Source: Candidatus Nanoarchaeia archaeon (lineage in GTDB: Archaea; Nanobdellota; Nanobdellia; Woesearchaeales; WJIZ01). From it: 64,000 nucleotides of DNA. How positions within the stretch are numbered: the first letter of the stretch is position 1; every line of letters starts with the position of its first letter. Shown piece after piece: positions 1 to 64,000 of this stretch. The position numbers were made by a program, and so were the translations under genes. The stretch lies in contig JANQND010000022.1 in NCBI GenBank assembly GCA_028279765.1, forward strand, positions 26,149 to 90,148. Reading direction: 5' to 3'. Below the pieces are notes generated by a model that saw only the letters and a list, made by a program, of their open reading frames with translations, was not told where the DNA came from and made no database searches.

Positions 1-401
1 CCGCGCAAAATCATAATGTCTCCTTTGCTAAAGCCATTACGCATGCTAAAGGAGAGAAAATCATCCTTTGTAATTCCATTCTGCTCATACCAGTACCCTG
101 CGTTTGCCCAATATTCATCAAAACCCTGGCCATGATGCATACTCCCGGAAACTACCGCAACAATAGGATGGCTGGTAGCAAAAGCAAAACCCAGGCCGGG
201 ATAGACTAAATACTTGATAAGAAAAAATGCAAGGATAATGTTGACGATCCAGCTCTCTACACTATCTTCATGCCAGATGAAGTACCAAATCTTACCCCAT
301 CTACCTCTACCCTTATACTTTCCTTTATTGAATCGTTCAAAATAAGCCATCAATTCCCGACCTTGCTAAACCTTTAAAAAGATTCCTATTAACTCCATTT
401 T

Positions 402-833
402 ATGGATAAAAATCCCCAATACTTCCAGGGAGTACTGCAATTAAGAAACCCCACCCAGCAGATCGTAGACTTTGTAGCTGAGCAGATAGAGAAAAAGAAT
501 AATGTCTGGATTGCAAAGACAGCAAAGCAAAAGAACGGTGTGGATCTTTATATCTCGTCAAATAGATTTCTCAAGGAAATCGGGAAAAAGCTCAAGCAAA
601 ATTTTGTAGGGGAGCTCATAGAGAGCAATTCCTTATTCAGTGTGAACCGGTTAACCAGCAAGGAAGTGTACCGCGGCTGCGTGCTCTTTCGATATTTCAA
701 CATAAAAAAAGGCGAGACCATCACTATCAAAGGAGATGAAATTAAAATCATCTCGATAGGAAAGAAAATCCTGGGGAAAAACCTTCAAACGAACAAAAAA
801 GTCCACCTAGATTTCAGTGATCTACCCAGATAA
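402..833 (+). CDS. hypothetical protein (basic, soluble)
   Basis: 143-aa ORF, Lys-rich, no TM. Its tail overlaps the convergent DUF460 gene by 12 nt. No catalytic motif recognised; any resemblance to ribosome-biogenesis OB-fold proteins is speculative. Confidence 0.45.
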   Translation: MDKNPQYFQGVLQLRNPTQQIVDFVAEQIEKKNNVWIAKTAKQKNGVDLYISSNRFLKEIGKKLKQNFVGELIESNSLFSVNRLTSKEVYRGCVLFRYFNIKKGETITIKGDEIKIISIGKKILGKNLQTNKKVHLDFSDLPR

Positions 834-2024
834 TGATCGCTCTTTCTGATAATCCATAACAATTTTCTGCAGTGCATCTCGCCGGCCTATAGATCTATCA
901 ACCAAGGTTTTTTTGATAAGAGAGAAGTCTCCCACTTGCATAAGATCACTAGGTTTGGCAAAGACAATCACAAAAGGAAAAGAAGCAATAAGGTCAGATC
1001 TGGGCTTTCTGCAAGTAACAATAATAGTGACCTTATCCTCAAGCTCTTCAAGTACCCTCTTACTATAAATTCCCACATCATCTACAAAAAGCATATCGTT
1101 TGGAACAATCCCGAGGGCTGATTTTTTCTTTTCATATTCTGAATTGCTCAAATTACGCAATCTTTTCAACAAGTAGCTATTACTTAATTTAATAAGCAAT
1201 CGCTGGTGCTGCAGTACGCCGTCCTTTAGACCAGACACTTGCTCATGGGTTGCTTTTAGTGATTTACGCAATTCAGTGTAGCGCTTCTCCTTATGACTAA
1301 ATAAGGTATCGATTCTCTTCGAATCATAGGATTGCTTTTTCGCGTTTTTCTTCTCGAGCTTGGCAATGGTGAGCCGTTGTTTCTCATTTTCTTTTTTCAA
1401 TTGATGGTTCTGCTTCTTCAAGTGTAATGAAGCTTTTTTGGTTATCTTAAGCTGATTGTACAAATGCAGAAAGTCCTTTTTTGTAAAGCTCCTCTCTTTT
1501 ATTGCTGATTTGACTATGAGAGTCTCTGTATCTTTTTCTTCCAGCAATTGAGCAGCAATTCGAATAGGAATGTCCTCTTTTATGACAAGCTGTGTTAATA
1601 GAAGAAGAATCTCTCGCTTATGCTGGCTAACCGCAAAGCGTGTTATCCGGGAAAGCACTGATGAGTATGACCGATAGGCCTCTAGAGCTCCTGCCAGGGC
1701 ATCGCGCTCGTGATCATTTTGAAAGGCATACGAAGAAGTAATATCCCGCTTGAAGTCGACTTTCATATCTTTCGAAGGAGAGCATATCTTGCTTCCTGTT
1801 TTCCTAGAAAATTGGCTCAGGAACTCAGGAATTTTGTGCTTATCTGTTCCTGCTATTATCGGAACCCCTAAAGAAGAAATTTTCCTAACCAAATCATTAA
1901 GTCCAAACTCTTTGAATGAGTTAAGCTCAAGGGGATTTCCGGAAACATCAAGTACTGCATATCCCGTTGTAGTTCCCGGATCTATCCCCACGATAACCGG
2001 AATTCGAGGCATAGTAATAAGCAC
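822..2024 (-). CDS. DUF460-family archaeal protein (RNase H-like fold N-domain + long coiled coil)
   Basis: N-terminus VIVGIDPGTTTGYAVLD resembles the YqgF/RuvC-like RNase H fold typical of archaeal DUF460. Central Lys/Glu-rich coiled coil. 400 aa. Confidence 0.65.
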   Translation of the reverse strand: MLITMPRIPVIVGIDPGTTTGYAVLDVSGNPLELNSFKEFGLNDLVRKISSLGVPIIAGTDKHKIPEFLSQFSRKTGSKICSPSKDMKVDFKRDITSSYAFQNDHERDALAGALEAYRSYSSVLSRITRFAVSQHKREILLLLTQLVIKEDIPIRIAAQLLEEKDTETLIVKSAIKERSFTKKDFLHLYNQLKITKKASLHLKKQNHQLKKENEKQRLTIAKLEKKNAKKQSYDSKRIDTLFSHKEKRYTELRKSLKATHEQVSGLKDGVLQHQRLLIKLSNSYLLKRLRNLSNSEYEKKKSALGIVPNDMLFVDDVGIYSKRVLEELEDKVTIIVTCRKPRSDLIASFPFVIVFAKPSDLMQVGDFSLIKKTLVDRSIGRRDALQKIVMDYQKERSLSG

Positions 2025-2111
2025 GGTACAGGATATATAAATGTTTAGAGATAAAAGCTACTCATTTTTGGTAAGCAAAAGATTTTTAAGTAAATTCGGC
2101 TTACTCCCGTT

Positions 2112-2765
2112 ATGCCAGACAATAACACCCTTCTCCTCTATCTTGCAAAGAAAGGAATTATCTCTAAACAGCTCGAGCTCTCAACCACTAAAATAGCCCA
2201 GGATATACAAAGTACGCAGCAAACGATCAGCAGAAAATTGGTTGAACTCGAAGAGCAGGGGTTTGTGGAGCGGGTTGCCAGTACAAGAGGTATCAAGCTT
2301 ACGATAACGCAGAAGGGAATGGAGTACCTCAAAGAATGGTACGCTCAATTAAAGTCGGTATTTAATGAGAAAAAAGACTCGCTAACAGGAACTATTGAGT
2401 CAGGACTAGGGGAGGGGGCATACTACATCTCTCTCAAAGAATATCAGGACCAGTTCAAAAAAAAGGTCGGCATCGAACCCTATCCGGGAACACTAAACCT
2501 AAGGGTAGACTACACGGAGTTTTTGCAGTTTGTTTCTGCAAAAGAAAAAATAGCAATAGAGGGATTCACCCTAAAGAACAGAACCTTCGGCGGGCTTGCA
2601 GCTTACAAAGTAAAAATAAATCAGGTTAATGCTGCAATTATATTGCCGGAGAGAACCTCTCATACAAAGGATACTATTGAAATAATTGCTCATGAGTTTT
2701 TGCGCGAGCAATTCAGGCTCAAAGACGGAGATGAGCTGGAAATTCATTCAGAACATGGGACATAA
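2112..2765 (+). CDS. ribK: CTP-dependent riboflavin kinase, archaeal type, with N-terminal wHTH
   Basis: 217 aa; N-terminal HTH (ISRKLVELEEQGFVER). C-terminal GEGAYY…EPYPGTLNL motif is characteristic of the MJ0056-type archaeal riboflavin kinase. Confidence 0.8.
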   Translation: MPDNNTLLLYLAKKGIISKQLELSTTKIAQDIQSTQQTISRKLVELEEQGFVERVASTRGIKLTITQKGMEYLKEWYAQLKSVFNEKKDSLTGTIESGLGEGAYYISLKEYQDQFKKKVGIEPYPGTLNLRVDYTEFLQFVSAKEKIAIEGFTLKNRTFGGLAAYKVKINQVNAAIILPERTSHTKDTIEIIAHEFLREQFRLKDGDELEIHSEHGT

Positions 2766-3222
2766 AATTGGAGTAGCAGATACCACGTTTGCACGGGTAG
2801 ACATGGCTCAGGTTGTAAAAAAAGCAATTGATGATAGCTTGGAGCTCGTTGAAGTAGAGCGATATGCAGTACCTGGAATCAAGGACCTTCCGGTTGCTGC
2901 AAAAAAATTACTTCAGGAGTATCAATGCGATATCGTCCTTGCGCTCGGCATGCCTGGCGATAAGCCCATCGATAAAACCTGCGCACATGAGGCATCACAA
3001 GGACTGATTCAGGCACAGCTCATGACCAATAAGCACATCATTGAAGTATTCATCTATCTTGATGAGGCACGAACGGATTCAGAATTGAAAGAAATCGTTC
3101 AAAATCGCGTCTATTATCATACCACGAATGCGCTTGCTCTGTTAAAAGGAAAAGAAGAGTTGTCTGACAGGGTAGGGAAAGGAATTAGGCAGGGGAAAGG
3201 AGATGTCGGAGGTGTTGAATAA
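2755..3222 (+). CDS. ribC: archaeal-type riboflavin synthase
   Basis: Starts MGHKIGVADTTFARVDMA, the hallmark N-terminus of the archaeal lumazine-synthase-like riboflavin synthase. Start overlaps the ribK stop by 11 nt. The track ORF 2686.. has an upstream out-of-context extension. Confidence 0.75.
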   Translation: MGHKIGVADTTFARVDMAQVVKKAIDDSLELVEVERYAVPGIKDLPVAAKKLLQEYQCDIVLALGMPGDKPIDKTCAHEASQGLIQAQLMTNKHIIEVFIYLDEARTDSELKEIVQNRVYYHTTNALALLKGKEELSDRVGKGIRQGKGDVGGVE

Positions 3223-3545
3223 TGCCAAGAAACTATCTTGGGTCAATGCAGCCAGAAGTCTATTCTACTGAAAGAGTAAATGAACTATCTCAAAGAGGAT
3301 TCACAGAGCTAGTGCAATTGGACTTAGACAGAAGAACAAAAATGAGTGTTGAAAGCTACCTCTTAGTATCAGGAAACATCGGTCCTTTCAATAAAGAAGG
3401 TGAGAAAGTTGCTGGCCAGTGGTTGCAGGATAACTGGAGCAATCTTGCAAAAGAAAACGTACAGCTTGAAGTGCTAGTAGAAGTAGGAGTGAGTGAGATC
3501 ATAGATAGGTATCATATTTTTGCACATAGTGGAGGAAATAAATAA
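3222..3545 (+). CDS. hypothetical protein embedded in rib operon
   Basis: 107 aa. Its ATG overlaps the ribC stop (TAATG) and its stop lies 1 nt before the ribH ATG, so it is translationally coupled on both sides. No recognisable motif. Confidence 0.55.
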   Translation: MPRNYLGSMQPEVYSTERVNELSQRGFTELVQLDLDRRTKMSVESYLLVSGNIGPFNKEGEKVAGQWLQDNWSNLAKENVQLEVLVEVGVSEIIDRYHIFAHSGGNK

Positions 3546-3546
3546 A

Positions 3547-3960
3547 ATGACAAACGAAAACTTAGGAATTGTAGTTTCAGAATTTAATGCAGAGATCACC
3601 TCAGTGATGCAGCAGGTTGCAAAAGAGCATGCAAAGTTTCTTGGTGCGCAAGTGGTAAAGACAATAACAGTGCCCGGATCATTTGATGTTGCGCTTGGCG
3701 TAAAGAAACTAATAGAAAGCAAAGAAATCAATGCAGTGGTTACGCTCGGCGCCATCATTGAAGGTGATACTGACCATGACAGCGTTGTTGCGCAGCATGC
3801 CGCAAGAAAGATCATGGACTTGTCAATAGAGCATAACAAGCCAGTGTCACTGGGCATCATGGGTCCAAAGATTTCCCGGGCAGAGGCACTCAAAAGAATT
3901 GAAGCCTATTCCAAGCGTGCAGTGGAGACTGCCGTGAAAATGAAACGGGCTATTGCATAA
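3547..3960 (+). CDS. ribH: 6,7-dimethyl-8-ribityllumazine synthase
   Basis: GIVVSEFN…ITS motif, typical of the lumazine synthase family, about 137 aa. I moved the start to the internal Met (MTNENLGIVVSEFN) rather than the track start at 3520. Confidence 0.8.
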   Translation: MTNENLGIVVSEFNAEITSVMQQVAKEHAKFLGAQVVKTITVPGSFDVALGVKKLIESKEINAVVTLGAIIEGDTDHDSVVAQHAARKIMDLSIEHNKPVSLGIMGPKISRAEALKRIEAYSKRAVETAVKMKRAIA

Positions 3961-4002
3961 TTTTTCCAAATATTTTTATATTCTTTTCTTCAAGTAAACT
4001 CT

Positions 4003-4365
4003 ATGAGTACCACCAAGACCCAAAATTTCATTCTCTACAGCCTGGGTAAATGGTTTGAAGAAGCAAACAAGAAAATTAAAGGGAAGCCATTAGAAGTATC
4101 CATATCGAAAGTGGTGTTCATTGAATTGGTTCAAAAGTCCGGAATTGCGCAAAAGCAAAAAAGGGCATTGTACAAAAATCTGGAAACACTCGAAAAAAAG
4201 AAACTGGTTTCTTACCAGTACAAAGAACTTGCGCTCACCAAGAAAGGAAAAGCACTGTATCAAAAAATCAACAAAGAAATAGAGCCGTTCATCAATGTGA
4301 ATAAACAATTAGCAGGAAAGAAAACAACGACCTACACGAAAAAAGTACAGACCATATTCAAATAA
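4003..4365 (+). CDS. hypothetical small basic protein, possible winged-helix
   Basis: 120 aa, Lys-rich, predicted helix-rich central segment (GIAQKQKRALYKNLETLEKKKLV). No confident family assignment. Confidence 0.45.
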   Translation: MSTTKTQNFILYSLGKWFEEANKKIKGKPLEVSISKVVFIELVQKSGIAQKQKRALYKNLETLEKKKLVSYQYKELALTKKGKALYQKINKEIEPFINVNKQLAGKKTTTYTKKVQTIFK

Positions 4366-4490
4366 CAAAAATTTGCTCAATATTTTCTAGGCAAGCACTA
4401 TAGATGAGCATATTTTTGGAATTGAAAGTTTCGCAATGAAGTATGGGGCATTAAGCCCACTAAAATCTCTAGCGAGATTTTCAATAGAAA

Positions 4491-5282
4491 TCATTTCAAA
4501 ATAATAATATTGCCGCGCCCTTTCTTAATCTTCTGAAGCTTGCCCTTCGCTTCCAGCTCCGAAATCATGAGGCTTATTTTTGCCTCGGAGAGAGGAATTT
4601 TCTTTCGAATATCCTTCTGGGTTGTTCTCCCTCCTTCCTCTTTAATGGCTGAGAGTACTCCTTCCAGATCTCCGGAATAGTCATCCGTCACAGGGTCTGG
4701 TTTCTTCTCTTCAGGAGCCTTCTGCGCCTCTTCCTCTGTCTTACTCACCACAACCTCAGTGCTCTCAGGCATAGCCAAAGAAAAAGATTGGCCTGAGGAA
4801 GATTTCTTTCGTTTCTTTCTTAGGAAGCGATAGCCAAAATAAGAAAGAATGCCCAGCACAACAATAGATCCGATAATAAACGCAGGAATATATCTCCCGT
4901 AACGCGCGAAAAACAAGGTTGGAAGTGAAGGTCCCAGGTCTTCATCATCATCCGGGATAGTTGTGTTCGACACTCTATCCAGTACAATATCAATATTGAA
5001 TTCACCATCGCTGGTTATTTCAACGATCTCAAGGGAAGAGTAGATGAGTTCTTTCTGAAAGTATTTCTCTGCTATAATTTCATAGGTTCCTGGAGGAACA
5101 AAAAAGAAATACAGGCCATTTCGTGATACATGGCTCTGCTTAGGAGTTGTGTTAATTTCAAACTGAACATTAGTAATTGTCTGAAAGGAAGAATCATATG
5201 CTGAACCATGAATGGTTGCACCTTCTACAAAAGAAGCGAAAAGTAACGAAAAGAGCAGAACATAGAATAATCTCCTATACAT
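4491..5282 (-). CDS. membrane-tethered protein: signal peptide + extracellular beta-sandwich + TM + cytoplasmic winged-helix domain
   Basis: N-terminal hydrophobic signal (LFYVLLFSLLFASFVEG). Single TM (AFIIGSIVVLGILSYFGY) followed by basic RKKRKK. C-terminus GRTTQKDIRKKIPLSEAKISLMISELEAKGKL resembles a MarR/TrmB-like wHTH. Confidence 0.6.
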   Translation of the reverse strand: MYRRLFYVLLFSLLFASFVEGATIHGSAYDSSFQTITNVQFEINTTPKQSHVSRNGLYFFFVPPGTYEIIAEKYFQKELIYSSLEIVEITSDGEFNIDIVLDRVSNTTIPDDDEDLGPSLPTLFFARYGRYIPAFIIGSIVVLGILSYFGYRFLRKKRKKSSSGQSFSLAMPESTEVVVSKTEEEAQKAPEEKKPDPVTDDYSGDLEGVLSAIKEEGGRTTQKDIRKKIPLSEAKISLMISELEAKGKLQKIKKGRGNIIILK

Positions 5283-5558
5283 GTTCCTCTTAAACCGATC
5301 ATAGTTTAAAAATCTTTCCCTAAAAAGAAGGCGTTATAAAGCTTTATAAAGTTTTAAAGGCACTATAATTCATTAAATAGGTTTTTTTCAAAACAAAGAA
5401 AAAGAATGTTTATAAACCAAAGACTGATCCACAAGAGTTGGGTTAATCAAACTGGTTAGCTCTAAGATTGGCTATCTTATAAAGTATTTTTTTATTTTTT
5501 TTATTTCTAGTTCTTGGCTTTACCAAAATATAAAAAGGGATCGCTATTTGAAAGAGTA

Positions 5559-6623
5559 ATGATAGAAATAGATGGGTCAAAGTATGAAGGCGGGGGGCAG
5601 ATTATCAGGACTGCACTTGCACTTTCCACAGTTACAGGGAAAGCCTTCAGGGCAATGCACATCAGAAAAGGGAGAACAAAACCTGGATTGAAAGCCCAGC
5701 ATTTGCATGGGATCAAAGCCTTAGAGTCATTGTTCAATTCCAAATCTGAATATGCAAGGCTAGGTTCTGAAGAATTAGTGTTTTACCCAGGTGTTCAGCA
5801 TCAAAAATCAGTAGAAATAGATATTGGAACTGCAGGGTCCATATCACTGATACTCCAATCCTTGGTTATCCCTTGCCTCTTTCAGAAAAATCAAACAAAG
5901 TTGGCCATTAAAGGCGGGACAGATGTGCAATGGTCGCCCCAAATGGACTATTGTAAATCAGTATTTCTTCCGCATCTGAATAAATATACAGAAAAGCTAG
6001 AGCTGACCATAAAAAAGAGGGGGTATTATCCTAAAGGAAATGGCGAAGTAGAGTTGCTCATAAAGCCAAAGGGTACCTTTGAAGAGCGGCAGCAAGCAAA
6101 TAAAATACAGCTCATCAATCAGGGGTCTCTAATGCAGATCAGGGGAGTCTCACACGCATCAGAAGATCTAAGCAGGGCTCAGGTAGCAGAGCGGCAAGCT
6201 GATGCTGCAAAACACGCACTCAATCCACTGCATTGCCCGGTTTCCATTCAGACAAGCTATCAAAACACTGACTCGACAGGATCAGGAATTGCGCTTTGGG
6301 CAGTATTTTCGAAAGATGGTACACAGACGGATGAACAGGATCCCATTATCATTGGGAATGACATTCTAGGGAAAAAAGGAAAAAGTGCCCTCGATGTAGG
6401 CAAAGAAGCTGCAGTCGGGCTAAAAGAAGGAATCGAGAGCAAAAAACCAGCAGACCCTATGCTTGCAGATCAGCTCATTCCTTTTATTGCACTGTTTGGA
6501 GGAGAAATTCACACTTCGTCAATAACCGATCATTGCAGAGCAAATGCCTATGTCTGCAAAAAATTCCTAGGGAATGTGATTGAGATTGATGAAGAAAAAG
6601 CAGTAATTCGATCGATACTTTAG
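5559..6623 (+). CDS. rtcA: RNA 3'-terminal phosphate cyclase
   Basis: IEIDGSKYEGGGQIIRTALALSTVTGKAFRAMHIRKGRTKPGLKAQHL matches conserved RtcA N-terminal motifs. Start placed at the internal Met at 5559; the track start 5514 adds 15 aa. Confidence 0.8.
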   Translation: MIEIDGSKYEGGGQIIRTALALSTVTGKAFRAMHIRKGRTKPGLKAQHLHGIKALESLFNSKSEYARLGSEELVFYPGVQHQKSVEIDIGTAGSISLILQSLVIPCLFQKNQTKLAIKGGTDVQWSPQMDYCKSVFLPHLNKYTEKLELTIKKRGYYPKGNGEVELLIKPKGTFEERQQANKIQLINQGSLMQIRGVSHASEDLSRAQVAERQADAAKHALNPLHCPVSIQTSYQNTDSTGSGIALWAVFSKDGTQTDEQDPIIIGNDILGKKGKSALDVGKEAAVGLKEGIESKKPADPMLADQLIPFIALFGGEIHTSSITDHCRANAYVCKKFLGNVIEIDEEKAVIRSIL

Positions 6624-6849
6624 ATAGCAAATACTAATACTCATATTTCCCGCTAAAATTGCAACAATAGCGCAAATCGCAAAGTGATAGAAAACAAGGT
6701 TTTCTAGCATGCTCAGAAAGCAAACCAAATTAATCTGTTGCTTTCTGACATATCTTTGCGAAGGTTTCTGAGCAGGCGAAGAAACCGTTTTGCCTGCTCT
6801 TGTTGTTGCTATTTTCATATATTCAACGAAGGGGGATCAAACGATAGGT

Positions 6850-6857
6850 TTTTAAAT
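6850..6857 (+). promoter_or_regulatory. TATA-like box for Zn-ribbon/aEF-1beta operon
   Basis: TTTTAAAT centred about 27 nt upstream of the ATG at 6881, which is typical archaeal TATA-to-start spacing for leaderless mRNAs. Confidence 0.3.
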
Positions 6858-6880
6858 GCCCTTCAAATTCTAACTAGAAA

Positions 6881-7057
6881 ATGTCAGAAGAAAAACCAGT
6901 ATGTATATCCTGCAAAAAAAGGATAACCAACGATCCGGGAAGATCATCATTTGCTTGCCCAAAATGCAGCACAGAGACTATCATTAGATGTTCTGCCTGC
7001 AGAAAACTCGCAGTAAAATATACCTGCAAGAAGTGCGGGTTCACAGGTCCTAATTAA
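6881..7057 (+). CDS. small Zn-ribbon protein (not in ORF track, 58 aa)
   Basis: I translated it as MSEEKPVCISCKKRITNDPGRSSFACPKCSTETIIRCSACRKLAVKYTCKKCGFTGPN, with four CxxC pairs. Its stop is 1 nt before the aEF-1beta ATG. A Zn-ribbon gene upstream of aEF-1beta is the conserved archaeal arrangement. Confidence 0.65.
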   Translation: MSEEKPVCISCKKRITNDPGRSSFACPKCSTETIIRCSACRKLAVKYTCKKCGFTGPN

Positions 7058-7058
7058 A

Positions 7059-7337
7059 ATGGCATCCGTAATAGCAACCGTTAAGATCATGCCTACGTCA
7101 CCTGATGTAGACATTGAAGCACTAGAAAAAAAAGCAGTAAGTGAAATCACCACTTTTTCAGGAAGTGATGAGACAAAAACGGCAATTGAGCCTATTGCAT
7201 TCGGTCTCAAAGCACTAAACATTACCTTTGTAGTGGATGAGGCAAAAGGATCACCTGATCCCGTTGCAGAAACTATTGCAAAGTATGAAGAAGTAAATTC
7301 TGCCGAAATTGTTGATGTGCGAAGAGCGCTTGGATAA
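7059..7337 (+). CDS. elongation factor 1-beta (aEF-1beta)
   Basis: 92 aa; MASVIATVKIMPTSPDVDIEALEKK…IAFGLKAL…EVNSAEIVDVRRA is the archaeal EF-1beta guanine-nucleotide-exchange-domain signature. Confidence 0.85.
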   Translation: MASVIATVKIMPTSPDVDIEALEKKAVSEITTFSGSDETKTAIEPIAFGLKALNITFVVDEAKGSPDPVAETIAKYEEVNSAEIVDVRRALG

Positions 7338-7413
7338 AAGTATATTTTTTTAATCTATTTCTTTATGTTTTAGAATTGTTAGAAAAAAGAAGGAATAAAA
7401 AAGAAAAAACAGT

Positions 7414-10400
7414 TTAAGAAGTCAGCCTCTTTACAAAGCTAGACGAATCTGCTGAAAGACCTGTCGATCCTTCTGCTGCAACAGTGGTTCCTGAATAACC
7501 GCTTCCTCCTCCACTTGATGAAGATGAGCTGCTACTTGAGCTTATTCCGTGCTTCTCCCTGTAGGCATCGTAGAGGTCTGATGGGGAACCAGAGGGATAG
7601 TAGGTAAAGACGAAGAGATTATTACTAATCCACATATCCAAGTCATATTGCCCATCGTTAATATCACAGGAGGTATAGTGTCTTAGCTGGTTGCTAGTCT
7701 CTTCTTCGGAGTCAGGATCAATTTGTTCACAACCTACTCCTTCTGCTTCTTCAGTTAAGTCAGAGAGAAATTCAGTGGCCTTATCAGAATTTGAAAAGGA
7801 GAACACTACACCGAAAGCCTCAGAACCATTATAGAGGTACTCAGCTTGGAAAGCTACATCGTCGTCTCCTTCATCCACATCATATTCCTCATACTTGAAG
7901 TCTCCAATATCTTCTCTGATAATGTAGTCATCAACATCACCTTCATATTCAGGCTCATCTGAGCTTCCGGGACCACCATTAGAGATGATGGAAACCTTGA
8001 ATGCAAGCTCATGTGGATGTGTAAAAATAGTCCAGACATCCTGATCAGCACTGGTATCTCTGCGCAGGAGGTTCCCAAACTTAGTGTATCCTCTTGAGAT
8101 AGCAGGGTTGCTATCAAAAGTAAGCATTGACAACTCAAAGTCAGGTAGTTCTTTAACGGATCCATCAAAGTCAATATTCTGATTTGATTCTTCAAGAGTG
8201 AAAGCAAAACAGAATGTGTCTTGACTTCCATCGTCCTCTTGCTCAGGCTCAGTAAAGAAAATACTACATTGGTCAGGACTTTCCGTCGAATTTGTCAACT
8301 CTATTTCTATGCCGGTCACTGTCCAGAGTCGTGCAATTCCATCTCCATCATCAGTTAGCTCAGTGCCTGTGACACACCTTGGCTCAGAAAGATTCTCAAC
8401 TCTTACTTTGTAGGTGTAGCCATCGATATTCATATCAGCAACTCGTGTGCTCGGGTCAAAATCGAACTCCATAACATCACCGCTCCCAATATCCTTTATC
8501 TTAACGTGCTTGCTATCATCGGCGTTTTTGATATTAGTCAGTTGAAGCACTCTGGAGTTCTCATTACTTTCCACAACAAAGTAGTTCTCATCACAAATAT
8601 AAGACCCTTCTTTCACATGAAGCTCCTTTCCGCTCTTCTCTCCAAGATGAATAAACGAAGTAGATGGGGGGTAGGCGAATACGAGTGGAGCGTTATAATC
8701 TATTCCGTTTTTGCTAGTGAAGGAAAGCCTCATATTTTCGTCAGAAAGACGATCTATTTTGATTTCACCTGGGTATTTATAAATTGGAAATCCTCTGTAG
8801 TGATAGTCTAGCCCAAAAGTCTCCAGGAATAGAACATAATCAGACTCCCCTTTATTCTTCGCGCTCTCTATTAGTGAATCTCCAAGATTTAGATCGGAGG
8901 TAGGAATAAGGGCAACAACGATTTCTTTTAGGTGGACATCCCCGCTATTAAGCTCATGCTCTACTTGGACATAAATATCATCCAATCCGATCCTGTCATA
9001 TATATCAAGCTCATTATTTACGCCATCAAAAACGATTTTCTCAGCTCCGAGATAGAACTCGACAATATTCTGTACGACATCTCCGTTCTTTACAGGAACT
9101 ACCTCTTTAATTCCTAGTACTGTACCATCCTTCAGAGTGAACATTTCATCAGCAGACAAAGAGGGAGTTACCTCATCATTAATGACAAACTTTGTTGTAG
9201 CAGTCTTTGAGGAATTTCCAGAAACAATCATTACAATAGTATCGTACTCCTTCCCTTCAATAGTATAAGTCTTATTTTGCCCTACTTCAACTGTATCCTG
9301 TACATCTCCTCTCATAAGGATAAGCTCTACACCGCCGGTTTTTAGTTCAGCATTAGTAACTGCATACTCCTTTCCAAGCATACTAATCGTACTACTCTCA
9401 AAATCCTCAAGATGGCTATCGCTGTCTACATCTGAGACGGCATCTTCGACAAAGCGAAGCTCATAGCTTATCAAATTCTTATTACTGGGAAAGTTCAGCA
9501 TCAATACTGGATCATCGCTGACTTCATCATCTTGATCCCAGATAACTCGAGCACCATCTGGTGCGCTGATTCTTTGGGTGTAAGAGACGGTTTCCTTTCC
9601 ACGGAATGTTCCGTCACCGAGGGTACTTAGCTCCTCAGAAGTGAGGATAGCCTTAATAGTTCTCAACTCCTGGTACAGGTTCAGCTTATCAGTTGTCGAA
9701 GCAAAACCATACTCATCGCCTTCTGGACCACCAGCCTCGCACTTCCCATTGCTGCAGCCATGCTCACAAATTTGACAGCTTCCGCCGCCACCATAAGAGA
9801 CACATTGGTTGTTCTCACACTGATAGTGAGTGTATGAAGTACATGCACTGGAGCCGTTACAATAGTTTGAACCTTCGCTTGGGCAATCTTCATTGCTATT
9901 ACATTGGATTGGTTCATCAGCAGGGTATCTTTGCAGGTATGCCCTGACAATCGGTTCAAGATCAGGCAGGCTTCCATCGCTACTCACACTAATTGAAACT
10001 ACCCGATCATTACTTGGCCACCTTACTTCGTTACTATAGGTTGAATAAACCTTGCCATCTCCATCACTATATTGATATACAGTCTCTAACCAATACACGG
10101 TATGGCTAATACCATCAACAATAATAGTCCTTTGCTCAATATCTTCACCATAACGAAGCCAAGAATCAAAGTGCTGGGATACTGCTGAGTCTCCTCTCGA
10201 TACCCGAACAGAAACCCAATCGTATTCCTCAGGGTCCTGATAGTATCTAGCATAGAATGATTCGACCGAGTCTGAGTACCATCCATAAGTTCCCACTTTT
10301 ACCTTATAATTTTCAATATTTTCTCTAATCAAAATCTCATCAAGCTGTTCGGAGCTATACACTCTAAGGCTTCCCTCATTGATCCGAATATACTCTGGAA

Positions 10401-11283
10401 GGTTCTCTGTGTTTCCGGTTATACTTAATGTATAATCACCTATTTGCGTAGGGGTATATGAAGTCGAAAAAACAATGCCACAACTAAATCTTACATCTTC
10501 AACGTCAGTATCGCAGTGTACTTCTCCAAATCTTTCCAACTGTAGTACTTCAGTACTCTGATCTGGTTTAGTCAAAGCAAGCGGAAACGTATCGAAGTTA
10601 AGAGTTTGAGAAATATCCCAAGAGGTAGAAAAATAGAGAAAGAAAGGTGTCTCCTTATTTTGCTCCTCAATTTCCTGACTAGGAATTATATCTATATGCA
10701 TCGTTGTAGGGCTTCCTGGCTCTTCTGGCTCAGGAGGAAGCGTCGAAGGAGTATATAAGAAGGTATGAAGCATCCAGTAACCGCAGTCATGCTGGTTTCG
10801 GCAACCGCACTTCCACTGTCCGTCATGCTGTTTACAGGAATAAGATACAATGTAGTTCTCACCAGGAATTATTTCATTGCCGGAAAGCTCTAGATTAGCT
10901 TTCGCATCATCACGAATCCAGTTGCTGTCTCCAACAGTTTCCTGCGGGAACTCATACTTATGCCACTGGTTGTATCGCCAGATATAGCCATACTTATACA
11001 CATAAGCATTATCATGAGAAACCTTAGAGACAAGCTCAATACCTTCCTGCTCTGGATTGATACTAAAAAAGTAGTCATTCAAAAAGAAGATCTGTTTGTC
11101 ATCGTCAAACACATCTTCGGGGGGTGCATATCCTTGCGGAACATAGCGCGCAGCTCCGGTTTTCAAATCAGAAACAATATTGCCCTCACCTGGCGAGCCA
11201 GGTTCTGGCGGCAAATCAGATTGCTCGCAGGCAGCGAGCATTAGTGCTAGCGTCAATAGTAAAACAGAAATCAGTTTTTTCAT
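7414..11283 (-). CDS. large secreted lipoprotein-like surface protein with Cys-rich knot and poly-Ser tail
   Basis: 1289 aa. Signal plus lipobox-like MKKLISVLLLTLALMLAAC. Internal duplicated LPPEPxxPGSP segments. Cys-rich block (CNSNEDCPSEGSNYC…CQICEHGCSNGKC). C-terminal S10–GGGSG tract. The frame stays uninterrupted although the DNA is AT-rich. Confidence 0.75.
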   Translation of the reverse strand: MKKLISVLLLTLALMLAACEQSDLPPEPGSPGEGNIVSDLKTGAARYVPQGYAPPEDVFDDDKQIFFLNDYFFSINPEQEGIELVSKVSHDNAYVYKYGYIWRYNQWHKYEFPQETVGDSNWIRDDAKANLELSGNEIIPGENYIVSYSCKQHDGQWKCGCRNQHDCGYWMLHTFLYTPSTLPPEPEEPGSPTTMHIDIIPSQEIEEQNKETPFFLYFSTSWDISQTLNFDTFPLALTKPDQSTEVLQLERFGEVHCDTDVEDVRFSCGIVFSTSYTPTQIGDYTLSITGNTENLPEYIRINEGSLRVYSSEQLDEILIRENIENYKVKVGTYGWYSDSVESFYARYYQDPEEYDWVSVRVSRGDSAVSQHFDSWLRYGEDIEQRTIIVDGISHTVYWLETVYQYSDGDGKVYSTYSNEVRWPSNDRVVSISVSSDGSLPDLEPIVRAYLQRYPADEPIQCNSNEDCPSEGSNYCNGSSACTSYTHYQCENNQCVSYGGGGSCQICEHGCSNGKCEAGGPEGDEYGFASTTDKLNLYQELRTIKAILTSEELSTLGDGTFRGKETVSYTQRISAPDGARVIWDQDDEVSDDPVLMLNFPSNKNLISYELRFVEDAVSDVDSDSHLEDFESSTISMLGKEYAVTNAELKTGGVELILMRGDVQDTVEVGQNKTYTIEGKEYDTIVMIVSGNSSKTATTKFVINDEVTPSLSADEMFTLKDGTVLGIKEVVPVKNGDVVQNIVEFYLGAEKIVFDGVNNELDIYDRIGLDDIYVQVEHELNSGDVHLKEIVVALIPTSDLNLGDSLIESAKNKGESDYVLFLETFGLDYHYRGFPIYKYPGEIKIDRLSDENMRLSFTSKNGIDYNAPLVFAYPPSTSFIHLGEKSGKELHVKEGSYICDENYFVVESNENSRVLQLTNIKNADDSKHVKIKDIGSGDVMEFDFDPSTRVADMNIDGYTYKVRVENLSEPRCVTGTELTDDGDGIARLWTVTGIEIELTNSTESPDQCSIFFTEPEQEDDGSQDTFCFAFTLEESNQNIDFDGSVKELPDFELSMLTFDSNPAISRGYTKFGNLLRRDTSADQDVWTIFTHPHELAFKVSIISNGGPGSSDEPEYEGDVDDYIIREDIGDFKYEEYDVDEGDDDVAFQAEYLYNGSEAFGVVFSFSNSDKATEFLSDLTEEAEGVGCEQIDPDSEEETSNQLRHYTSCDINDGQYDLDMWISNNLFVFTYYPSGSPSDLYDAYREKHGISSSSSSSSSSGGGSGYSGTTVAAEGSTGLSADSSSFVKRLTS

Positions 11284-11373
11284 TATCTCACCTTTTAGTT
11301 TTTTGTTGGAAATTTGAATATTTAAAGTATACTTTTAACCATACTAGTATATAAATATTTCCCTACTCTGAAA

Positions 11374-12036
11374 TTAAGAATTACCAATAACGGCATCTAT
11401 CTCCTTAGGATCATGTCCATTCTTGAGAAGCTCCTGCTTAATTTGAGCTGGATGCACTCCTCCCTGCCGGTGATAAGAAACATATTGTTTGAGGCCTTGC
11501 ATTCTTTGTGCAGTTGCAGAATCCATTTTAGTAGAAGGGTGTGGGTGAGAGGAAGTTCCGAAGAGGTGTTGCCTCATATAATAAAACAGCGAAAAAATTG
11601 CTGTAAGCAGAACAACACCTAAGGCAATGACACTATAGAGAATAATATGATTATCTGAAGGCTCACTCAAGCTCGTCTCAAGAGTATTAATCTCTGCCTT
11701 CAGGCTATCAACACTCTCAGATACGGTTTGAACACTTGACTCCAGCCGGGCAATATCTTCTTTAATTTCTTTTACTGCAAGAGAAGAGGAATTATCATTG
11801 CTATCACTCTGAGAAGAAGAGGATCGGGAAGATGAACCATAGCTCAGGTCTATGATAGGAATACTATCGCTCTCATTGGTCGGTTCATTATCATCTGAAT
11901 CGCCTGAAGAGGTGCCGCTGGGAGCGTCGCTTGAGCCAATGGTTGGCGGAGCAGAAGGGGGTGGAGGAAACGCACCAAAAACAGACATACTAAAACATAA
12001 TAATACGATAACCACAAGAAACCCTCTTTTTCGCAT
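11374..12036 (-). CDS. bitopic membrane protein with Ser/Pro-rich ectodomain and coiled coil
   Basis: 220 aa. Signal/TM at N-terminus. PPPPSAPP and Ser/Asp-rich low-complexity region, a heptad-like segment, a second TM (IILYSVIALGVVLLTAIFSLFYY), and a short cytoplasmic tail. Confidence 0.55.
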   Translation of the reverse strand: MRKRGFLVVIVLLCFSMSVFGAFPPPPSAPPTIGSSDAPSGTSSGDSDDNEPTNESDSIPIIDLSYGSSSRSSSSQSDSNDNSSSLAVKEIKEDIARLESSVQTVSESVDSLKAEINTLETSLSEPSDNHIILYSVIALGVVLLTAIFSLFYYMRQHLFGTSSHPHPSTKMDSATAQRMQGLKQYVSYHRQGGVHPAQIKQELLKNGHDPKEIDAVIGNS

Positions 12037-12136
12037 AAGAGTCCTTACAAGAGTGGATATTTAAAATTTCCTATCTTAAATCACTAGCAGTAAGAGAACA
12101 TAACAAACAACAACAATAAATCTAAGAAAGTGTTAC

Positions 12137-13207
12137 CTATTTTTTCATCAAAGAAACCAATTCTCTCTCAGAAATATCACTACGCAAACTATTAAGCACA
12201 AAATGCGTCTCGCTTACCTTATAGCCTCTCTTCATAATCTCAGAGGTGAGGTATTCTTGTTTAGGAATGCTCTTAAGATTATATTTTTTTGCAAGAGCAG
12301 GAATTTCGTAAAAACCAAAAGAGTCAATGAGGGATTCCTTCTTAATCGATTCTAAAAAACGATAGAGCTCCTTCTCCATTCCTTCTAATCCTTTTCCTTT
12401 AGATTTCTTCAGAAAACAATCAGCCATATCTGAAGCAAGAGAAGAGTCCCATAATGCTCCAAGCCAGAGGGGGCCGGCATCCCCATAGGTTCCATGCTGT
12501 TTCAGAACCGCATCAACTTTTGACTTTCCTTTATGGCAGGAAAAAAACACCCGCATATAGTGGTCTTTCGAATATGAGTAGAGAGGTATCAACGCTTTAT
12601 CAAATTGAGATCCAATCAGTTGGCATTTTCGAATAAGGATACGAAGACCAATCTCATGCATGATCTCATTACGCAGAGGAGTTGCCCAGTACTTTCGCTT
12701 GCAAGCCTTCGCATAGGTTCCGCAGAGTGCAGAAGTGTCTGTTGCCGTAATAGCGAGAATTCCGTCCCGGGATATTCTCTTAATAGAGGAGTCCAAAAAA
12801 GCATTCGGGCTTCCAAACGGGTCAATATCGATATAATCAAACCCGGAAGAATTCAGTAGGAATAAGTTTGCATCATCATTGCGTAAAAGTACTTTTTTAC
12901 TTTTAATCTCATTCAACGCAAGGTTTTTCTTAATAGAGTTAAGAGCAGCTTTATCATAATCATTAAAAGAGACATTCTTAATCATGCTTTTTTTCAGTTC
13001 TAGCAGAAATCGAATGCCCCGAACACCAGACCCCGCCAGCGGTAAGCCAAACTGCATATTTTTCCTTCCGAGGCAGGATAGCAAAAGAACAGAAACGGAC
13101 CGGTTTAATTCCATCACCGGATTATAAAACACCTCCATGTCCTTAGAAACAATTTTCTGTGGGGTAACCTGTATCTTTGCTTTTCCTTCTATAATGGTTT
13201 GGGACAT
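12137..13207 (-). CDS. trm1: tRNA (guanine26-N2)-dimethyltransferase
   Basis: FYNPVMELNRSVSVLLL…LAGSGVRGIRFLLE matches the Trm1 N-terminal SAM-binding region; 356 aa. Confidence 0.85.
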   Translation of the reverse strand: MSQTIIEGKAKIQVTPQKIVSKDMEVFYNPVMELNRSVSVLLLSCLGRKNMQFGLPLAGSGVRGIRFLLELKKSMIKNVSFNDYDKAALNSIKKNLALNEIKSKKVLLRNDDANLFLLNSSGFDYIDIDPFGSPNAFLDSSIKRISRDGILAITATDTSALCGTYAKACKRKYWATPLRNEIMHEIGLRILIRKCQLIGSQFDKALIPLYSYSKDHYMRVFFSCHKGKSKVDAVLKQHGTYGDAGPLWLGALWDSSLASDMADCFLKKSKGKGLEGMEKELYRFLESIKKESLIDSFGFYEIPALAKKYNLKSIPKQEYLTSEIMKRGYKVSETHFVLNSLRSDISERELVSLMKK

Positions 13208-13269
13208 GAGAAAGCGAAAAGAAAAAAGGAATTAAAAAGGTTTGTAAATTTCTGTAAGTCGGCCAAGCC

Positions 13270-13632
13270 TTACCTTACCGTAAAATACACATGCTTGCTA
13301 TCATATATATCTTCGCTGCTGGCAATAATTTTTACCGTATAATCGCCTTTAGGCGTACTTGCAGGGATTGGCATGTGCATGAGAAAACCATTGTTCTCAA
13401 AATTATCCAGGGTAAAAGGCCTGGAAATCATGATATCTCCCATATCCAGAAAGTATGCCTGCACAGTAACTCCCTCAAATTTCTTATCAAGACCATTATT
13501 TACGTTAACATGCATTTCCAGCTCTTCGCCTGCATTCACCGGCTCAAGCAAGTGAATGCTTCCTAGAAAATCAAGCCCAAAAAAGCTTAGCACTAGAAAA
13601 GCAGTTAGGATAACAGATAGATTTTTCTTCAT
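13270..13632 (-). CDS. small secreted beta-sandwich protein
   Basis: Signal peptide MKKNLSVILTAFLVLSFFGL (the track start at 13653 adds 7 aa). About 100-aa mature domain. No family assignment. Confidence 0.5.
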   Translation of the reverse strand: MKKNLSVILTAFLVLSFFGLDFLGSIHLLEPVNAGEELEMHVNVNNGLDKKFEGVTVQAYFLDMGDIMISRPFTLDNFENNGFLMHMPIPASTPKGDYTVKIIASSEDIYDSKHVYFTVR

Positions 13633-13920
13633 GATGGAACACCCCTCGATCATTAGTTACTATTCAATAATGCTAACTGATATATAAAGATTATGGTAGA
13701 GAAAAGATAGGAAAAGGCAAAAAATAACAAGGATGAAAAGTGACTGGAGAAGAAATTTCCATACAAAGTATGGTAATTTCTTTTCGGAATAGGATTTTCA
13801 GAGAGAAAATCCGTGTTTGAGCCCCTTGTTGTTATTTTTTGCATTCTAGTCTATCAAGGATTAGTGAGAGAGTATTTTTTATCAGCAAGCTTTAAAAACC
13901 ATCATCCAATCTTTATTTTC

Positions 13921-15675
13921 ATGCCATTAAGAAGCCCAATTTGCACGGTAGTTGGCCATGTTGATCATGGAAAGTCATCAGTATTAGACAAAATTAGAGG
14001 ATCTGCTATCGTAAAAGCCGAGGCAGGCGCAATCACACAAGCAATAGGCGCATCAGTAATCCCTTTAGACACCATCAAAAAAATCTGCGGCGATCTACTC
14101 GAGCAAACAAAACTCGACCTTACCGTACCCGGGCTTTTGTTCATCGACACTCCGGGCCACGCTGCGTTCACCAACCTCAGGAAAAGAGGAGGGAATCTTG
14201 CAGACATCGCAATTCTCGTCATTAACATAAAAGAGGGCATCATGCCGCAGACCATCGAGTCCATTGAAATTCTCAAGCAGTACAAGACACCCTTCATTGT
14301 TGTCGCAAACAAGTTAGACCTGATAGGTGGCTGGAAACAAAATCAGGAATCACTATTAGCGAATATCAATAATCAAAATCCACAGGCAACACAAGAATTT
14401 GAAACAAAGCTCTACGAAATCGTGGGGAAACTCGCAGAATACGGGCTTAATGCGGATCGCTTCGACAGGGTCTCAGACTATACGCAGCAAATTGCTATTG
14501 TACCGGCATCTGCGCATACAGGGGAAGGCATTCCGGAGCTCTTAATGGTATTAATAGGCCTTGCGCAGAAATACCTGGAAAAATGCCTGAGTTGTGACGT
14601 AGAAGGCGATGCCAAAGGAATCATTCTTGAGGTCAAAGAAGAAAAAGGTATTGGCAAGACAATGGACACTATTCTGCATGATGGGACACTAAATGTCAAC
14701 GATACTATAGTTATAGGAGGATTACATGAGCCAATCGTCACCAAGGTCAAAGCACTGTTAGAGCCCGCACCACTCTCTGAAATCAGAGATAAAAAATCGA
14801 ACTTCACTTCAGTAAAACGGGTAACCGCCGCAATCGGGGTAAAAATTTCAGCACCTAATATTGATGAAGTAGTCGCAGGAATGCCGCTTATTCAGACAGA
14901 AAACGTAGAAGAAGCAAAAGAAGAAGTGCAAAGCCAGGTTGAAGAAGTGATTATTGAGACCGACAAGTTAGGCATTATCATCAAAGCAGACTCTCTGGGC
15001 TCTCTTGAAGCATTGATCAAGCTGCTCAGAGAAGAAGACATTCCTATCAAAAAAGCGTCTATCGGTGACATCTCAAAAAAAGATATTGCAGATGCGGGTG
15101 CAAACTTTGAGACCGACCCATTCCACTGTGCTATCCTGGGGTTCAATGTCAAGGACACCTCAGCTATCGATGACAAAAAAGTAAAAATCATCACATCAGA
15201 AGTCATTTACGAAATTATTGATCTTTATAAGAAATGGGCTGAAGAAGAGCGCAAGAAAAAAGAAGCAGAGCATATTGATGATCTCACCTCACCCTGCAAG
15301 ATTGAAATACTCAAGGGTTATATCTTTAGGCAAAGCAACCCTGCGGTAGTAGGTGTAGAAGTTCTTAATGGCACTCTAAAAGCAAACAGCCCTATGATGA
15401 ACAAAAAAGGCCAGCAAGTCTCCAGCGTCAAAAACATACAGGAAAATAAGGAAAGTGTTGACAAAGCAGAAAAAGGAAAGCAAGTTGCAATATCCCTTCC
15501 GAATATAACCGTCGGAAGGCAGATTAACGAGTCCGATACACTCTACTCTGATATTCCGGAAGAGGAGTTCAAGAAATTCAAAGAACTCAAGGAGCATCTC
15601 AAAGAAGAGCAGAAGATGGTGCTCAAAGAGGTCGCTGAAATCAAAAGGCAGGAAAATCCTGTCTGGGGAATCTAG
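13921..15675 (+). CDS. infB: translation initiation factor aIF5B (IF2 homolog)
   Basis: MPLRSPICTVVGHVDHGKSSVLDKIRG G1 motif. DTPGH, NKLD, full G-domain, domain II and C-terminal beta-barrel. I used the internal Met; the track start 13813 prepends a hydrophobic, non-conserved 36 aa. Confidence 0.85.
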   Translation: MPLRSPICTVVGHVDHGKSSVLDKIRGSAIVKAEAGAITQAIGASVIPLDTIKKICGDLLEQTKLDLTVPGLLFIDTPGHAAFTNLRKRGGNLADIAILVINIKEGIMPQTIESIEILKQYKTPFIVVANKLDLIGGWKQNQESLLANINNQNPQATQEFETKLYEIVGKLAEYGLNADRFDRVSDYTQQIAIVPASAHTGEGIPELLMVLIGLAQKYLEKCLSCDVEGDAKGIILEVKEEKGIGKTMDTILHDGTLNVNDTIVIGGLHEPIVTKVKALLEPAPLSEIRDKKSNFTSVKRVTAAIGVKISAPNIDEVVAGMPLIQTENVEEAKEEVQSQVEEVIIETDKLGIIIKADSLGSLEALIKLLREEDIPIKKASIGDISKKDIADAGANFETDPFHCAILGFNVKDTSAIDDKKVKIITSEVIYEIIDLYKKWAEEERKKKEAEHIDDLTSPCKIEILKGYIFRQSNPAVVGVEVLNGTLKANSPMMNKKGQQVSSVKNIQENKESVDKAEKGKQVAISLPNITVGRQINESDTLYSDIPEEEFKKFKELKEHLKEEQKMVLKEVAEIKRQENPVWGI

Positions 15676-15677
15676 GG

Positions 15678-16133
15678 ATGCAAAACCTAAAAATTCTCAA
15701 TTCAAAAGAGGTTAAAAGGATATTGGGCTTTCTCGAAAAGCAGTTTGGGTATACCAAAAAGCTTGATTATGCGTTTTTGATAAATAACAAAAACAAAATT
15801 TATCTTATCAATAAAGGAATTGCAGACATCTCCTTAGAAAACTTGAGAATAAACTCACTAGGCCTCTACTTTGGCGAAATGAATGATTCAGAAATACGGC
15901 TAAGCATTGAGGGATCCCAGCTAATAGGCAATCAGTGCACAAAAAACATTTTGGAATTAAATGAAGCAGAAGCAAAAGACTGGCTGAAGGGAATAGATTT
16001 AGAAAAGGAAAGTGATAATAGAGCATACCTTCTTCTCAAATATAATAATGATTTTCTTGGTTGCGGTAAAAGCATCAATAACAGACTATTAAATTTTGTT
16101 CCAAAGAACCGAAGGTTAAAGGTCTCTAGCTAA
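15678..16133 (+). CDS. hypothetical protein, Nip7 N-terminal-domain-like (tentative)
   Basis: 151 aa. Segments KIYLINKGIADISLENLRINSLGLYFGEM and AYLLLKYNNDFLGCGKS loosely parallel the Nip7 N-domain and its junction. Overlaps the convergent PUA gene by 18 nt. Low confidence. Confidence 0.45.
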   Translation: MQNLKILNSKEVKRILGFLEKQFGYTKKLDYAFLINNKNKIYLINKGIADISLENLRINSLGLYFGEMNDSEIRLSIEGSQLIGNQCTKNILELNEAEAKDWLKGIDLEKESDNRAYLLLKYNNDFLGCGKSINNRLLNFVPKNRRLKVSS

Positions 16134-16589
16134 ATTCCAGATCTCATCTCCAACAAAATGAATATTTCTCACTACTTTTCCAGAACTTTGGGACTCTATT
16201 TCTTCTGATGAAAACAAAGCAACGCCCACCGCAAGCGGCTTTTTATTCACCGCATCAACAATAACAACAAACTCATCCTGAGCAATTCCGGAATCTATAG
16301 CTACAATTCCCGGCCTCATAATATCTGCGCCATTTACCACAAACTTAACTGCACCCATATCCACAGTAATCGCCTTCAGTGTTGCTTTTTCCTTCAGCAA
16401 AAGACGAAGAGAAGGGCTAACTCTATCTTCAAGATAGAAAAATACCGCCTCTCCATCTTGTTCAATAACACAGTATTTCTCATCCTCAAGTTTTTCAACA
16501 ACATCCTTTTTATCAAATGAAAAACCAAAAGGGCTAATATCATCATTGAGATGTCTCTTCTCTTTGTTGCTGAGTGTTTTTTTCTTCAT
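16116..16589 (-). CDS. PUA domain RNA-binding protein (Tma20/MCT-1-like)
   Basis: 157 aa. C-terminal VKFVVNGADIMRPGIVAID…PLAVGVALFSSEEI is a typical PUA motif, preceded by a DUF1947-like N-domain. Confidence 0.7.
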   Translation of the reverse strand: MKKKTLSNKEKRHLNDDISPFGFSFDKKDVVEKLEDEKYCVIEQDGEAVFFYLEDRVSPSLRLLLKEKATLKAITVDMGAVKFVVNGADIMRPGIVAIDSGIAQDEFVVIVDAVNKKPLAVGVALFSSEEIESQSSGKVVRNIHFVGDEIWNLARDL

Positions 16590-16598
16590 TGCAACCAG

Positions 16599-17006
16599 TC
16601 AATCAGAACCAATAGTAAATAAGATTTCCGCTTTAGCAGTACTCTTCTGCAACTTTTGCACAAGAACGCGATCAAAGTCCTTAGATGCTTTGCTTGCAAG
16701 TATTCCCAGTGTGCGCGAATCAAGAAAACCAGTCTTTCGAATGACCATTTCATGCTCATCAGAAAAAGAAGCGTTCAGAAAGAAGGAAAATTGTTCAGTG
16801 ACACCATCTACTTGCACCTGAGCATAAGTTTTCTTCTCCCCTACTATCTGTATAAATTGCTTCAATTTTTCAAAATCATAATCAGCGCGAACACCTACAA
16901 TGCAGTCTCCTCTCAGGGTAAGTTGAGCATCCTTCGTAAACTCCAAAGTGTTTCGGTGCTGGCAAAGAACATTGCGGTGTCCAAAGCAGGTAAAAGAATA
17001 CTGCAT
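16599..17006 (-). CDS. DUF371 family protein
   Basis: FTCFGHRNVLCQHRNTLEFTKDAQLTLRGDCIVGVRAD matches the conserved DUF371 (archaeal) N-terminal signature. Confidence 0.65.
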   Translation of the reverse strand: MQYSFTCFGHRNVLCQHRNTLEFTKDAQLTLRGDCIVGVRADYDFEKLKQFIQIVGEKKTYAQVQVDGVTEQFSFFLNASFSDEHEMVIRKTGFLDSRTLGILASKASKDFDRVLVQKLQKSTAKAEILFTIGSD

Positions 17007-17012
17007 ATACTA

Positions 17013-17264
17013 TTAGCGAAGCAGGTCCTCAATAGGCTTTGCTTTTTTCTTTTTCTTTGCTCCTTTGGAGGCTGCAGGGCTATCCTGAGTTGCTGCTTCT
17101 AGATCGACACCAAGATCCTTAAGAGAATTAACATGAAGCTTCATGAGTTGTTCAACGACATTGAGAATCTTCAGCATTTCTTCGCGCTCTTTTGCAAGCG
17201 TGCTTAATGCCCCTTTATGAAAGCCAATTTGTTCGTCCTTGTTTGCTGCTTGTTTTTTTGCCAT
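17013..17264 (-). CDS. small coiled-coil protein with Lys-rich tail
   Basis: 83 aa, helical heptads, C-terminal KGAKKKKKAKP. Tightly spaced downstream of the MoxR operon on the same strand. Confidence 0.45.
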   Translation of the reverse strand: MAKKQAANKDEQIGFHKGALSTLAKEREEMLKILNVVEQLMKLHVNSLKDLGVDLEAATQDSPAASKGAKKKKKAKPIEDLLR

Positions 17265-17307
17265 GGTTTATCACCCTCTTTCTAGGAAAAACATTTCATA
17301 TAAAAAA

Positions 17308-18243
17308 TTATGGTACGCTCCTAAACTTCGTGTTCACGATGACCCACTCAACAGAGAGTGTGATAAAGGTAAGAATGATCAGCCAAAGAGTCAGTTTAAC
17401 GGGCAGTTTTTTTGTTGAAGTGCGTGCAATTTCAGCATATGCAGATTGCAGCTGATCATTATTTTCCGCTTTGTAGAAGCTCCCTCCGGTATTCCTTGCA
17501 ATACTAACCAAAGAATCCTCATCAAGAGTAGAAACTGCTTCAATATCCGGTAGTTGACCTCCCTCGGAAGTTGCCATTCCGATGGTATTAACAGTGACAA
17601 ATTTTTCGTTTGCATAGTTAATAGCTTTCTCAACATACGTTCCCACGTTGCTCTGCCCGTCAGTGAGCAGGATTACTGACCTTCCTTCTTCCTCTGATAT
17701 CAAAAGATTAACTGCGCTGATGATAGCATCGCCAACAGCAGTTCCTGATGCAAATTCAATCTCTACGCTGTTCATTGATTCCCTGACAGCATCCGTATCA
17801 TCGCTAAGCTCATGCTTAACAAATGTAGTGCCTGAGAAGCTCATCAGGCCCACCTTTGAATCAGCAGGAACCCTGTCAATAAAAGCAAGTGCAGCATTTT
17901 TTGCCGCCTCTAACCGGTTAGGGTCAAAATCATTTGCAAGCATGCTTCCGGATGCATCAAGAGCGATCACATAATTAAATGTTCCTCCCTCACCATCATA
18001 CCAAAAAATAGGTCCGGAGAGAGCAAAAATAAGAAACAGCAGCGTAAAAAAACGAAGAAAAAGCAGTGGCAGGTTCATCGAAAGCTTGTTTGCCCCGCTT
18101 ACCCGTGCCAGGGCCTCAAAGTTAGCGAATCGCATAGCTTTCCTTCTGCTGAATTTTAAGCCATAGAAATGAGTGAGAATCAAGAATGGAATAATGAACA
18201 ATATCCAAAGATATCCTGGATTGATGAAGGTAAGCTCGACCAT
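17308..18243 (-). CDS. von Willebrand factor A domain membrane protein (BatA-like)
   Basis: N-terminal TM; MIDAS motif YVIALDASGSM…LTDGQSN; C-terminal TM. 311 aa. Immediately downstream of DUF58/MoxR. Confidence 0.75.
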   Translation of the reverse strand: MVELTFINPGYLWILFIIPFLILTHFYGLKFSRRKAMRFANFEALARVSGANKLSMNLPLLFLRFFTLLFLIFALSGPIFWYDGEGGTFNYVIALDASGSMLANDFDPNRLEAAKNAALAFIDRVPADSKVGLMSFSGTTFVKHELSDDTDAVRESMNSVEIEFASGTAVGDAIISAVNLLISEEEGRSVILLTDGQSNVGTYVEKAINYANEKFVTVNTIGMATSEGGQLPDIEAVSTLDEDSLVSIARNTGGSFYKAENNDQLQSAYAEIARTSTKKLPVKLTLWLIILTFITLSVEWVIVNTKFRSVP

Positions 18244-18255
18244 GGTGTATACTTC

Positions 18256-19152
18256 TCAACTCTTATATTTTTGCCTTCTTCTAAAAAATTCGAAAACGGC
18301 GCCGGTGAAATCCTTATCGGTCTCAAAAGTAAGCAGGCTTGAGTTTGTTTTCTTTAGTTCTGTCTGCAGCCTTGAGATCTGGCTCTTAGAGGCCTGCTCA
18401 TAATCCTGGCGTGCCTGAGCGGGGTCTATTAGTACGTTCTGTGGTGAAAAAGGATCCTTGAGGTACACCTCGCCCCCCATATCCGGAAGTCTCATGTCGA
18501 CCGGATCCCTTATGACAAACAAAGAAAGGTCATACTTCAATCCTGCAACTTTCAGCAGGTTTTCCCATCCTGGCTTGAGGCCAATAAAATCCGAGATAAT
18601 GAATACAATTGCCTCCTTGGGGACAAAACCCAGATTCAGAATATAATTGAGAGAGTAATTCAGGTCAAAGCTTCCTCCATAGTAAGAAGGGTCCTTTAGT
18701 GTCCTGATAATACGATAGAATTGATTTCTTCCGATAGCCGGAGGGATAACAGGATTTATGCGATCGCTAAACATTGCCATTCCTACATTGTCGCCTACCT
18801 GATGCATCGCATAGCTTAATGTTCCTATAAGCTCTGCAGCAAATTCACACTTCAGTTTATTATGAGAAGAAAAAAGCATACTGTCTGAAACATCAAACAA
18901 AAAAAACACCGTAAGGTCCCGCTCTTCTTCCATTACTTTGACCATCGAGCGATGTGCACGAAGGGTCGCTCTCCAGTCGATAAGCAGTGCATCATCTTCG
19001 GATGAATATTCTCTAAAACCGACAAATTCAAGTCCTTTACCCTTGAAAACCGATTGATAGGTTCCTGCCAGCAACTCCCTGGAGAATCCTTTCTTAAGAA
19101 CAGCTTCAAGCTTGTTAATCAGTGGAAGAATATCAACTTTTATTTCTTTCAT
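18256..19152 (-). CDS. DUF58 protein (MoxR-associated, vWA-like)
   Basis: FKGKGLEFVGFREYSSEDDALLIDWRATLR is the DUF58 signature. Degenerate vWA (FLFDVSDSM). Confidence 0.8.
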   Translation of the reverse strand: MKEIKVDILPLINKLEAVLKKGFSRELLAGTYQSVFKGKGLEFVGFREYSSEDDALLIDWRATLRAHRSMVKVMEEERDLTVFFLFDVSDSMLFSSHNKLKCEFAAELIGTLSYAMHQVGDNVGMAMFSDRINPVIPPAIGRNQFYRIIRTLKDPSYYGGSFDLNYSLNYILNLGFVPKEAIVFIISDFIGLKPGWENLLKVAGLKYDLSLFVIRDPVDMRLPDMGGEVYLKDPFSPQNVLIDPAQARQDYEQASKSQISRLQTELKKTNSSLLTFETDKDFTGAVFEFFRRRQKYKS

Positions 19153-19190
19153 GTTTCATCCTGCTCTTTGCAAGAGACCTATATACATAG

Positions 19191-20492
19191 CTAAGGAACA
19201 GGAACCTTTCGCAAAATTTCTTCGATAACGCGCTCTGCTTTAATTCCTTCTGCCTGTCCTTCATAGCTAAGTATTAATCGATGGCGCAGCACATCATAAG
19301 CAATGGTTTTGACATGATGCGGAGTAACATAATTTTGGCCGTTGAGTACTGCCTCAGCTCTTGCGGCACTGATTAGCCCTATCGAGCCCCTGGGAGATGC
19401 ACCAAATTCAACATAGCGGCCAAGCCCCACACCATACTTTTTAGGGAACCGGGTTGCATCAATAAGCTTCACGATATAATGCTCCACTTTTTGGTCGACA
19501 TACACTTTTTTTACATCATCTTGAATCTTAAGGATTAAGTCAGGGCTAAGAACTGCCTTGACTTTAAAATTTTCAAAGGAATGAGTGGAAATATTTGAAC
19601 GCAGTATACGCTGTTCCTCATCAATATTCGGGTATCCCATATAAATTTTGAAAAGGAAACGGTCAACCTGAGCTTCAGGCAGGGAATAGGTTCCAACGTT
19701 TTCCAATGGGTTTTGGGTTGCCATAGTAAAAAAAGGAAGAGGGATAGGAAACGACTCTTTTGCGATGGTTGCTTGCTTCTCCGCCATAGACTCCAGCAGG
19801 GCAGACTGAACCTTAGGCGGAGCCCGGTTGATTTCATCTGCTAGGATGAAATTATTAAAGATAGGGCCTTTCAGGGTATAGAATCCTCTCCCTTCCTGAT
19901 AAGTACTGATTCCGATAATATCAGTAGGGAGCAAATCAGGAGTAAACTGAATTCTTGCAAATGAACACCCTGTCGTTTGTGCGAGAGTTCGAATAAGGGT
20001 AGTTTTTGCAATTCCCGGGACTCCTTCCAGTAAAACATGTCCGTCCGAGATAAGCGCACGGATGAGCCCTGTAATTGCCTCATCCTGGCCCACAAGAATT
20101 CTCTGCACTTCTTTTCTTACAGTAAGAAACAACTTTTGATAACTCTGGATTCGTTTTGAGAAGCTTTTATTATCAAGTATTTCTGCATGCTGCTCCTCAA
20201 CGATGTGCTCCTGCTGTGTATCCTTGATTAAGTCAGCTACTTTGCTAATCTCTTCTTTTTCAAGAGAGGGGTCCGGTTCCTGATGCTCTTCCTGCGGCTG
20301 CTCAGGCTGTGCTTCCTGTTCATCAACCTGTTCAATTTGCTCATCAATCTCTTCAATTTTCTCCGAAGATGAGGGATTATCTCCTTTGTTAAGCATATCC
20401 TGTTCTAATTCCAGTTTTTTTCGCAGAAGATCAAGCTTAGAAGATGACGAAGCCTTTGAAACCCTCTTTTTTTCACTCTTCACTTTCCCCAT
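19191..20492 (-). CDS. MoxR-family AAA+ ATPase
   Basis: Walker A GHVLLEGVPGIAKT; LLPTDIIG; Walker B ILADEINRAPPKVQSALLE. Unusual roughly 110-aa acidic coiled N-terminal extension. Confidence 0.85.
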   Translation of the reverse strand: MGKVKSEKKRVSKASSSSKLDLLRKKLELEQDMLNKGDNPSSSEKIEEIDEQIEQVDEQEAQPEQPQEEHQEPDPSLEKEEISKVADLIKDTQQEHIVEEQHAEILDNKSFSKRIQSYQKLFLTVRKEVQRILVGQDEAITGLIRALISDGHVLLEGVPGIAKTTLIRTLAQTTGCSFARIQFTPDLLPTDIIGISTYQEGRGFYTLKGPIFNNFILADEINRAPPKVQSALLESMAEKQATIAKESFPIPLPFFTMATQNPLENVGTYSLPEAQVDRFLFKIYMGYPNIDEEQRILRSNISTHSFENFKVKAVLSPDLILKIQDDVKKVYVDQKVEHYIVKLIDATRFPKKYGVGLGRYVEFGASPRGSIGLISAARAEAVLNGQNYVTPHHVKTIAYDVLRHRLILSYEGQAEGIKAERVIEEILRKVPVP

Positions 20493-20539
20493 AGCACAAT
20501 ATCTGACATTCCCCTATATATATATTTTGTTCTAAAGAA

Positions 20540-21238
20540 GTGAACTCCCAGTATAGGAGTAATACTGCGAGTCACGCAATAACATTTAAATATCTGCCAG
20601 TACTCAAAAAGCTCATGCAGGAAAAAAAAGAGGGCCATACGGTAAATTATACAAAAAAACTTCCCAAAAAACGGTCTATTGAAGAATATGTAAAATTTTT
20701 TCGCCGCATTCTAAGTGATGTATTTCTGGTTTCCGGCAGCCACACCTTTCTCGAAGCACAGCAGAGCATCAAAGGAAAAAAAGTCTCTCCGCAAGCAAAG
20801 TCCATGGCCATCAAACTATGCGATCAGTTTGAGCAGCTTGAATATCGCAGGGCAAAACCATCAGATAGCGAATTTACTCAGTTAAGAAAGCTGCTCACTG
20901 AATTAGCAAAAGAGTTTTCCACTCAGAAAACCAAAGAAGAAGCATCGTTCATGGGCAATATCTTGAAGAATGTCGGGACAGCAAAAAAGAAAAAACGATC
21001 GGGCTCCCGAAAAGCCGTATCCACATCCATATCCTTAAAGCCAAAGCAGGCAGGCAGAAAAAAAGAGAAAACAGTAAAAGGAAATCCTGCTAAAATGAGC
21101 GATTCAGAGCGCAAAAAAATTATGCGATATGCGAAAACCTCTAAGGAGTTAGGTGTGGCTACCAGAGTGATCAAAAAAGAGCTCCGCGAGATGGGCTTCA
21201 ACGATAATAATATTGATTTCGTTCTCAAGAATTTATAG
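20540..21238 (+). CDS. hypothetical Lys-rich protein
   Basis: 232 aa, highly basic low-complexity middle (KKKKRSGSRK…KPKQAGRKKEK), short helical C-terminal domain. No family assignment; true start may be the internal Met (MQEKKEG). Confidence 0.45.
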   Translation: MNSQYRSNTASHAITFKYLPVLKKLMQEKKEGHTVNYTKKLPKKRSIEEYVKFFRRILSDVFLVSGSHTFLEAQQSIKGKKVSPQAKSMAIKLCDQFEQLEYRRAKPSDSEFTQLRKLLTELAKEFSTQKTKEEASFMGNILKNVGTAKKKKRSGSRKAVSTSISLKPKQAGRKKEKTVKGNPAKMSDSERKKIMRYAKTSKELGVATRVIKKELREMGFNDNNIDFVLKNL

Positions 21239-21241
21239 GCC

Positions 21242-21865
21242 CTAGGCATCCAATCCATCAAGAATGCAAAAATACCCCAAGGGCGTGTGCATTACTTCAC
21301 TATTCCAAGAATCGACTTCTTGTTTGGTATACCGTTTTACCCTTGTGAAATCCTTTATCTGAAACAAATTACCTTTAATTTGTTCAAGAATGAGTCCTAT
21401 TGACTTGAAATATGTATTAGCATGATGATCATCAAATTTCTCACCGTAAACTGAAAGAATGACTTTCCTTCCCAGCCGTTTCATTTGTTCAAGAGCTTGT
21501 TTCTCATTGGAAATATAGCCTAAAGTATTGTTTAAACAAATCACGTAGTCGAACCGCGGTAAATCCGCAGGATTTGAAATATCGCCAAGAATAAAGTCAG
21601 CTCGATAGCCTAACTGAGAAGCACTCTTCCTTGCTATTTCAATGAGAGAGGATTCAATTTCGATTCCTGTGAGCACAAGGTCAGGCCTTTTATCAAGAAG
21701 AGCAAATATCCTGCTGCCATCCATGCTTCCTACCTGAAGAACTGTAGAGGAGCGGGGAAGCTCTTTGCAGAGCAAATCAATTTCGTAGAGCCAGTTTTCT
21801 CTGTTCAGCCTTGGTAGCTTTTCAAGCACATCGCAGTTCACATACACCTCTTTTGCATCAGGCAT
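21242..21865 (-). CDS. class I SAM-dependent methyltransferase
   Basis: VLQVGSMDGSRIFAL (motif I-like) and DYVICLNNTL (motif II-like), 207 aa. First gene after the surface island on the same strand. Confidence 0.55.
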   Translation of the reverse strand: MPDAKEVYVNCDVLEKLPRLNRENWLYEIDLLCKELPRSSTVLQVGSMDGSRIFALLDKRPDLVLTGIEIESSLIEIARKSASQLGYRADFILGDISNPADLPRFDYVICLNNTLGYISNEKQALEQMKRLGRKVILSVYGEKFDDHHANTYFKSIGLILEQIKGNLFQIKDFTRVKRYTKQEVDSWNSEVMHTPLGYFCILDGLDA

Positions 21866-21916
21866 GTCAAGCGGAAGATTAAGTAATATATAAACTTAGC
21901 AGCTATGCCAGTGCAT

Positions 21917-24900
21917 TCATCCCCTTCTTCTCACAATTAATGAGACGATCACCACCAAAGCAATGAACAGGAGCAATAACAGCACACCGCTTACCAGCTT
22001 GAACAAGTCCCCTTCTCGCTGTTCAATAGGCACAGGCTGTTCAATCTCTCTGGGGTTGGTAACCAGGTAACGGCAGCCTTCAATAACAAAGTTGATCAGG
22101 TTGCGTGACTCTTCAAGGTTACCCTGGTCAAAAGAAGCCTCTGCCTCAGAAAGAAGCTCCGTAAGCTCAAGGCACTCAGGGTTATTATTGAGTAAGTCCC
22201 GTACAAATTCTATTTGGTTCTCTTCAATCGAACGATTATTTTCTATCCTGGCGATTCCCGTAACCGAGATTATTGAAGAGTCAGTGTAATCCGGGTCTCG
22301 GGAAGTAGCATTCACAATTACATCGAATTCTCCAATGGTCCCCTGCCACTGCATAAAGAGCATAAGCTCTTCAGACTGCCCGGGCCCTAATGATGAAATA
22401 GAATTTTCAGAGAACCAGGTTTTGACCTTATCACTATTCGTAGTAGCCTGCAGGTCTATGCCTGTCAAAATGACTTCAGCATTATTCTTCAGCACAATTG
22501 GCGCAACTACCGTATCATTATCGAAAGTGGTTAGGTGTGCCGGTGAAATTAATTCAAGGTATCGTGGTTCAGTTACTGTTCTTGTTCGTGTCTTGAATGA
22601 TGTTTTTGTGGTGGAAACAAAAATGAACTCTACCGAAGAAGTTTGATCAGCCTGTTCAACGGTAACAGACAGGTTATTGCTGGTAGTGGTATCATGCGAA
22701 TCATTAGCAATAAAGTAAATAGTCTCTGTTCCGAACCAGTCCGTTGGTGCTTCAACTCCGACTACATGGGAATCATTGTTAAGGGTTATAATCACGTTAC
22801 TGTTCCCTGCTGCGGTGAACACTACCGTATCGTCAGTATCAAGGTCAGAGAAATAATCATCCAGGTCTATCCAGTTCTGATTCGTTGTGCCTTGGCTTAG
22901 GCTGAGGTCTGGAAGGATATAGTGTATTTTAATGCTGCTCACATTTGGAGTGATACTCGTATCATTGGTCTCAAGGATGATCTTATACTGGATGTAGGTT
23001 GCATTCTCAGACACGATTTGTTCTCCGGAAGAGTTCAGATAGCTTCTATTAAGTGCAACAGTGCTCCAGTTATTCCAGTTATTTCCGTTCTGGCTTGTTC
23101 TGGTTTGCATAGATGCATTTGTTCCGTTCGGGGTTATTGCCGACCAGCTGATGGTAGTGAATCCGATGGGGCTGTAGAAGCTATTAAAGAGCGGCCCAAT
23201 ATCGATTGCAGCGGAGACAAATTCTCCGTATGTTGCATACGATCCTGTTCCGCTTGCAAGCAAAATGCCGCCTGTAGTAGTGTTAGTACTATTGTCGGTT
23301 CCGGAGCTAAACTCAGAATGCTGATCATGATGAATAGTTCCGAACACAGGTGCCCTGTTAGTATTATTTACCGTGATGTTCCACACAAAGGTGTCGTTCA
23401 GTCCTCTGCCATCTGAAACGACCAAAGTAAGGTTGTGAGCTCCTGCTTCCAGGAAGCCAAGCTCGTAGGTATAGTTCGAGGTCTTACTATTAGTAAGCAG
23501 GGTTCCGTCTTTGTACCAGCTGGTATTTATGGAGTCTCCGTTGGCATCTGTGGAGGTATGGTTGAAGAGGATTGAAGTATTTTCTGCAAGAGTTATCGAA
23601 GTGGTATTCATTGGGAAATCCGATCGGTTAGCAAAGGCAAAGACAGTGGATGTTGATACAGGGGTCCCATACGGGCGGATTTGGGTAATATTAGGAGCAG
23701 TATTAAATGCGCGGATGGTCAGGTTGAACAGCTGCGTAGTCTCTTTTCCCATAGTGTCGTTAACAGTCAGGTTGATCACGTGGACTCCTATAAAGGTGGA
23801 ATTTGGAGTAAAATTAAAGTATCCCGTTGAGTCATTGATCACGAAAATGTCTGCACTGGCATTAGTCCTGAATCTAAGAAGAGACTGTGCATCCTCCTCA
23901 TCCGTAGCATTAGCATCATAGGAAAAGAAGGATCCCTCATCAGCAATAAGGTTTGGAATCGGAGTAAGTACAGGAGCATCATTGAAAAAGTCAATAGTAA
24001 GGTTTATGGTTTCGTTATCTGATACTCCTGCACTGTCTGTTACATTAAATGTGATGGAATAGTTTCCTACATCACTGGCATTAGGCGTGAAGGTAAAGAA
24101 TCCCGAACTGGCATTGATAACAAAGAAACTCGAGTTCGTTGCAAAAGTAAGCGTATCATTATCGGGTGTCAGGGTATCATTATCTGTTGCATTTATAGTT
24201 AGGTTAAAGGGAGTATCCTCTGTTAAGAGAAGATTTCCAATGAGGCCAAGAATAGGGGCATCATTAGTGTTATTCACCGTAAAGTTCAGAATTCTGGAAG
24301 TGTTATCGTAGCCATCACTAGCGGTAATATTGATCGAATGGTTCCCTACCTGAGCATTAGTGGGGGTAAAACTAACGAATCCCGAGGAATTTACAAGGAA
24401 CCAATTCCCTCCTCCAAGAACCTCAGCAGTGATAGTTACGATGTCTCCTGCGTCCGGATCAGTTGCATTAATCTGGCAGGTATAGGGTTGATCCTCAACA
24501 GCAGTAGCATTGTCTTGGCACCAGTAATGAATAGTTGGAAGCTGGTTAACATTGAGGACAGTAAAATTGACAATGATTTCATCATAGAGACCGTCACTAT
24601 CATTCACCGTGATGTTCATATGGAATACCCCTACATCATCATTGATAGGAGTGAAGTTAATCATTCCTGACGTGGCGTTGAGTATCAGGCGTCCCGAGAA
24701 GGTATTGTTGAGAGTAAAATAAAAGGCCTCTCCCAATGGGGTAAGGCTGTCTTCATCACTAACATTCTTAGTAAGATTATGGGAGAACAGCGAAGACTCA
24801 GGTGCAGTAAGGTTTCCAATATTAAGGGTAGGGTGCTCCGGTGTATTGTTCACTGTGAAGTTAACCAGCCGGGAGCTTGATAGCCCGTATTGGTCTGTCA

Positions 24901-27900
24901 CGGTAAAGTTCAGCGTATGGTTCCCAACTTCTGTATCATTAGCAACAAAGCTCACATTTCCACTTGTAGAGTTGACAATGAACCAGCTCGTATTAACACT
25001 AAAGGTGAAACTATCCCGTTCTAAATCTGTTGCGTTTACATGGCATCTATGTGTCTGGTTTTCCTGTATTGTGGTGTTATCGTCGCACACATAATCAAAA
25101 ACAGGGGCAGTATTATTTCTGATAGTAAGCACAAACGTGACATTCGAGCGGGTTGCGGACCGGTCAGTAACATTCATCAGGATAGTATAATTCCCCTTCT
25201 CTCCCTCTGCTGCAGTAAAGGAGATCAGTGATGCAGTCTCATTCACTTTTACTGCAGAAAAGAAAGTCGAATTGGTTCCAAAAGTCAGGTTTTCGCTATT
25301 GTTATGGAAACTATTGCCCGGCTGGTTAAAGTCATCATCAAATCCGGTAACATTGTACGAGTAGAGCAGGCCAACTATTGCTATCTGATTTGAAATATTG
25401 AAAAGGCCCGGGACATCATTAGTGTTATTGACCGTGAAGTTGAAGTATGTGTTTACACTAAACGATCCGTCAGATACTGTCAGATTAATAGTATGATTGC
25501 CAACGTGCTGGTTTTCTGCAGTAAAGTTTGCAAGGACTTCCTTGCTCGAGACGGTTGTAAGGTTAAACCAACTGACATTTGTACTGAAAGTAAGAGTATT
25601 GTTCTCCTGGTCTGTAGCGTTAATAGTACAGCTAAAGGCTATATCTTCTAGAGCAGATCGCGAACTGTCACACACGTAATCAAAAACAGGGGGGTTATTA
25701 ATATCATTAACAGTAAAGTTCACAAGCTTCCATCCTACACCGCTATTGCTATCGGTAGTCGAGATGTTAAGAGTATAATTTCCCGTATCATCGTTGACAG
25801 GTGTGAAATTAATAAGGCCCGTAGTCAGGTTCATGATCAAAGTCAAGCCGGTACAGTTGCCGGGATCATAAGGGCGGGTACAGGAGAGAATACTATAATT
25901 GAATATCGAAAGGCTGCTATCTTCCTCATCTGTTGCTGTAAGCTGGTAGGTATACAGGGTTTCTGTGGTTGCATCAGTAATGGTATTACCTGATGGCTGT
26001 GTAAATACAGGAACATCATTAACAGCAGTCATGCTGATGTCAAGGGTAGCTGAATCAGGAGCATTATCACTGTCTTTAACAGTAAGCTGAGGAGACCAGG
26101 GGCCCTCTATCGCGTGGTCGCTGGTAGTAACATAAACCGTCAGGTTTCCGTTTGTGAAATCAAACGACCAGCAATTGCTGCAGTCGCTATGGGAAGTAAG
26201 GTTTGATATGGAACCTGCAGTATAATCATAGCTAAGCACATCATTAATGTTAGAGTCATTGGCATATTGGCTGATATTATAAGAGCAGGGAATGTCTTCT
26301 ATGCAGGCAACGGAAGGAAGTTTTCCCTCTGTCTTATTGAATACCGGGGCGCTATTATTAATAATAATGCTATCAGTAGCATTAAGAGTAGGCATGGTCG
26401 CATTCGTGCAGAGCACATTGAAATAAGATACACCTTTGTACGGTATTTTTCTGCTGAAATTCCAGGGAACGGATCCTCCATGATAGCTCATGTTCTCGGT
26501 ATCCTGGAAAGATCCGGTAAAGTTGAAACTAATCTCGCAGGTTCCGTTTGCAATGGCAGTACTGTTTGTATAGTTTGCATAGAAAATAATCTCATTAGTG
26601 GAATACCAGGTGCCTGAGTCAGTCGAATCCCAGATGGAAATGTTTCCTTCAGTGGTGTTATAGCTTGCATAATTATTTGCGTATGCGGTTGTATTTCCAA
26701 AAGTGAATTGCTGATTATGAATTCCGGGAGTAAGAACCTGCACGGTCCAGTAACCGGTGTCATTACATTCATATCCTTCATATGATGCACTCTTTCCTCC
26801 ATCCCACACGTAAGAGAGAGTGTCATCTCCGCACATCAGCGATAAAGGAACCAGATCGTCAGGAAGCGCATTTCCATAATTGGTATCGGCTATCGCGCTT
26901 AAAGTAAGGTTTGCCCTTCCAAGGGTAGTGAACTCAACGGTCCAGTTTCCTCCCACGGTAGGGTAGCTCTGCACATTAAGAACAGTAATATCAACCTCAT
27001 ACGTCTGATTAGAAAGGTGAGGAACTATCCATTTGATAGAATCGATGAGCCCATTTGAGTTTTCATCGATTCCTTCAAAGGAAACCTGAAGGCGAGTATC
27101 ATTAATGATATGATAAAGCGTTATTGCATCAAGCGGCTTCTCATCAATCGCAGTGTATGCCAAAATATTTGTATAATGCACATCAGAGCTAATCACTATC
27201 TTCTTTCTTGAATCACTGATATTCTCCTCCTCGGAGAGTGGGGCCTCTGTGGTGTAGTGCACCTCTATTTCCTGGGCGCTCTCGTTAATAAGGAGCCGGG
27301 TCTCGGTCTCACTGCTAATAAGCTCTTCAGATTCAAGAGCTTTAACCAGCGCAGACTCTTCTATTTCCTCTATGGATGTGCTGACACTGTCCAGTGTTGT
27401 GTCAGGGTATAGTACTGGTTGAGCAGAAGAGCGGTGCGAGGAGAGTCCCTTTGAAGCTTTGCCGGAACTCTTTTTCGTCTCTGTCTTTTCTTTTTCTTCA
27501 AGCAAAGTAATTCTCTGATCCAGTTTTGAAATCTGAGCAGTAAGGATAGTAATCTGTTTCTGAGCAGATTCTTTCTTCTTTTGCCCGGTCTCCCCAATCA
27601 ATTGATCAGCAAGTATGTCCTGCTTTTGCTCATACATTACCTTCAGTTCCGAGAGGAGGGCAACATCTTCTGGATCATTCGTTTTTTGTTTCAGCTTTCT
27701 CTTGATCTGTTGATTGAGATGCTTGCTAGTAGTCTCCTGTGCAAATTCAGTAAAATTCTTCTGCACATCGTCAGTAATCACTGCAAGGTTAGATGGGGAA
27801 ACTTCCTGCTTTTGTCCGCCATTGATGGTATAAACAGAAACATTAAATGCCTCTGCTGGAAGCCCTACCTCGACATTATCTTCTGAATCAGTAGCTACTA

Positions 27901-30900
27901 GTGATCTCTTCCATAATACTGGTTTTCCTATTTCTACTGGTGATGCCGGTGCGAAAGAATCTGCTGAAGAGTCTGTTGAAAGTTCTTCAGATACTGCGCT
28001 TAAAATAGTAGCATCATCACTTCTGTTAGTATTGGGTATGGCGGCAGAATCCGAAACATTAGCTGCAACCAGGATTTCGACAATATCAGACACTGTGCTC
28101 TGCTTTGAGTCATTTACAATGAAGAATGTGTATGCAGACCCTTCAAATCCTGGATCTGCACTAATAGTCACTAAGCTATCTTCAATAGTGAGGGATACGC
28201 CCTGTGCATCATAAGCATGGTAATAGAGATCATCATTATCTGCGTCGGTAGCATAGAGCCCTAGATCGAAAGAATAGGAAGAATTTGCGTTCATCACAAT
28301 AGTTTCAATAGTAGATAATTGTGGAGCGCTGTTAGAGATAAGAGATGACCGCTTATACGTAGCATTAGAAAGCAGGATGCTTCCGGAAGTTACGTCAATC
28401 ATCAGTGTACCTGCTGAGAATGAAGGAAGAGAGCAGCTCTCTACACAAATATCTGTGAAAGGCACCATCTCAGGCTGGAAGATAGCACTCAGTCTCTCTG
28501 CTTCAGATTCGATAATCTCGGAGTATGGATTAAGCGGGTCCAGGCTATAGTTAGCACTGATAACCTTCGCGCTAACAACATTCTGTTCTCCTGCTCCCTC
28601 TTTTTCTCTGTTCAGATAAAACGTATCATCCCATTGGTCGCGCTCAGGTCTGAGCTCTACAAGGCCACAGCAGGAAGTGCTCCCATAGCAGCTATATTCA
28701 TTTCCCGAATCATGGCTAACAGTCCAGAGTGTACAGAGATTACCAACATCCCTATCCCAGCTGAACCGTGTATCGCTAACAGAGAAGTCAACTACACCCT
28801 GAGTTGATACTATTCCGTTATTGTCAGGGTCCCAGGGTGTCCCTCCGTGGTAGCGCAAGACCATATCAATAGCTTTCTTGTTCTCAGAGAAAGTAATATC
28901 CTGGCTTTCTCTTATGAGAGTGTAGTTCCGAGGAGCAACGAGAGAACTGTCAAGTACCAGGACTCTCTCTTGCGCACTGCCGGCGTAGACCCGTATCTTT
29001 GCATCCCTTGAGAGTGCTCCACTTAAAGTAAGCGAATCCAGCGAGCCGCTAATTCCTAAATCCACCTGGCCGGAATCGTCAAAAGTAGTGTCGAGCATCA
29101 GAGAGGTGTCTCCAAAGACAACACCGCCAGAGTCTTCAAAGATAACGCTGCCGGTGATTGCGGGATTCGTGAAGAGATACATACTGCCAAAAAGGCTGAT
29201 CATTAATAAGAGGACTAAAGCCGTCCTATTTCTGTTTCCCTTTGAGGGTTTCTTCTTTTTGGAGAGCGCTGTTTTCTGGCTCGCTTGCTTGCTGGATTTT
29301 TTATTTGCCTGATAAACAGAGTCAACTGCTACAGCAGAAGTTTTCTTCCTGATAGTAAACTCTATCAAAGAAATTGCTTCCTGAGCAACCTTCTTGAGGT
29401 CAGCAGCAGAAATAGCCTTAGCACTATATTCAATGTCAATAAGGCGATCAAAGAATGGCTCAACCCTATGCCTGACAAAATCTTCCTTTCGCTTCTCGCT
29501 TGATGTGGTTCCCTCATAAGCAAGAGTAAATTGGCGGTCAAATCGTTTCTTGTACCAACCTCGCATAAGAGCACTGAGTTGCTTAGTGAGAGTGTTTCTG
29601 TTCTCTTTAGGGGCTTTGAGTATGATATCATTCAGCCGGGCGATAACATCTTCTGAAGCACGAGTGATAAGAGTTCTGGATTTCCCGGATGGTTTCAGCA
29701 ACATATTCTTAAGCGCGCCTGGTGCATTCTTCATTCTATCGAAAAGGGCATGAACAAAGGAAATTCCATTCAGAGTTCTCAACAATTCCTTCAAATGAGA
29801 GTGCCTTGGTTTTTCTCCTTCCGGTTTCCTTTTGTGTTTCCTTCTTCTCAAGAAAAGGAAAAGAGCCAAGAGAATAATTAGTATAGCAAGGACAATCCGC
29901 CAAAGAGAAAGCCCCTCTTCACTCTGCGGAGTCAACTGCTCAACTTGTACTTGCTCAATGTATTCCCCAAGATTGCAGGGCCTGCAGGGTCCACCGCAAT
30001 CTATCCCCTCTTCGCACAGCTCACTTCCGTCATCCTGAGCATGACAGTTCAGCACAGAATCAAAGCAGGTCACACACTCATTAGGACAACCTGCACCGCA
30101 GTCAACGCCTTGCTCCCCGAAATTCTGAATACCGTCTGAGCAATGCTCAATAAACTCACAAGACCGGGTAAGGTTAGGCTGGAATTTAGTAGTCCCGCAT
30201 CGGTTAATATCAGTACAGTTTCGCGCAGCAGATCCACTGCCACAGGCAGACCATCGTGAACAATGCCACTTTTCCTCACAGCGAAGCAGCTTTGCGGCGC
30301 CACCGCCACCGCCGCCACCGCCACCACCGCCTCCGGCAGTAGAGGGAATAGTTACCGTTTCAGGAACATTGGTAACCGTGTAATTAGCACAGACGATTTT
30401 TGAAGAGTCAATGGTATCATTGGCCTGATAACAAACAGTCTCTACTCCGAACCAGTTTGCAGCAGAGCTCAGGGTAACAAAGTGGCTTGCCGGGCAATTA
30501 ATTCCAAGAGGATTGATATTATTATCAACCGTAACAGTTATTTGCGGAGATGCTGTTAAATGAGATACAGTGTACTGCAGGCAGTCGCCATCTGAATCAT
30601 TGAAGTAGCCATCAAGATTATAGGCGATGATTGTGGTATCTTCATTCCAGGAAGCATCCAGGCTATCAGGATTGCCAGTATACTCAGGAGCGGTATTATT
30701 TGCAACTACTGTTATATTGACCAATACCGACGTATGATCAGCTGTGCAATTGCTGGTGTCATTAACCGTGATATTCAGAATGTGGTCTCCGATATGCACA
30801 ATTGATGGGGTGATATTAAGTGCTCCGGTGGACGAATCAAACTGCATGAATGATTCAAAGGAGGAGAATGAGGTATAGTTTTCTTCAACTACAGAGAAAA

Positions 30901-31618
30901 CAAGGCTGTCTTCTACATCAGCATCGGTTGCGTTAATCGTGATATTCCAAAGGATATTTCGGGGAAGGGTGTAATTGGAGCCAATAGTAATAACAGGAGC
31001 AGATTTGGCATTGCAGCCCTTAGTAATCTTTAAGCTAAGAATATCTGTTGAAACATTATTATTGCATCCGCTTCCATCATCAACACTGATGTTAAAATGG
31101 CTTGTTCCTAATGCAGTGATATTCGGAGTGAAGTTAATAACTCCTTCTGATACCGTAATGTTGAACAGTGTTGCATTATCACTAAAGGTAAATATCGTCC
31201 CAAGGTTGTTATCACTTACCGTCACATTGCAATAGTATTCATCAGTCACGTTTACAGTAGTAAGGCAGGATGATAGATTTACCTGAGGAGGATCATTTAC
31301 GCAAAGCGAAGTAACTCCGGTAACGACAAAATTTCCTGTCACAAGATCAGGTCCGCCTGCTGAATTCGCAGAGGTAAGTAAGTAGAGGTTGACGCCAACT
31401 GAAAAGAGTACAAAAAGGAGTACCAAAGCAGCAAGAGAGTTATTAGAAACTGTCTTTCTCTTCTCAGAGAAAGAAAGATAGTCACGAATAATAGACTGGA
31501 CCCGAAGAGGAGTATATCCTTCGCGCAGAAGAGACTCTTCGATAGCCTGAAGAGAATACCCTTTAGCACGACAATGAGCCACGTATTTTCTCAGTCCGAA
31601 TCTACCTTTCTCTTCCAT
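21917..31618 (-). CDS. giant polytopic surface protein (3233 aa) with four TM segments and two ectodomains
   Basis: 9.7 kb uninterrupted ORF. N-terminal about 60-aa cytoplasmic domain. TM1 (about 31370–31430). Ectodomain 1 of about 490 aa with Ig-like repeats, a (Gly)12 tract and an EGF-like Cys-rich block. TM2 (about 29840–29900). Roughly 210-aa basic cytoplasmic loop. TM3 (about 29160–29220). Ectodomain 2 of about 2380 aa with coiled coil, the shared SDVHYTNIL module and Ig/cadherin-like repeats. C-terminal TM plus RRRG (21917–22000). Dense N-x-S/T sequons. Confidence 0.8.
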   Translation of the reverse strand: MEEKGRFGLRKYVAHCRAKGYSLQAIEESLLREGYTPLRVQSIIRDYLSFSEKRKTVSNNSLAALVLLFVLFSVGVNLYLLTSANSAGGPDLVTGNFVVTGVTSLCVNDPPQVNLSSCLTTVNVTDEYYCNVTVSDNNLGTIFTFSDNATLFNITVSEGVINFTPNITALGTSHFNISVDDGSGCNNNVSTDILSLKITKGCNAKSAPVITIGSNYTLPRNILWNITINATDADVEDSLVFSVVEENYTSFSSFESFMQFDSSTGALNITPSIVHIGDHILNITVNDTSNCTADHTSVLVNITVVANNTAPEYTGNPDSLDASWNEDTTIIAYNLDGYFNDSDGDCLQYTVSHLTASPQITVTVDNNINPLGINCPASHFVTLSSAANWFGVETVCYQANDTIDSSKIVCANYTVTNVPETVTIPSTAGGGGGGGGGGGGAAKLLRCEEKWHCSRWSACGSGSAARNCTDINRCGTTKFQPNLTRSCEFIEHCSDGIQNFGEQGVDCGAGCPNECVTCFDSVLNCHAQDDGSELCEEGIDCGGPCRPCNLGEYIEQVQVEQLTPQSEEGLSLWRIVLAILIILLALFLFLRRRKHKRKPEGEKPRHSHLKELLRTLNGISFVHALFDRMKNAPGALKNMLLKPSGKSRTLITRASEDVIARLNDIILKAPKENRNTLTKQLSALMRGWYKKRFDRQFTLAYEGTTSSEKRKEDFVRHRVEPFFDRLIDIEYSAKAISAADLKKVAQEAISLIEFTIRKKTSAVAVDSVYQANKKSSKQASQKTALSKKKKPSKGNRNRTALVLLLMISLFGSMYLFTNPAITGSVIFEDSGGVVFGDTSLMLDTTFDDSGQVDLGISGSLDSLTLSGALSRDAKIRVYAGSAQERVLVLDSSLVAPRNYTLIRESQDITFSENKKAIDMVLRYHGGTPWDPDNNGIVSTQGVVDFSVSDTRFSWDRDVGNLCTLWTVSHDSGNEYSCYGSTSCCGLVELRPERDQWDDTFYLNREKEGAGEQNVVSAKVISANYSLDPLNPYSEIIESEAERLSAIFQPEMVPFTDICVESCSLPSFSAGTLMIDVTSGSILLSNATYKRSSLISNSAPQLSTIETIVMNANSSYSFDLGLYATDADNDDLYYHAYDAQGVSLTIEDSLVTISADPGFEGSAYTFFIVNDSKQSTVSDIVEILVAANVSDSAAIPNTNRSDDATILSAVSEELSTDSSADSFAPASPVEIGKPVLWKRSLVATDSEDNVEVGLPAEAFNVSVYTINGGQKQEVSPSNLAVITDDVQKNFTEFAQETTSKHLNQQIKRKLKQKTNDPEDVALLSELKVMYEQKQDILADQLIGETGQKKKESAQKQITILTAQISKLDQRITLLEEKEKTETKKSSGKASKGLSSHRSSAQPVLYPDTTLDSVSTSIEEIEESALVKALESEELISSETETRLLINESAQEIEVHYTTEAPLSEEENISDSRKKIVISSDVHYTNILAYTAIDEKPLDAITLYHIINDTRLQVSFEGIDENSNGLIDSIKWIVPHLSNQTYEVDITVLNVQSYPTVGGNWTVEFTTLGRANLTLSAIADTNYGNALPDDLVPLSLMCGDDTLSYVWDGGKSASYEGYECNDTGYWTVQVLTPGIHNQQFTFGNTTAYANNYASYNTTEGNISIWDSTDSGTWYSTNEIIFYANYTNSTAIANGTCEISFNFTGSFQDTENMSYHGGSVPWNFSRKIPYKGVSYFNVLCTNATMPTLNATDSIIINNSAPVFNKTEGKLPSVACIEDIPCSYNISQYANDSNINDVLSYDYTAGSISNLTSHSDCSNCWSFDFTNGNLTVYVTTSDHAIEGPWSPQLTVKDSDNAPDSATLDISMTAVNDVPVFTQPSGNTITDATTETLYTYQLTATDEEDSSLSIFNYSILSCTRPYDPGNCTGLTLIMNLTTGLINFTPVNDDTGNYTLNISTTDSNSGVGWKLVNFTVNDINNPPVFDYVCDSSRSALEDIAFSCTINATDQENNTLTFSTNVSWFNLTTVSSKEVLANFTAENQHVGNHTINLTVSDGSFSVNTYFNFTVNNTNDVPGLFNISNQIAIVGLLYSYNVTGFDDDFNQPGNSFHNNSENLTFGTNSTFFSAVKVNETASLISFTAAEGEKGNYTILMNVTDRSATRSNVTFVLTIRNNTAPVFDYVCDDNTTIQENQTHRCHVNATDLERDSFTFSVNTSWFIVNSTSGNVSFVANDTEVGNHTLNFTVTDQYGLSSSRLVNFTVNNTPEHPTLNIGNLTAPESSLFSHNLTKNVSDEDSLTPLGEAFYFTLNNTFSGRLILNATSGMINFTPINDDVGVFHMNITVNDSDGLYDEIIVNFTVLNVNQLPTIHYWCQDNATAVEDQPYTCQINATDPDAGDIVTITAEVLGGGNWFLVNSSGFVSFTPTNAQVGNHSINITASDGYDNTSRILNFTVNNTNDAPILGLIGNLLLTEDTPFNLTINATDNDTLTPDNDTLTFATNSSFFVINASSGFFTFTPNASDVGNYSITFNVTDSAGVSDNETINLTIDFFNDAPVLTPIPNLIADEGSFFSYDANATDEEDAQSLLRFRTNASADIFVINDSTGYFNFTPNSTFIGVHVINLTVNDTMGKETTQLFNLTIRAFNTAPNITQIRPYGTPVSTSTVFAFANRSDFPMNTTSITLAENTSILFNHTSTDANGDSINTSWYKDGTLLTNSKTSNYTYELGFLEAGAHNLTLVVSDGRGLNDTFVWNITVNNTNRAPVFGTIHHDQHSEFSSGTDNSTNTTTGGILLASGTGSYATYGEFVSAAIDIGPLFNSFYSPIGFTTISWSAITPNGTNASMQTRTSQNGNNWNNWSTVALNRSYLNSSGEQIVSENATYIQYKIILETNDTSITPNVSSIKIHYILPDLSLSQGTTNQNWIDLDDYFSDLDTDDTVVFTAAGNSNVIITLNNDSHVVGVEAPTDWFGTETIYFIANDSHDTTTSNNLSVTVEQADQTSSVEFIFVSTTKTSFKTRTRTVTEPRYLELISPAHLTTFDNDTVVAPIVLKNNAEVILTGIDLQATTNSDKVKTWFSENSISSLGPGQSEELMLFMQWQGTIGEFDVIVNATSRDPDYTDSSIISVTGIARIENNRSIEENQIEFVRDLLNNNPECLELTELLSEAEASFDQGNLEESRNLINFVIEGCRYLVTNPREIEQPVPIEQREGDLFKLVSGVLLLLLFIALVVIVSLIVRRRG
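30299..30334 (-). repeat. in-frame (GGY)12 trinucleotide tract encoding Gly12 in giant protein
   Basis: Plus strand reads gccaccgccaccgccgccaccgccaccaccgcctcc; it translates on the minus strand to GGGGGGGGGGGG immediately before the Cys-rich block. Confidence 0.85.
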
Positions 31619-31781
31619 GCGCCTCCTTCTCTTTGCTAATATTTTCTATAACGACGTTCTTTTGCCCGGGAATTTTAGAAATCAGAATGGTATCGCCGTT
31701 CTCCCAGCCCAGAGCCTCAACCAGTTCCTTAGGGATATTAATAGAACACTGAGAATTAGATTTAATACAGACTTTGGGCAT
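31602..31781 (-). CDS. AbrB/SpoVT (swapped-hairpin) family small DNA-binding protein, 59 aa, not in ORF track
   Basis: I translated it as MPKVCIKSNSQCSINIPKELVEALGWENGDTILISKIPGQKNVVIENISKEKEAHGRER. S..GQ.sI.IPKEl.e.LGw..GD.i core of the SpoVT_AbrB domain. Its 3' end overlaps the ATG of the 3233-aa giant gene by 17 nt. Confidence 0.6.
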   Translation of the reverse strand: MPKVCIKSNSQCSINIPKELVEALGWENGDTILISKIPGQKNVVIENISKEKEAHGRER

Positions 31782-31783
31782 TT

Positions 31784-31834
31784 TAACGTTATTCTAACGT
31801 TAGCTTATATAAATGTTTTTAAAAAATAACGTTA
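31784..31834 (-). promoter_or_regulatory. promoter/operator region: TATA-like box (31805–31814) flanked by three TAACGTTA palindromes (31784–31791, 31795–31802, 31827–31834)
   Basis: The 8-bp perfect palindrome TAACGTTA occurs three times within 51 bp, with spacings of 11 and 32 bp (1 and 3 helical turns), bracketing TTATATAAAT. This sits about 25 nt upstream of the AbrB-like ATG, consistent with an archaeal leaderless promoter with operator sites. Confidence 0.45.
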
Positions 31835-31960
31835 TTCATAGCTATTTAAAGGAAATTTCTATCAGAGCCCCGCTCTGTGCACAAATAAAGAGATAAAAAG
31901 AGAAAAAAGATGTACAGAATAATTACCATATAGAAAAATAATAAGAAATAAAATAAATCC

Positions 31961-31999
<39 letters not shown>

Positions 32000-32000
32000 T

Positions 32001-32825
32001 TCAGTAAATTTCAGAATGATCCAGCCTTCCTCCCTGCCGATCATAGGCAATAAGGCGAGTATGCTCAGAGACTTTGGGGACAATAAACAGAAGCGATGCA
32101 CCGGTTGTGCGGCCCTTTTCGATAATCGTATAGTCGAGCCAGTCACGGAGAAGGTCTGAATCGTACTCGACATTGTAGAGACGGCCGGTTTCATCCTCAA
32201 GGCGCATCTTGAAAGGATCGTAATAGAAGCCTTGCTCTTGTTTGTAGTCCAGTATTTCAGGTTTATCAATGCCTAGGTTCTTGATCTTAAACCGAACAAT
32301 CAAGTATGTATGGTCAGTATCAGACAAATCAATGTCGACATTAGGTATGCGGTTCCTTTTTTCATACTCAGTTACCTTGATCTCTAATTGTTGTTCACAA
32401 TCTAAGGCACAGGAAAAGAAATTTTCTCCGCCGCTACAGAGATTATCACCACAGCACGGAAGAATAGGATCAGAAAGGCATCGCCCCAGCTGAAAATTGT
32501 AATAATCTTCAGTACAGGCATCACCATCGTTGCACTCCTGCGGACAGTCCTCTGACCAGGGAAATTCTCCTTCTTCGCACACTCCATTCCCATCACAGGG
32601 AGAAATCTCTTTATGAAGACAGGCATAGCCCGTCGTTCTGCTGCAGGTATCCAAAGTGCAGGCATCTCCATCATCACAGCTCTCAGGACAGGAAGGTGTT
32701 TGAATAGGGCAGTTTTCAAGATCAATCACTTTAGTAACGCCGTCAGGGCAAAGAAGAAATTCTTCCTGAACGCATCCGTACAGTATCAGGAGACCTAAAA
32801 TAAAGATGAGATTCCTCTTTTTCAT
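32001..32825 (-). CDS. secreted Cys-rich lipoprotein-like protein with C-terminal beta-sandwich domain
   Basis: Signal plus lipobox-like MKKRNLIFILGLLILYGC. About 115-aa region with 24 Cys in EGF/defensin-like spacing (CPESCDDGDACTLDTC…CNDGDACTEDYY…). C-terminal about 130-aa domain (DUF4352-like). Confidence 0.65.
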   Translation of the reverse strand: MKKRNLIFILGLLILYGCVQEEFLLCPDGVTKVIDLENCPIQTPSCPESCDDGDACTLDTCSRTTGYACLHKEISPCDGNGVCEEGEFPWSEDCPQECNDGDACTEDYYNFQLGRCLSDPILPCCGDNLCSGGENFFSCALDCEQQLEIKVTEYEKRNRIPNVDIDLSDTDHTYLIVRFKIKNLGIDKPEILDYKQEQGFYYDPFKMRLEDETGRLYNVEYDSDLLRDWLDYTIIEKGRTTGASLLFIVPKVSEHTRLIAYDRQGGRLDHSEIY

Positions 32826-32895
32826 AAAGAATTATACGAAATACAGAATTATTTAAAACTAATGTTTTGAGTATGCAACGAAACACGATGCAGAA

Positions 32896-34197
32896 TTATT
32901 TTCCTGATAATCGTTTATGCACTGTTTTCCTTAGGGAAGTAGAAGAAAGTTCATAAGGCTTCTTGCGATGAACAGCGATATACCATAAAAAATTAACAAC
33001 AAAAAGAACTGCAAGCGCTATTAGCCCGATAAGCATAGCATTATCACGAGCAGAAGAAGGATGTTCGGCGTCTCCGGTAAGCTGAACTTGTACATGCTTT
33101 TGTTCAAGCTTGTCAAAATAGTGTACAACAATATCAATATCATAATTTCCCGCCAAAAGGCCATTTTTCTCCCAGAATGCAGTAAGCCTTCCTTTCCCCC
33201 ACGGTTCAAGGTCAAGAGCGCTTGTCTTAAGAGTATCAACTATCACTCCATTTTTTCTGATTACCAGCTCCGCATAGACCTGATCAAGAATATCGTTCCA
33301 GCTACTCTGAACATCAATGAAAATCTTAGCTACCGGTCCGCTCAAATCTGCTTCCACGTTCAATATTTCAATATCAATATCTCCCAGGCGCAGTTGAGAA
33401 CTGGTGTAGGCAGGCTCCGTACCTCCGTAATCTGTAGAAGCACTAACATGATATACTCCTGGCCTTAGATTATGTGTTTTCCATTGAGCAGAAAGTTCTT
33501 TGCGTTCAGCCGGGCGGAGCAAAGACAGTCGCTCGGATTGTAGCTCAGCAACCGGATTTCCGTCTGGATCCTTAATAGAAATATCCGCCTGCAAGCCGAG
33601 TAAGTCCTCTGTTCCGAAATTATGAGTATCAACAAGAATATCAATTTCCTCTCCTATCGTCGCAGTTTTGGGATCCAGTGACAATGCTGTTTCAAGGAAT
33701 TTTCCGGTATTAGGAACACGTACCTTAACAACAAATCCGATTGCTGCAAAGGCAGTAGCAATACTGGGATAATTTCGCTTCTCTTCCGCTGTGAGGTACT
33801 GTTCAATCACAATCATTGCGCGATGATCTCCCGGAGGAAGGTCTGAGGGAATGTCAACACGAAAAGGAACCGCGGTAGGATCTTTCATGTAAGTGCGGTA
33901 TTCCTTCATACCATTGATGAGAATAGAGTCCTTTAACTTCCCCGTGGAATACATCCTGACGTTTTTTGATTCGCGCGGTAAAACAGTAAATTCTCCTTCC
34001 TCAAAATCCTGTCCGATATACACAACAGGAAAGCTCGGAGGGGTTACTCCCATGCCGGTTGAATAAACAACAGCAGGGCACACAAATAACAGCATAGCAA
34101 GGAGTAGGAATGTCCTATAACATCTACATCTCCTATCACGACTCCCCTGCATTCGCTGTACATACCCAGCCAGGTTTTTCAATATCGTTCGTATCAT
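32896..34197 (-). CDS. membrane-anchored multi-beta-sandwich surface protein (COG1470-like), paralog A
   Basis: N-terminal signal/TM (FLLLAMLLFVCPAVVYS). Several beta-rich domains. C-terminal TM plus basic tail (LIGLIALAVLFVVNFLWYIAVHRKK). Segments NYDIDIVVHYF and WNDILDQVYAELVI match paralog B at 35545–36786. The probable true start is the internal Met at about 34152. Confidence 0.65.
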   Translation of the reverse strand: MIRTILKNLAGYVQRMQGSRDRRCRCYRTFLLLAMLLFVCPAVVYSTGMGVTPPSFPVVYIGQDFEEGEFTVLPRESKNVRMYSTGKLKDSILINGMKEYRTYMKDPTAVPFRVDIPSDLPPGDHRAMIVIEQYLTAEEKRNYPSIATAFAAIGFVVKVRVPNTGKFLETALSLDPKTATIGEEIDILVDTHNFGTEDLLGLQADISIKDPDGNPVAELQSERLSLLRPAERKELSAQWKTHNLRPGVYHVSASTDYGGTEPAYTSSQLRLGDIDIEILNVEADLSGPVAKIFIDVQSSWNDILDQVYAELVIRKNGVIVDTLKTSALDLEPWGKGRLTAFWEKNGLLAGNYDIDIVVHYFDKLEQKHVQVQLTGDAEHPSSARDNAMLIGLIALAVLFVVNFLWYIAVHRKKPYELSSTSLRKTVHKRLSGK

Positions 34198-34212
34198 AAA
34201 TAGGTAACCTCG

Positions 34213-34890
34213 CTAACAGCTCGCATCGCTACATGCTGCAAAAAAAGTTACTGCCTGCTGCTTTGTTCCGGGGCCCTCTGAGAGGGGAACAGTAACGTTC
34301 ACGCCAAATGACGCGTTATCCTGTCCATCCGTATGTAATAAGTCTATAGCAAGCTGTCCTCCTCCCTGTCCAGTCCATAAGGGATAATAAGTACTATTAC
34401 AGTCAAACCCTGTCTGTGTTGAATTGCACTTCACCATAAAACAAGTATGCTCATTAGTTGCCCAGGCATCAAGACATCCACCGCTCGAATCATTAGTACT
34501 AAAAGGGCCTATACCCCGTTCATTTGCCGTCTGGTTTCCTCCAGGCTGAGTGCCATAAATTTCTAAACTAATATTTACTCCACCATTATTATTCACGCGC
34601 CACCAATCATCAACACCCTCATCATCACTATAATTAGTCTGGCCCGTAGTTAGCGTACCAAGTTCAATAGCACTTGAGTTCAAATCCCCTGTTACTTCAG
34701 AGAGAGTAATGGATGCTGCATTAGTCACGGTTAGGTTCGCTCTGCCTACCTGCGAAGTCGCAAATCCGGTAATGCTGGCAATCCCGTCAGGAAAACTAAA
34801 TCCGTTAACGCTTGCAAAAGCCCCTATTGAAGTAAGAGCCATCGAAATAGCAACAATAACAATCAGGGTAGTATCAGATATTTCGGCCAT
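34213..34890 (-). CDS. secreted/anchored Gly-Asn-Thr-rich protein with 6 Cys
   Basis: 225 aa. N-terminal hydrophobic anchor (TTLIVIVAISMALTSIGAFA). Low-complexity G/N/T-rich body. C-terminal Cys pairs. 15-nt gap to the next gene, so an operon context. Confidence 0.5.
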   Translation of the reverse strand: MAEISDTTLIVIVAISMALTSIGAFASVNGFSFPDGIASITGFATSQVGRANLTVTNAASITLSEVTGDLNSSAIELGTLTTGQTNYSDDEGVDDWWRVNNNGGVNISLEIYGTQPGGNQTANERGIGPFSTNDSSGGCLDAWATNEHTCFMVKCNSTQTGFDCNSTYYPLWTGQGGGQLAIDLLHTDGQDNASFGVNVTVPLSEGPGTKQQAVTFFAACSDASC

Positions 34891-34943
34891 ATTACTTCAT
34901 TTCCTTATCGTCGACATATTTTATAAACATTTCGAAGCTCATT

Positions 34944-35597
34944 TTATTTCTGCTTCCTCTTCTTCTTTGCTCTGCTCACCACTGTCCAGATTGTTCGGTC
35001 ATCCTTGCCTATCAGCCGGGCAATCTCCCGATTACTCATTTCGTGCTCCTCTCTGAGATAAATACACAAGTGCTCTAAAATACTCAAGGACCGATCAGCA
35101 AAAACGCTAAGGGGGACAAGTAATTGATTCTCTGCAAGCCTGCCAAACTGAGCTTTGAATTGTGCAGGGCTAATTTTTTGCTGCGCGTTGTGCAGTGTAG
35201 TCCAGATAGTAGTGGGATCCCTATCCAGAAGAGCAGATATTTGTTGCTGGCTCAAAAGGAATTTTGTGTAGATATAGAGAACAAGTGCTTCAAGAGGGCT
35301 CAGGGAAGTATTAAATAGCCCAACAGGGACACTCACATATTTCTCCCGTTGATGCAGGAAGGTAAAAAGCTCCCTAATGCCAAGATCAGAAGCAGAAGAT
35401 AAAGAAGAGAAGAGGTTCTCTAATCTATTCAGCCGTTCCTGTTCCTCTACATATACCTTTCCCAGGCGCTTTCTCTTTTCCTCTTCAACAATGTGCATCA
35501 TGAAAACAGCGTATTCCTCCTTATTCCAAGATAAACTACTAGAGTCACTTTGTACTGCCTCCTCTCTTCGAGCGGACAAAATAAATGAACCATCCAA
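34944..35597 (-). CDS. transcriptional regulator with two tandem sigma-70 region-4/LuxR-like HTH segments
   Basis: Two repeated units: LEALVLYIYTKFLLSQQQISALLDRDPTTIWTTLHNAQQK and LSILEHLCIYLREEHEMSNREIARLIGKDDRTIWTVVSRAKKK, followed by a basic KKRKQK tail. The true start is probably the internal Met (MMHIVEEE, about 35501), which avoids overlap with the upstream gene. Confidence 0.55.
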   Translation of the reverse strand: MDGSFILSARREEAVQSDSSSLSWNKEEYAVFMMHIVEEEKRKRLGKVYVEEQERLNRLENLFSSLSSASDLGIRELFTFLHQREKYVSVPVGLFNTSLSPLEALVLYIYTKFLLSQQQISALLDRDPTTIWTTLHNAQQKISPAQFKAQFGRLAENQLLVPLSVFADRSLSILEHLCIYLREEHEMSNREIARLIGKDDRTIWTVVSRAKKKRKQK

Positions 35598-36786
35598 GGT
35601 TGATGAGAATCAATACCGCAACTAAGACCGTAAGAACAGACTCTCTCCCGGTTGTCGGGCTGGCAACTACCTGTGCTGTTATACCCAGGTCTGTTCTGAT
35701 AGAGCCAATGTTAACTTCTGCCTGCACTATTTTCTCGGTCACGCGCTGTGCATAATGAATAAGCAGGCGAATATCATAATTGCCGACAAGGATACCTTCC
35801 GTGTCCCAGTACGCCTTCAGTACTCCAAGACCCATAGCAGGAATTGATGTTGTTGCAGTCTTAAACCGGGTATACTCAGTACCCTGCGCATCAGTGATAA
35901 TCATCTCACCATACACATCATCAATTTGCTCGTTCCACTTGCTCTCTAAAAAGATATCAAAAGCAGCAACATCCCCTAAGGTAAAGTCTTTCACATCAAT
36001 GCGCTTGATATCAATATAGAGGTCTCCGACAGTAACATCATCTTCAACGACAAGGCGCTTATCATCATAGATAATCTCTGCTACGACATGATATTTTCCC
36101 GGATTTACCTGCGCAGGCCAGCTTGCCGTAAGCTTTTTCTGCTGTTTGCTCGGGATGCTCACCTCATTAGTCTCAATTACGGCAATCTCCTCATAAGTAG
36201 CTCCAAGAATTTTGATTCTGGCATGGGCTTTAGCAATATCCTGTGAGCCAAAATTCATAACGGAAATAGCAAACTGGACAGGCTCTCCGGGATTCTTTGC
36301 GTCAGAATAAAGCTGTGCTTCTGCATACTTTCCGGGATACAGTACCCTCACCCACAGTTCCGTAACAACCGATGCTGTCGCACTAACAATAGTCCCGTCA
36401 TCAGTACCGAAGCTTGAAGGATATTCGGTTACTACCAGCTCACTCTTATGCACACCGGGCCTCTCAAAGCTCTCCGGAAGCGTCAGCTTATACCGGGCAA
36501 TCTTGCTTTCTTCTCCCTGAGAAATCGAGACCAGAGAGTCCTGAATGCCAATATATTCCGAGAGTTCTCCGCGTGCATAAACCAAAGCACGGATATCAGA
36601 TTCTGCACTGCTTCTGATTTTAAGTTCAAGATCATACTCTCCGTTGGGTTCAAAATCAACAACCTTACGGATAGGAGAAACACCGATCGCACTAACCGTA
36701 GCGCTAAGTAAAAAAAGCACCGCAATCCAGAGCAGTGCGCTCTTAGCTACATCATAGTTACGATGCATTGTAATACCTCGCTTCAA
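35545..36786 (-). CDS. membrane-anchored multi-beta-sandwich surface protein (COG1470-like), paralog B
   Basis: Signal (LLWIAVLFLLSATVSA). Beta-rich body. C-terminal TM plus basic tail (VLVAVLILINLGWFIYFVRSKRGG). Its start overlaps the stop of the giant ORF by 11–29 nt. Collinear similarity to paralog A (NYDIRLLIHYA vs NYDIDIVVHYF). Confidence 0.65.
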   Translation of the reverse strand: MKRGITMHRNYDVAKSALLWIAVLFLLSATVSAIGVSPIRKVVDFEPNGEYDLELKIRSSAESDIRALVYARGELSEYIGIQDSLVSISQGEESKIARYKLTLPESFERPGVHKSELVVTEYPSSFGTDDGTIVSATASVVTELWVRVLYPGKYAEAQLYSDAKNPGEPVQFAISVMNFGSQDIAKAHARIKILGATYEEIAVIETNEVSIPSKQQKKLTASWPAQVNPGKYHVVAEIIYDDKRLVVEDDVTVGDLYIDIKRIDVKDFTLGDVAAFDIFLESKWNEQIDDVYGEMIITDAQGTEYTRFKTATTSIPAMGLGVLKAYWDTEGILVGNYDIRLLIHYAQRVTEKIVQAEVNIGSIRTDLGITAQVVASPTTGRESVLTVLVAVLILINLGWFIYFVRSKRGGSTK

Positions 36787-39700
36787 TAGTGATTAAAGTA
36801 TTCTTATCTCCCGCACTCTCTCCCGAGGGAACAATGACACTCAATTCAGCCTCTGCAAGATCACTGGCATTAGAAAAATTCAGGCTTCGTGCTACATATT
36901 TCTGAGCAGAAGAGAGAGGAGTGAACAACTGAGTAGAGTTAGACCAGTTAAAAGAAGAGGATTCTGAAGAATTTCCCGCAGCAAACTGGAAGTAGACGGT
37001 GTTCAGTGCGACAGTGTCCCAAAGAGGGGTTGCATTGATCAGAGTATCAACGAATACATTGCCGTCATTTTCAAAGGTAAGTGGCTGAGGGGAGTTTGAA
37101 GTCGTATTGTATTCAGTATTGTGGAATACTGTTCCAAATTCTGCCGTGCTTGAACAGCCCCCTACACAATTAAGATCAATACTAATAACTCCTTCAAGAG
37201 TGAAATTAAAGCCTCCCGACCACGTCGAGTAATTATAGCCGTCAAACGCGCGGACCGACCAGTTGTACCAGGTATCAATACCCAGAAGCCGTGTTGAAGT
37301 GTAGCTTGGAGAAGTAGGGTTAGCAACAGTATTCACTCCCACGCATTCCAAGCCGTTGCCTGTACAGTCAGGACTCTCTTCAATAACAATCGTATAGTTT
37401 ACCGTATCCCCATCAGCATCGTAGCCGGTTGTCCAGTTGAAGAAAGTATAGCGATCAGTAATAGTGGAGAGATTAAGCGGAGCGCTTAAATTAACTGGTT
37501 CGGGAGGAGTGTTTTCAACCTCAAAGGTGAAAATATCAGTAACGTTGGTAACTCCTGCAGAGTCACTGACATAGATTCTCCATCCGATCGTATTTCCCCG
37601 CGAAAGGTTTATCGTCTTGGTGACATTGCTTTGATTAATTAGTCCGGTAAGTGCGACAGCAGTATCGTTCTGCCAGGTTCCGTTTGTTCCATTCCAGGAG
37701 AAAATATAATTACCGAGGCCGGAGTCATCGCTCCAGTTAACAAAGAACCATTTTTGCTCACTTATTTTTCCTGGAGCATTCGTTTGGTTCGCATTCCAGG
37801 AAGGTGCTCTGATATCAACCTTATAAGAGGTGAAATGAGAGACATTGAACACTAAAGTACTTGCAGTAAAACTCAGGTTATGGCAGAGTGGAGCACTGCA
37901 GGTAGTATAAATTCCGTCATCGTCAGAATCTACCTGAATAGTCGGGCTGGCAACGGTAATTCCATACAGAGTAACATTTGCCGAAGTATTCAGGCCCCTG
38001 TCCCTGCTGGAATTCACAAAGATATGGTTTGAAGAAAGTGAAATCATGTTACTAAGGTTTTCTCCGCTTGCTACAATGGACTGGTTAAGGAAGAGGAGGA
38101 TCCCGTTAGAGTCATCTGAAATACGCAGGCTGTTGTTCACAAAGCTATAGCTGGCAATAGAGCCGTCAGAAACAGCATAATCTCTGAGAACATCTGAGAA
38201 TGTATTGTTAATGAGAGCATGTTGAGTTCCTGAAGAAACGTTAATTCCCTCCTTAACTGTTTGAGTTATGCTCAGATTTTCAAGTCTTGTAGCATTGGAT
38301 CCATTACCAATAAGTATACCGTGAATAGAAGCGTTGCTTGCAATTACGTCTGTTATGTTGTTATCATTGCCAATTACGGAGAGGAGATGATAGCTTGAGA
38401 TATTAACAACTCCTCCTTCAATGGAATTAGAACTTCCAATAAGAGAAATGCAGCTCGAGGATGTTGAAGTGCAATTAATAAAGGTATTTTTAGTGAAGAC
38501 GTTAAAGTGCTCTGATTGATCTGAGTTAAATCCGAGTACATTTGATTGCAAAGTATTTCGCTCATAGGTATTATGAGAACTAAAAGAAGAATTAATACCT
38601 GCAGAGCTAGATAGGATGGTATTGTTGGAAAGTGAGGTGTAATTAGTATTTGAAAGAGTGATAGCAGCAGAGCCCATGGTGGTGAATACATTATCATGTA
38701 CACTAGCATTTGGACTGGAGGAGAGAAGAATACCAACCCCATTTGATTCAAAAGAGTTGTTGACCAGGGAAAGAGCGCTGCTTGAATCTATGTAGACGCC
38801 ATAAAGCGTATCAGAGTGAAGAGAAGAAGACCTGACCGTAACATTATCAGAGTTTTCTGTAAGGTATATTCCATAAAGGTTATCGCTGGAATTGCTATTA
38901 TTAATAAAGGTATCAGTACTCAACTGCAGATATATTCCTGAGTTGCTATTTCTCGTAGAGGTCATGTTCTGAATAGTACTCTGTGAATTATTGAGGAAGT
39001 AGATTCCATGTGAAAAATTGTGTATTCTCCCATCTTTTAGAGTGGATAAATTCAAGCCGTCTGAGAGGACCCCATATTCTAACGCGTCTCCATCTCCTGT
39101 AATGGCATGGCCGTTAAAATCAATCGTGACGTTATTCGCCTCAATAGTAAAGCAGGTATCTGTAGTAGTAATATTTGTCTGCAACGTGTAGGTTGTGTTT
39201 TCTTCGTTTAGGATTGTGCAGGCAAAGAGATCAGTAGCCTCGCTTGCCTTATAGGTAGTAAAGCTGGATACGTTGAACCGCAGGGTTCCACCTGAGTAAA
39301 CCAGCCCGCCGCACTGGACAGAGCTACAGTCTGCGAAAATACCATCGTCGTTGAAATCAACGCTGGCCTTAGGTGATGCAATCTCTAAGTTATAAATCGT
39401 GAGATTGGCACTGGTATTAAAGTTGGGATCCATGCTAGTATTGACAAAAATGCTGTTTGGGGTGAGTTGAACAAGCCGAGTGAAGTTAGTTCCGAAAAGA
39501 TAAAGAGAAGTGTTTATCCATCGAACAACAGCATCGTCAGTGCCATAGGATAAGGAGGAACCATTAAGTTGGAATTCAGAAATTTCAGATTTAAGGAATA
39601 TAAAATCCAAAGGTGTGCCTGTAACGGAATTATTAATGATAGAAGTATAATTAGAATTAGTAACATTGAAGCCGTTGTTCCCGGCATTAGTAATGGTCAG

Positions 39701-42700
39701 TTCTGTGAATCTGTTTGAAGTAGAGGCATTTGTTAAGAGCACTCCACTCCTTGAAGGAGCTAAAATCGCTTCCCGGATGAAATTATTATTCGAACTGGAA
39801 CTAAGATACAAGCCGTAGTCACTATGAGTAAAAGTATTCTGGCTTAACGTATTAGAATTTGATCCACTAACTAAATATACCCCGGCAGATAAGCTGTTTG
39901 GCGCGGTAAGATTAATAGTGTTCAGCGAAATATTGGTACCAGTGGTGCTATTTTGGGCTATTCCAAATACACTGAGATCTGATGAAGAAGCTGAAGAAGT
40001 GATATTAAGAGTGTTATTATAAACAGTATTATCCTGGATCAAGGAGCCAAAGTTTTGCACGAGATAGATTCCATAAGCTGAACCAGTTGAGGAAGCCTCA
40101 ACAGTATTGTCGACAATAGAGTTTAAGCTGATAGTAGTTCCAAGTGGTTCAGTACCATTTCCAAGGAAATAAACTCCATATGCTGATCCAGAAGAAGTTG
40201 AATTGAGCACAATGCTATTAGATTGTATAATATTATTCTGAGCAGGATCTCTAGAGGAGAATAGATGTATTCCATAAGCTGAGGAGCTGGCTAATACATC
40301 AACAGTGTTATCAGTGATGGAATTGCCACTGGTTTCCAAGTCATCATTCCTCACATAAATTCCATATCCTGATTGGGAAGCAGAGTAAATCGATAGGGTG
40401 TTATTGTTCACAATATTATTGCTACTCGCATTATTAACTGAGGAGAGATAGATTCCGTAAGAATTGCTGCTAGATTCAGTTGAGTTCCATCTAATCGTAT
40501 TGTTAGCTATCAAGAGACCCGTTGAGTCTTGAGTATAAATTCCGTATGCAGGATTCAGTACGGATGAATCAAGAGTGTTGTTAACGATGAAAGAATCCCG
40601 AACGTTTACAAGATTGATGCCTCGCTCGAAACCAGAAATTAAAGGAATATCTCTAATCGTTAGATTATGTCTCGTACCAGTCGTATTAATTGCGGTACCT
40701 GACCCATTTCCGGTAATAGTAAATCCGTTTCCGCTTAAGGAAATATTATCAGCAGCGATCAATAAGCAGTTGCCCGCACCAGAAATGTTCCGGAGCAAAG
40801 TATAATTCTTTCCAGGGATATCTAAGGTATCGCCGCAGGCAACAGTCGACTCCATAGTAATAGTTACGAAGTTTGGATCAACACGATTCGAAGTAATATT
40901 AGCAATAACTGAAGTTGTTTCTAAAGGGGATTTAATAGAAGTAAATGTATGGTTGTTGTACCAGGAATAGGCACTATCATCAGTCTGGTAGTATTCTGTA
41001 ACATTGAAGGACACCAGGCCAAGGAGTGACGTGTTTGTATTAAGATATACTATGCTGCTAACATTCGATACAGATACGTTTGCAGAGGGGACAACACTAG
41101 TATTAGTTTGGTTCACAAGGACATCAACGTACCATTTACGGATGATTTCTTCAGTTCCGGTAGAGCTAAAGTCAATGTCAGCATAGCTTACATTAAGGAA
41201 GGTGTTGTTTGTTGCCTCAGAGGATCCGTCTTGGGTATGCACATACACATCCTGCGCACCGGTGTTATTCATGATGATATCCTTGAACAGGTTATGAGAG
41301 CTAACGGATACACCGCTATGGCCATAAATATAGAGCCCATAGTTCTGGCTATTGTTGATAGTAATGCCTTCAAAGAAGCTATTCTCAGATCGCGACAAAT
41401 ACAGGCAGCCTTCGCTTGTGGAGGTGCAGTTCCACAAATCAATATTACGTGCAGTAGTGTAATCAGCAAGGTTAACGTACAGGCCAGATTTGTTATTAGA
41501 GTACAAAGTAGCGCCGTCTACGTGGCTGTTCTCAACAGAGTTAAGATAGATTCCATAATCAGTATTCAGGTTTGCAGTAATCGAAGAAAAGTTAGTGTAG
41601 TGCGAATTTGAACCCACAGAGAATCCTGAGCCACCGTTTTGGTTTGAGGTTAAATTATAGAAGGTGTTGCGTGTCGAAGTGAGGAGGGAGACACCGTGAG
41701 AGCTCGCACGGGTAACGCTCAGGTTTCCAATAGTATTCTCCGAACTACTACCTACCAGGATGCCTATTGATCCCCCTTCAAAGGTGCTTGCAGAAATATT
41801 ATTGTACTGTGAATTTGAGAGGTGTATTCCTGTTGAGGAACCAATCGAAGTGAGGTTTTTGACGGAAGTGTTGTACACTGTATAAAGGGATACACCCACT
41901 TCATTTTCATTAACAGACACATTGCTGATTACTGAAGCGTTGCTGCGGTAGAGATAAATTCCTGGAGAGTTGCTATGACTTAAGTTCAGATCAACTATAG
42001 TAATATTATTGCATTCTGTGCAGGAGATAAAGCCAGCATTGGGTGTTGTCTGGGGGCTATAGGTATAGTCAGAGAGAGATTCATTAATATATACAGCGTA
42101 AGAATGATCGACAGTGATTAGGCGGTGAGTGTTCCCACTTCCGCCAAAATAGTTCAGGCCGATCTCAAGGTTGTACGTGTTATTACTCAAATTTGCATTG
42201 ACAATAGAATTGTTCGATCCAAAGTCTAGGACAAGCCCTACTGAATTATTCAGCGCTACAATACCATCAAAGGTGTTATTGAGCGCTGAAGTAAATGCGC
42301 CTACATAGACTCCGGGGCCGGTATTATGCCTGACAGTAATATTGTAAAATTTATTGTAATTAGCGCCAATAAACAAAGAGATTGCTCCGGAGGAATAAGT
42401 GTTGTAGTCTGCAGTAAAGTTTGTTAGTGTGTTATGTGTCGAATCAGCGATAAAAAAAGCATATGTATTCGAGCTTGAAATGATATCAGTATAATTATTG
42501 TGGCGAGAGCTAGAGGTGGGATAGAATCCGGTTGACTGGCCAGAGGATTCTACATTTTCAAAAAGGTTTGACGAAGACGCAGTAAGGTATGCTCCATAAG
42601 TATTTGCACTGATATTCGTGTTAAGAACCTGAGAAGCACTTACATTATTGAGATAGACTCCGTATCCACTGCCCTCCGTATTTTCTGTGATTTTGCTATT

Positions 42701-45700
42701 ATTGATAAGGGTTCGATATCCCTGTACATGAATGCCATAATCAATATTCTTTCGAATAGTGGCATTTTCGACCAAAGTATCATTTCCAAGGATTTGCATT
42801 CCTCCATAAGCCTCTTCCAAAGTGGAGTCTCTAAACTCAAAATTAGAAGTATTAACCTGGAAAATAAATTCATAAGTCTCGTTAGTGGCATTTATGAGCG
42901 ATTGGTTCACAGACATGCTTGCGGAATCCTGTACATAAATTCCTACATTTTGGTCACCGGTGGCATTCATGCGAACCTCACAATCCAGAACATTAAAGGT
43001 TCCGGTAACGGAGATATTGAGGTGTGCAACAATGCAGTCAGTATACGAACTGGAGCAGGAGGAGACAACATCATCATTGTTGACGGTACTATACAGTGAA
43101 CTGCAGGTCTCGGTTCCGGTAATATTAATCCAGTCGTTGGAGAAGGAAACACTACTGGACTTATACGTAGTAAAGTGAGTAACGTTAAAGAGCAGAATTG
43201 AAGATGCGAAACTCAGGTTCTGGCATATGCCTGAAGGGCAAAGGTCAAAACTTCCGTCATCCTCGAAATCAACCAATATGCTCTGGACAATTGACCCGAG
43301 GTTATTCAAAGTGATGTTTGCACTGGTATTCAGTCCTGGGTCTTTAGTCGAATTTACGAAAGCGCTATTTGACGAAATACTAATGACATTACTGAGATTA
43401 TCTCCAAAAGCATAGAGTGAATCGTTTATCCATCTGATTTTTCCGTGGGTGTTCACGATCTCAAGAGAGGAGCCGTTGAATTGGTACTCAGTAATTTCGG
43501 AGTCCTCAACATAATAATCCAAAGGAGTAGAGGAAAAGGTATTATTGATAATGATTGTATTAGTTGAGTTAGTAATATTAAATCCACTCAGGTCAGAATC
43601 CTGTATATCAAGACCCTTAAAGAAATTTTGTTGGGACGAGCTTCCTAAATAAACTGCATTCTTTTCCATGTGCTTGAATGTACCACCAGTGAAATTGTGG
43701 CTGCTTGCATTGGTCAGGTATATACCATAGGTAGAGTTGTACATTTCATTTTCAACAAAAACGTTTCCTGCATTAGAATTCTGGCTATAGATGCTTGCTG
43801 TCAGTGTCGATGGTGCAGTAATATTAATCGTGTTGAGAGAAACATTTCCACTTTGCTTTGTTTCAAGCATATAAATTCCGAAGGTATTAAGTGTCCCGAC
43901 TGAATTGGAAGAGGAAATGTTGATCGAGTTATTGTAAACAGTGGAGTAGGCTTGAGATGCACCTATATTATTGAAAAGAATTCCTTGGGCATTACTTCCA
44001 GCAGACTCGAGGTAATTATGTTGCATAGTTGTTGAGTCTATCGATGCAGAACCGGTGGTAGCCAATACAATTGAGTAGGCGGATGCATCTTCAGCATAAA
44101 TAGAGTTGGAATCAATGAGGGTATTATTCATTGATGTTCCCGAAGGATTGAAGAGATAGACCCCAAAAGCACTGGAAGTTCCGTCAACAGCAATATGATT
44201 TTTGATTATTTCATTGGAGTCAATAGAAGATCCTGCAAGGCCATCTAAATAAACTCCGTAGGAAACAGACGAAGAGAGCTGAATGGTATTGTTCGCAACG
44301 GTATTATTACTGGAAAGGGCAGAGCCAGTCTCGAAAGTAACACCAAAAGCAAAGGTACCAGTTGAAGAGTTCAACAGATTATCCAGTATCCTGTTATATC
44401 GATTAACTCCCCCCGCGGTTCTAAAATACACCGGATAACCAGACCCAACGCCTTTGCCATCAAGAATAATAGTATTATTAGTGAGATTATTATATGATGA
44501 AAGGACAGTAGTGTTGATATAGATTCCGTGCGTAGTAGTGGAGAGAGAGGAATTCCTAGTAATAGTATTATTTTCGACAAGGTTATAGTTCGAATCTTTT
44601 AGATAAAGGCCAGAGAGGTCGCTGCCCGTGGATATAAGAATGGAGTTATTTAAGATCAATGAATTATTGACTCGCTCAAAATAAACTCCTCTACTAAGGT
44701 TAATTATTCGATTAAAATTCTTCACCGTAAGGTTCATTCTACTACCGGTATTATTGATTCCATAATCCAGACCGGAACCATCTCCTGTTATGGAATAGCC
44801 ATTGCCATTAACAGTGACATTGTCAGCATAGATAGTAAGGCAGGTTCCGCTGGTAGTCAGGTCATTCTGAAGAGTGTATTCTGTGTTTGGATCCTTGAGT
44901 GGCCTGCAAATAGTAACATTAGTCCCGGTCTCAAGGCTTACTTCCCGTAGTTCAGTAGAGTTTACGAAGCCAGAGCGGTCCTGCGTGTGAGCCCTGAAAG
45001 AATATGCGCCGTTTGTAAGGTCGGTGAAGTTTCTCGCAAAGTAGTGAGTGGACTGATTAGCGTACAGCATTTCGATTTCTACAGGAGTAAGTGTCCTGTT
45101 GAAGATCATCAGGTCATCAAGAGTCGCATTAAGGTAAGCATCGGTAGCGCCTCCTCTTCGACCAATAAGCAGAGGTTGAGTGTTAGGGACAAGCCAGGTT
45201 ACATCACCACATTCCCCAATTTCTTTCCCGTTCACATAATGGGTGACATTCCCTGAGATAAAGGTCATGGCCCCATGCATCCACTCATCCATATCAAATT
45301 GAGTTGTAGTTATCGTACAGGCTGTTGCACCGTTATTTGAGCCATATATCATCGCCCTATCACCAGAGTAGGATTGATGGTGTGTATAAATTCCAAGCTG
45401 ATAGGCACCAGTAGTATCTGCCGTAGTAGGTGTCTTGCTGAAGACATATGAAGTTGCTGTACCATCACTTTTCTGATAAGGATACGCCCACCAGGAAACC
45501 GTCCAGTTATCGTAGAGATCTAAGGAATCATGATCTTCAACTTGCAGATAGTCAGTAGACGGGCCGTCACTGAAGCGTACACCTTTTCCAAAGTATCCAT
45601 CATCTACCTGCACTGCAGAGCCGTACTTTGTAACAGTGTGATTATAGCTGCTATAATCCTGGAAATCTCCGGAGCCGTTAACATCCATTCGAAGCCATAG

Positions 45701-48700
45701 GGACAAATCATTATTGAAATCAATAAATGCCATAAGGGTGTTCGTGTCATTTGCAGTAATGTTGATTGGGATAAAGTTCTGAGAAAGACCTGAACCATTG
45801 GGAGGGGTTGCACCAACAAACTCCAAAGTTGGACGAGTAGTATCAACGGTAAAATTGAGCTGAGCTGAATCTCTGTTTCCGGTTGCATCAACCGCGTGTA
45901 CTGTATAATTATAGTCCTTTTCGACAAGCCCTAATAGTTCTCTTTCTAGGTGGTATTTTGAAGCATTATAGAGGGCCTGGATTTCAGTCTCGTTCAGTTT
46001 TCTGTCAAAGGCAAGGATTTCATCAATTCTTCCGTCAAAGAAGTCATCATAGGGTGCAGCCCCATGTTGAGCGCCAATGGTGGTGAAAGCAACAGACTGC
46101 TGCGATCCACTTTCAGTTATGTTTTGGGTCAGTGTACCGTCAATATACATTTGGGTCCAGTCAGCAGTAGGATCTGAAACAATCGCCACGTGAGTCCATT
46201 GTCCTGTAGGAATCGAGTTAGAGCTATTGACATAGAGGCTACTCCCTGCATCATCACTTTGATTGGACTTCAAAATACCTCCACTAACAAATTGCAGGTT
46301 ATAAGAATCGCCTAATTTATCATCCGTAGAGAGAATAGTTCCGGTTGTAGCATCTGGATAAATCCATAGCGAAAGGGCTCTAATCTGGCTTTGATCTGTA
46401 TCATTGATATAGTCGCCGGTCCCGTCAAAAGTAAACGCTCTTCCAAATATTCCATCTGCAGTCTGGCTCGCATCTCCCTGTTTCGATCCATTATCTCCAA
46501 ATCCAGAAATGTCCAAAGGCTCGCCGCTTTCGTTAATATCATCCATAGTCATCCAAAAGGTAAGATTATCATCAAAGAATGCGTAAGTTGGAGGGATATC
46601 ATCTATAATGGTAGCATTTAGTATAGCCGAGGTATTGATAATAAACTGATCGTTTGCTGGCGAAGGGTCAACAAAAGTGATCTCAGGGGCATAAAAATCG
46701 CCAAGGGTAAAGATTCTCTCTTCTGTAGAGTTGATATATCCATATACATCCTTTGCATATGCTTTGACAGAATAGTTTCCTGCTCGAAGCCCGGTAATAT
46801 TGGCAGAATAGTTCAGAGGGCCTGTGTTGAGATAGATCGCTTGCACTTCCTCTTCGCTTAGGCCCCTATCAAAAATAAGAACTTCATCCAGTGTTCCATC
46901 GACAAGGTTAGTCGGAGTAGGATGGGATCCAATGGATAAATAGCCAGAGCCGGGCTGGTAGATAGTAAACGTCGTGTTAAGGCCACAAATCTCGACACCG
47001 TCTCTAAAAGTTCGCATGTGAGAGCCATTAAAAGTGACGAAATAATGGTGCCATACTCCCGCCTCTGCTTGACCGGTAGCTGTGCAGGAGTTAGCCCCGG
47101 TTGATGGACCACGTATTTGAGTTACAATATCACCATCCGTCTCAGAACGTAAGAAGTACGTTCCTCCCTGTGTTGATCCAAAGTTGATAAAATCCATATT
47201 ATTTGCCAGATCATCTAGTTTTACCCACATACCGAAGCTTATTTCATTCAATGGGCTAAGCGAACTATCATAAGGAACTTCGATATAATCCCCCGATCCC
47301 GCACCATCAAAAACGAATCCCTTACTAAAATACCCAAGATCAGTCTGTTGCGCATCATCCTCTGGTGTTCCGTTATTTCCATAAGTACTTCTATCTATGA
47401 CAAGGGAAGGATTGCTTTGGGATCCAACAATTTGGTCCATATCCATCCAAAGGACAAGAGAGCGATTGAAATCAATAAACGAGTAATAATTCCGTGGAGA
47501 GGTAACACTCACATTGATTATTGGAGAAGCATTTTGCAGGGAATGATGAACAGGAGTAGGGTCAATAAAGAAAATAGGAGGATACTGTGAAAAAACATGA
47601 ACCAATCTGCTTGAGAGTGCCTGAACGTTTCCGAAAGTGTCCTGGCTGTATGCACTGAACGAGTAGTTGCCATCTGATAGCTGCGTAAAGTTTCTCTCTA
47701 GGTATGTTGTCGAAGTATTTGCGTAAAGAGCCAAGATTTCTTCTGCTGAGAGTGAGCGGTTAAAGATCATAATATCATCGAGTGTTCCGTTGAACGCCCT
47801 TGTCGCAGAACTGCCAAACATGCTGCTGATAATCAGGTCATTCCCATAATCAATAAACCCGTACGTGTTTGTGTTACAGTCTGCAAATACTCCATTCAAA
47901 TAAATACAAATATCTGACGAGTTCCAGGTTGCTGTTACTAATTCCCAGGCATTTGTAGTAGTATCTGAAACAGATACAGAAGCGTAGTTAGTTCCGTTTC
48001 CTATGAAGAGCCTATAAGAATTACTAGTGTAATGGCCAAAGTCAAGTTGTATAGTGGTAGCAATGCCGCCTAAAGATTTAGTAAGTATTCCTCCATAAGT
48101 GTCTAATTCGTGATTATTGACCCATGCAGAAACAGTGCCTTCAGGCTCAAAGCTTGAGAAGTTTACGTTTCCTAACGTAATTTGATCATTATCACCATCA
48201 AAATTAAATCCCTTGCCCAAATAGCCAGAGGTATTCACTGTTGCATTTCCAACAACAGTCCCGTTATTCCTCCCCGTGTAATCAAACACATGAGTACCGT
48301 TCTCATCGTCCATACGCCACCAGGAAACAAGCGAATCATCAAAATTAATGAACGTTGAAATATTATGGAAATCAGTACTAGTGATATTGACATAGATGGA
48401 GTTATTAGTCAGTATTTGGCCATCTGAAGGTGTGGGACTAACATACGACATGGTCGGAGCAGTTTTATCTGTGGTAGCGAATCTTGTTTCCGTAACATTG
48501 ATGTTTCCCGCCTTATCCTGGCTATAGGCCTTATAGTAGTGATGTCCCTCAGAGAGGCTACTATAGTTAATATCGAGAACTCTTGAAGATTGATTCGCAT
48601 AAAGCGCTTCAACTTCTTCTGCACTTAGTGATCTATTGAAAATCATCAGATCATCAAGGGTTGCGTCTAAGTATGCTGTATCATCCCCTACTCCGATATC

Positions 48701-51700
48701 AACAGCCAGGTTGTTTGTTGCAATACACGATTCTGATCCGCTAACCTCAAACACACCATCAATATAGATTCGGGTATTCGTTCCATCCCACGTCCCTACT
48801 ACATGATGCCATTGCGAATCATTGATAATAGAATTACTATTTATCTCAGTAAAGCCACAACCTTCATCTCCACCGTAAACCCCAAATTCTGCAAGGCCAT
48901 TTAATTCAATATTCAATCGGTAGCCAGATGATGAACTGCTTTGTTTGTCCATAATCGCTCCTTGACCATCTGCAGTTTTCACCCATGCGGTAAGCGTGAG
49001 TTCTGTACCGTCAATATCAAGAGAGGCAGAATCAGGAACTTCAATGAAATGCTCATTTGATTCGTTAAGGAGTGCTCCATCTCCAAGAAACCCATATTCA
49101 GTAAATTCAGTGTTGTTTACTATTGTTCCGTTATTTCGTCCTAAATAGTCATAGATGTGAGAAGAATTCCTGTCGTCCATACGCCACCAGGAAACCAAAG
49201 AGTCATCTAGATCAATAAATGTTGAAATGTTATTGCTATCACTGCTCGAGGCATTTACAATAAAGCTATTGTCAGATAGAGAGGAGGCATTGGCAGGAGT
49301 AGGATTAACAAAAGAGATCGAAGGAGCAGATTGGTCAGTAGTAATACTTCTGGTTTCTGTGAAATTAATATTTCCAGCGGTATCCTGAGCGTACGCAGTA
49401 AAAGAGTGTTTTCCTTGAACAAGAGAAGTATAGTTTCTACTAACATATTTTGTGGAAGAATTCGCATGCAGTTCCTTAATTTCAGAAGCAGACAATGTAC
49501 GGTTAAAGAAGAGCACATTGTCGATAGTTCCGTTAAAGAATTGGTTCGTCGCTGAAGTCCTAAATGCTCCGATCAGGCCATTAACTAAAGAGGATGGATT
49601 TGAAGCAGACTCAAAAGTCTTATCTAGTGTCGCGTTAAGGTAAATTTTGCCTGTCCAGGCACCAGAAGAGCCATTTCGAGTGACTGCAACGAAATTCCAG
49701 GCATTTCTTGCCAGAGTCGCGTCTGAAAAGTTTATTGCCCAGTCACCAGTAGTGCCCCAGATAATCCCGGCAGTATTCGCTGTTCTTCCAATATCCAAAC
49801 CAAACTGAATCAAACCACTGTTGTCTCCAGTCATTGCAACCCATCGTACATTGTTTGTTGTGTTAGGTTTGATCCAAGCAGCAATCGTTGCATCTCCGCT
49901 TAAGTTAAGGGATCGGTCAGTACCTAGATCAACGTAGTCACCGTTGCCGTCAAAATTGTATCCTTCTCCGAAATAGCCTGAGACAGTTTGGGTGGAATTG
50001 CCGGCAAGCGTTCCATTATTCTTTCCAAGATAATCAAACACATGTGTCCCATTATTATCATCCATTCTCCACCAACCAACAAGAGAGCCATCAAAATCAA
50101 TAAATGCAGAAACATTCGAAGAATCATTGATGGAAGTATTAACGAATATCCAGTCATCTGCAATTATCGTTTTATCAGAAAATGTAGGGGGTTCAAAAGA
50201 GATAGAAGGAGAAACATTCTCCTCTCCTACACCGCTTCCGGTCAGGTTGTCTACCCGATAATGAGGCCCATCAAGGGTCACCCGAATACCGCTCTTCCAG
50301 GAGCCAAGTTCTGCGACACTGAAGTCAATCTTATTAACACAGGAAGTATTGACATCACTGAGTCTTGTTGCATTGGGACATACATATACCCCGGATCCAT
50401 GATGATTAGGCATGAAGAGGGTGTGGTTGGAATAAATCCCTGAAGAACCTCCAATGTTAACCACTGTTTTTTCATCACTAGAATTTATAACAAGACCACT
50501 CAGGTTAACCTGGCCCTGGCTAAACAATCCAAACAACTGAAGGCGCAAGCCATAGGTAGAATGACTAAAATTGAGGTACTGGTCAGAGTTGTACCTTCCG
50601 CCATTAGTAAGTACACCATTGACAGATCCTGTAATCGTATAGTTACTGGTATTGAGTTCAGAAGGGACAATGAACGCTTCACGAACAGCTATCTCTCGAA
50701 GCTCAGTAGAGTTCACATTTCCAAACGTATCCTGAGCATAGGCTCTAACGTGATGAGATCCGAAGGATAGGTTAGTGAAATTGTAGTGTGCATATTTTAT
50801 CGAAGTGTTAGCATAAAGAGCGATGATTTCGTTAGGGGAAAGCGACCTGTTAAAGATCATAACATCATCTAGAGTCCCGTTGAAGTCGCCGGTTGCGACA
50901 ATACCGGCAAAGTAGCCTACATAGAGATCTAGGGGCTCAGTCAAGCTGTTTGTAGGGTCAGCGCCGGATGCTGCCAGCTTTCCGTCCACGTACAAAGTAA
51001 GATTGGTTGCGTTTCGTGTTGCGACAAAAAGGTGCCAGTTGTCGTCTGAATAATCTCCCGAAGTGGTTACTACGGACTCGTTTGCATCATTTGCATCAGC
51101 TAACCTGCAGTTAAAATTTCCGTCTGCTTCTATTTCGCAGTATACTCCATCTCCATTATATGCATTAAAGAGTACCTGCCTTCTGGGGTCATTCTTTGCT
51201 TTCGCCCAGATGGAAAGGGTAAATTCTTCGCCAGACGCAAATGGGTAATTATTCATCCCGCTCAGGTTAATGATATCATCATTTCCATCTAAAAGAGCTC
51301 CTTTTCCAAAATAACCGGAACTATTAATGGTTATATCTGATGAAAGCGTCCCATTGTTTCTCCCCATATAGTCAAAGACATGTGTACCGTTATTATCATC
51401 AATGCGCCACCAGGAGACCAATGAATCATCAAAATCAATAAACAGGGAAACATTTACAGAATCCGTAGCGGTCACATTCACAAAAATACTCTCTGCAGGA
51501 GCAACCGAATTATTTGCAGGAGTAGGGAAAGTAAAATTGATCGTGGGGAAAGCAGAGTCAATGAAAAAAGAGTATATGCCCGTTTCCTGTTTGTTATTTC
51601 CCGTGTCGTTGCAAAAGAATTGGACAGTATGGCTTCCTTGCGCCATGGAGCTATTAGTAAAGTTGAAATAATAACTGCCTTCTTGCTGCATCGTGGTATT

Positions 51701-54700
51701 CGGCGCACTATCCAGACTAAAGCTGCACCAGCTCGCTTCTCTCGATGTTGAAACATTGAAGAGAATGGCACTGGTGTTGTAATCCGAATTATTCAAAGGA
51801 GAGTGGACAGCAATAGAATAAGTGCAGCTAGTAATATAGGTAGGGTCAGGACTAAAAGTTGCCCCTGAGAAATCAGAAGAGCAGTCAGTATAATCAAGCG
51901 CCAGAGTGGTGTCAGTATTTGTTCCTGTTGCATTATGGAGTCCTGACAGGTTAAGGAAAGTGTCCTTGAAAGTAATATTTCCACCATCATAACCCGTGCT
52001 CGTCGTATTCATTGAAGTAACGATAGAAGAGGTAGCATTGAGATAGATTGTCCCACCTGAGCCTGATCTCGAAGGTGTTGCGCTGGTAGAGGTCCCACCG
52101 CTTGCATCTAAAACGCCGCTGAAATTGATAGCTCCCGATGAAGTCAGCGAAATACGGCCGCCACCGCCTGCATCACCATTATTGGTCGAGATTCCTCCTG
52201 AAGCAGTGAGGGAACCATCTCCTAAAATAGTGCGTGCCTCAAGCCATATTGAACCCCCTGATCCATGGTCGTTATTCCCGTCATAACTTCTCATATCTAC
52301 CGTTCCATTAACGATAATAACTCCGGCATCAGTTTGCAGTTTAAGCCCGGAGCCACCATTGCTGGTATCTCCACCGCTTCCCAAAGACAGGGGCCTAGAC
52401 ATATTTCCATAAAGTACGCCCGCGCCACTCCCTCCGTTTCCTCCATAGCTTCCGCCTGATCCGCCTGAACCGGGACCTACATCGGTAGGAAAGCCAAGCC
52501 CTCTTCCATCAAACTTGCTACTTGCTTTCACAGTTATGTTTCCAGAAGCATTTAACCACAGTCCCCTGCCATCTGCTGTCGTATTATAACAAATAAAGCC
52601 AAGATAAATGCCCGAATTACCAAAACAGTCCCCATAAATAGTTATATTATGTTCGCTGCCGAGTACAAAATCTCCTTTAACATTTAGCACCTCTCCCTCT
52701 CCAAAATTTCCTCCCAGAAGCCCTATGGAGCCATTAACTTCCCAGTTGCCCGGCCAGGTATTATTGGTAAAAGTCAGTGTTCCAACGCCTCCCTGCCTGC
52801 TTCCAGAAGTGGATCCGGTAGTGCCGGAGGCTGTACTAATAGTTCCCGTTAAATCCATGTCCTGCGTATAGCCAAGCCGTATTCTTCCACCGCCGCCCGC
52901 AGCACCGTTATTTGATGAGCTCCCCCCCGAAGCATCTAGCACTCCTTTTCCTGTAATAGTTTGAGCAGCAAGCCAAATACTTCCTCCTGATCCTCTATCA
53001 TTAGACCCACTGCTGGAGTACATAGTAATAGATCCATTGACTACAATATCCCCCGATAGAGCCTTAAGAGCAATACCAGAAGAGCCGGCAGCATTATCCC
53101 CTCCACTGCCAAGGGAAGTGGGTGCTGTAGCATTTCCATAAAGAATATTCGTTGAGCCCGGGAAAACGGTACCACCATATCTTCCTGACTCTTCACCCGA
53201 GGAACTAGGCCCTACATCAGTAGGGAATCCTAACCCAATTCCATCAAGTGTTGCACTTGATCCAATGGTAACGTTACCATTAAGGCTTCGCCACTCCTGC
53301 CCATGGCCATCACCGGTAATATTTCCCTCGATACCAGAGAAATCAATCAGGCGGTAATCACCGTAAACATACAATGTTCCATTATTGATAGTAATACTAC
53401 CCGTGCTATTCCATAATTGTGTCCCGTCATTTCTGCCGGTCCAGTTCCCTTGTGCAAAGAGAGGAAGGAAATACAAAGATCCACCCCCGTAACTGCTATC
53501 TACAGTAAAACTGGCAAGATTTTGTGGAAGAGTATTATTCGTGATGTTAACATCGCCCGTCCCTGAGCCATTAAAGAGAATATCCTGTCCTGCTGTGGGG
53601 ACAGAACCCAAGCTCCAGCACGATGCATTAGTAAAGTAGTTTTTCGTATTACAGATCCAGTAATTAGTACCTGAGAGGATAACACTTCTTGTCAGCGTTG
53701 AATTCACATTCCCTGCTTTATCCTGAACATAAGACGTGAAAGTATGCGTCCCCGTACTTAAAGAAGTGAAATTACGCTGGATAAATGCTGATGATTCATT
53801 GGCATAAAGCCCCTTAATTTCATCTTCCGATAAGGATCGATTGAAAAGAAGAATATCGTCAATGGTCCCATTGATAAGATTGCCAAAATCCACCTGCGAG
53901 GAATCCCCATCAACTAAGTCCCCAGCGTTTACAGAGCTCTTAATCTCAGAATCTACATAGAGAGAGACATTATTATCCTTAAAAGTGACTGCAACATGAT
54001 GCCACTCTCCCACGGAATAAAGAGAAGTGGCAGAATCAAAATTCTGTGCCCCTGTTGTGTTCTTATAGTCAATTCTGAATCTTCCAGCGGTTCTGGTGCG
54101 TACAGTATAAGAAGAATCGCTATTCTGATAAAACTGGTCAAAATTATCAGTATTGTCATCAAGATTGAACCAGAAGCTCACCGTCATCTCAGACTCATTG
54201 TGGTTAGGCGTAGTTCTCAAAAAATCATTTACTCCGTCAAATTGATAAGCCTTTCCGAAGTATCCTGCATCTGTTGAGGCGACACCCCCTGTCGCAGTGC
54301 CATTGTTTCTTCCCAGATAATCTACAGTACCATTACCGTCATCGAATCTCCACCAGGAAACCAATGAATTGTCAAAATCAATAAAGCCAGAGACATTACT
54401 TCGATTATCTGCTACACTCACGTTAATGTGAATACTGGAGCCGGACAAAACCTCGTTATTACTGGGAGTAGGGTTAACATAAGAAATATTAGGAATGGAA
54501 GTGTCAATTACAACAGATCTGCTCGTTGATTGAACAACGTTTCCTGCAGTATCCTGTCCATAGACAGTAAAGGAGTATCCCCGCTCAGAAAGTCCTGTCT
54601 GATTAACACCAAGGTACGCAGTGGACGTGTTTGTATAGAGAGCCAAAACCTCGTTTGAAGTAAGTGTCCTGTTAAAGATTAAGACATCGTCAATAGTTCC

Positions 54701-57700
54701 ATTCCAGTTCTCTCCCGAAGTAATCCACCCCCCTATAATTGCATTGACATTTTCAGCTAAGTCAACATTATAATGTGTTCCAATATCAAGAGCAGATCCG
54801 CACGTTTGGCCGTCAAGGTAAATCTGAGCATTTCCACTTCGGTTTGCAACAACAAGGGCATGGTGCCATTGATCGAGTGTTAAGAATGCATTACTGCAGG
54901 TTGTGCCAGTTCTCTCTGATCCATTGCCCATCTGAAAATGAAGGTCATCAGTATTAGTCATCCTAAAATTCCACCCTTTCTGTCCTGCTGATGCTGCGCC
55001 TTTCGCCACTAAAGCAGGATAAGTTACTGTTGAATTTCCGGATCGCTTAGCCCACAAGGAAACAGTAAAGTCGACGTTTTGGGCGAATTCAAAGTCAGTA
55101 TCATCCCCCAGGTCAAGATAGTCTCCATTGCCATCAAAAGTAAATCCTTTGCCTAAATACCCTGCGGTAGTTTGAGAAGCGTCTGCTACAATAGTTCCGT
55201 TATTTCTGCTCGTGTAATCAATTACCGCTGTACCGTTATAGTCATCCATACGCCACCAGGAAACCAGTGAATTGTCGAAATCAACGAACAATGAACTATT
55301 CATTTTTCCATCTATAGCGGTAGCATTAACAAAAAGATGATTCTCCGGCTTCCAGGCACCGTTTTCAGGTGTTGGAGCTGAAAGGGTGAGATTTGGGGCA
55401 GTAGTATCAATAGTGACAAACCTGCTTGCCACACTATTCACATTTCCTGCAGTGTCCTGTGCATACGCTTTGAAATTATAAAGTCCATCAGTAAGCGAAG
55501 TAAAATTACCAAATACCGATCTCGAGGAAGTATTCGCATAGAGTGCAGCAACTTCATTTGTAGTCAGAGAGCGGTTGAAGAGCATAACATCATCAATGCT
55601 TCCTGTTAAGAATCCAGCTCCTGTGTTATATGAGCCAAAATACATGTCATACGGGCCGGAGACGTTGAAATCTGCACCACTAGTGGTACTTCTGTCAAGT
55701 GCCCCATCGGTATACAAATACATACCACTAGCATTTCTTACTCCAACGACGTGGTGCCAGGAATTGTCCATAATCACTTTATTAGAATTTCCTGTGCCTA
55801 CTTGGTTGCTTCCATTTGCAACACGGAAAACAACAGTGTCCGTTCCTGAATTAACATAAATATTGAATCCTGCATTGTAAGTTCCAGCTATTTTATTGTC
55901 GACAATTGAGGTATATGCTCCGGGCACTCCGCCCTTTACCCATACAGAAACCGTAAAAGGATCTCTCTCAAAGTCAAACCGCCCATCTTCTATGATACGT
56001 ACATAGTCTCCAGCACCATCAAAAGAGAATGCCTTACCCAGATAGCCATCTTCCACTTGGGCTGCATCTCCATTGCTGGTTCCATTGTTGAACGCCAGAT
56101 AATCGATTACATTTCCGCTTGAGTCCGTATCATCCATACGCCACCATCCAACGAGCGAGTCATTGAAATCAATAAACACGGAGACATTATAAATGTCTGA
56201 AGCAGTTGCGTTCACAGCAATAAAACTCTCTGACTGAACTGAATCATTTGAGAGAGTAGGAGCAACATAGGATATGGAGGGAAGCACAGTATCAACATAA
56301 AAAGATACAGAACTGCTGTTTCTGTTCCCTGCTGTATCAACAGCATGAGCAGTAAGATTATGCTGCCCATCTGAAAAGCCGGTCAGGTTTGCTTCATAAT
56401 TAGAGGAGCTTGAATTGTACAGTGCTGCAATTTCTGATGCAGATAAAGACCGATTGAAGACCAAAATTTCGTCAATAGTTCCGTTGAACTCGTTTACTGT
56501 AGTAGTGTATTGTGTTCCGATGAGCTCGCGCAGCGTACCAACTTCTCCTTTTTTCGGGTACACACCGGTTAGAGATGGAATCTCGCTGCTATCAAAAGCA
56601 CCATTGAGATAAGCGCTGTGTACTGTTCCATTCCATGTGCAAACAAAGTGATACCATTCATTTGCGTTAATAGCATGGAATGCTATCTCATCGGTTGCGC
56701 TTCCATTGCCGATTAAGCAGCGTACCCAACCTGAAGCGAGGTGAAGATCATATGCATGATAGATACTTTGGGAGCTAGAATAATAACCATAAATGCCGTC
56801 AAATGAAGAAGAATCATTAGCGTATACCCATGCAGAGATAGTATAATTGCATCCCTCGCAAATCAAAGGCTCTGAATTATCAGAGCGAATCTGAACAGCA
56901 TCATCAGCTCCGTCGAAAGCAAACCCTTTTCCAAATTTACCATCTTCAGTGACATTCGTATGACCTAATCGGGTTCCATTATTGGCATAAGAACTTAAAT
57001 CAAGAGGATGTTGGGTACCATTCACATCATCAAAGCGCATCCACAACAGCAAGTCATTATCTACATCGACAAAGCTGTAGTGGTTACTGCTGTCATTAGT
57101 AGATAAATTGGCATAAATTATGTTCGAATTGTGGTAAGTATTGTTAAGGGGCCTATCAAAACCAATAAGCGGAGTTGCATTATCCTCCCCTACTCCACTT
57201 CCTGTAAGGTTCTCAATCTTATAGTATCCGTTTTCGAGACTTACCTTAATACCATTTTTCCAGGTAGACAAATCAGAATGTGCAAAAATAATTTTGTTTG
57301 GACAAGAATTATTGATTTCTGTCAGTTTTGTTGCGTCGGGGCAGACAATGATTGCCGAATCACGATGCTTGCGTAAAAAGAGTGTATGATTTGAAGCAAT
57401 ACCGGTAACAGACTGGGTGTCAACTACCGTTTTATCAGTCGAGGCATTAATGATAAGTCTGCTCAGGTTTACTGCCTGCGAAGAAAAGAAGCCAAATAAC
57501 TGCAATCGAAGGCCGTCGTTTTCTGATGAAAAATTCATGAACTGGTCAGTAGAATACGTGCCGCCGGAAGCCAGCGTTCCATCTACCGAACCTACAATGG
57601 TATAATTACCTGTAGAAGCATCAGTAGGTACAAAGAAAGAGACACCAGTAGATACCACTCTTACGTCAGTGGAGTTCACGTTTCCTGCGGTGTCCTGAGA

Positions 57701-60700
57701 ATAGGCATTGAATGAATGCGAGGTAGAACTTAAGGAAGTGAGGTTCGCCGAAAGGTATTTGAGGGAAGTATTTGCATACAGCGCATCAATTTCTGAGGGA
57801 GATAATGTCCGATTGAAAAACATCACATCATCCATAGAGCCATTATAATCGTAGGTCGACGGATATCCCCCAAGATAATACGCGCCTCCTGTATCGCCAA
57901 TTGCTCCATTAACTGACCAGATTGCACTGAATGATGGATTTGAACCATTCGTATAAACTACCAGCTGTGTGCCGTTAAAAGTTGCTGCAACATGTGTCCA
58001 CTTTCCTATAGGGATGCCGCTAGTGGATTTAACTGCCAGTCCGTTATTAAAGGTGCCATTATATATTCTGAACTCAAATTGGTTCAGGCTATTAAAGTCC
58101 AGATACGCAAGAATAGAACTCAAGCCTTGTCCAAAGAGCCTGCGGTCGATATCATTGTCCACAGAGGGTCTAATCCAGGCACTCCAGGTAAAGTTTGTCG
58201 CAGAAAAATTGAGGCTTTGGCTGTGCGCAATGTCTACCCGATCAGCGTTGCCGTCAAAAGCAATTGACTTTCCAAAGCGCCCTGAGTTATTAACTGCAAC
58301 ATTATTGACTAAGGTTCCGTTATTCCTTCCCATATAGTCAAAGATATGCGTGCCATTATTATCATCCATGCGAAGCCAGGTTACCAAAGAGTCTTCAAAA
58401 TCAAGGAAAGCCGATACATTTCCTAAGGCATCAGAAGCACTGGCATTTACCGTGATGTACGTTTGAGCGATGGATGAACCGTTCGCTGGGGTAGGGCCTA
58501 CAAATGAGATCGAAGGAAGAGTAGTATCAACCGTCACACTCTTAAGAGCAGTGGAGTTTACATTTCCTGCCTGATCCTGTGTATACGCTCTAAAGGTGTG
58601 TGTGCCGTCGGTCAGTCCTGTGAAATTATTAGCGAGGTGTCTTGATGAAGTATTTGCATACAGTCCTTGTACTTCTGAAGCTGAGAATGATCGATTAAAG
58701 ATCATTACATCATCAAGGCTTCCATTGAACCTATTAGAGTTGCCATGATACTGTCCCAGAAAACCATCTGATGAAGGAGAAAAAGCTGCTCTTCCTATAT
58801 AGCTCTGCTCTACTCCATTAATATAAGTTACAGTGTTTGAAGTATTCCAGGTAACCAGATAATGCGTCCAGACATTATTTGAAATCGAGTTAGCAGGGCT
58901 TGAGTCACCTGGTCCTACTATCCTAATCGTATTTGCTGAAGTAAGGTAAATCGAAGGGTCATGTGAGGTTCCCTGTGAAAAAGGATACTCGTTATCATCT
59001 CGCGGATTTGCATAGAACCAGAAAGAAATCGTTGCGGAAAGGTTACTAACATTATTTCCGAATTCGTTTATCTCCATATAGTCGTCAACACCATCAAAAT
59101 CAAATGCCTTTCCAAGTTTTCCATAGCCCTTCTGAACTGGATTTCCAAACAAAGTTGCATTGTGGTTTCCAAAATAATCTAAAACATCAGAGCCGTTAAA
59201 GTCATCCATCCTCCACCAGGAGACTAATGAGCCGTCAAAATCAATGAATGTGGAGACATTTCCAGTGTCGTCTGCCGAAGAAACATTAACAACTAAGGTG
59301 CTATCAGAAACAGCAAAGGTCCCGTCGGGAGTATGAGAAGTAAAATTAATTTCAGGTTTAGTCTGATCTATTCGGACAGATCGAGTTGCTCCTTCAAAGA
59401 TATTTCCAGCAGAATCCTGCGAGTAAGCAGTGAAGGAATGGACTCCTTCAGCAAGATTGCTGAAATTGGTCTCGAAGTAACTTGATGAAGTATTCGCATA
59501 GAGCGCAAGAATTTCTGCTTCAGTTAAGGTTCGGTTAAATATAAGCAGATCATCAATCGAGCCATTCCAGCTATCAGCATCAGTACTTCTACGCCCAATA
59601 AAGCCAGATTCATCATTCTCAAATGTTCCGCTCTGAGATGAAATATCTACTGTTCCCAAATAAACTCCATCAATATACAAGCTAATATTATCCCCATAAA
59701 AATACCGAACAGTCCACATTCTCCAGTTATTTCCAAGGCTAGAACTTATTGCAGTAACAAGATTAGTAGTTCCGTCATCAAATACTGCTTCAGGATTTCC
59801 AGAACTGTCCTGATATATAGCCCACCAGCTAGCACTTGCGCCCCCTCTACCGCTACTATAGATGTAGTTCCAGTCATTGTCAACAAGAGATTTAGCCCAC
59901 ACGTTGACTGTAAAATTCTGCGTAGTAAAATTCAAGCTCTTGTCACTACCCACATCAACATAATCAGCATTTCCATCAAAGCTGAAGGCCTTACCAAAGT
60001 ACCCATTCTCAACCTCATAAGCATTTCCGGTGATAGTTCCATTGTTCTTCCCTGTGTAATCAAGAATATGTGTCCCGTTGTTATCATCCATTCTCCACCA
60101 GGAAACAAGTGAATCATCAAAATCAACAAAAGTAGAGACATTGCCTGAAGTATCTGCTGCCGAGACATTCACCAAAACAGAGTCATCAGAATAGAAAGAG
60201 TCAGCGGTCGCGCTAGGGTAGTCGTAGCTCAAAGTAGGATTCGTGTTATCAACGAGAACAGTTCTCAGAGCTGTCGCATTAACGTTTCCTGCCAGATCCT
60301 GTGCATACGCTCTAAAGGTGTGTACACCATCGGAAAGCCCGCTAAAGTTCGCACCGACAATTCCTGAAGAAGTATTCGCATAGAGTGCCTTGACTTCTTC
60401 ATCACTAAGTGAGCGATTGAAAATCATCAGATCGTCAATCGTTCCATTGAAACGATTAGCAGTAATGCTTCCTTCCCTTCCGATAAATGAGCCACTAATA
60501 GTTAAATCATTAATGGAGGAAATAGTAGAGACATCTGAATCAAAGTTAACTCCGTCAAGATAATACAGGTAGTCAGAGCCATTGAAGATAAATCCGACAT
60601 GATGCCATTCATTCTCATTGAGAGTAATAGTTGCAGAAGTAGGGGTAAATCCTGTCGAGCCATCCCCAGAGTGCACACTATAATATACGGAGCTGGAAGG

Positions 60701-63700
60701 TTTTCTGATAGAGAGTGCAAGGCCTTTATTAGTATCATAAGCTCCCCAGAGCACATTATAACTTTGATGGGCAGCAATGTTCACCCACCCAAAGAGAGAA
60801 AGTGAGTTTGCATTACCATAGATAGAAGTCCCCATATCTGCATAATCAGTATTTCCATCCATAGTAAGGCCATTTCCGAAATAGCCGGAGTTGGCAGTAG
60901 TCGCACTATCAAGGAGCGTACCGTTCTGCCTGCTATAGTATTCTATGATATGCGAGCCGTTCGCATCATCCATGCGCCACCACGCAACTAAGGAATCATC
61001 AAAGTCAATGACGGTTGAAATATTCCCCACATTATCAGCTGCAGAAACATTGACGATCAGAGTATTATCAGAGACTACTGATCCATCAGCAGGTGTTGCG
61101 GAAGTATAGTTCGCCTCAGGTGTAGTTAGGTCAATGCGCAGCGTCCTATTAGAGCTGGAGTTAACATTGTTCTGGATATCTTGAGCATAGACGGTATAAC
61201 TGTGAACTCCTTCTGAGAGGCTGGTAAAATTGACTTCTAGGTATTGTGTCGAAGTGTTTGCATACAGTGCCCTTACTTCTTCTTGGGTAAGTGAACGATT
61301 GAACACCAGAACATTATCAATAGTTCCGTTAAAGTGGTATGTTCCTCCATTGCTTCCAATAAGAAGTTGCTCTGGAGCGTTAAAGTCCGTATTATAGGCT
61401 CCCCCGGTCATGTTGTAGAACTGCCCATCCCAAAAACAGTGATAGCCAACGGTAGCATTCCCTAAAGGAGTGCATGCGAGGAAGTGCCACTTACCTACAT
61501 CTGCAGTAATTCCTGAAATATAAGTGGACAAAGAGCCCCAGTATAAGTAATTGTTAGCAGAATGGAAATAATAGGCCTGAGACTTTGTCCATCCGACATC
61601 ATTATCATAGATATATCCAATATATTGGTTCCTTCCAGCAGTAGAGGATAACTCGTTAAGCTTGTACCAGGCAACAAAAGTAGTAGTATCAGCTGCATCA
61701 TCTGATATTCCGCTAAATGAAGTATCCCTGATAATATCACCGGCTCCATCAAATTCGAATGCCGCACCTATTTTTCCATCACTCGTTTGGCTTGCGCCGT
61801 CAACTATGGTTAAATCGTTTCTTCCCATATAATCGGTTGGATTATTTGATCCATCAAGATCATCCATTCGATACCAGGAGACCAAAGAATCATCAAGATC
61901 CACGAATACGGAGAGATTTGATGTGTCGCTTGCAGTTACATTTAGTATAAACGAATTTTTGCTGCGATGTGAACCATCAGCAGGAGTAGGGTTAGCAACA
62001 GAAAATTGCTCAATAACACCGTCAGTCAAATTTGCAGTGAGTGTATTAACAATAGAAGACAAAGTAGGAGAGTAGAAGCTGTTTGATACATTCCCTGCAA
62101 AGAAAGTAAAGTTCAGGGTAATATTTGTCGATGCGGGGTCAATGGAGAATGTGTTCTGTCCTGTAAATACCTGATCAGTCGTATAGTACCAGCTCCCGGC
62201 ATAGTATCCAACTGTCAAATTGATAGAGCTGCCATACAATGCCTGATGGTCAGCTTTTACCACAACCTGGCTATTGCCAGAAGTAAAATTAAGGTTGGAG
62301 ATAATTTGCTCCCCACGCGGCTTGAAACGATCAGAGGCATTCAGATAGAGGCCCATCATTTGAGTTGCAGTGAGGCTGGTGTTAAACATCATAAGCTCAT
62401 CAAGGCTGCCATTGATAGTTCTTGCAGCCTGGGTAGTATCACTATTAGGATGGCCACCGATAGTCAGCACCCTATCCCTACTATTGGCAATTCCTCCTCC
62501 AAGATCATCCGAGCAAAGGAACGTTCCATTCATGTAGAGTGCATAGTCAGTAGAATTAATAGTGCCAGCCACATGAGTCCACTTATTAAGAGGAACGGCA
62601 ACACTACAGTCAATCAGGGTGTCAGTATAGCCATTTGCACTCAGCCATAAGTGATTAGAGCCTGCTTCAAGCCCCAGGTACCAATATACGGAGCCTTGTT
62701 GGAAAATATATTCTGTACCATCGGTATCATTTCGCAGATATATCCACGCGGAGAGCGTAATATTTTTGCCGGTGATATTAAAATCATCAGCATAGGCAAC
62801 TTCCAGGCGATCGCCGTTTACCAGATCCATTGCTCCTCCATACAATCCCGATGAAGTGTAGGAAGCGTTTTTTATCAGAGTCGCATCATGATTATTCTGT
62901 GAATAATCATAGGTAGTAACTGCGCTCGCATTCTCATCAAAAGGAAGATACAGAACTAAACGGTCGTAAGGAGCACTGTCAGAAATTTCCAGATGGGTAA
63001 AATTATTCTCGGCTGTAACGTTTATCAGGGTCGTATTCACAGAAACATCGCTAACAATCAGGGTTGGGTCAATAATATGGTCAAACTCCAGGTACGTTGA
63101 AGCATTGTCCAGATTAATAACCTGCAGATCAAATACATCCTGGCTGCCGTTCATTTCAGTCAGGTAAATAGTGTAGTAACTTTCATTTACTATAACAGGG
63201 AATTGTGCAATGAGCCGGGTATCGTTCTGTTCAAAGACCCTTACTGCTGTATTAAGTGATTCATTGTTACGCACATAAATCGTGATGTCCTTAGAGGGAG
63301 TAAGGTTTTCTTCAAACGTTACTCTGACATACTCCCCGTGGTAAACAGGTGTGCTCCAGTTGCCATCTTTTTGACGTACCTCAGGATAAATATCAGCAAT
63401 AAGACTTCTATTCTCTGCAAGGTGCTCTGCCTTAGTAATCAGAATAATTTCATAGGTCTGATTTGAAAGATGCGGGACAGTCCAGTAAATACGATCGATC
63501 AATGAATTATTGTTACGATCAATATAACTTACATTTTCAACGAGCTGCCGGGTATCATTCACAAGCCAGTATAATTTCACCGATTCTTTTCGTGAGTCGC
63601 GGATATCAGTAAACGACAAAATGTTAGTGTAGTGCACATCAGACTCGATAACAACCCTCTTTACTCCCTCTGTAACATTCTCCTCCTCCACACTGGGGCC

Positions 63701-64000
63701 TTCTGTGACGTAGGTAACTTCCAGTGAGGGTGCCGGCTCTTCAATGACTAAGGAAGCTCCTGCATTAACATCAGCAGATACAGCAGTGTCAGTGATAGCA
63801 CCTACCGCCGCATCCAACTCAGCTGAGAGCCTGTTTTCTTCAATGATCCCGGATGCAGTTCCCTGAATGGAGAGTGTTCGAACGGAAGTCGAGCCTATTC
63901 TTTGAGCAGAGGATTTTGCAATCGTGTTTTCAGTCCTTGAAATTTGTGTAGAGAGAGATCCGATAGCCTTTGCGATTTTTTCTTGCTCTTCACGACCATT
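36758..64000 (-). CDS. giant surface protein, 5'-partial (>=9080 aa in window; N-terminus lies beyond the window end)
   Basis: 27 kb uninterrupted minus-strand frame. The track start (TTG at 63817) is artificial: I translated the same frame from 63818 to 64000 and found no stop. Contents: SDVHYTNIL…VPHLSNQTYE module (about 63400–63650); Ig-like repeats; 16 LamG_3-like modules; 2 Gly-rich GGSGG…GGGGRI repeats; four parallel beta-helix blocks; FN3-like C-terminal domains. No C-terminal anchor. Very dense N-x-S/T sequons. Confidence 0.85.
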   Translation of the reverse strand, partial: NGREEQEKIAKAIGSLSTQISRTENTIAKSSAQRIGSTSVRTLSIQGTASGIIEENRLSAELDAAVGAITDTAVSADVNAGASLVIEEPAPSLEVTYVTEGPSVEEENVTEGVKRVVIESDVHYTNILSFTDIRDSRKESVKLYWLVNDTRQLVENVSYIDRNNNSLIDRIYWTVPHLSNQTYEIILITKAEHLAENRSLIADIYPEVRQKDGNWSTPVYHGEYVRVTFEENLTPSKDITIYVRNNESLNTAVRVFEQNDTRLIAQFPVIVNESYYTIYLTEMNGSQDVFDLQVINLDNASTYLEFDHIIDPTLIVSDVSVNTTLINVTAENNFTHLEISDSAPYDRLVLYLPFDENASAVTTYDYSQNNHDATLIKNASYTSSGLYGGAMDLVNGDRLEVAYADDFNITGKNITLSAWIYLRNDTDGTEYIFQQGSVYWYLGLEAGSNHLWLSANGYTDTLIDCSVAVPLNKWTHVAGTINSTDYALYMNGTFLCSDDLGGGIANSRDRVLTIGGHPNSDTTQAARTINGSLDELMMFNTSLTATQMMGLYLNASDRFKPRGEQIISNLNFTSGNSQVVVKADHQALYGSSINLTVGYYAGSWYYTTDQVFTGQNTFSIDPASTNITLNFTFFAGNVSNSFYSPTLSSIVNTLTANLTDGVIEQFSVANPTPADGSHRSKNSFILNVTASDTSNLSVFVDLDDSLVSWYRMDDLDGSNNPTDYMGRNDLTIVDGASQTSDGKIGAAFEFDGAGDIIRDTSFSGISDDAADTTTFVAWYKLNELSSTAGRNQYIGYIYDNDVGWTKSQAYYFHSANNYLYWGSLSTYISGITADVGKWHFLACTPLGNATVGYHCFWDGQFYNMTGGAYNTDFNAPEQLLIGSNGGTYHFNGTIDNVLVFNRSLTQEEVRALYANTSTQYLEVNFTSLSEGVHSYTVYAQDIQNNVNSSSNRTLRIDLTTPEANYTSATPADGSVVSDNTLIVNVSAADNVGNISTVIDFDDSLVAWWRMDDANGSHIIEYYSRQNGTLLDSATTANSGYFGNGLTMDGNTDYADMGTSIYGNANSLSLFGWVNIAAHQSYNVLWGAYDTNKGLALSIRKPSSSVYYSVHSGDGSTGFTPTSATITLNENEWHHVGFIFNGSDYLYYLDGVNFDSDVSTISSINDLTISGSFIGREGSITANRFNGTIDDLMIFNRSLSDEEVKALYANTSSGIVGANFSGLSDGVHTFRAYAQDLAGNVNATALRTVLVDNTNPTLSYDYPSATADSFYSDDSVLVNVSAADTSGNVSTFVDFDDSLVSWWRMDDNNGTHILDYTGKNNGTITGNAYEVENGYFGKAFSFDGNADYVDVGSDKSLNFTTQNFTVNVWAKSLVDNDWNYIYSSGRGGASASWWAIYQDSSGNPEAVFDDGTTNLVTAISSSLGNNWRMWTVRYFYGDNISLYIDGVYLGTVDISSQSGTFENDESGFIGRRSTDADSWNGSIDDLLIFNRTLTEAEILALYANTSSSYFETNFSNLAEGVHSFTAYSQDSAGNIFEGATRSVRIDQTKPEINFTSHTPDGTFAVSDSTLVVNVSSADDTGNVSTFIDFDGSLVSWWRMDDFNGSDVLDYFGNHNATLFGNPVQKGYGKLGKAFDFDGVDDYMEINEFGNNVSNLSATISFWFYANPRDDNEYPFSQGTSHDPSIYLTSANTIRIVGPGDSSPANSISNNVWTHYLVTWNTSNTVTYINGVEQSYIGRAAFSPSSDGFLGQYHGNSNRFNGSLDDVMIFNRSFSASEVQGLYANTSSRHLANNFTGLTDGTHTFRAYTQDQAGNVNSTALKSVTVDTTLPSISFVGPTPANGSSIAQTYITVNASASDALGNVSAFLDFEDSLVTWLRMDDNNGTHIFDYMGRNNGTLVNNVAVNNSGRFGKSIAFDGNADRVDIAHSQSLNFSATNFTWSAWIRPSVDNDIDRRLFGQGLSSILAYLDFNSLNQFEFRIYNGTFNNGLAVKSTSGIPIGKWTHVAATFNGTQLVVYTNGSNPSFSAIWSVNGAIGDTGGAYYLGGYPSTYDYNGSMDDVMFFNRTLSPSEIDALYANTSLKYLSANLTSLSSTSHSFNAYSQDTAGNVNSTDVRVVSTGVSFFVPTDASTGNYTIVGSVDGTLASGGTYSTDQFMNFSSENDGLRLQLFGFFSSQAVNLSRLIINASTDKTVVDTQSVTGIASNHTLFLRKHRDSAIIVCPDATKLTEINNSCPNKIIFAHSDLSTWKNGIKVSLENGYYKIENLTGSGVGEDNATPLIGFDRPLNNTYHNSNIIYANLSTNDSSNHYSFVDVDNDLLLWMRFDDVNGTQHPLDLSSYANNGTRLGHTNVTEDGKFGKGFAFDGADDAVQIRSDNSEPLICEGCNYTISAWVYANDSSSFDGIYGYYSSSQSIYHAYDLHLASGWVRCLIGNGSATDEIAFHAINANEWYHFVCTWNGTVHSAYLNGAFDSSEIPSLTGVYPKKGEVGTLRELIGTQYTTTVNEFNGTIDEILVFNRSLSASEIAALYNSSSSNYEANLTGFSDGQHNLTAHAVDTAGNRNSSSVSFYVDTVLPSISYVAPTLSNDSVQSESFIAVNATASDIYNVSVFIDFNDSLVGWWRMDDTDSSGNVIDYLAFNNGTSNGDAAQVEDGYLGKAFSFDGAGDYVRIIEDGRFDFERDPFTVSVWVKGGVPGAYTSIVDNKIAGTYNAGFNIYVNSGTDTVVFRVANGSNQVGTGNSNKVIMDNSWHHVVGVRNASGMYLYTDGALDRSTTSGADFNVSGPYDMYFGSYNTGAGFLTGSIDDVMLFNRSLTTNEVAALYANTSSRSVFGNFTSLTDGLYNFKAYAQDTAGNVNSVASRFVTIDTTAPNLTLSAPTPENGAWKPENHLFVNATAIDGKMNSSLFVDFDNSLVSWWRMDDYNGTAVIDYTSRNNGTIVADASQTTAGYLGKGFTFDGNGDYLDLGDDTDFEFAQNVDFTVSLWAKRSGNSTVTYPALVAKGAASAGQKGWNFRMTNTDDLHFQMGNGSERTGTTCSNAFLTLDQWHHALVVANRSGNAQIYLDGQTCGSALDIGTHYNVDLAENVNAIIGGWITSGENWNGTIDDVLIFNRTLTSNEVLALYTNTSTAYLGVNQTGLSERGYSFTVYGQDTAGNVVQSTSRSVVIDTSIPNISYVNPTPSNNEVLSGSSIHINVSVADNRSNVSGFIDFDNSLVSWWRFDDGNGTVDYLGRNNGTATGGVASTDAGYFGKAYQFDGVNDFLRTTPNHNESEMTVSFWFNLDDNTDNFDQFYQNSDSSYTVRTRTAGRFRIDYKNTTGAQNFDSATSLYSVGEWHHVAVTFKDNNVSLYVDSEIKSSVNAGDLVDGDSSQVDFGNLINGTIDDILLFNRSLSEDEIKGLYANESSAFIQRNFTSLSTGTHTFTSYVQDKAGNVNSTLTRSVILSGTNYWICNTKNYFTNASCWSLGSVPTAGQDILFNGSGTGDVNITNNTLPQNLASFTVDSSYGGGSLYFLPLFAQGNWTGRNDGTQLWNSTGSITINNGTLYVYGDYRLIDFSGIEGNITGDGHGQEWRSLNGNVTIGSSATLDGIGLGFPTDVGPSSSGEESGRYGGTVFPGSTNILYGNATAPTSLGSGGDNAAGSSGIALKALSGDIVVNGSITMYSSSGSNDRGSGGSIWLAAQTITGKGVLDASGGSSSNNGAAGGGGRIRLGYTQDMDLTGTISTASGTTGSTSGSRQGGVGTLTFTNNTWPGNWEVNGSIGLLGGNFGEGEVLNVKGDFVLGSEHNITIYGDCFGNSGIYLGFICYNTTADGRGLWLNASGNITVKASSKFDGRGLGFPTDVGPGSGGSGGSYGGNGGSGAGVLYGNMSRPLSLGSGGDTSNGGSGLKLQTDAGVIIVNGTVDMRSYDGNNDHGSGGSIWLEARTILGDGSLTASGGISTNNGDAGGGGRISLTSSGAINFSGVLDASGGTSTSATPSRSGSGGTIYLNATSSIVTSMNTTSTGYDGGNITFKDTFLNLSGLHNATGTNTDTTLALDYTDCSSDFSGATFSPDPTYITSCTYSIAVHSPLNNSDYNTSAILFNVSTSREASWCSFSLDSAPNTTMQQEGSYYFNFTNSSMAQGSHTVQFFCNDTGNNKQETGIYSFFIDSAFPTINFTFPTPANNSVAPAESIFVNVTATDSVNVSLFIDFDDSLVSWWRIDDNNGTHVFDYMGRNNGTLSSDITINSSGYFGKGALLDGNDDIINLSGMNNYPFASGEEFTLSIWAKAKNDPRRQVLFNAYNGDGVYCEIEADGNFNCRLADANDANESVVTTSGDYSDDNWHLFVATRNATNLTLYVDGKLAASGADPTNSLTEPLDLYVGYFAGIVATGDFNGTLDDVMIFNRSLSPNEIIALYANTSIKYAHYNFTNLSFGSHHVRAYAQDTFGNVNSTELREIAVREAFIVPSELNTSNYTITGSVNGVLTNGGRYNSDQYLNFSHSTYGLRLQLFGLFSQGQVNLSGLVINSSDEKTVVNIGGSSGIYSNHTLFMPNHHGSGVYVCPNATRLSDVNTSCVNKIDFSVAELGSWKSGIRVTLDGPHYRVDNLTGSGVGEENVSPSISFEPPTFSDKTIIADDWIFVNTSINDSSNVSAFIDFDGSLVGWWRMDDNNGTHVFDYLGKNNGTLAGNSTQTVSGYFGEGYNFDGNGDYVDLGTDRSLNLSGDATIAAWIKPNTTNNVRWVAMTGDNSGLIQFGLDIGRTANTAGIIWGTTGDWAINFSDATLARNAWNFVAVTRNGSSGAWTGKIYLNATLDKTFESASNPSSLVNGLIGAFRTSATNQFFNGTIDNVLFFNRTLSASEIKELHANSSTKYVSRNYTSLVQGKHSFTAYAQDTAGNINFTETRSITTDQSAPSISFVNPTPANASSLSDNSFIVNASSSDSNNISTFIDLDDSLVSWWRMDDRNSSHIYDYLGRNNGTIVNNTEFTEYGFLGDGALLNESNEHFIEVPDSASLDIDGTELTLTAWVKTADGQGAIMDKQSSSSSGYRLNIELNGLAEFGVYGGDEGCGFTEINSNSIINDSQWHHVVGTWDGTNTRIYIDGVFEVSGSESCIATNNLAVDIGVGDDTAYLDATLDDLMIFNRSLSAEEVEALYANQSSRVLDINYSSLSEGHHYYKAYSQDKAGNINVTETRFATTDKTAPTMSYVSPTPSDGQILTNNSIYVNITSTDFHNISTFINFDDSLVSWWRMDDENGTHVFDYTGRNNGTVVGNATVNTSGYLGKGFNFDGDNDQITLGNVNFSSFEPEGTVSAWVNNHELDTYGGILTKSLGGIATTIQLDFGHYTSNSYRLFIGNGTNYASVSVSDTTTNAWELVTATWNSSDICIYLNGVFADCNTNTYGFIDYGNDLIISSMFGSSATRAFNGTLDDIMIFNRSLSAEEILALYANTSTTYLERNFTQLSDGNYSFSAYSQDTFGNVQALSSRLVHVFSQYPPIFFIDPTPVHHSLQNASPIINVSVTSPRNYYSFIDFNRSLVLWMDMDQIVGSQSNPSLVIDRSTYGNNGTPEDDAQQTDLGYFSKGFVFDGAGSGDYIEVPYDSSLSPLNEISFGMWVKLDDLANNMDFINFGSTQGGTYFLRSETDGDIVTQIRGPSTGANSCTATGQAEAGVWHHYFVTFNGSHMRTFRDGVEICGLNTTFTIYQPGSGYLSIGSHPTPTNLVDGTLDEVLIFDRGLSEEEVQAIYLNTGPLNYSANITGLRAGNYSVKAYAKDVYGYINSTEERIFTLGDFYAPEITFVDPSPANDQFIINTSAILNATIIDDIPPTYAFFDDNLTFWMTMDDINESGEPLDISGFGDNGSKQGDASQTADGIFGRAFTFDGTGDYINDTDQSQIRALSLWIYPDATTGTILSTDDKLGDSYNLQFVSGGILKSNQSDDAGSSLYVNSSNSIPTGQWTHVAIVSDPTADWTQMYIDGTLTQNITESGSQQSVAFTTIGAQHGAAPYDDFFDGRIDEILAFDRKLNETEIQALYNASKYHLERELLGLVEKDYNYTVHAVDATGNRDSAQLNFTVDTTRPTLEFVGATPPNGSGLSQNFIPINITANDTNTLMAFIDFNNDLSLWLRMDVNGSGDFQDYSSYNHTVTKYGSAVQVDDGYFGKGVRFSDGPSTDYLQVEDHDSLDLYDNWTVSWWAYPYQKSDGTATSYVFSKTPTTADTTGAYQLGIYTHHQSYSGDRAMIYGSNNGATACTITTTQFDMDEWMHGAMTFISGNVTHYVNGKEIGECGDVTWLVPNTQPLLIGRRGGATDAYLNATLDDLMIFNRTLTPVEIEMLYANQSTHYFARNFTDLTNGAYSFRAHTQDRSGFVNSTELREVSLETGTNVTICRPLKDPNTEYTLQNDLTTSGTCLTIYADNVTVNGNGYSITGDGSGLDYGINNTGSRMNLTVKNFNRIINLSRGVYFERVNNSLILNNSILISTGSDLSGLYLKDSNYNLVENNTITRNSSLSTTTHGIYINTTVLSSYNNLTNNTIILDGKGVGSGYPVYFRTAGGVNRYNRILDNLLNSSTGTFAFGVTFETGSALSSNNTVANNTIQLSSSVSYGVYLDGLAGSSIDSNEIIKNHIAVDGTSSAFGVYLFNPSGTSMNNTLIDSNSIYAEDASAYSIVLATTGSASIDSTTMQHNYLESAGSNAQGILFNNIGASQAYSTVYNNSINISSSNSVGTLNTFGIYMLETKQSGNVSLNTINITAPSTLTASIYSQNSNAGNVFVENEMYNSTYGIYLTNASSHNFTGGTFKHMEKNAVYLGSSSQQNFFKGLDIQDSDLSGFNITNSTNTIIINNTFSSTPLDYYVEDSEITEYQFNGSSLEIVNTHGKIRWINDSLYAFGDNLSNVISISSNSAFVNSTKDPGLNTSANITLNNLGSIVQSILVDFEDDGSFDLCPSGICQNLSFASSILLFNVTHFTTYKSSSVSFSNDWINITGTETCSSLYSTVNNDDVVSSCSSSYTDCIVAHLNISVTGTFNVLDCEVRMNATGDQNVGIYVQDSASMSVNQSLINATNETYEFIFQVNTSNFEFRDSTLEEAYGGMQILGNDTLVENATIRKNIDYGIHVQGYRTLINNSKITENTEGSGYGVYLNNVSASQVLNTNISANTYGAYLTASSSNLFENVESSGQSTGFYPTSSSRHNNYTDIISSSNTYAFFIADSTHNTLTNFTADYNTYSSGAISLFIGANYNKFYNITVRHNTGPGVYVGAFTSALNNTFDGIVALNNSVGLVLDFGSNNSIVNANLSNNTYNLEIGLNYFGGSGNTHRLITVDHSYAVYINESLSDYTYSPQTTPNAGFISCTECNNITIVDLNLSHSNSPGIYLYRSNASVISNVSVNENEVGVSLYTVYNTSVKNLTSIGSSTGIHLSNSQYNNISASTFEGGSIGILVGSSSENTIGNLSVTRASSHGVSLLTSTRNTFYNLTSNQNGGSGFSVGSNSHYTNFSSITANLNTDYGIYLNSVENSHVDGATLYSNNKSGLYVNLADYTTARNIDLWNCTSTSEGCLYLSRSENSFFEGITINNSQNYGLYIYGHSGVSVSSHNLFKDIIMNNTGAQDVYVHTQDGSSEATNNTFLNVSYADIDFSSTGTEEIIRKWYVDVLVNQTNTSVVPSANVSVSNVSSIVYLNTNTSLLGLVSFNVTEYYQTDDSAYSWYNNHTFTSIKSPLETTSVIANITSNRVDPNFVTITMESTVACGDTLDIPGKNYTLLRNISGAGNCLLIAADNISLSGNGFTITGNGSGTAINTTGTRHNLTIRDIPLISGFERGINLVNVRDSFIVNNTLDSSVLNPAYGIYTQDSTGLLIANNTIRWNSTESSSNSYGIYLSSVNNASSNNIVNNNTLSIYSASQSGYGIYVRNDDLETSGNSITDNTVDVLASSSAYGIHLFSSRDPAQNNIIQSNSIVLNSTSSGSAYGVYFLGNGTEPLGTTISLNSIVDNTVEASSTGSAYGIYLVQNFGSLIQDNTVYNNTLNITSSASSSDLSVFGIAQNSTTGTNISLNTINLTAPNSLSAGVYLVSGSNSNTLSQNTFTHSDYGLYLSSSSNNNFIREAILAPSRSGVLLTNASTSNRFTELTITNAGNNGFNVTNSNYTSIINNSVTGTPLDFIFLKSEISEFQLNGSSLSYGTDDAVVRWINTSLYLFGTNFTRLVQLTPNSIFVNTSMDPNFNTSANLTIYNLEIASPKASVDFNDDGIFADCSSVQCGGLVYSGGTLRFNVSSFTTYKASEATDLFACTILNEENTTYTLQTNITTTDTCFTIEANNVTIDFNGHAITGDGDALEYGVLSDGLNLSTLKDGRIHNFSHGIYFLNNSQSTIQNMTSTRNSNSGIYLQLSTDTFINNSNSSDNLYGIYLTENSDNVTVRSSSLHSDTLYGVYIDSSSALSLVNNSFESNGVGILLSSSPNASVHDNVFTTMGSAAITLSNTNYTSLSNNTILSSSAGINSSFSSHNTYERNTLQSNVLGFNSDQSEHFNVFTKNTFINCTSTSSSCISLIGSSNSIEGGVVNISSYHLLSVIGNDNNITDVIASNASIHGILIGNGSNATRLENLSITQTVKEGINVSSGTQHALINNTFSDVLRDYAVSDGSIASYSFVNNSLRISDDSNGILLFLNQSIVASGENLSNMISLSSNHIFVNSSRDRGLNTSANVTLYGITVASPTIQVDSDDDGIYTTCSAPLCHNLSFTASTLVFNVSHFTSYKVDIRAPSWNANQTNAPGKISEQKWFFVNWSDDSGLGNYIFSWNGTNGTWQNDTAVALTGLINQSNVTKTINLSRGNTIGWRIYVSDSAGVTNVTDIFTFEVENTPPEPVNLSAPLNLSTITDRYTFFNWTTGYDADGDTVNYTIVIEESPDCTGNGLECVGVNTVANPTSPSYTSTRLLGIDTWYNWSVRAFDGYNYSTWSGGFNFTLEGVISIDLNCVGGCSSTAEFGTVFHNTEYNTTSNSPQPLTFENDGNVFVDTLINATPLWDTVALNTVYFQFAAGNSSESSSFNWSNSTQLFTPLSSAQKYVARSLNFSNASDLAEAELSVIVPSGESAGDKNTLITIEARYYNAS
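45300..62300 (-). repeat. array of 16 divergent LamG/concanavalin-A-like lectin modules (period about 890 nt) inside the giant ORF
   Basis: The SLVSWWRMDD-type motif recurs on the minus strand at about 61870, 60970, 60100, 59210, 58370, 57040, 56150, 55250, 54350, 51400, 50060, 49190, 48310, 47450, 46550 and 45710. Each is followed by FDG…DY, a conserved Trp, and DDxMIFNRSLSxxE…LYAN. A conserved nucleotide patch catacgccaccagga recurs. The array is interrupted at 51400–54350 by the Gly-rich insert. Confidence 0.75.

Follow-up and report, generated by a model that had tools for sequence, protein, structure and literature searches.

A giant open reading frame on the minus strand

The window (the whole stretch of 64,000 nucleotides that was analysed) carries an uninterrupted giant open reading frame on the minus strand, 36758 to 63817, which is 9019 aa long when counted from a TTG and is still open at the window edge (9,080 aa within the window). 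An independent Logan assembly has the gene called at 9,553 residues; the window lacks ~473 of its N-terminal residues. The region described here (36758-44941, minus strand) forms the C-terminal ~2,730 residues of the giant. Its modules follow an array of lectin-type LamG modules in the order [β-helix 1 + APD1], [β-helix 2 + β-rich tail], [β-helix 3 + APD2] and [β-helix 4 + APD3], and end in a conserved FN3/Ig-like cassette of three domains; APD denotes a separate domain of ~125 aa. An earlier note on this DNA had let the β-helix and FN3-like region begin at 45300; this holds from 44941 downwards, the first ~125 aa (45300 to ~44941) being the last LamG module and a linker. Along the chain the features are as follows (↓ marks a predicted scissile bond).

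43538..44941, minus strand: module 1 β-helix, aa 6293-6760 (Pfam Beta_helix 2.3e-11, NosD 8.4e-11)
43145..43537, minus strand: APD1, aa 6761-6891, ending FNVTHF↓TTYK (family HMM E 4e-52)
41258..43144, minus strand: block 2 β-helix, aa 6892-7520, matched in two halves (Beta_helix 5.6e-14/1.2e-17, NosD 1.7e-13/1.4e-16)
40868..41257, minus strand: β-rich tail adjoining block 2, aa 7521-7650 ('KWYVDVLVNQTN...')
39629..40867, minus strand: module 3 β-helix, aa 7651-8063 (Pfam NosD 1.4e-19, Beta_helix 1.3e-15)
39239..39628, minus strand: APD2, aa 8064-8193, ending FNVSSF↓TTYK (family HMM E 2e-50)
38201..39238, minus strand: module 4 β-helix with ~22-aa coils, aa 8194-8539 (Pfam Beta_helix 6.1e-23, NosD 3.1e-22)
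37820..38200, minus strand: APD3, aa 8540-8666, ending FNVSHF↓TSYK (family HMM E 2.5e-49)
37508..37819, minus strand: tail domain 1, a β-sandwich with motif FSWNGTNGTWQNDTAV, aa 8667-8770 (AF2 model; conserved in 18 homologs)
37193..37507, minus strand: tail domain 2, FN3-like, with invariant NW..D.D.D and YNWSVRA.DG, aa 8771-8875 (homolog comparison, AF2, Foldseek)
36761..37192, minus strand: tail domain 3, a larger β-sandwich with invariant NDGNV and VP..E..G.K, aa 8876-9019 (homolog comparison, AF2)
36758..36760, minus strand: stop codon of the giant ORF (ORF analysis)

Ser (12%), Asn (10%) and Thr (10%) give the giant an extreme composition, with 455 N-x-S/T sequons observed against 200 ± 11 expected. 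These sequons, conserved Cys pairs and the signal peptides or C-terminal transmembrane segments present in relatives identify the giant, from its sequence, as an extracellular protein, and the sequon excess indicates that it is probably heavily N-glycosylated. Archaeal informational genes are present, and the genes downstream of the giant are the same in two assemblies. At the closest locus, in Candidatus Woesearchaeota DPANNHV_H2.bin.75, these downstream genes are conserved at 61% and 42% identity; one protein with an APD carries the name Candidatus Nanoarchaeia. We assign the host to a Woesearchaeota-like DPANN archaeon, of symbiont type and with a putatively small genome.

Four right-handed β-helix blocks

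That the C-terminal third holds four right-handed β-helix blocks, as the earlier note had proposed, is borne out by Pfam: NosD matches it in 9 stretches (E=6e-67, 225.6 bits) and Beta_helix in 8 (E=8.7e-60, 201.4 bits), and each of the four blocks singly exceeds the gathering score (Beta_helix PF13229/NosD PF05048, E 1e-11 to 1e-23). Modules 1, 3 and 4 are mutual paralogs, module 1 sharing 38-50% identity with modules 3 and 4 (self-BLAST). Module 1 opens with an N-cap that contains a Cys pair (VTICRPL..YTL..GTCLTIYADNVTVNGNGYSITG) and has central coils of ~31 aa, a length repeated in its paralog module 3, whose coils carry a YGIYL motif. Block 2 belongs to another subtype: its start is rich in Cys, its coils are ~22 aa long and it is not followed by an APD. 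The β-rich tail that follows it has no Pfam match at E<=1; its candidacy as a further APD copy was rejected by a negative score against the family HMM.

Repeats of about 22 aa had been described throughout. Autocorrelation confines this period to block 2 and module 4, where lag 22 is the top peak (z 4.7 and 5.6, respectively), and finds a peak at 31-32 aa in modules 1 and 3 (z 3.0 and 3.5). The longest block, previously put at about 1000 aa, is in fact block 2, at 629 aa for the helix or 759 aa with its β-rich tail. Module 4, the one block of the four for which a structure was modelled, gives an AF2 model with pLDDT 84.4 and pTM 0.78, rising above 90 over the helix, and its best 50 Foldseek matches in the PDB are all β-helix proteins. 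By this model and its match to solved right-handed β-helices, the repeats are not compositionally biased disorder.

The blocks share with CASH/PbH1 β-helices (tailspikes, pectate lyases, AlgG/AlgE, PfbA) HMM matches above gathering score, the predicted fold and Asn-rich coils carrying an aromatic-Gly-Ile-Tyr-Leu strand. They differ in the ~31-aa coils of two of the four blocks and in having no match to a lyase or hydrolase family or motif. Orthology to NosD, which acts in N2O-reductase maturation, is ruled out (TIGR04247, 59.7 bits against a cut-off of 300), and nosZ, nosF and nosY are absent from the neighbouring ORFs.

An FN3-like tail

The last 353 aa form a conserved cassette that is also found as standalone secreted proteins. 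Its AF2 model comprises three β-sandwiches (pLDDT 77.7), whose boundaries, taken from secondary structure, are approximate. The best PDB matches of the model are FN3 triplets of contactin, fibronectin and neogenin (E 1e-7 to 1e-6), at a low TM-score because inter-domain angles differ. On the window tail Pfam fn3 (PF00041) scores 12.8 bits, short of its cut-off of 25 and not significant (E=0.14); of 18 relatives, three reach fn3 at E 3e-4 and four match Ig_Rha78A_N. The designation 'FN3-like' is therefore valid at the level of the modelled fold, as three FN3/Ig-like sandwiches, and does not extend to membership of the Pfam family. As the earlier note had already remarked, the protein has neither a transmembrane segment nor a sorting signal at its C-terminus: the highest 19-residue Kyte-Doolittle mean in the 9019 aa is 1.28, no NCBIfam model for PGF-CTERM or similar signals matches the tail, and the last 40 aa are hydrophilic, ending ...EARYYNAS. 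Some relatives (P0003, P0005, P0010) have C-terminal transmembrane segments.

A domain homologous to the Nup98 autoproteolytic domain

Some 390 aa of the region are neither β-helix nor FN3 and consist of the three ~125-aa APD copies, exactly three being found in the giant by the family HMM (E 1e-49 to 1e-52). These domains, which come after helices 1, 3 and 4, had escaped the earlier note. The domain belongs to a family of at least 2,653 representative proteins, named 'right-handed parallel beta-helix repeat-containing protein' by NCBI, in which the ~125-aa domain itself is unannotated. The typical architecture is a tandem of [β-helix + APD] modules, with up to 11 copies per protein, ~487 aa apart and each after a β-helix; Beta_helix was also found in 10/10 of the family relatives tested. 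Only 3/520 copies lie within 10 aa of the protein end, so that a downstream chain is essentially always present.

Alone, the window copies have no significant Pfam match (PF04096 at E 0.15, below threshold). When a profile built from 50 diverse APD copies is run against every PDB sequence, the best 11 matches are all Nup98 APD entries (2q5x, E 3.6e-7, 33 bits); Nup116 (0.038) and Nup145N (0.35) come next, and hhalign pairs the family profile with the Nup98 APD at a probability of 94.7% (E 5.8e-8). Real Nup98 scores 34.5 bits against the profile, compared with a maximum of 5.3 bits over 2,000 shuffles, and still scores 34.2 bits when the window copies are left out. Of 50 single copies, 7 match PF04096 (Nucleoporin2), the best at 3.7e-6; three relatives match it when scanned as whole proteins, of which one exceeds the gathering score and another equals it. 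PF04096 is the only recurring Pfam family when the 50 copies are scanned at E<=0.1, and neither ZU5 nor GPS appears in that scan. The link depends on profile depth: with a shallow profile of 7 sequences, a PDB search misses Nup98. In the module 4 model the APD part is of moderate confidence (pLDDT 54-90), and β-helix matches fill the Foldseek list such that 1KO6/2Q5X are not separable. By these profile comparisons, the ~125-aa domain is, at family level, homologous to the autoproteolytic domain of Nup98/Nup145N, which belongs to peptidase family S59 and the ZU5/GPS superfamily.

The homology covers nearly the whole Nup98/Nup145N APD (MEROPS S59, PF04096), including shared motifs (G-S-I-x-F, G-L-N-x-x-A-x-[IV]-T-L and F-x-V-S-x-F↓[S/T]-x-Y), aligned scissile-site residues and a domain placed N-terminal to the predicted cut bond. 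The archaeal family differs in being extracellular, in its length (~125 aa against ~150 aa in Nup98), in a predicted nucleophile that is mostly Thr, in its up to 11 tandem copies each behind a β-helix, and in a C-x4-C pair that is 93-94% conserved here and missing from Nup98. S59 has been described as eukaryotic (PMC1560137), and ZU5, GPS and Nup96/98 have been placed in one superfamily, with ZU5 domains occurring in large bacterial surface proteins that carry adhesion and glycohydrolase modules (Zhang et al. 2012, PMC3482391). The autoproteolytic ZU5/FIIND (PIDD, UNC5CL, NLRP1, CARD8) and GPS-GAIN domains, together with the prokaryotic ZU5 of polymorphic toxins, are also among the nearest counterparts; the SF↓S site of CARD8/NLRP1 resembles the SF↓T of APD2 (PMC3210808). 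The nearest solved relatives of the archaeal APD are Nup98 rather than ZU5 proteins. None of the papers found describes a tandem β-helix + APD architecture in DPANN archaea.

Predicted self-cleavage

The family consensus FNVs[H/S]F↓T.Y aligns onto Nup98 FKVSHF↓SKY, whose scissile site is H862-F863↓S864. From this homology, self-cleavage of the giant is predicted at three bonds.

43169..43174, minus strand: predicted scissile bond 1, F6882↓T6883 (motif HF↓T; aligns to Nup98 F863↓S864)
39257..39262, minus strand: predicted scissile bond 2, F8186↓T8187 (motif SF↓T; compare SF↓S of CARD8/NLRP1, PMC3210808)
37829..37834, minus strand: predicted scissile bond 3, F8662↓T8663 (motif HF↓T; a cut here would free the three-domain tail)

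Across 490 copies, P1 is F in 78% and W in 21% (99% F/W), P1' is T in 80% and S in 20%, giving a hydroxyl in 100%, and P3' is Y/F in 98%. P2 is variable (H 37%, S 29%; APD2 has no P2 His), in agreement with the observations that the Nup98 H862A/Q substitutions barely affect cleavage and that CARD8/NLRP1 are cut at SF↓S (PMC3210808).

By the mechanism that we propose, the invariant Thr hydroxyl of each APD would attack the carbonyl of the preceding buried Phe (an N-to-O acyl shift), and hydrolysis of the resulting ester would cut the chain at the three bonds. Cut in this way, the chain would fall into the LamG array joined to helix 1, then ~1,300 aa carrying helices 2 and 3, then ~476 aa carrying helix 4, and lastly the FN3-like tail of 357 aa. 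These pieces would probably remain non-covalently attached, by analogy with Nup98-Nup96 and the GAIN/GPS adhesion receptors; if so, the new N-terminal T-x-Y strand would stay docked on the upstream APD, and distal units could be separated or shed. GAIN/GPS receptors (adhesion GPCRs, polycystin-1) are likewise adhesion proteins of very large size whose cut pieces stay joined non-covalently. An APD follows each of helices 1, 3 and 4, and the giant therefore probably cuts itself into pieces; it is then probably a self-processing polyprotein and not a single unbroken chain. Our favoured reading, which we hold with somewhat more belief than doubt, is that the region comprises [β-helix + APD] units and the tail of an extracellular, self-processing giant of at least 9,553 residues.

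Discussion

Some domains with the APD fold, such as that of yeast Nup116, do not cleave, and Nup116 is among the PDB matches of the family profile. The ~125-aa domains might similarly share ancestry with the Nup98 fold while acting as C-terminal caps or spacers, leaving the giant as one continuous chain; the [F/W]-[T/S]-x-[Y/F] motif would then be conserved only for the packing of the Phe into the sandwich core and for the completion of the sheet by the next strand. The low frequency of the P2 His and the moderate confidence of the modelled APD are compatible with this. Packing alone would, however, tolerate Ala, Val or Cys at P1', where 490/490 copies retain a hydroxyl; the P2 His is nearly dispensable in Nup98, its place being taken by Ser in the cleaving CARD8/NLRP1 (PMC3210808); and the rarity of terminal copies likewise counts against this reading. 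We regard non-cleaving domains as unlikely, while giving the idea some weight. An artefact, either an N/S/T-biased open frame or several genes fused by assembly or frameshift error, might be suspected from the extreme composition and extraordinary length of the ORF, but is highly improbable given significant domain HMM matches over the full length, confident three-dimensional models (module 4 and the tail), homologs and conserved synteny in other assemblies (with the same downstream genes in two and the full-length gene call in one), and a Nup98 score far above those of its shuffles.

A different question is whether the β-helix blocks are active polysaccharide depolymerases (lyases or hydrolases), breaking down glycans of the host envelope at the giant's tip in the manner of phage tailspikes. 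The best structural matches of module 4 include a GH28 exopolygalacturonase, Klebsiella phage depolymerases, PL6 alginate lyases and tailspikes, and the bacterial surface proteins in which ZU5-superfamily autopeptidases occur have glycohydrolase domains (Zhang et al. 2012, PMC3482391). These structural matches are generic, however (E ~1e-5, TM-score 0.3-0.4), the same list holding the non-enzymatic adhesin PfbA and an epimerase. The catalytic residues of pectate-lyase or glycosidase type that might accompany such a fold did not emerge: at E<=0.01 the region matches no HMM of a pectate-lyase, GH28 or PL family, its matches being the generic Beta_helix/NosD/TIGR03804 ones, and the NosD score is far below its cut-off; the GH28 motif chain NTD..DD..G/HG..RIK is absent, and aa 6293-8540 contain no R-[IVL]-K; the helices are poor in Lys and Arg; and the four blocks diverge too far from one another to reveal a conserved acidic cluster. 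Depolymerase activity, perhaps through some other catalytic arrangement, is thus a tentative proposal, which we lean against. The β-helices are CASH-type carbohydrate-recognition scaffolds, which, to judge from their fold class, most likely attach to glycans on the surface of a host or partner cell and may also cut them. Glycan targeting at the distal tip, as the earlier note envisaged, is plausible if an N-terminal anchor is presumed within the ~473 residues beyond the window.

Giant surface proteins of the ultra-small DPANN archaea are prime candidates for host attachment and are usually described as strings of adhesion domains. The nanohaloarchaeal SVXNc_0300 ('SPEARE') is a giant surface protein of 9,409 aa (PMC10266531). 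Our giant is of the same size class (9,553 aa), comes likewise from a symbiont-type archaeon with a putatively small genome, and has in common with it LamG/Ig-like adhesion modules as well as a presumed part in contacting the host (PMC10266531). It differs from SPEARE giants in lineage (Woesearchaeota-like rather than Nanohaloarchaeota) and in that no VirB4/TraG-like ATPase, AAA or P-loop domain is found by Pfam in the 9,080 aa of the window; the SPEARE description makes no mention of β-helix + APD modules (PMC10266531).

Should the giant cut itself at three bonds, its mature form would be a multi-subunit assembly, whose mass, stoichiometry, shedding and mechanics would have to be read differently, and proteomics should allow for the new N-termini. 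More speculatively, and with more doubt than conviction, the [β-helix + APD] units in thousands of DPANN (Nanoarchaeia) surface proteins may be self-cleaving beads of a non-covalent, force-sensitive chain held by docked T-x-Y strands, and the closest prokaryotic relatives of the Nup98 APD, which would give the latter an ancestry in archaeal surface proteins. Were this so, ~480-aa glycan-binding beads could be shed or exchanged from the distal end on host contact, and this archaeal family, not bacterial ZU5, would be the nearest prokaryotic kin of the Nup98 APD. The APD family provides abundant archaeal relatives of a Nup98/Nup145N domain treated as eukaryotic (PMC1560137), and these bear on the origin of nuclear-pore parts. 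As the domain occurs in at least 2,653 representative proteins, one biochemical test would annotate a large family.

Extent and domain layout of the giant

The giant, a surface protein of the ~9,550-aa class, is encoded by an uninterrupted ORF (window 36758-63817, - strand) of 9019 aa counted from a TTG at 63817, from which residues are numbered here. Beyond that codon (63818-64000, - strand) the frame contains neither stop nor start before the window ends, and in Logan's independent assembly of SRR20820735 the same gene comprises 9,553 residues; about 473 N-terminal residues, including any signal or anchor, therefore lie beyond the window. The first 300 window residues had no relatives in a metagenome protein search. 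Because its composition is rich in Ser (12%), Asn (10%) and Thr (10%) and N-x-S/T sequons exceed those of shuffled sequences (455 versus 200 ± 11 overall; 164 versus 88 ± 8 in the C-terminal third), the sequence fits a heavily N-glycosylated extracellular protein.

Pfam resolves the N-terminal two-thirds as a Laminin_G_3/bacterial-Ig array, with about 15 LamG modules by count of a conserved end-of-LamG motif. A Gly-rich insert (>20% Gly; window 51923-53494, - strand, aa 3442-3965) breaks the LamG array; it holds two ~240-aa repeats with 'GSGGSIWL...ASGG...GGGGRI(R/S)L', matches no Pfam family at E ≤ 0.01 and may be another type of beta-solenoid.

Layout of the C-terminal third of the giant (self-BLAST and piecewise Pfam scans)
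near aa 6250, - strand: end of the last LamG module
aa 6293-6760, - strand: module 1 helix
aa 6761-6891, - strand: first Pfam-less domain (APD1), 131 aa
aa 6892-7520, - strand: block 2 helix, then a 130-aa beta-rich tail without family
aa 7651-8063, - strand: module 3 helix, then the second copy of the Pfam-less domain (APD2)
aa 8194-8539, - strand: module 4 helix, then the third copy (APD3)
aa 8667-9019, - strand: tail, 353 aa

Four beta-helix blocks of two subtypes

The earlier note had read this third as four right-handed beta-helix blocks, and the four are borne out. The translated interval matches NosD (E = 6e-67) and Beta_helix (E = 8.7e-60) in Pfam, each helix singly exceeds the Pfam threshold (E 2e-11 to 6e-23), and an AF2 model of module 4 (pLDDT 84.4, pTM 0.78; helix >90) has right-handed beta-helices as all of its best 50 PDB matches; compositional disorder is therefore excluded. 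Searched as a whole with phmmer, the C-terminal third matched no PDB sequence. The proposed repeat of ~22 aa holds for block 2 and module 4 but not for modules 1 and 3 (31-32 aa), and the longest block, put at ~1000 aa, is in fact block 2, with a 629-aa helix (759 aa including its tail). Modules 1, 3 and 4 are paralogs (about 38-53% identity over caps by self-BLAST) with a common N-cap, C..Y.L....G.C..I.A.NVT..GNG..ITG, from which block 2 is a distinct subtype.

Only generic beta-helix models in Pfam and NCBIfam match the helices. NosD orthology was rejected, with scores far below the cut-off of the NCBIfam model, and a GH28 catalytic motif chain was looked for in the helices and is absent. 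The structural neighbours of the module 4 helix include depolymerases, epimerases and a plain adhesin; enzymatic activity beyond presumed glycan binding seems to us unlikely.

Relationship of the module-closing domains to Nup98

Modules 1, 3 and 4 each close with a domain of ~125 aa for which, taken alone, neither Pfam nor NCBIfam gives a significant match. Only 11 weak matches came from a word-indexed homolog search queried with module 4, the few homologs having exactly this domain in common, and the same type of search with a 50-copy alignment of the domain gave none; the family emerged from an exhaustive HMMER search of representative proteins with a 7-sequence profile. Searching 177,635 distinct PDB sequences with the 50-copy profile placed Nup98 autoproteolytic-domain (APD) entries in the best 11 positions (2q5x_A, E = 3.6e-7), with yeast Nup116 (E 0.038) and Nup145N (E 0.35) also among the matches; the shallow 7-sequence profile did not find Nup98 among PDB sequences. 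Nup98 scores 34.5 bits, its reversed sequence -2.6 and none of 2,000 shuffles more than 5.3; omitting the window copies from the profile lowers the Nup98 score only to 34.2 bits. Comparison of the family profile with the Nup98 APD by hhalign gives a probability of 94.7% (E 5.8e-8). PF04096, the Nup98 peptidase family S59, is matched singly by 7 of the 50 copies, and no other family is matched by more than one copy; the three window copies alone attain only E 0.15. The alignments span nearly the entire domain and superpose G-S-I-x-F and G-L-N-x-x-A-x-[IV]-T-L; in the AF2 model the APD portion has pLDDT 54-90. These comparisons make homology of the ~125-aa domains to the Nup98 APD likely. That the beta-rich tail after the block 2 helix ('NNHTFTSIK') is a degenerate APD was ruled out by a negative score.

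The family motif F-N-V-[S/T]-x-F-T-x-Y aligns on Nup98 F-K-V-S-H-F-S-K-Y, with F-T falling on the scissile F863/S864 (the slash marks the bond here and below). In 490 aligned APD copies, P1 is F (78%) or W (21%), P1' is T (80%) or S (20%), a hydroxyl side chain in every case, and P3' is Y or F in 98%; P2 varies (H 37%, S 29%, G 14%). Characterized autoproteolytic sites require both the Phe and the nucleophile, the Nup98 H862A/Q mutants lose little cleavage, and CARD8 and NLRP1 are cut at SF/S (PMC3210808). At the level of residues, the predicted APD site matches this expectation for a working site.

APD copies of the giant (window coordinates) with predicted sites from motif position
43145-43537, - strand: APD1, F6882/T6883, NVTHF/TTYK
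39239-39628, - strand: APD2, F8186/T8187, NVSSF/TTYK
37820-38200, - strand: APD3, F8662/T8663, NVSHF/TSYK

Just before the predicted bond, N-V-[S/T] forms an N-glycosylation sequon (N in 85% and S/T in 94% of 490 copies), and 93-94% of APD copies have a C-x4-C pair that is absent from Nup98. Both features may be adaptations to extracellular life.

Proposed self-cleavage

We lean towards self-cleavage of the giant at at least one APD site. The P1' Thr would attack the P1 Phe carbonyl, and the resulting N-to-O acyl shift would be followed by hydrolysis; three cuts would give four polypeptides. Cleaved fragments are held together non-covalently in Nup98-Nup96 and in GAIN/GPS receptors, and by analogy those of the giant would probably remain joined in the same way, producing a chain that could come apart at three junctions close to its free end. 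The third cut would release the tail as a unit of approximately the same size as the standalone tail proteins described below. The analogy for the fragments also draws on a superfamily statement about ZU5 autoprocessing domains (Zhang et al. 2012, PMC3482391).

Distribution of the APD family

The HMMER search assigns 2,653 representative proteins to the family at E ≤ 1e-3, and 1,216 at the stricter E ≤ 1e-10; many of these proteins span 2,000-7,600 aa with up to 11 copies each, and one member is labelled Candidatus Nanoarchaeia. From the best 150 of the 2,653 we extracted 520 copies, whose successive spacing has a median of 487 aa, corresponding to one beta-helix per copy, and only 3 of which lie ≤10 aa from a protein end. 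A regular expression meant to find beta-helix N-caps after APDs matched 39 of 511, the pattern being too insensitive. Among ten shorter members scanned, all contain Beta_helix/NosD and three match PF04096 ('Nup98-96 autopeptidase S59'; 4e-7, 2e-6 and 9e-4).

One relative of module 4, the 728-aa P0001 (a single beta-helix plus APD), has an N-terminal archaeal class-III (type IV pilin-like) signal, 'MGPKKAISPIISIILLLLITIAIAG', so pilus-like structures may carry some members of the family. In the Woesearchaeota protein P0005, the motif of the Gly-rich insert is present upstream of the APD.

Comparison with known systems

The claim as first written fits a known class, the DPANN giant adhesins with CASH beta-helices and Ig-like domains, of which the giant would be a very large but otherwise unremarkable member. 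A nanohaloarchaeal giant of 9,409 aa has been described as the largest protein of any cultivated archaeon (PMC10266531); the 9,553-aa giant is of the same size class and would exceed it, and differs in that the portion inside the window lacks the ATPase described in the nanohaloarchaeal protein. What our analysis adds, from sequence comparison, is an abundant, unannotated archaeal family of putative Nup98-type autoproteolytic domains in tandem with beta-helices; for the giant it establishes how the domains are arranged, links the three APDs to the Nup98 family and shows that the site is conserved. Zhang et al. (2012, PMC3482391) had already proposed autoprocessing ZU5-superfamily domains in large surface proteins of bacteria, and S59 is treated as eukaryotic in the literature that we found on it. 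Beyond the ZU5-superfamily statement, our incomplete literature coverage, which makes prior description possible, yielded no described archaeal or prokaryotic Nup98-like/S59 domain, nor any account of the archaeal APD family or its closeness to S59.

The tail as an independent cassette

The FN3-like ending proposed earlier stands in fold but not in family assignment: the tail model (pLDDT 77.7) comprises three beta-sandwich domains, and among solved structures it best matches the FN3 triplets of contactins, fibronectin and neogenin (E about 1e-7), whereas the Pfam fn3 match is not significant (E 0.14). A few tail relatives match fn3 or Ig_Rha78A_N at 3e-4. As had been stated, there is no C-terminal TM or sorting signal: the 9019 aa are free of any hydrophobic segment (maximum 19-residue Kyte-Doolittle mean 1.28), and the C-terminus, ...TIEARYYNAS, carries no sorting signal by NCBIfam and hydropathy.

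The 353-aa tail has 19 homologs (29-58% identity), most aligned over nearly the full length and always forming the end of the protein, with N-W..D.D.D, Y-N-W-x-V-R..D-G, N-D-G-N-V and V-P..E..G.K invariant. Since it also directly follows LamG modules (P0018, from Woesearchaeota, and P0027) and forms standalone proteins of ~420-430 aa with an N-terminal hydrophobic signal/TM (P0022, P0024-P0026 and P0028; contigs up to 33 kb), the tail is, judged from these contexts, an independent functional cassette. In the standalone proteins the signal/TM is followed by a short region of three 'S-x-N-Y' repeats (for example, NYKITSYV..SSNYKTDF..), which is absent from the giant. A downstream ORF (34213-34890) was considered as a relative of tail domain 3 and rejected (BLAST E>0.8).

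A related giant and the surrounding locus

The giant's window neighbours include aIF5B, Trm1, a CTP-dependent riboflavin kinase, DUF460 and RNA cyclase, which mark the source as an archaeon. Candidatus Woesearchaeota isolate DPANNHV_H2.bin.75 (L002) is the only GTDB representative whose locus contains a close relative of the tail (57% identity); its giant ORF (35-11047) ends in the same three-domain tail. The last 3,682 aa of the L002 giant contain no beta-helix or APD, the LamG array joining the tail directly; related giants therefore gain or lose these modules together, and the beta-helix and APD block is thus a mobile module set inserted in a conserved DPANN giant-adhesin locus.

Genes downstream of the giant (window coordinates)
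35545-36786, - strand: protein with N-terminal signal and C-terminal TM, 407/413 aa, no Pfam family, directly downstream of the giant
34944-35597, - strand: HTH (Sigma70_r4-like) protein
32896-34197, - strand: 433-aa paralog of the 407/413-aa protein (27% identity), after the HTH protein

In L002 (11986-13932), a 403-aa signal + TM protein (61% identity) and an HTH protein (42% identity) correspond to the first two. This shared order downstream of both giants points to a conserved operon in which the giant adhesin is accompanied by a membrane partner and a regulator.

Another very large ORF (3,233 aa; window 21917-31618, - strand), containing Big_9, He_PIG and cadherin-like domains, is located some 5 kb downstream of the giant; with both on the same strand, the neighbourhood encodes >12,000 aa of putative surface adhesins. 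Beside the adhesin genes, an operon at window 17308-20492 (- strand) encodes a MoxR-type AAA ATPase, a DUF58 protein and a VWA/BatA-like protein.

Follow-up and report, generated by a model that had tools for sequence, protein, structure and literature searches.

LamG/ConA-like lectin surface proteins (arCOG07813) have been reported from Mia14 'ARMAN', Nanohaloarchaeota, Undinarchaeota and Nanobdella (PMC5498576; PMC7443923; PMC7414124; PMC10266531). In the available text of these papers and of a related preprint (bioRxiv 10.1101/2023.10.27.564410), DPANN surface proteins of the LamG, lectin-like and pectin-lyase-like types are read as host-attachment or host-wall factors, and host attachment by LamG surface proteins is, for every member, a prediction. 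Laminin_G_3 is also by far the commonest domain in the huge archaeal proteins (at least 5,000 aa) found in UniProt; a second architecture there includes Big_13 / Big_3_3, and what the huge proteins do is described as not understood (PMC11573180). Proteins of comparable size are known from nanohaloarchaea as SPEARE surface proteins (SVXNc_0300, 9,409 aa; BNXNv_0298, 8,880 aa), described in the available text as cell-bound proteins that combine a VirB4/TraG-like ATPase domain with beta-propeller domains and carry a Sec signal peptide (PMC10266531).

We analyzed a 64,000-nt stretch of DNA (the window) that encodes, on its minus strand, a protein of more than 9,000 aa with 17 Laminin_G_3 domains. 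This giant protein is a new, large member of an already known protein kind. Like the arCOG07813-class proteins as they are described in the text available, it has Laminin_G_3 domains, stems from the same type of lineage, carries many N-glycosylation sites and strain-specific sequence, and is encoded in a cluster of surface-protein genes; however, those descriptions mention one to about five LamG domains, and neither the nesting of LamG within an Ig-like domain nor distal beta-helices appear in them. It fits the class of huge archaeal proteins catalogued in UniProt (PMC11573180), although in the commonest architecture of that survey the LamG domains are N-terminal and number one or a few, instead of forming a 17-unit array. 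As far as the available text describes them, SPEARE proteins resemble it in that they too are of DPANN origin and of similar size, have Ig-like repeats, extracellular there and probably so here, and are proposed to interact with a host; they are not LamG arrays, however (PMC10266531). Pfam scans of the windowed protein found no P-loop or VirB4 family, and no TM segment was present in its 9,019 aa, the N-terminal end lying outside the window; membership of SPEARE was rejected, as neither the ATPase domain nor the TM-like segment was found in the windowed protein.

The giant gene spans 36758..64000 (minus strand, as are all features given below). Its first start codon lies at 63817, from which 9,019 codons are counted, and all 17 LamG domains fall within this single ORF (listed as 36758..63817). 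Since the reading frame is uninterrupted up to base 64000 (at least 27,243 bases, or at least 9,080 codons), the window edge cuts off the 5' end of the gene. No signal peptide is visible in the part of the N-terminal region contained in the window (62960..64000; aa 1-286 plus 61 upstream codons), the gene's true 5' end being beyond it, and a match to DUF1829 there was below threshold in the Pfam scan. Neighboring genes encode archaeal aIF5B, Trm1, RtcA and DUF460, and the closest relatives of the aIF5B (at most 76% identity) include proteins named Nanoarchaeota or Woesearchaeota. Judged by these neighbors, the chromosome belongs to a tiny, symbiotic-type archaeon within DPANN, of the Woesearchaeota/Nanoarchaeota type. 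Encoding by DPANN is supported by the archaeal housekeeping neighbors, the aIF5B relatives, and relatives of the modules, which come almost entirely from DPANN MAGs. The giant gene clusters with genes for other sequon-rich or membrane-anchored surface proteins. Overlapping its stop codon is the gene for a 413-aa type-I membrane protein (35545..36786) with an N-terminal signal/TM and a C-terminal TM segment; since this gene also follows the giant gene in three related genomes (L006, L036 and L045), its product is a candidate partner or anchor. A 433-aa paralog (27% identity, E 5e-37) is encoded at 32896..34197.

The LamG domains occupy 44939-62959, 16 of them canonical and one divergent. The protein was scanned against Pfam Laminin_G_3 (PF13385; gathering cut-off 27.6 bits) as two overlapping pieces, both of which exceeded the cut-off: aa 1-4700 gave 12 stretches (E = 9e-217, 711 bits) and aa 4401-9019 gave six (E = 2e-117, 389 bits), one module being common to both. 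An HMM made from the units likewise recovered 17 modules (E = 1e-29 to 1e-82; aa 287-6257, or 45047-62959). A reading made from the sequence alone (the sequence-only reading) had proposed 16 LamG-like modules with conserved motifs and a regular period of ~890 nt, and had named an HMMER search with PF13385 and a self-comparison of the ORF as checks. Both checks came out in its favor: the Pfam scores are those above, and when the protein is compared with itself, identity is highest at a shift of 294 aa (10.8% vs. a background of 7.1 ± 0.4%). The 16 modules correspond to M2-M17 (45047-61921), in the region it had marked, and the 17th (M1, 62333-62959) is divergent and lies just beyond that region. 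The motifs are present as 12 strict matches to LVSWWRMDD and 15 to IDDxMIFNRSLSxxE. The 15-mer CATACGCCACCAGGA, the reverse complement of the SWWRM codons, occurs in three exact copies and three with two mismatches, vs. 0.04 expected. The period itself was borne out at 882 nt, but its regularity is confined to four runs (M2-M6, M7-M10, M11 and M12-M17), within which DNA repeat families are spaced 831-903 nt from start to start, 882 nt being commonest. Three longer spacings, ~1340-1360 nt (twice) and ~2990 nt (once), arise because other domains are inserted between the runs. The divergence among copies is too great for Tandem Repeats Finder, which reported no array.

M1 (62333..62959; aa 287-495; E 1.8e-29) is a LamG core that lacks recognizable flanking Ig halves. 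The remaining units were delimited with the unit HMM and Ig half-domain HMMs. The first run consists of M2 (61130..62002; aa 606-896), with its Ig N-half, LamG and Ig C-half, M3 (60248..61126; aa 898-1190), M4 (59366..60247; aa 1191-1484), M5 (58526..59365; aa 1485-1764) and M6 (57650..58525; aa 1765-2056), which closes it. The second comprises M7 (56300..57211; aa ~2203-2506), whose N-half has diverged beyond the reach of the half-domain HMM, M8 (55406..56284; aa 2512-2804), M9 (54503..55405; aa 2805-3105) and M10 (53678..54502; aa 3106-3380). M11 stands alone (50687..51550; aa 4090-4377) and is followed by M12 (49334..50212; aa 4536-4828), M13 (48467..49333; aa 4829-5117), M14 (47594..48466; aa 5118-5408) and the diverged M15 (46709..47581; aa 5413-5703), M16 (45863..46690; aa 5710-5985) and M17 (44939..45841; aa 5993-6293), the final unit of the array.

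Sequence comparison and structure modeling identify the repeating unit (~290 aa) as a Big_13-like Ig domain in which a complete Laminin_G_3 jelly-roll takes the place of the central hairpin. The linker between lectin cores had been taken for an Ig-like segment of about 50 aa; it is actually 74-87 aa long and consists of two half-domains, the C-half of the preceding Ig domain and the N-half of the next. Among M2-M17, a C-half follows the LamG in 16 of 16 units and an N-half precedes it in 15 of 16, successive Ig domains being arranged head to tail 0-15 aa apart. At run ends, an unrelated domain comes after the C-half, and an N-half occurs with no C-half before it. When this protein and 58 related loci were considered together, the distance from C-half to N-half was mostly 0-15 aa, while that from N-half to C-half was bimodal: ~190-260 aa with a LamG and 26-43 aa without. 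The shorter class reflects six uninterrupted Ig domains in relatives, which are colinear with Big_13 positions ~31-101, albeit below threshold (E 0.002-0.15). Over the whole giant protein, Big_13 (PF19077) scored 112.9 bits (cut-off 27), with stretches covering only profile positions ~64-102, i.e., the C-half; in the linker, the match is limited to the C-half and falls at the end of the profile. AF2 modeling of N-half, LamG and C-half together, using M4, gave a pTM of 0.86 with both halves at pLDDT 80-92; two of five models were confident, the remaining three having a mean pLDDT of 66-70. From the sequence logic and these model scores, the two Ig halves are predicted to assemble into one sandwich. 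The LamG core of M4 was confidently predicted as a two-sheet jelly-roll beta-sandwich that matches lectin-like and CBM domains, in keeping with the ConA-like fold anticipated from sequence; similarity at the level of the fold extends to CBM40, AbnA domain 4 and HCN domains. Among solved structures, 4qvs (E 6e-26), annotated as an S-layer domain-containing protein, is the nearest in sequence. We infer that the jelly-roll begins with the WWRMDD strand and ends with the IDDxMIFNRSLSxxE strand, the two forming the core of the fold and the junction with the Ig domain, and that the intervening loops can vary freely.

Between and beyond these runs lie other domains. A domain of ~150 aa is inserted twice (57188..57649, aa 2057-2210; 50198..50686, aa 4378-4540), the copies being 54% identical, and no Pfam family was found for it. 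A 710-aa Gly/Ser-rich cassette (51548..53677; aa 3381-4090) has no match by sequence in Pfam or PDB, and is kept as a block in other DPANN giant ORFs at 41-51% identity. After M17 come four right-handed parallel beta-helix modules (37838..44938; aa 6294-8660), with overall scores of 164 bits for Beta_helix (PF13229) and 209 bits for NosD (PF05048), above the gathering thresholds; each of the four segments individually matches beta-helix families. Pfam scans recognized no catalytic family in these modules, and no sequence homolog of a module was found in PDB. The C-terminal 359 aa (36761..37837) have no Pfam family, TM segment or anchor motif. Elsewhere, a search with the junction motif returned 58 loci, nearly all DPANN, with arrays spaced 280-300 aa, and a profile of the unit matched 36,363 representative proteins at E ≤ 1e-30, with up to 26 LamG domains per public protein. 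Complete nested units numbered at most eight in the 150 best public matches vs. 16 here, a comparison biased by the use of a profile derived from the giant protein itself.

The protein contains 455 NxS/T sequons (5.0 per 100 aa), a 2.3-fold excess over shuffled sequences (201 ± 12), while its housekeeping neighbors have 0.3-0.8 per 100 aa. Ten sequon positions are common to at least eight of 16 units, and the composition is acidic (D+E 904 vs. K+R 384). The sequon excess and the conserved positions suggest that the protein may be exposed at the surface. The reading that we favor, and regard as reasonably probable, is that of a giant, acidic, heavily N-glycosylated extracellular DPANN protein whose LamG-bearing Ig stalk binds host or particle glycans multivalently. 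A role in host or glycan attachment is likely by fold, composition and analogy, and multivalent binding of carbohydrate or protein, as the sequence-only reading had it, is plausible from the fold and agrees with the literature on such proteins. Strung together, the 16 units would give a stalk built from tandem Ig domains, each projecting one lectin-like LamG in the manner of a bottle brush, broken by the ~150-aa domain (twice) and the Gly-rich cassette and ending in the four beta-helix modules and a free C-terminus. The protein could be attached to its own cell at or near the N-terminus that the window lacks, or through the conserved type-I membrane protein encoded downstream, and may reach on the order of 100 nm out from a very small cell. 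The many diverged LamG domains would then hold on to a host cell or particle through its glycans or glycoproteins, and the distal beta-helices may add adhesion or cut surface polysaccharide like phage tailspikes.

Two other functions deserve consideration. Were the beta-helices polysaccharide lyases or hydrolases and the LamG domains carbohydrate-binding modules holding the enzyme on a host envelope or polymeric substrate, degradation would be the main task. The Beta_helix and NosD matches in all four C-terminal segments agree with this, as does a proposal, in the available text on a cultivated DPANN archaeon, that its glycosylated, pectin-lyase-like surface proteins attack the host wall (bioRxiv 10.1101/2023.10.27.564410); however, neither a catalytic family nor catalytic residues nor a PDB homolog of a module could be identified, proteins that serve adhesion alone commonly have beta-helices as well, and 17 binding modules to four putative catalytic ones would be unusual for a carbohydrate-active enzyme, so we consider a primarily enzymatic role rather improbable. 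This enzymatic reading, in which the beta-helices would act like those of pectate lyases and phage tailspikes, overlaps with the attachment reading. A structural part in the cell's own envelope, with LamG domains binding the cell's own glycans or each other in an S-layer-associated or glycocalyx-like coat, would build a protective layer rather than make contact with another organism. The S-layer annotation of 4qvs, the extreme density and conserved positions of the sequons, and the clustering with other surface-protein genes speak for it, but S-layer proteins usually self-assemble, are abundant and are far shorter; a monomer exceeding 9,000 aa, with diverged modules and no anchor in its visible part, would make a poor lattice subunit, and modules as unlike their siblings as those of other genomes fit varied ligands better than a single self-ligand. 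We therefore think an envelope function quite unlikely.

The history of the array bears on two further alternatives. The LamG cores share on average 32% of amino acids and 45% of nucleotides, and 10 of 17 modules find a better BLAST match in another genome than among their siblings, which supports the ancient amplification suggested by the sequence-only reading. Its corollary, that the array can still expand or contract by recombination, found no such support: the longest DNA word identical between any two units is 23 nt, seen once, only a handful reach 18 nt, and ongoing recombinational expansion is therefore unsupported. By sequence, the short identical patches are simply codons of the conserved motifs. 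Those patches, and the differing number and order of units and inserts among relatives, are what a contingency locus could claim, in which homologous recombination among units still shifts copy number and valency varies in the population; however, the differences among relatives indicate gain and loss over long times, and the low nucleotide identity, the single 23-nt word, the lack of concerted evolution and the failure of Tandem Repeats Finder to detect the array make such a locus highly improbable. As a candidate class, a recombination-active tandem repeat was rejected, near-identical long DNA not being present. Mis-assembly or a decaying pseudogene was considered only because giant repetitive ORFs of metagenome assemblies can be chimeric. 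No evidence supporting an artefact was found, and the long open frame (36758-64000), repeats too diverged for collapse or chimera formation, core residues of the fold kept in all units, and homologous arrays in dozens of independent assemblies effectively refute it, leaving it a negligible probability. The array arose through old duplications; selection on the fold, rather than continuing homogenization, would maintain it today.

We tentatively raise the possibility that a LamG nested in a Big_13-like Ig domain, here in 16 copies, is an undescribed architecture which, with the membrane protein partner and the beta-helices, makes up a distinct DPANN apparatus for cell contact. Each diverged, individually glycosylated LamG head would then have its own specificity, the downstream type-I membrane protein serving as anchor or docking partner, and the apparatus would offer a molecular handle on how Woesearchaeota-type cells recognize and hold their hosts.

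Giant bacterial repeat adhesins (RTX adhesins such as MpIBP, SiiE and LapA) combine a stalk of tandem Ig-like (Big) domains with ligand-binding modules placed distally, and share with the giant protein the design of a long Ig-like stalk that holds binding modules off the cell. Their extender repeats are plain and often near-identical, with the binding modules at one end, whereas here every stalk domain bears its own diverged lectin-like domain; they use a bacterial T1SS, and their secretion and anchoring systems differ from those of the archaeal protein. The jelly-roll fold is that of neurexin-1 alpha (six LNS domains), laminin alpha (LG1-5) and the lectin-like HCN domain of clostridial neurotoxins, in which glycans or proteins are bound at the variable loop edges. 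Sequence identity to these domains is only 11-25%, and the eukaryotic arrays have five to six copies, joined by EGF domains or no linker, in contrast to 17 copies and an enclosing Ig domain in the giant protein.

The DPANN archaea, an abundant and largely uncultivated group, are believed to live in attachment to other cells. Giant surface proteins rich in LamG domains are the standing candidates for recognizing and holding their hosts. The interval 45300–62300, in which the sequence-only reading had placed sixteen LamG modules, is enclosed by one minus-strand ORF (36758..63817, 9,019 aa) that makes up ~42% of the 64-kb window. Since the frame continues from 63817 to the window end at 64000 without a stop codon, the gene runs past the window and its product comprises at least 9,080 residues. 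Pfam searches, the check proposed in that reading, matched Laminin_G_3 in two overlapping halves of the protein (E = 9e-217 and 2e-117); Big_13 was also matched, as were Beta_helix and NosD in the C-terminal third. An HMM of the LamG core, made from twelve clean units, recovered 17 cores at aa 287–6257 (window 45047–62959; E 1e-29 to 1e-82). Modules M2–M17, numbered in protein order, are the sixteen that had been proposed, and a more divergent 17th (M1) lies just upstream, outside the proposed limits. Both motifs named in the reading occur in nearly every unit, and its 15-mer, which is the reverse complement of SWWRM codons, has three exact occurrences and three more with two mismatches (0.04 expected). 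C-terminal of the array are four right-handed beta-helix modules, one of which gave no match in a PDB sequence search, followed by a 359-aa tail without an anchor. The protein is acidic (904 D+E vs 384 K+R). It is itself absent from the protein collections searched, where the closest unit match was 43% identical and the longest protein among the best 150 matches listed was <8,000 aa. A SPEARE-type giant was considered and ruled out because, unlike those proteins, this one has no detectable ATPase domain and no TM-like segment anywhere in its 9,019 aa.

When the protein was compared with itself, self-identity peaked at a shift of 294 aa, some nine standard deviations over background, and DNA repeat families were spaced by 831–903 nt, most commonly 882. 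The proposed regular period of ~890 nt was thus confirmed in length but not in extent, since it is confined to four runs (M2–M6, M7–M10, M11 and M12–M17). Owing to the divergence of its copies, the array went undetected by Tandem Repeats Finder. Between the runs lie two copies of a ~150-aa domain and a Gly/Ser-rich cassette of 710 aa. The former (57188–57649 and 50198–50686, minus strand; 54% identical) each lie between the Ig-like half-domain that follows a LamG core and the next unit; they matched no Pfam family and were not found in 58 related loci of other genomes. The cassette (51548–53677, minus strand; aa 3381–4090) holds two 'DG[IR]GLGFPTDVGP...GGSIWL...GGGGRI' sub-repeats and is probably a beta-solenoid; neither Pfam nor a PDB sequence search gave a match. 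The cassette is kept as a block, at 41–51% identity over ~700 aa, in DPANN giant ORFs of three of the related loci (L039, L009 and L023), with four copies in L009, and at 33–34% identity in two more (L057 and L042).

AlphaFold2, run on an alignment of the 17 cores, produced a confident model, all-beta apart from a helix at the C-terminus (pLDDT 84, pTM 0.85). In a Foldseek search of the PDB, this model matched the HCN sub-domain, a lectin-like part of the tetanus and botulinum toxins (E ~6e-12, TM 0.77), and the top PDB matches in a profile search were an 'S-layer domain-containing protein' (4qvs; E 6e-26) and neurexin. Together, the model and both sets of matches make the predicted ConA/LamG fold a solid assignment, and the original domain call was right. 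In the model, the conserved WWRMDD and IDDxMIFNRSLS motifs form the first and last jelly-roll strands, and they are interpreted as elements of the fold core and junction rather than a ligand site.

The stretch between cores had been described as an Ig-like linker, an anatomy that needs revising. This 74-aa stretch carries a D-x-T-x-P boundary at its middle, and we split it there into a C-half (NFTxLSDGxHTFxAYAQDxAGNVN...VxxD) and an N-half (TxP...VNVSAxD..NVSxFIDFDDS), with one HMM for each. A C-half follows 16 of 16 canonical LamGs and an N-half precedes 15 of 16; each run closes with a C-half, after which an unrelated domain begins, and its first N-half lacks a preceding C-half. Such bracketing fits N-half, LamG and C-half as one unit, and would be unexpected of a self-contained linker domain made of C-half plus N-half. 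Gap distances, taken over the giant protein and the ORFs of the 58 related loci, were mostly 0–15 aa from C-half to N-half, while those from an N-half to the next C-half were bimodal, either ~190–260 aa with a LamG between or 26–43 aa and empty. The short gaps (n = 6) belong to ordinary Ig-like domains of ~100 aa that both half-HMMs recognise. These uninterrupted domains of relatives align colinearly to Big_13, below the Pfam threshold, and in the window's own 'linker' the C-half alone matches Big_13, at the profile end. Modelling of one unit (aa 1191–1484), as had been suggested, gave a pTM of 0.86 in AlphaFold2, with four strands in each half at pLDDT 80–92; three of the five models were less confident. 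Nesting of LamG within an Ig-like domain is therefore well supported by profiles and models, though not proven, and would make the protein a stalk from which lectin-like heads project sideways, and not a beads-on-a-string chain. An uninterrupted Ig domain seen by eye at aa ~4005–4089 of the giant protein was detected by neither the half-domain HMMs nor Pfam, and the argument from uninterrupted domains uses the six in relatives.

The giant protein contains 455 NxS/T sequons (5.0 per 100 aa), compared with 201 ± 12 in composition-preserving shuffles and 0.3–0.8 per 100 aa in housekeeping neighbours. In the alignment over 44939–62002 (minus strand), ten sequon positions are kept in at least half of the units, including VNVS (16/16), ANTS (15/16), NFT (15/16), FNR[ST] (14/16) and NNGT (14/16). 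The conserved FNRSLS motif is itself partly a sequon.

Using the eight best junctions as query against species-representative genomes, we retrieved 58 loci, almost all from MAGs of Woese-, Pace-, Nano-, Aenigm-, Nanohalo- or Iainarchaeota; within the 20 kb examined, the longest arrays have 11 units. Several loci bearing the same DPANN-type LamG units have MAG records labelled Methanosarcinales, Ignavibacteriaceae, Rickettsiales, Omnitrophota or Saccharibacteria (L009, L028, L038, L058, L011, L016, L034 and L054), which could be DPANN contigs mis-binned with hosts or co-occurring organisms, or genuine transfers. The unit profile matched 36,363 representative proteins at E <= 1e-30. Among the best 150 of these, LamG cores number as many as 26 per protein, and 76 proteins contain one or more complete nested units, with at most eight such units in one protein vs 16 in the giant protein, a comparison that favours the latter because the profile was made from its own units. 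Earlier reports already describe LamG/ConA-like, heavily N-glycosylated, strain-specific surface proteins as a DPANN hallmark and as predicted host-attachment factors (PMC5498576, PMC7443923, PMC7414124, PMC10266531), and pectin-lyase-like and lectin-like surface proteins are reported in a cultivated DPANN archaeon (bioRxiv 10.1101/2023.10.27.564410). Laminin_G_3 is reported to be by far the commonest domain in archaeal proteins >5,000 aa, a class whose function is described as 'not understood' (PMC11573180).

The neighbourhood includes archaeal housekeeping genes (aIF5B, Trm1, RtcA and DUF460), and the nearest non-identical relatives of the aIF5B (<=76% identity) include proteins named Nanoarchaeota or Woesearchaeota. 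The aIF5B itself is identical to a database protein from a 98-kb NCBI contig, and it also occurs on a 57-kb Logan contig (SRR20820735) that, by calculation, stops within the 3,233-aa ORF (21917–31618) short of the giant gene. Exact searches for Trm1, and for a 30-mer from the window end in genome and metagenome contigs, gave no match. Judged by these sequences, the giant gene is a chromosomal gene of a DPANN archaeon. Its stop codon is overlapped by 29 nt by the gene of a 413-aa type-I membrane protein (35545–36786, minus strand), which has a 433-aa paralog at 32896–34197 on the same strand; neither matches a Pfam family. In three other DPANN genomes, a LamG giant gene is likewise followed immediately downstream by homologs of the 413-aa protein, commonly two in tandem (L006, 12709–13665 and 14788–15747; L036, 8494–9510 and 10515–11510; L045, 13121–14236), and by this synteny the two genes are a conserved pair.

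The cores share on average only 32% aa identity (20–42%) and 45% nt identity, the longest DNA word common to two units is 23 nt, and for 10 of 17 cores the best BLAST match is one of 158 modules of other genomes and not a sibling core. These values point to old duplications and to an absence of concerted evolution. The proposal of an ancient amplification thus stands, but the accompanying idea, that the array is still capable of recombinational expansion or contraction, finds no support in the sequence. Since relatives vary in unit number and order, units have clearly, to judge from these comparisons, been gained, lost and shuffled over long times. A recombination-active contingency locus is contradicted by these data. 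A diversity-generating mechanism acting on the array is likewise unsupported, since the scanned ORFs showed no reverse transcriptase of the DGR type and the 64 kb contained no tRNA genes and no Rfam families at gathering score. An artefact or pseudogene is also contradicted, and both readings were rejected; the giant protein is a real, strikingly large example of a known protein kind.

Going beyond the observed domain composition, periodicity, fold, divergence, sequon excess, lineage and conserved neighbour, we predict that the protein is extracellular and would form a stalk of the order of 100 nm, in which tandem Ig-like domains each bear one lateral LamG. The diverged heads could provide multivalent binding of host or particle glycans, the distal beta-helix modules might add adhesion or polysaccharide cleavage, and anchoring may occur via the N-terminus beyond the window or via the conserved membrane-protein partner. 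An enzyme-centred reading is a rival that overlaps this one, and a structural coat is another. The general picture of DPANN surface proteins is unchanged by this predicted adhesive stalk, and the new points (the nested unit, the conserved glycosylation positions and the partner gene) are modest. The gene nevertheless contributes an example of LamG-rich surface proteins that is among the largest and most regular, with usable details in its Ig-nested LamG, its ancient, individually diverged heads, its conserved glycosylation positions and the conserved type-I membrane protein gene downstream.

Downstream on the same strand, the 413-aa and 433-aa proteins belong to a surface-protein cluster with an HTH protein, small secreted proteins and a second giant. 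The latter (21917–31618, minus strand; 3,233 aa) combines Big_9, He_PIG and cadherin-like domains with a sequon density of 4.9 per 100 aa; it has TM-like segments close to its N-terminus and a TM anchor at its C-terminus. A 1,289-aa ORF (7414–11283, minus strand) with a lipoprotein-like signal (…LALMLAAC), 23 cysteines and a poly-Ser tail had zero Pfam matches; its sequon density is low, unlike that of the other large surface proteins in the window. A secreted protein of 274 aa with 19 cysteines (32001–32825, minus strand) matched the Dictyostelium CTDC Cys-rich repeat (E 9e-12), an odd family for an archaeon, and weakly DUF4352. Adjoining the cluster is a MoxR AAA+ ATPase–DUF58–VWA/BatA operon (17308–20492, minus strand).

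Follow-up and report, generated by a model that had tools for sequence, protein, structure and literature searches.

Genes and features of the locus

The window, by which we mean the whole 64,000-nt stretch of DNA that was analysed, carries on its minus strand two very large genes, referred to here as giant 1 and giant 2. Positions are those of the window, and all features listed are on the minus strand.

26987..29233, minus: giant 2 aa 796–1544, with the third transmembrane (TM) helix, conserved base, coiled-coil-like linker and first half of the module; homologous to the giant 1 N-terminus
29234..31618, minus: giant 2 aa 1–795, with cytoplasmic head, TM1, Cys-rich ectodomain, TM2 and basic loop; an extra N-terminal unit
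36758..64000, minus: in-window part of giant 1, 9,080 codons plus the stop codon (36758–36760); 579 codons at the 5' end are missing from the window
36761..37780, minus: C-terminal region of ~340 aa, conserved at the C-terminal ends of family members
37781..44980, minus: three to four right-handed parallel beta-helix blocks (NosD / Beta_helix, PbH1-type repeats; Pfam)
44981..51820, minus: second Big_13 + Laminin_G_3 array (Pfam Laminin_G_3)
51821..53680, minus: Gly/Ser-rich block, in-window aa 3441–4060, common to other family members
53681..63013, minus: first Big_13 + Laminin_G_3 (LamG/concanavalin-like) array, period ~290–300 aa (Pfam)
63065..63751, minus: 'SDVHYTNIL' module, in-window aa 84–312 (HMM from alignment A1, 310.7 bits)
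63815..63817, minus: internal Leu codon TTG, listed as the ORF start; first start-like codon in the window
63818..64000, minus: flagged stretch of 61 codons 5' of the TTG; charged coiled-coil-like linker, aa 580–640 of 9,659

In the first half of giant 1, Pfam assigned 11 Laminin_G_3 stretches (E 2.8e-211) along with Big_13, and an FNRSLS motif recurs every ~280–300 aa in the first array; both halves together hold 17 Laminin_G_3 stretches, or about 17 Big_13+LamG units. The beta-helix blocks were matched by NosD (E 9.4e-62) and Beta_helix (E 3.9e-48), with 9 stretches each. No Pfam match was obtained for the Gly/Ser-rich block, which is 47% identical to that of the L146 family member, or for the C-terminal region, which has no TM helix and shows ~30% identity to the C-termini of L014, L028, L093, L120 and L156. 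The SDVHYTNIL module also matched no Pfam model; it is predicted to form two tandem beta-sandwich domains, its AF2 model being all-beta (pLDDT 80.6) with only generic weak matches in the PDB (TM-score ≤0.31).

The open frame at the window edge

The ORF listing gave giant 1 as 36758..63817 (minus), with a TTG start and 9,019 aa, and an earlier note proposed that this start is artificial and that the gene continues past the window boundary. By translation of the window, the minus-strand frame is without a stop from 64000 to 36761, and the peptide quoted in that note, …REEQEKIAKAIGSLSTQISRTENTIAKSSAQRIGSTSVRTLSIQGTASGIIEENRLSAEL followed by DAAVG…, was reproduced exactly. Positions 63818–64000 contain no ATG, GTG or TTG in this frame, which is the only stop-free one out of six; 61 open codons have a chance probability of 0.025 on base composition. 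This frame is also the one favoured by a codon model for which the remainder of giant 1 served as training set. The 61 aa alone gave no significant match. Evidence from the window alone is thus suggestive, not decisive, for a gene running past 64000.

The TTG at 63817 was rejected as the true start: it is simply the first start-like codon in the window, it proved to lie 640 codons inside the full gene, and the 70 nt 5' of it (50% GC) hold no TATA-like box; an A/T-rich box precedes most of the window's real gene starts by ~21–25 nt. A protein begun there would be without an export signal.

Recovery of the 5' end

The missing 5' end was taken from the Logan assembly of run SRR20820735. In every overlap with the window (21,863, 2,867, 11,959 and 8,295 nt), its contigs show 100% identity. 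The last two matches belong to the contig SRR20820735_108508 (58,639 nt), and cover window positions 46768->34810 and 64000->55706, respectively. On this recovered locus (L165) the giant 1 frame, once beyond the window edge, runs on for another 579 codons until a first in-frame stop is reached, and ~28 kb of the contig lie beyond the giant 1 start, so that there is neither a stop nor a contig end just upstream. Since the Logan gene call of 9,553 aa equals 473 + 9,080, the two assemblies concur on the length of giant 1. The frame is open for another 106 codons 5' of the Logan-called start, up to an ATG at L165:10608; with this start, the complete gene is ~28,980 nt and encodes an acidic protein of 9,659 aa (~1.04 MDa, pI 4.4). 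The earlier claims of an uninterrupted frame, a gene longer than 9,019 aa, an artificial TTG start and an in-window part lacking a signal peptide and TM helices were thus borne out. Very probably, the flagged stretch belongs to the interior of one very large gene, which the 64-kb window cuts 579 codons past its start.

Start codon

We regard the ATG at L165:10608 as the most likely translation start on the basis of sequence comparison. Searched alone, the first 93 aa from this ATG match the tails with which other family members begin, and do so starting at residue 1 of those proteins (L033, E 3e-10; L001, E 1e-6), with at least six additional members at E<1e-3. This ATG has no promoter of its own. 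With it, giant 1 begins inside the double-HTH gene upstream and shares 32 nt with the end of that gene; this overlap suggests that giant 1 is co-transcribed with the double-HTH regulator. A syntenic ortholog of giant 1, in GCA_018221205.1, is already public; it has been called at 9,167 aa and likewise starts within its upstream HTH gene. The Logan-called ATG at 10926 is a miscall, splitting a hydrophobic helix between NIVNAVLLVILMV and MGVQFL. A GTG at 10893 would place this helix at the extreme N-terminus and lies ~24–35 nt downstream of TATA-like sequences. The ATG at 10608, as the probable start, is used in what follows.

Membrane anchor and N-terminal base

The recovered part consists of four elements: a basic cytoplasmic tail of 93 aa, one TM helix, a conserved base of ~450 aa and a coiled-coil-like linker. 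The TM and topology calls come from hydropathy scanning and from application of the positive-inside rule. Among the recovered 579 aa, one segment is strongly hydrophobic (aa 94–112, Kyte-Doolittle 2.25), the second-best score across the whole protein being 1.28; within the in-window 9,080 aa, no TM helix was found (best 19-residue window <1.3). The tail has 23 K/R vs 8 D/E, and no K/R occurs among the 30 aa that come next after the helix. An 'LTGFVV' motif follows the helix, and the base comprises, in order, a beta-rich 'VRLVDG' domain, a Cys-rich 'C..W…CFG..CC' element, a weak cadherin/Big_9-like domain and a 'VGKPVVW' domain. The flagged linker sits between this 'GKPVxW' domain and the two-domain SDVHYTNIL module, crossing the window edge. 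Against the L001 ortholog, the base matches at E 4e-94 and the module at 56% identity.

Giant 1 contains 467 N-X-S/T sequons, or 5.0 per 100 aa vs 0–0.9 for cytoplasmic proteins encoded in the window. Because of the positive-inside charge pattern and these sequons, the helix would be a type II signal-anchor (N-in, C-out). With this topology, the whole array C-terminal to it would undergo export and N-glycosylation and form a long displayed filament.

Comparison with giant 2

As the earlier note had stated, giant 2 carries the shared module about 1,470 aa from its N-terminus: SSDVHYTNIL lies at ~aa 1475–1484 (module HMM match, aa 1443–1544), downstream of predicted TM helices starting at aa 62, 572 and 799; a further one, C-terminal, starts at aa 3211. 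The alignment of in-window giant 1 with giant 2 (E 1e-35) was extended by the recovered N-terminus, which is colinear with giant 2 aa ~796–1560 (34% identity over 789 columns, BLASTP E 7e-120). With this 5' sequence added, the flagged stretch aligns to the giant 2 linker, KRLSKLIKKKLKEKRKNPEDPVVLSELKQAYEQ…GREEQEKIAKAIGSLSTQIS vs KHLNQQIKRKLKQKTNDPEDVALLSELKVMYEQ…GQKKKESAQKQITILTAQIS. The first ~795 aa of giant 2 have no counterpart in giant 1, the alignment beginning at giant 2 aa ~796. The two anchors differ, giant 1 having one TM helix whereas giant 2 has three upstream of the module. A multi-TM anchor region had been expected in the missing upstream part of giant 1: this part does hold an anchor in the membrane, with a single helix, as well as a linker of coiled-coil-like character. 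The expectation of a giant-2-like missing part, implying ~1,350 more residues, was not supported: the added sequence is 579 aa long (473 by the Logan call), far from the ~1,470 aa that precede the module in giant 2.

The SDVHYTNIL family and its possible function

With the module HMM, 2,588 representative proteins were found at E<=1e-3, and nearly all of the 434 module loci in species-representative genomes are labelled Woese-, Pace- or Nanoarchaeota; the module defines a large surface-protein family of DPANN (Woese-/Pacearchaeota). Exactly one TM helix lies upstream of the module in ~84% of members: among 142 N-complete ORFs (160 loci), 119 have one, 23 none and 0 several, and among 144 Met-starting database members the numbers are 121, 22 and 1. 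The module offset peaks at ~390–460 aa, with a maximum of 837 aa. With one TM helix upstream of the module in most other members, and several in no other member sampled, it is giant 2 that is the unusual one within the family. The neighbours in the window are archaeal (aIF5B, Trm1 and CTP-dependent riboflavin kinase), and the best named matches of aIF5B are from Nano-/Woesearchaeota (74–76% identity). Giant 1 belongs to a Woesearchaeota-like DPANN archaeon.

LamG proteins have been proposed as cell-adhesion proteins of DPANN (PMC7414124, PMC10266531), and Laminin_G_3 is the commonest domain in archaeal proteins >5,000 aa (PMC11573180). On the basis of its domain types and these proposals for related proteins, the most likely role of giant 1 would be binding to carbohydrates or to the cell surface of a host or partner cell. 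For the beta-helix blocks, an enzymatic role (polysaccharide lyase or hydrolase-like) in place of a structural one is possible. Among the large surface proteins that tiny symbiotic (DPANN) archaea possess, giant 1 is thus an ordinary representative, though of record size.

Continuation of giant 1 beyond the window edge

The following features are the subject of this part (window coordinates).

36758..64000, minus strand: in-window part of giant 1, whose 5′ end lies beyond the window edge
36758..63817, minus strand: the ORF as listed for giant 1, with a TTG start
Giant 1 in-window aa 84-312: the module, a two-domain region with the motif 'SDVHYTNIL', defined by alignment A1
21917..31618, minus strand: giant 2, the second giant ORF

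An earlier note had claimed that giant 1 continues past the window edge and that its TTG start is artificial, and the adjacent sequence bears out both points. Translated from 64000 on the reverse complement, the giant 1 frame gives NGREEQEKIAKAIGSLSTQISRTENTIAKSSAQRIGSTSVRTLSIQGTASGIIEENRLSAE-L-DAAVG… and meets no stop as far as 36761 (9,080 codons), and the TTG is the first ATG, GTG or TTG of this frame in the window. Locus L165, which carries the 5′ end of giant 1, is identical to the window over 8,295 nt (L165:12345-20639 against window 64000->55706, 100%); on it the frame stays open for 579 further codons, placing the TTG 640 codons inside the gene. The adjacent sequence was checked for an in-frame stop or a contig end directly upstream of the edge, and neither was found, the first stop lying 580 codons beyond it (L165:10602-10604).

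A genuine start at TTG 63817, either as an internal start or for a separate product, would yield an anchorless protein of 9,019 aa, and we regard this as hardly credible, even though TTG is permitted as a start codon and this one is the first in the window. The frame is open for the 640 codons upstream, a stretch homologous to family members, and the TTG itself falls within a linker that is aligned to giant 2. A TATA-like, A/T-rich box precedes most genuine gene starts of the window at a distance of about 21-25 nt, but neither such a box nor an A/T-rich region occurs in the 70 nt upstream of the TTG (50% GC). Furthermore, the product would be without an export signal, yet it is rich in sequons and carries extracellular domain types. 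Our hydropathy scan found no hydrophobic segment fit for a signal or an anchor in the in-window giant 1 protein, in agreement with the earlier description of this part as having no signal peptide or TM. The 183 nt upstream of the TTG are stop-free in only one of the six frames, that of giant 1 (p ~0.025 for 61 open codons from base composition), and a codon model trained on the remainder of the gene favours the same frame over these 183 nt.

BLAST extensions into in-window aa 1-61 were at one point considered as homology across the TTG, and were dropped because these 61 aa gave no significant match when searched alone. The linker alignment across the window edge became convincing through the addition of the upstream sequence to the 61 aa.

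Recovery of the 5′ end and soundness of the assembly

The 5′ end was reached by way of aIF5B, the 407-aa downstream neighbour of giant 1, synteny with GCA_018221205.1, an HTH gene, the protein P0308 and finally L165. An exact 60-mer taken at the window end had no match among genome or metagenome contigs, exact searches with giant 2, the 225-aa ORF and the 9,080-aa fragment gave no entry, and a neighbour of 433 aa led no further than a Logan contig of 2.9 kb. The aIF5B of the window has 100% identical entries in an NCBI contig (98,347 nt) and in the Logan assembly of SRR20820735 (protein collection), and the 407-aa gene directly downstream of giant 1 leads to the Logan contig SRR20820735_108508 (58,639 nt), on which the giant 1 product is called at 9,553 residues, i.e., 473 + 9,080. 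A search with the HTH protein encoded upstream of the syntenic ortholog gave a 212-aa relative, P0308, on the NCBI contig that also holds aIF5B; it is distinct from the window's own HTH gene, and its locus is L165. All Logan loci match the window at 100% without gaps.

Because giant 1 is highly repetitive at the protein level, we also considered whether the 27-kb open frame could be an assembly artefact, created by collapsed or chimeric repeats or by a sequencing error erasing a stop. The chance of this appears almost negligible. DNA repeats within giant 1 are at most about 80% identical over at most about 220 bp, too diverged to collapse, which makes repeat collapse during assembly unlikely, and the two assemblies show no base difference in any overlap and give the same total length. 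A syntenic ortholog of 9,167 aa is present in another genome, and 9,080 stop-free codons are not explicable by chance at a stop probability per codon of 0.059.

The start codon and the N-terminus

The full giant 1 product is most likely a protein of 9,659 aa (28,980 nt, 1.044 MDa, pI 4.38), which starts at the ATG at L165:10608. At this ATG the giant 1 frame opens, with an overlap of 32 nt with the end of P0308. In the Logan call, the gene begins at the ATG at L165:10926, about 1.4 kb beyond 64000 and in the middle of a helix (…NIVNAVLLVILMV / MGVQFLNPGLTGFVV…, that is, NIVNAVLLVILMV / MGVQFL). The full protein has one strongly hydrophobic 19-mer, at aa 94-112 (Kyte-Doolittle 2.25; next best 1.28), and since the ATG at 10926 splits this sole hydrophobic helix, we do not take it as the real start. 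The 93-aa tail added by the ATG at 10608 holds 23 K/R against 8 D/E and, searched alone, gives significant alignments to the N-terminal tails of other family members that start at the first residues of those proteins (E 3e-10 for L033, E 1e-6 for L001, with several others besides). The NCBI gene call of the ortholog (9,167 aa) begins 16 nt inside its HTH gene. We took 9,659 aa as the product on the basis of the split helix, the tail similarity and this overlapping start of the ortholog.

Translation from a start downstream of 10608 seems unlikely to us. Candidates are GTG 10893 (9,564 aa, with the helix at the extreme N-terminus), TTG 10728 (9,619 aa) and ATG 10926 (9,553 aa). The last was chosen in the Logan gene call; GTG 10893 is preceded at 24-35 nt by the TATA-like sequences 'tataaata' and 'tttatct', near the spacing at other genes, and some family members have the TM within their first 10 residues. 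Against these points, ATG 10926 cuts the helix, the upstream tail gives significant matches to at least eight N-terminal tails of the family, again from the first residues, and the annotated start of the ortholog likewise overlaps its HTH gene.

Two start artefacts are thus stacked on giant 1, the TTG near the window edge (9,019 aa) and the in-helix ATG of the gene caller (9,553 aa), and each conceals the only export or anchoring signal of a 1-MDa protein; the latter deletes the anchor together with the 93-aa basic tail. The present analysis fixes the N-terminus of giant 1 and shows that a single signal-anchor followed by a conserved base is the norm in the family.

Gene neighbourhood and the syntenic ortholog

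The neighbours in the window are archaeal (aIF5B, Trm1, CTP-dependent riboflavin kinase, RtcA and DUF460), and the best named relatives of its aIF5B belong to Nanoarchaeota or Woesearchaeota (74-76% identity). Neither an Rfam scan nor a tRNA scan gave a hit in the window. The aIF5B ORF (13813..15675, plus strand) is recorded as 620 aa from a GTG, homologs have 584-587 aa, and an internal Met (13921) is aligned with the homolog starts; the 36-codon N-terminal extension is probably a start miscall.

The contig JAAOYF010000046.1 of Candidatus Woesearchaeota DPANNHV_H2.bin.75 (GCA_018221205.1) has the gene order of the window, including an ortholog of giant 2 (2,998 aa) and a giant gene with the module, upstream of which lies a double-HTH gene. 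As here, the order comprises the double-HTH gene, the giant, a giant of about 3,000 aa with He_PIG/Big_9 domains, MoxR-DUF58-VWA, PUA genes, aIF5B and Trm1. Its aIF5B is 74% identical, and it therefore represents a different genus-level lineage. The ortholog of giant 1 is 56% identical in the module and 34% identical in the base (about 450 aa between TM and module), has a single TM after a basic tail and, as in giant 1, has a start that overlaps the HTH gene. At 9,167 aa, it is about 490 aa shorter than giant 1, and the comparison covers its first 4,091 aa. On the public record this protein has neither a name nor any Pfam hit.

P0308 (L165:10001-10639) is a small protein with two Sigma70_r4_2-like HTH motifs ('…RDETTIWTT…' and '…RDERTVWTVV…'). 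In both genomes, the giant gene follows immediately on a double-HTH gene whose end extends over its start, by 32 nt here and by 16 nt in GCA_018221205.1 (P0293, L001:7639-8235), and the HTH product may be a dedicated regulator that is translationally coupled to the giant gene. A paralog of P0308 occurs at window 34944..35597, between the two giants.

Directly upstream of P0308, L165:1-9487 carries glycosyltransferases (GT2, GT4, GT2+GLF), a FUT8/NodZ-like fucosyltransferase, an epimerase/dehydratase, an ABC-2 type exporter pair and a DUF6541 protein. This glycan cluster deserves attention beside two giants with about 5 N-glycosylation sequons per 100 aa. Downstream of giant 1 are the 407-aa protein, which has two TMs, and an HTH protein. 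An operon of MoxR AAA+ ATPase, DUF58 and BatA/VWA genes (17308..20492, minus strand) is conserved at the corresponding place of the syntenic Woesearchaeota contig (L164). A 1,289-aa protein (7414..11283, minus strand), also called on the Logan contig, has a lipoprotein-like N-terminus (MKKLISVLLLTLALMLAAC), no Pfam match, and a sequon density of 0.5 per 100 aa, which is low in comparison with both giants.

Domain content and family-wide architecture

In the Pfam scan, giant 1 contains about 17 Laminin_G_3 domains with Big_13 spacers, followed by NosD/Beta_helix blocks. Laminin_G_3 (PF13385) reaches 693.5 and 388.7 bits (cut-off 27.6) over 17 stretches, NosD (PF05048) 208.6 bits (cut-off 23.6) and Beta_helix (PF13229) 163.5 bits (cut-off 25.9), all passing the gathering thresholds. 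The base has only a sub-threshold Big_9/Cadherin_5 match (aa 352-440), and the module has no Pfam match. Sequons (N-X-S/T) number 5 per 100 aa in giant 1 versus 0-0.9 in nearby cytoplasmic proteins.

The module spans about 228 positions in two domains. Its profile (A1, 13 sequences) matches 2,588 representative proteins at E<=1e-3, of which 1,255 reach E<=1e-30, as well as 434 loci in species-representative genomes, nearly all labelled Woese-, Pace- or Nanoarchaeota, and many metagenome loci besides. Giant 1 scores 310.7 bits and thus belongs to this family; its module is 40-58% identical to members from many loci. A module ortholog above 60% identity was not found in the metagenome collection, and giant 1 in-window aa 1-350 had no homolog above 48% identity in the protein collection. 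The AlphaFold model of the module (pLDDT 80.6) has two beta-sandwich domains, and a fold search against the PDB gave weak generic beta-sandwich matches only (TM-score <=0.31), from which no function can be assigned to it.

The family norm can be read from two samples of members.

Table. TMs upstream of the module and position of the module in family members
Sample; one TM; no TM; more than one TM; median module offset; maximum module offset
144 Met-starting database members; 121; 22; 1; 389 aa; 836 aa
142 N-complete ORFs from 160 fetched loci; 119; 23; 0; 464 aa; 837 aa

The 5-95% range of the module offsets is 179-738 aa, and most of the cases with no TM are due to the hydropathy threshold, masked sequence or miscalled starts. 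Giant 1, with one helix and the module at aa 663 of 9,659, is a single-TM member. In the closest relatives, the elements follow a fixed order, namely a cytoplasmic tail, one TM, an 'ITGxAV' motif, an 'RVYLD' domain, a Cys-rich domain ('LCT.W…CYGS..CC'), a cadherin-like domain, an 'I.KPVKW' domain, a charged linker and the module. Giant 1 has the conserved base with its Cys-rich ('C..W…CYG..CC'), cadherin-like and 'GKPVKW' domains, elements also seen in loci L001-L006, and its N-terminal 660 aa are colinear with those of the ortholog (34% identity over 553 aa, E 4e-94).

Two further observations concern the family at large. A motif '[ILV]-T-G-x-[AV]-[VI]' occurs within about 35 residues after the TM helix in 56 of the 119 single-TM members versus 6% of control windows, and may be a processing or sorting signal. 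Examples are 'LTGFVV' in giant 1, 'VTGNFV' and 'ITGSVI' in giant 2 (aa ~91-101 and ~818-829, about 31318-31348 and 29132-29167, minus strand) and 'SITGFAT' in a sequon-rich ORF of 225 aa (34213..34890); in many cases two further TG motifs stand before the module. Two to three module copies per protein are carried by L018 (aa 626, 1712 and 2611), by L040 and by 21 of 167 module-matching proteins.

Giant 2 as an outlier of the family

Giant 2 (3,233 aa) carries SSDVHYTNIL at about aa 1475, and its predicted TMs start at aa 62, 572, 799 and 3211, so that its earlier description, with the motif after several TMs, was accurate. From this arrangement, the missing 5′ part of giant 1 had been expected to encode a similar multi-TM region of about 1,400 aa; an anchor and a linker are indeed present, but in 579 aa with one TM. 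From the family alone, a missing single-TM unit of about 400-650 aa had been predicted.

The N-terminal 660 aa of giant 1 are colinear with giant 2 aa ~796-1560 (34% identity over 789 columns, E 7e-120), including the linker that crosses the window edge, and giant 2 aa 1-795 have no counterpart in giant 1. From its third TM on, giant 2 shares with giant 1 the TM, the TG motif, the base, the linker and the first module half, and its sequon density is near that of giant 1 (4.9 per 100 aa). Unlike giant 1, it has an N-terminal unit of 795 aa with two more TMs and a C-terminal TM, is without the second module half, and bears a Big_9/He_PIG/cadherin-like array in place of LamG and beta-helix units. 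Since aa 799-1443 match exactly the fixed element order of the family, i.e., its canonical unit, giant 2 is a family outlier in which the canonical architecture is extended by the 795-aa unit. The extra unit comprises a small cytoplasmic head ('KGYSLQAIEESLLREGY'), TM1, a Cys-rich ectodomain with a Gly13 run, TM2 and a basic loop, and giant 2 looks like a fusion of this unit to the canonical unit from TM3. The arrangement was found in none of the other sampled family members.

That giant 1 nevertheless began like the first ~1,440 aa of giant 2, with several TMs, extra ecto- or endodomains and a gene of about 10,400 aa, is highly improbable. The expectation came from the three TMs before the giant 2 module (offset 1443) and from the alignment of giant 1 in-window aa 2 with giant 2 aa 1345, but the recovered upstream sequence meets an in-frame stop 580 codons beyond the edge and holds a single hydrophobic helix, the alignment of the two giants begins at giant 2 aa ~796, and more than one upstream TM occurs in none of the 142 N-complete ORFs and in one of the 144 Met-starting members. 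For this genome such a 5′ part is refuted, unless the Logan contig is mis-assembled upstream of window position 64000.

Comparison with known giant proteins

Among the described counterparts are the giant SPEARE proteins of Nanohaloarchaeota (for example SVXNc_0300, 9,409 aa, and BNXNv_0298, 8,880 aa), which, like giant 1, are membrane-anchored, acidic and extracellular DPANN proteins of about 9,000 aa and about 1 MDa with adhesion-type repeats, and for which host contact has been proposed (PMC10266531). Compared by description, they differ from giant 1 in having a Sec signal peptide, an Ig-like domain, WD40/PQQ propellers, Ig/fibronectin arrays and a VirB4/TraG-like ATPase within the protein, with a second secretion ATPase gene downstream (PMC10266531). 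By Pfam, none of the SPEARE-type domains, including the ATPase, was detected in all 9,659 aa of giant 1, and its downstream genes encode small membrane and HTH proteins, with no adjacent secretion ATPase.

Giant Laminin_G_3-rich proteins are typical of archaeal 'huge proteins' (PMC11573180). In these and in the DPANN LamG proteins of arCOG07813 (PMC7414124), known from Pacearchaeota and other DPANN and with a function that is unknown or proposed to be adhesion, Laminin_G_3 is dominant, as it is in giant 1. Their commonest architecture has one or a few N-terminal LamG domains (PMC11573180; PMC7414124), in contrast to the approximately 17 domains and the beta-helix blocks of giant 1, whose LamG array sits behind a conserved anchor/base/module cassette without a Pfam model. 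Halomucin of Haloquadratum walsbyi (9,159 aa) is a giant secreted archaeal protein of comparable size (PMC10266531; PMC11573180), but, compared by description, it is mucin-like and belongs to a different phylum. Bacterial RTX/Bap/LapA-type giant adhesins are marked by RTX (HemolysinCabind) repeats and a C-terminal type I secretion signal; no such Pfam family was found in giant 1, which belongs to an archaeal genome and has an N-terminal TM anchor.

Giant 1 is therefore a very large member of already known giant surface proteins. With 9,659 aa, it is slightly above SVXNc_0300 (9,409 aa), the reported largest protein of any cultivated archaeon (PMC10266531). Comparable orthologs (9,167 aa) are already present, unannotated, in public MAGs, and giant 1 is an extension of the known rather than a surprise.

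Proposed role and significance

The N-terminus of giant 1 has a single-pass helix with a positive-inside tail. This helix would act as a type II signal-anchor, and everything after it would be exported and N-glycosylated. Giant 1 could then extend from the cell as a long filament and, through its lectin-like and beta-helix units, bind glycans or surface structures of partner cells, a role that has been suggested for LamG and giant proteins in other DPANN archaea (PMC7414124; PMC10266531).

With the same anatomy, giant 1 might instead be an envelope or matrix component, or a displayed array of enzymes that degrade or sequester polysaccharides, with the beta-helix as lyase or hydrolase and LamG as carbohydrate-binding module; we judge this less probable than attachment, but it keeps an appreciable minority chance. 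Folds of the NosD/Beta_helix type are characteristic of polysaccharide lyases and hydrolases, the LamG units resemble carbohydrate-binding modules, the weak matches of the module model are sugar-binding beta-sandwiches (HA70, xylanase CBM, SGBP-B), and the cluster for glycan synthesis and ABC-2 export lies just upstream. These fold matches do not exceed a TM-score of 0.31, however, no catalytic family is significant by Pfam, and cell-cell interaction is favoured for DPANN LamG and giant proteins (PMC7414124; PMC10266531). We prefer the host-attachment adhesin for giant 1.

With respect to the family, we put forward tentatively, with rather less than even confidence, that the tail, TM, 'TG' motif, base of about 450 aa and module constitute an undescribed anchoring or stalk cassette across DPANN, behind which Woese-, Pace- and Nanoarchaeota swap adhesion arrays, with the HTH overlap in at least two genomes and with giant 1 exceeding 9,409 aa. 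The cassette, found in 2,588 representative clusters and covered by no Pfam model, may deserve description as a family, and it provides a defined target for structural work, antibodies or cryo-ET and for a proper family model. As DPANN genomes usually are, this one is probably very small, and giant 1 accounts for a considerable part of it. Giant 1 belongs to a large, unnamed family of modular surface proteins, which probably governs the attachment of these archaea to their partners.
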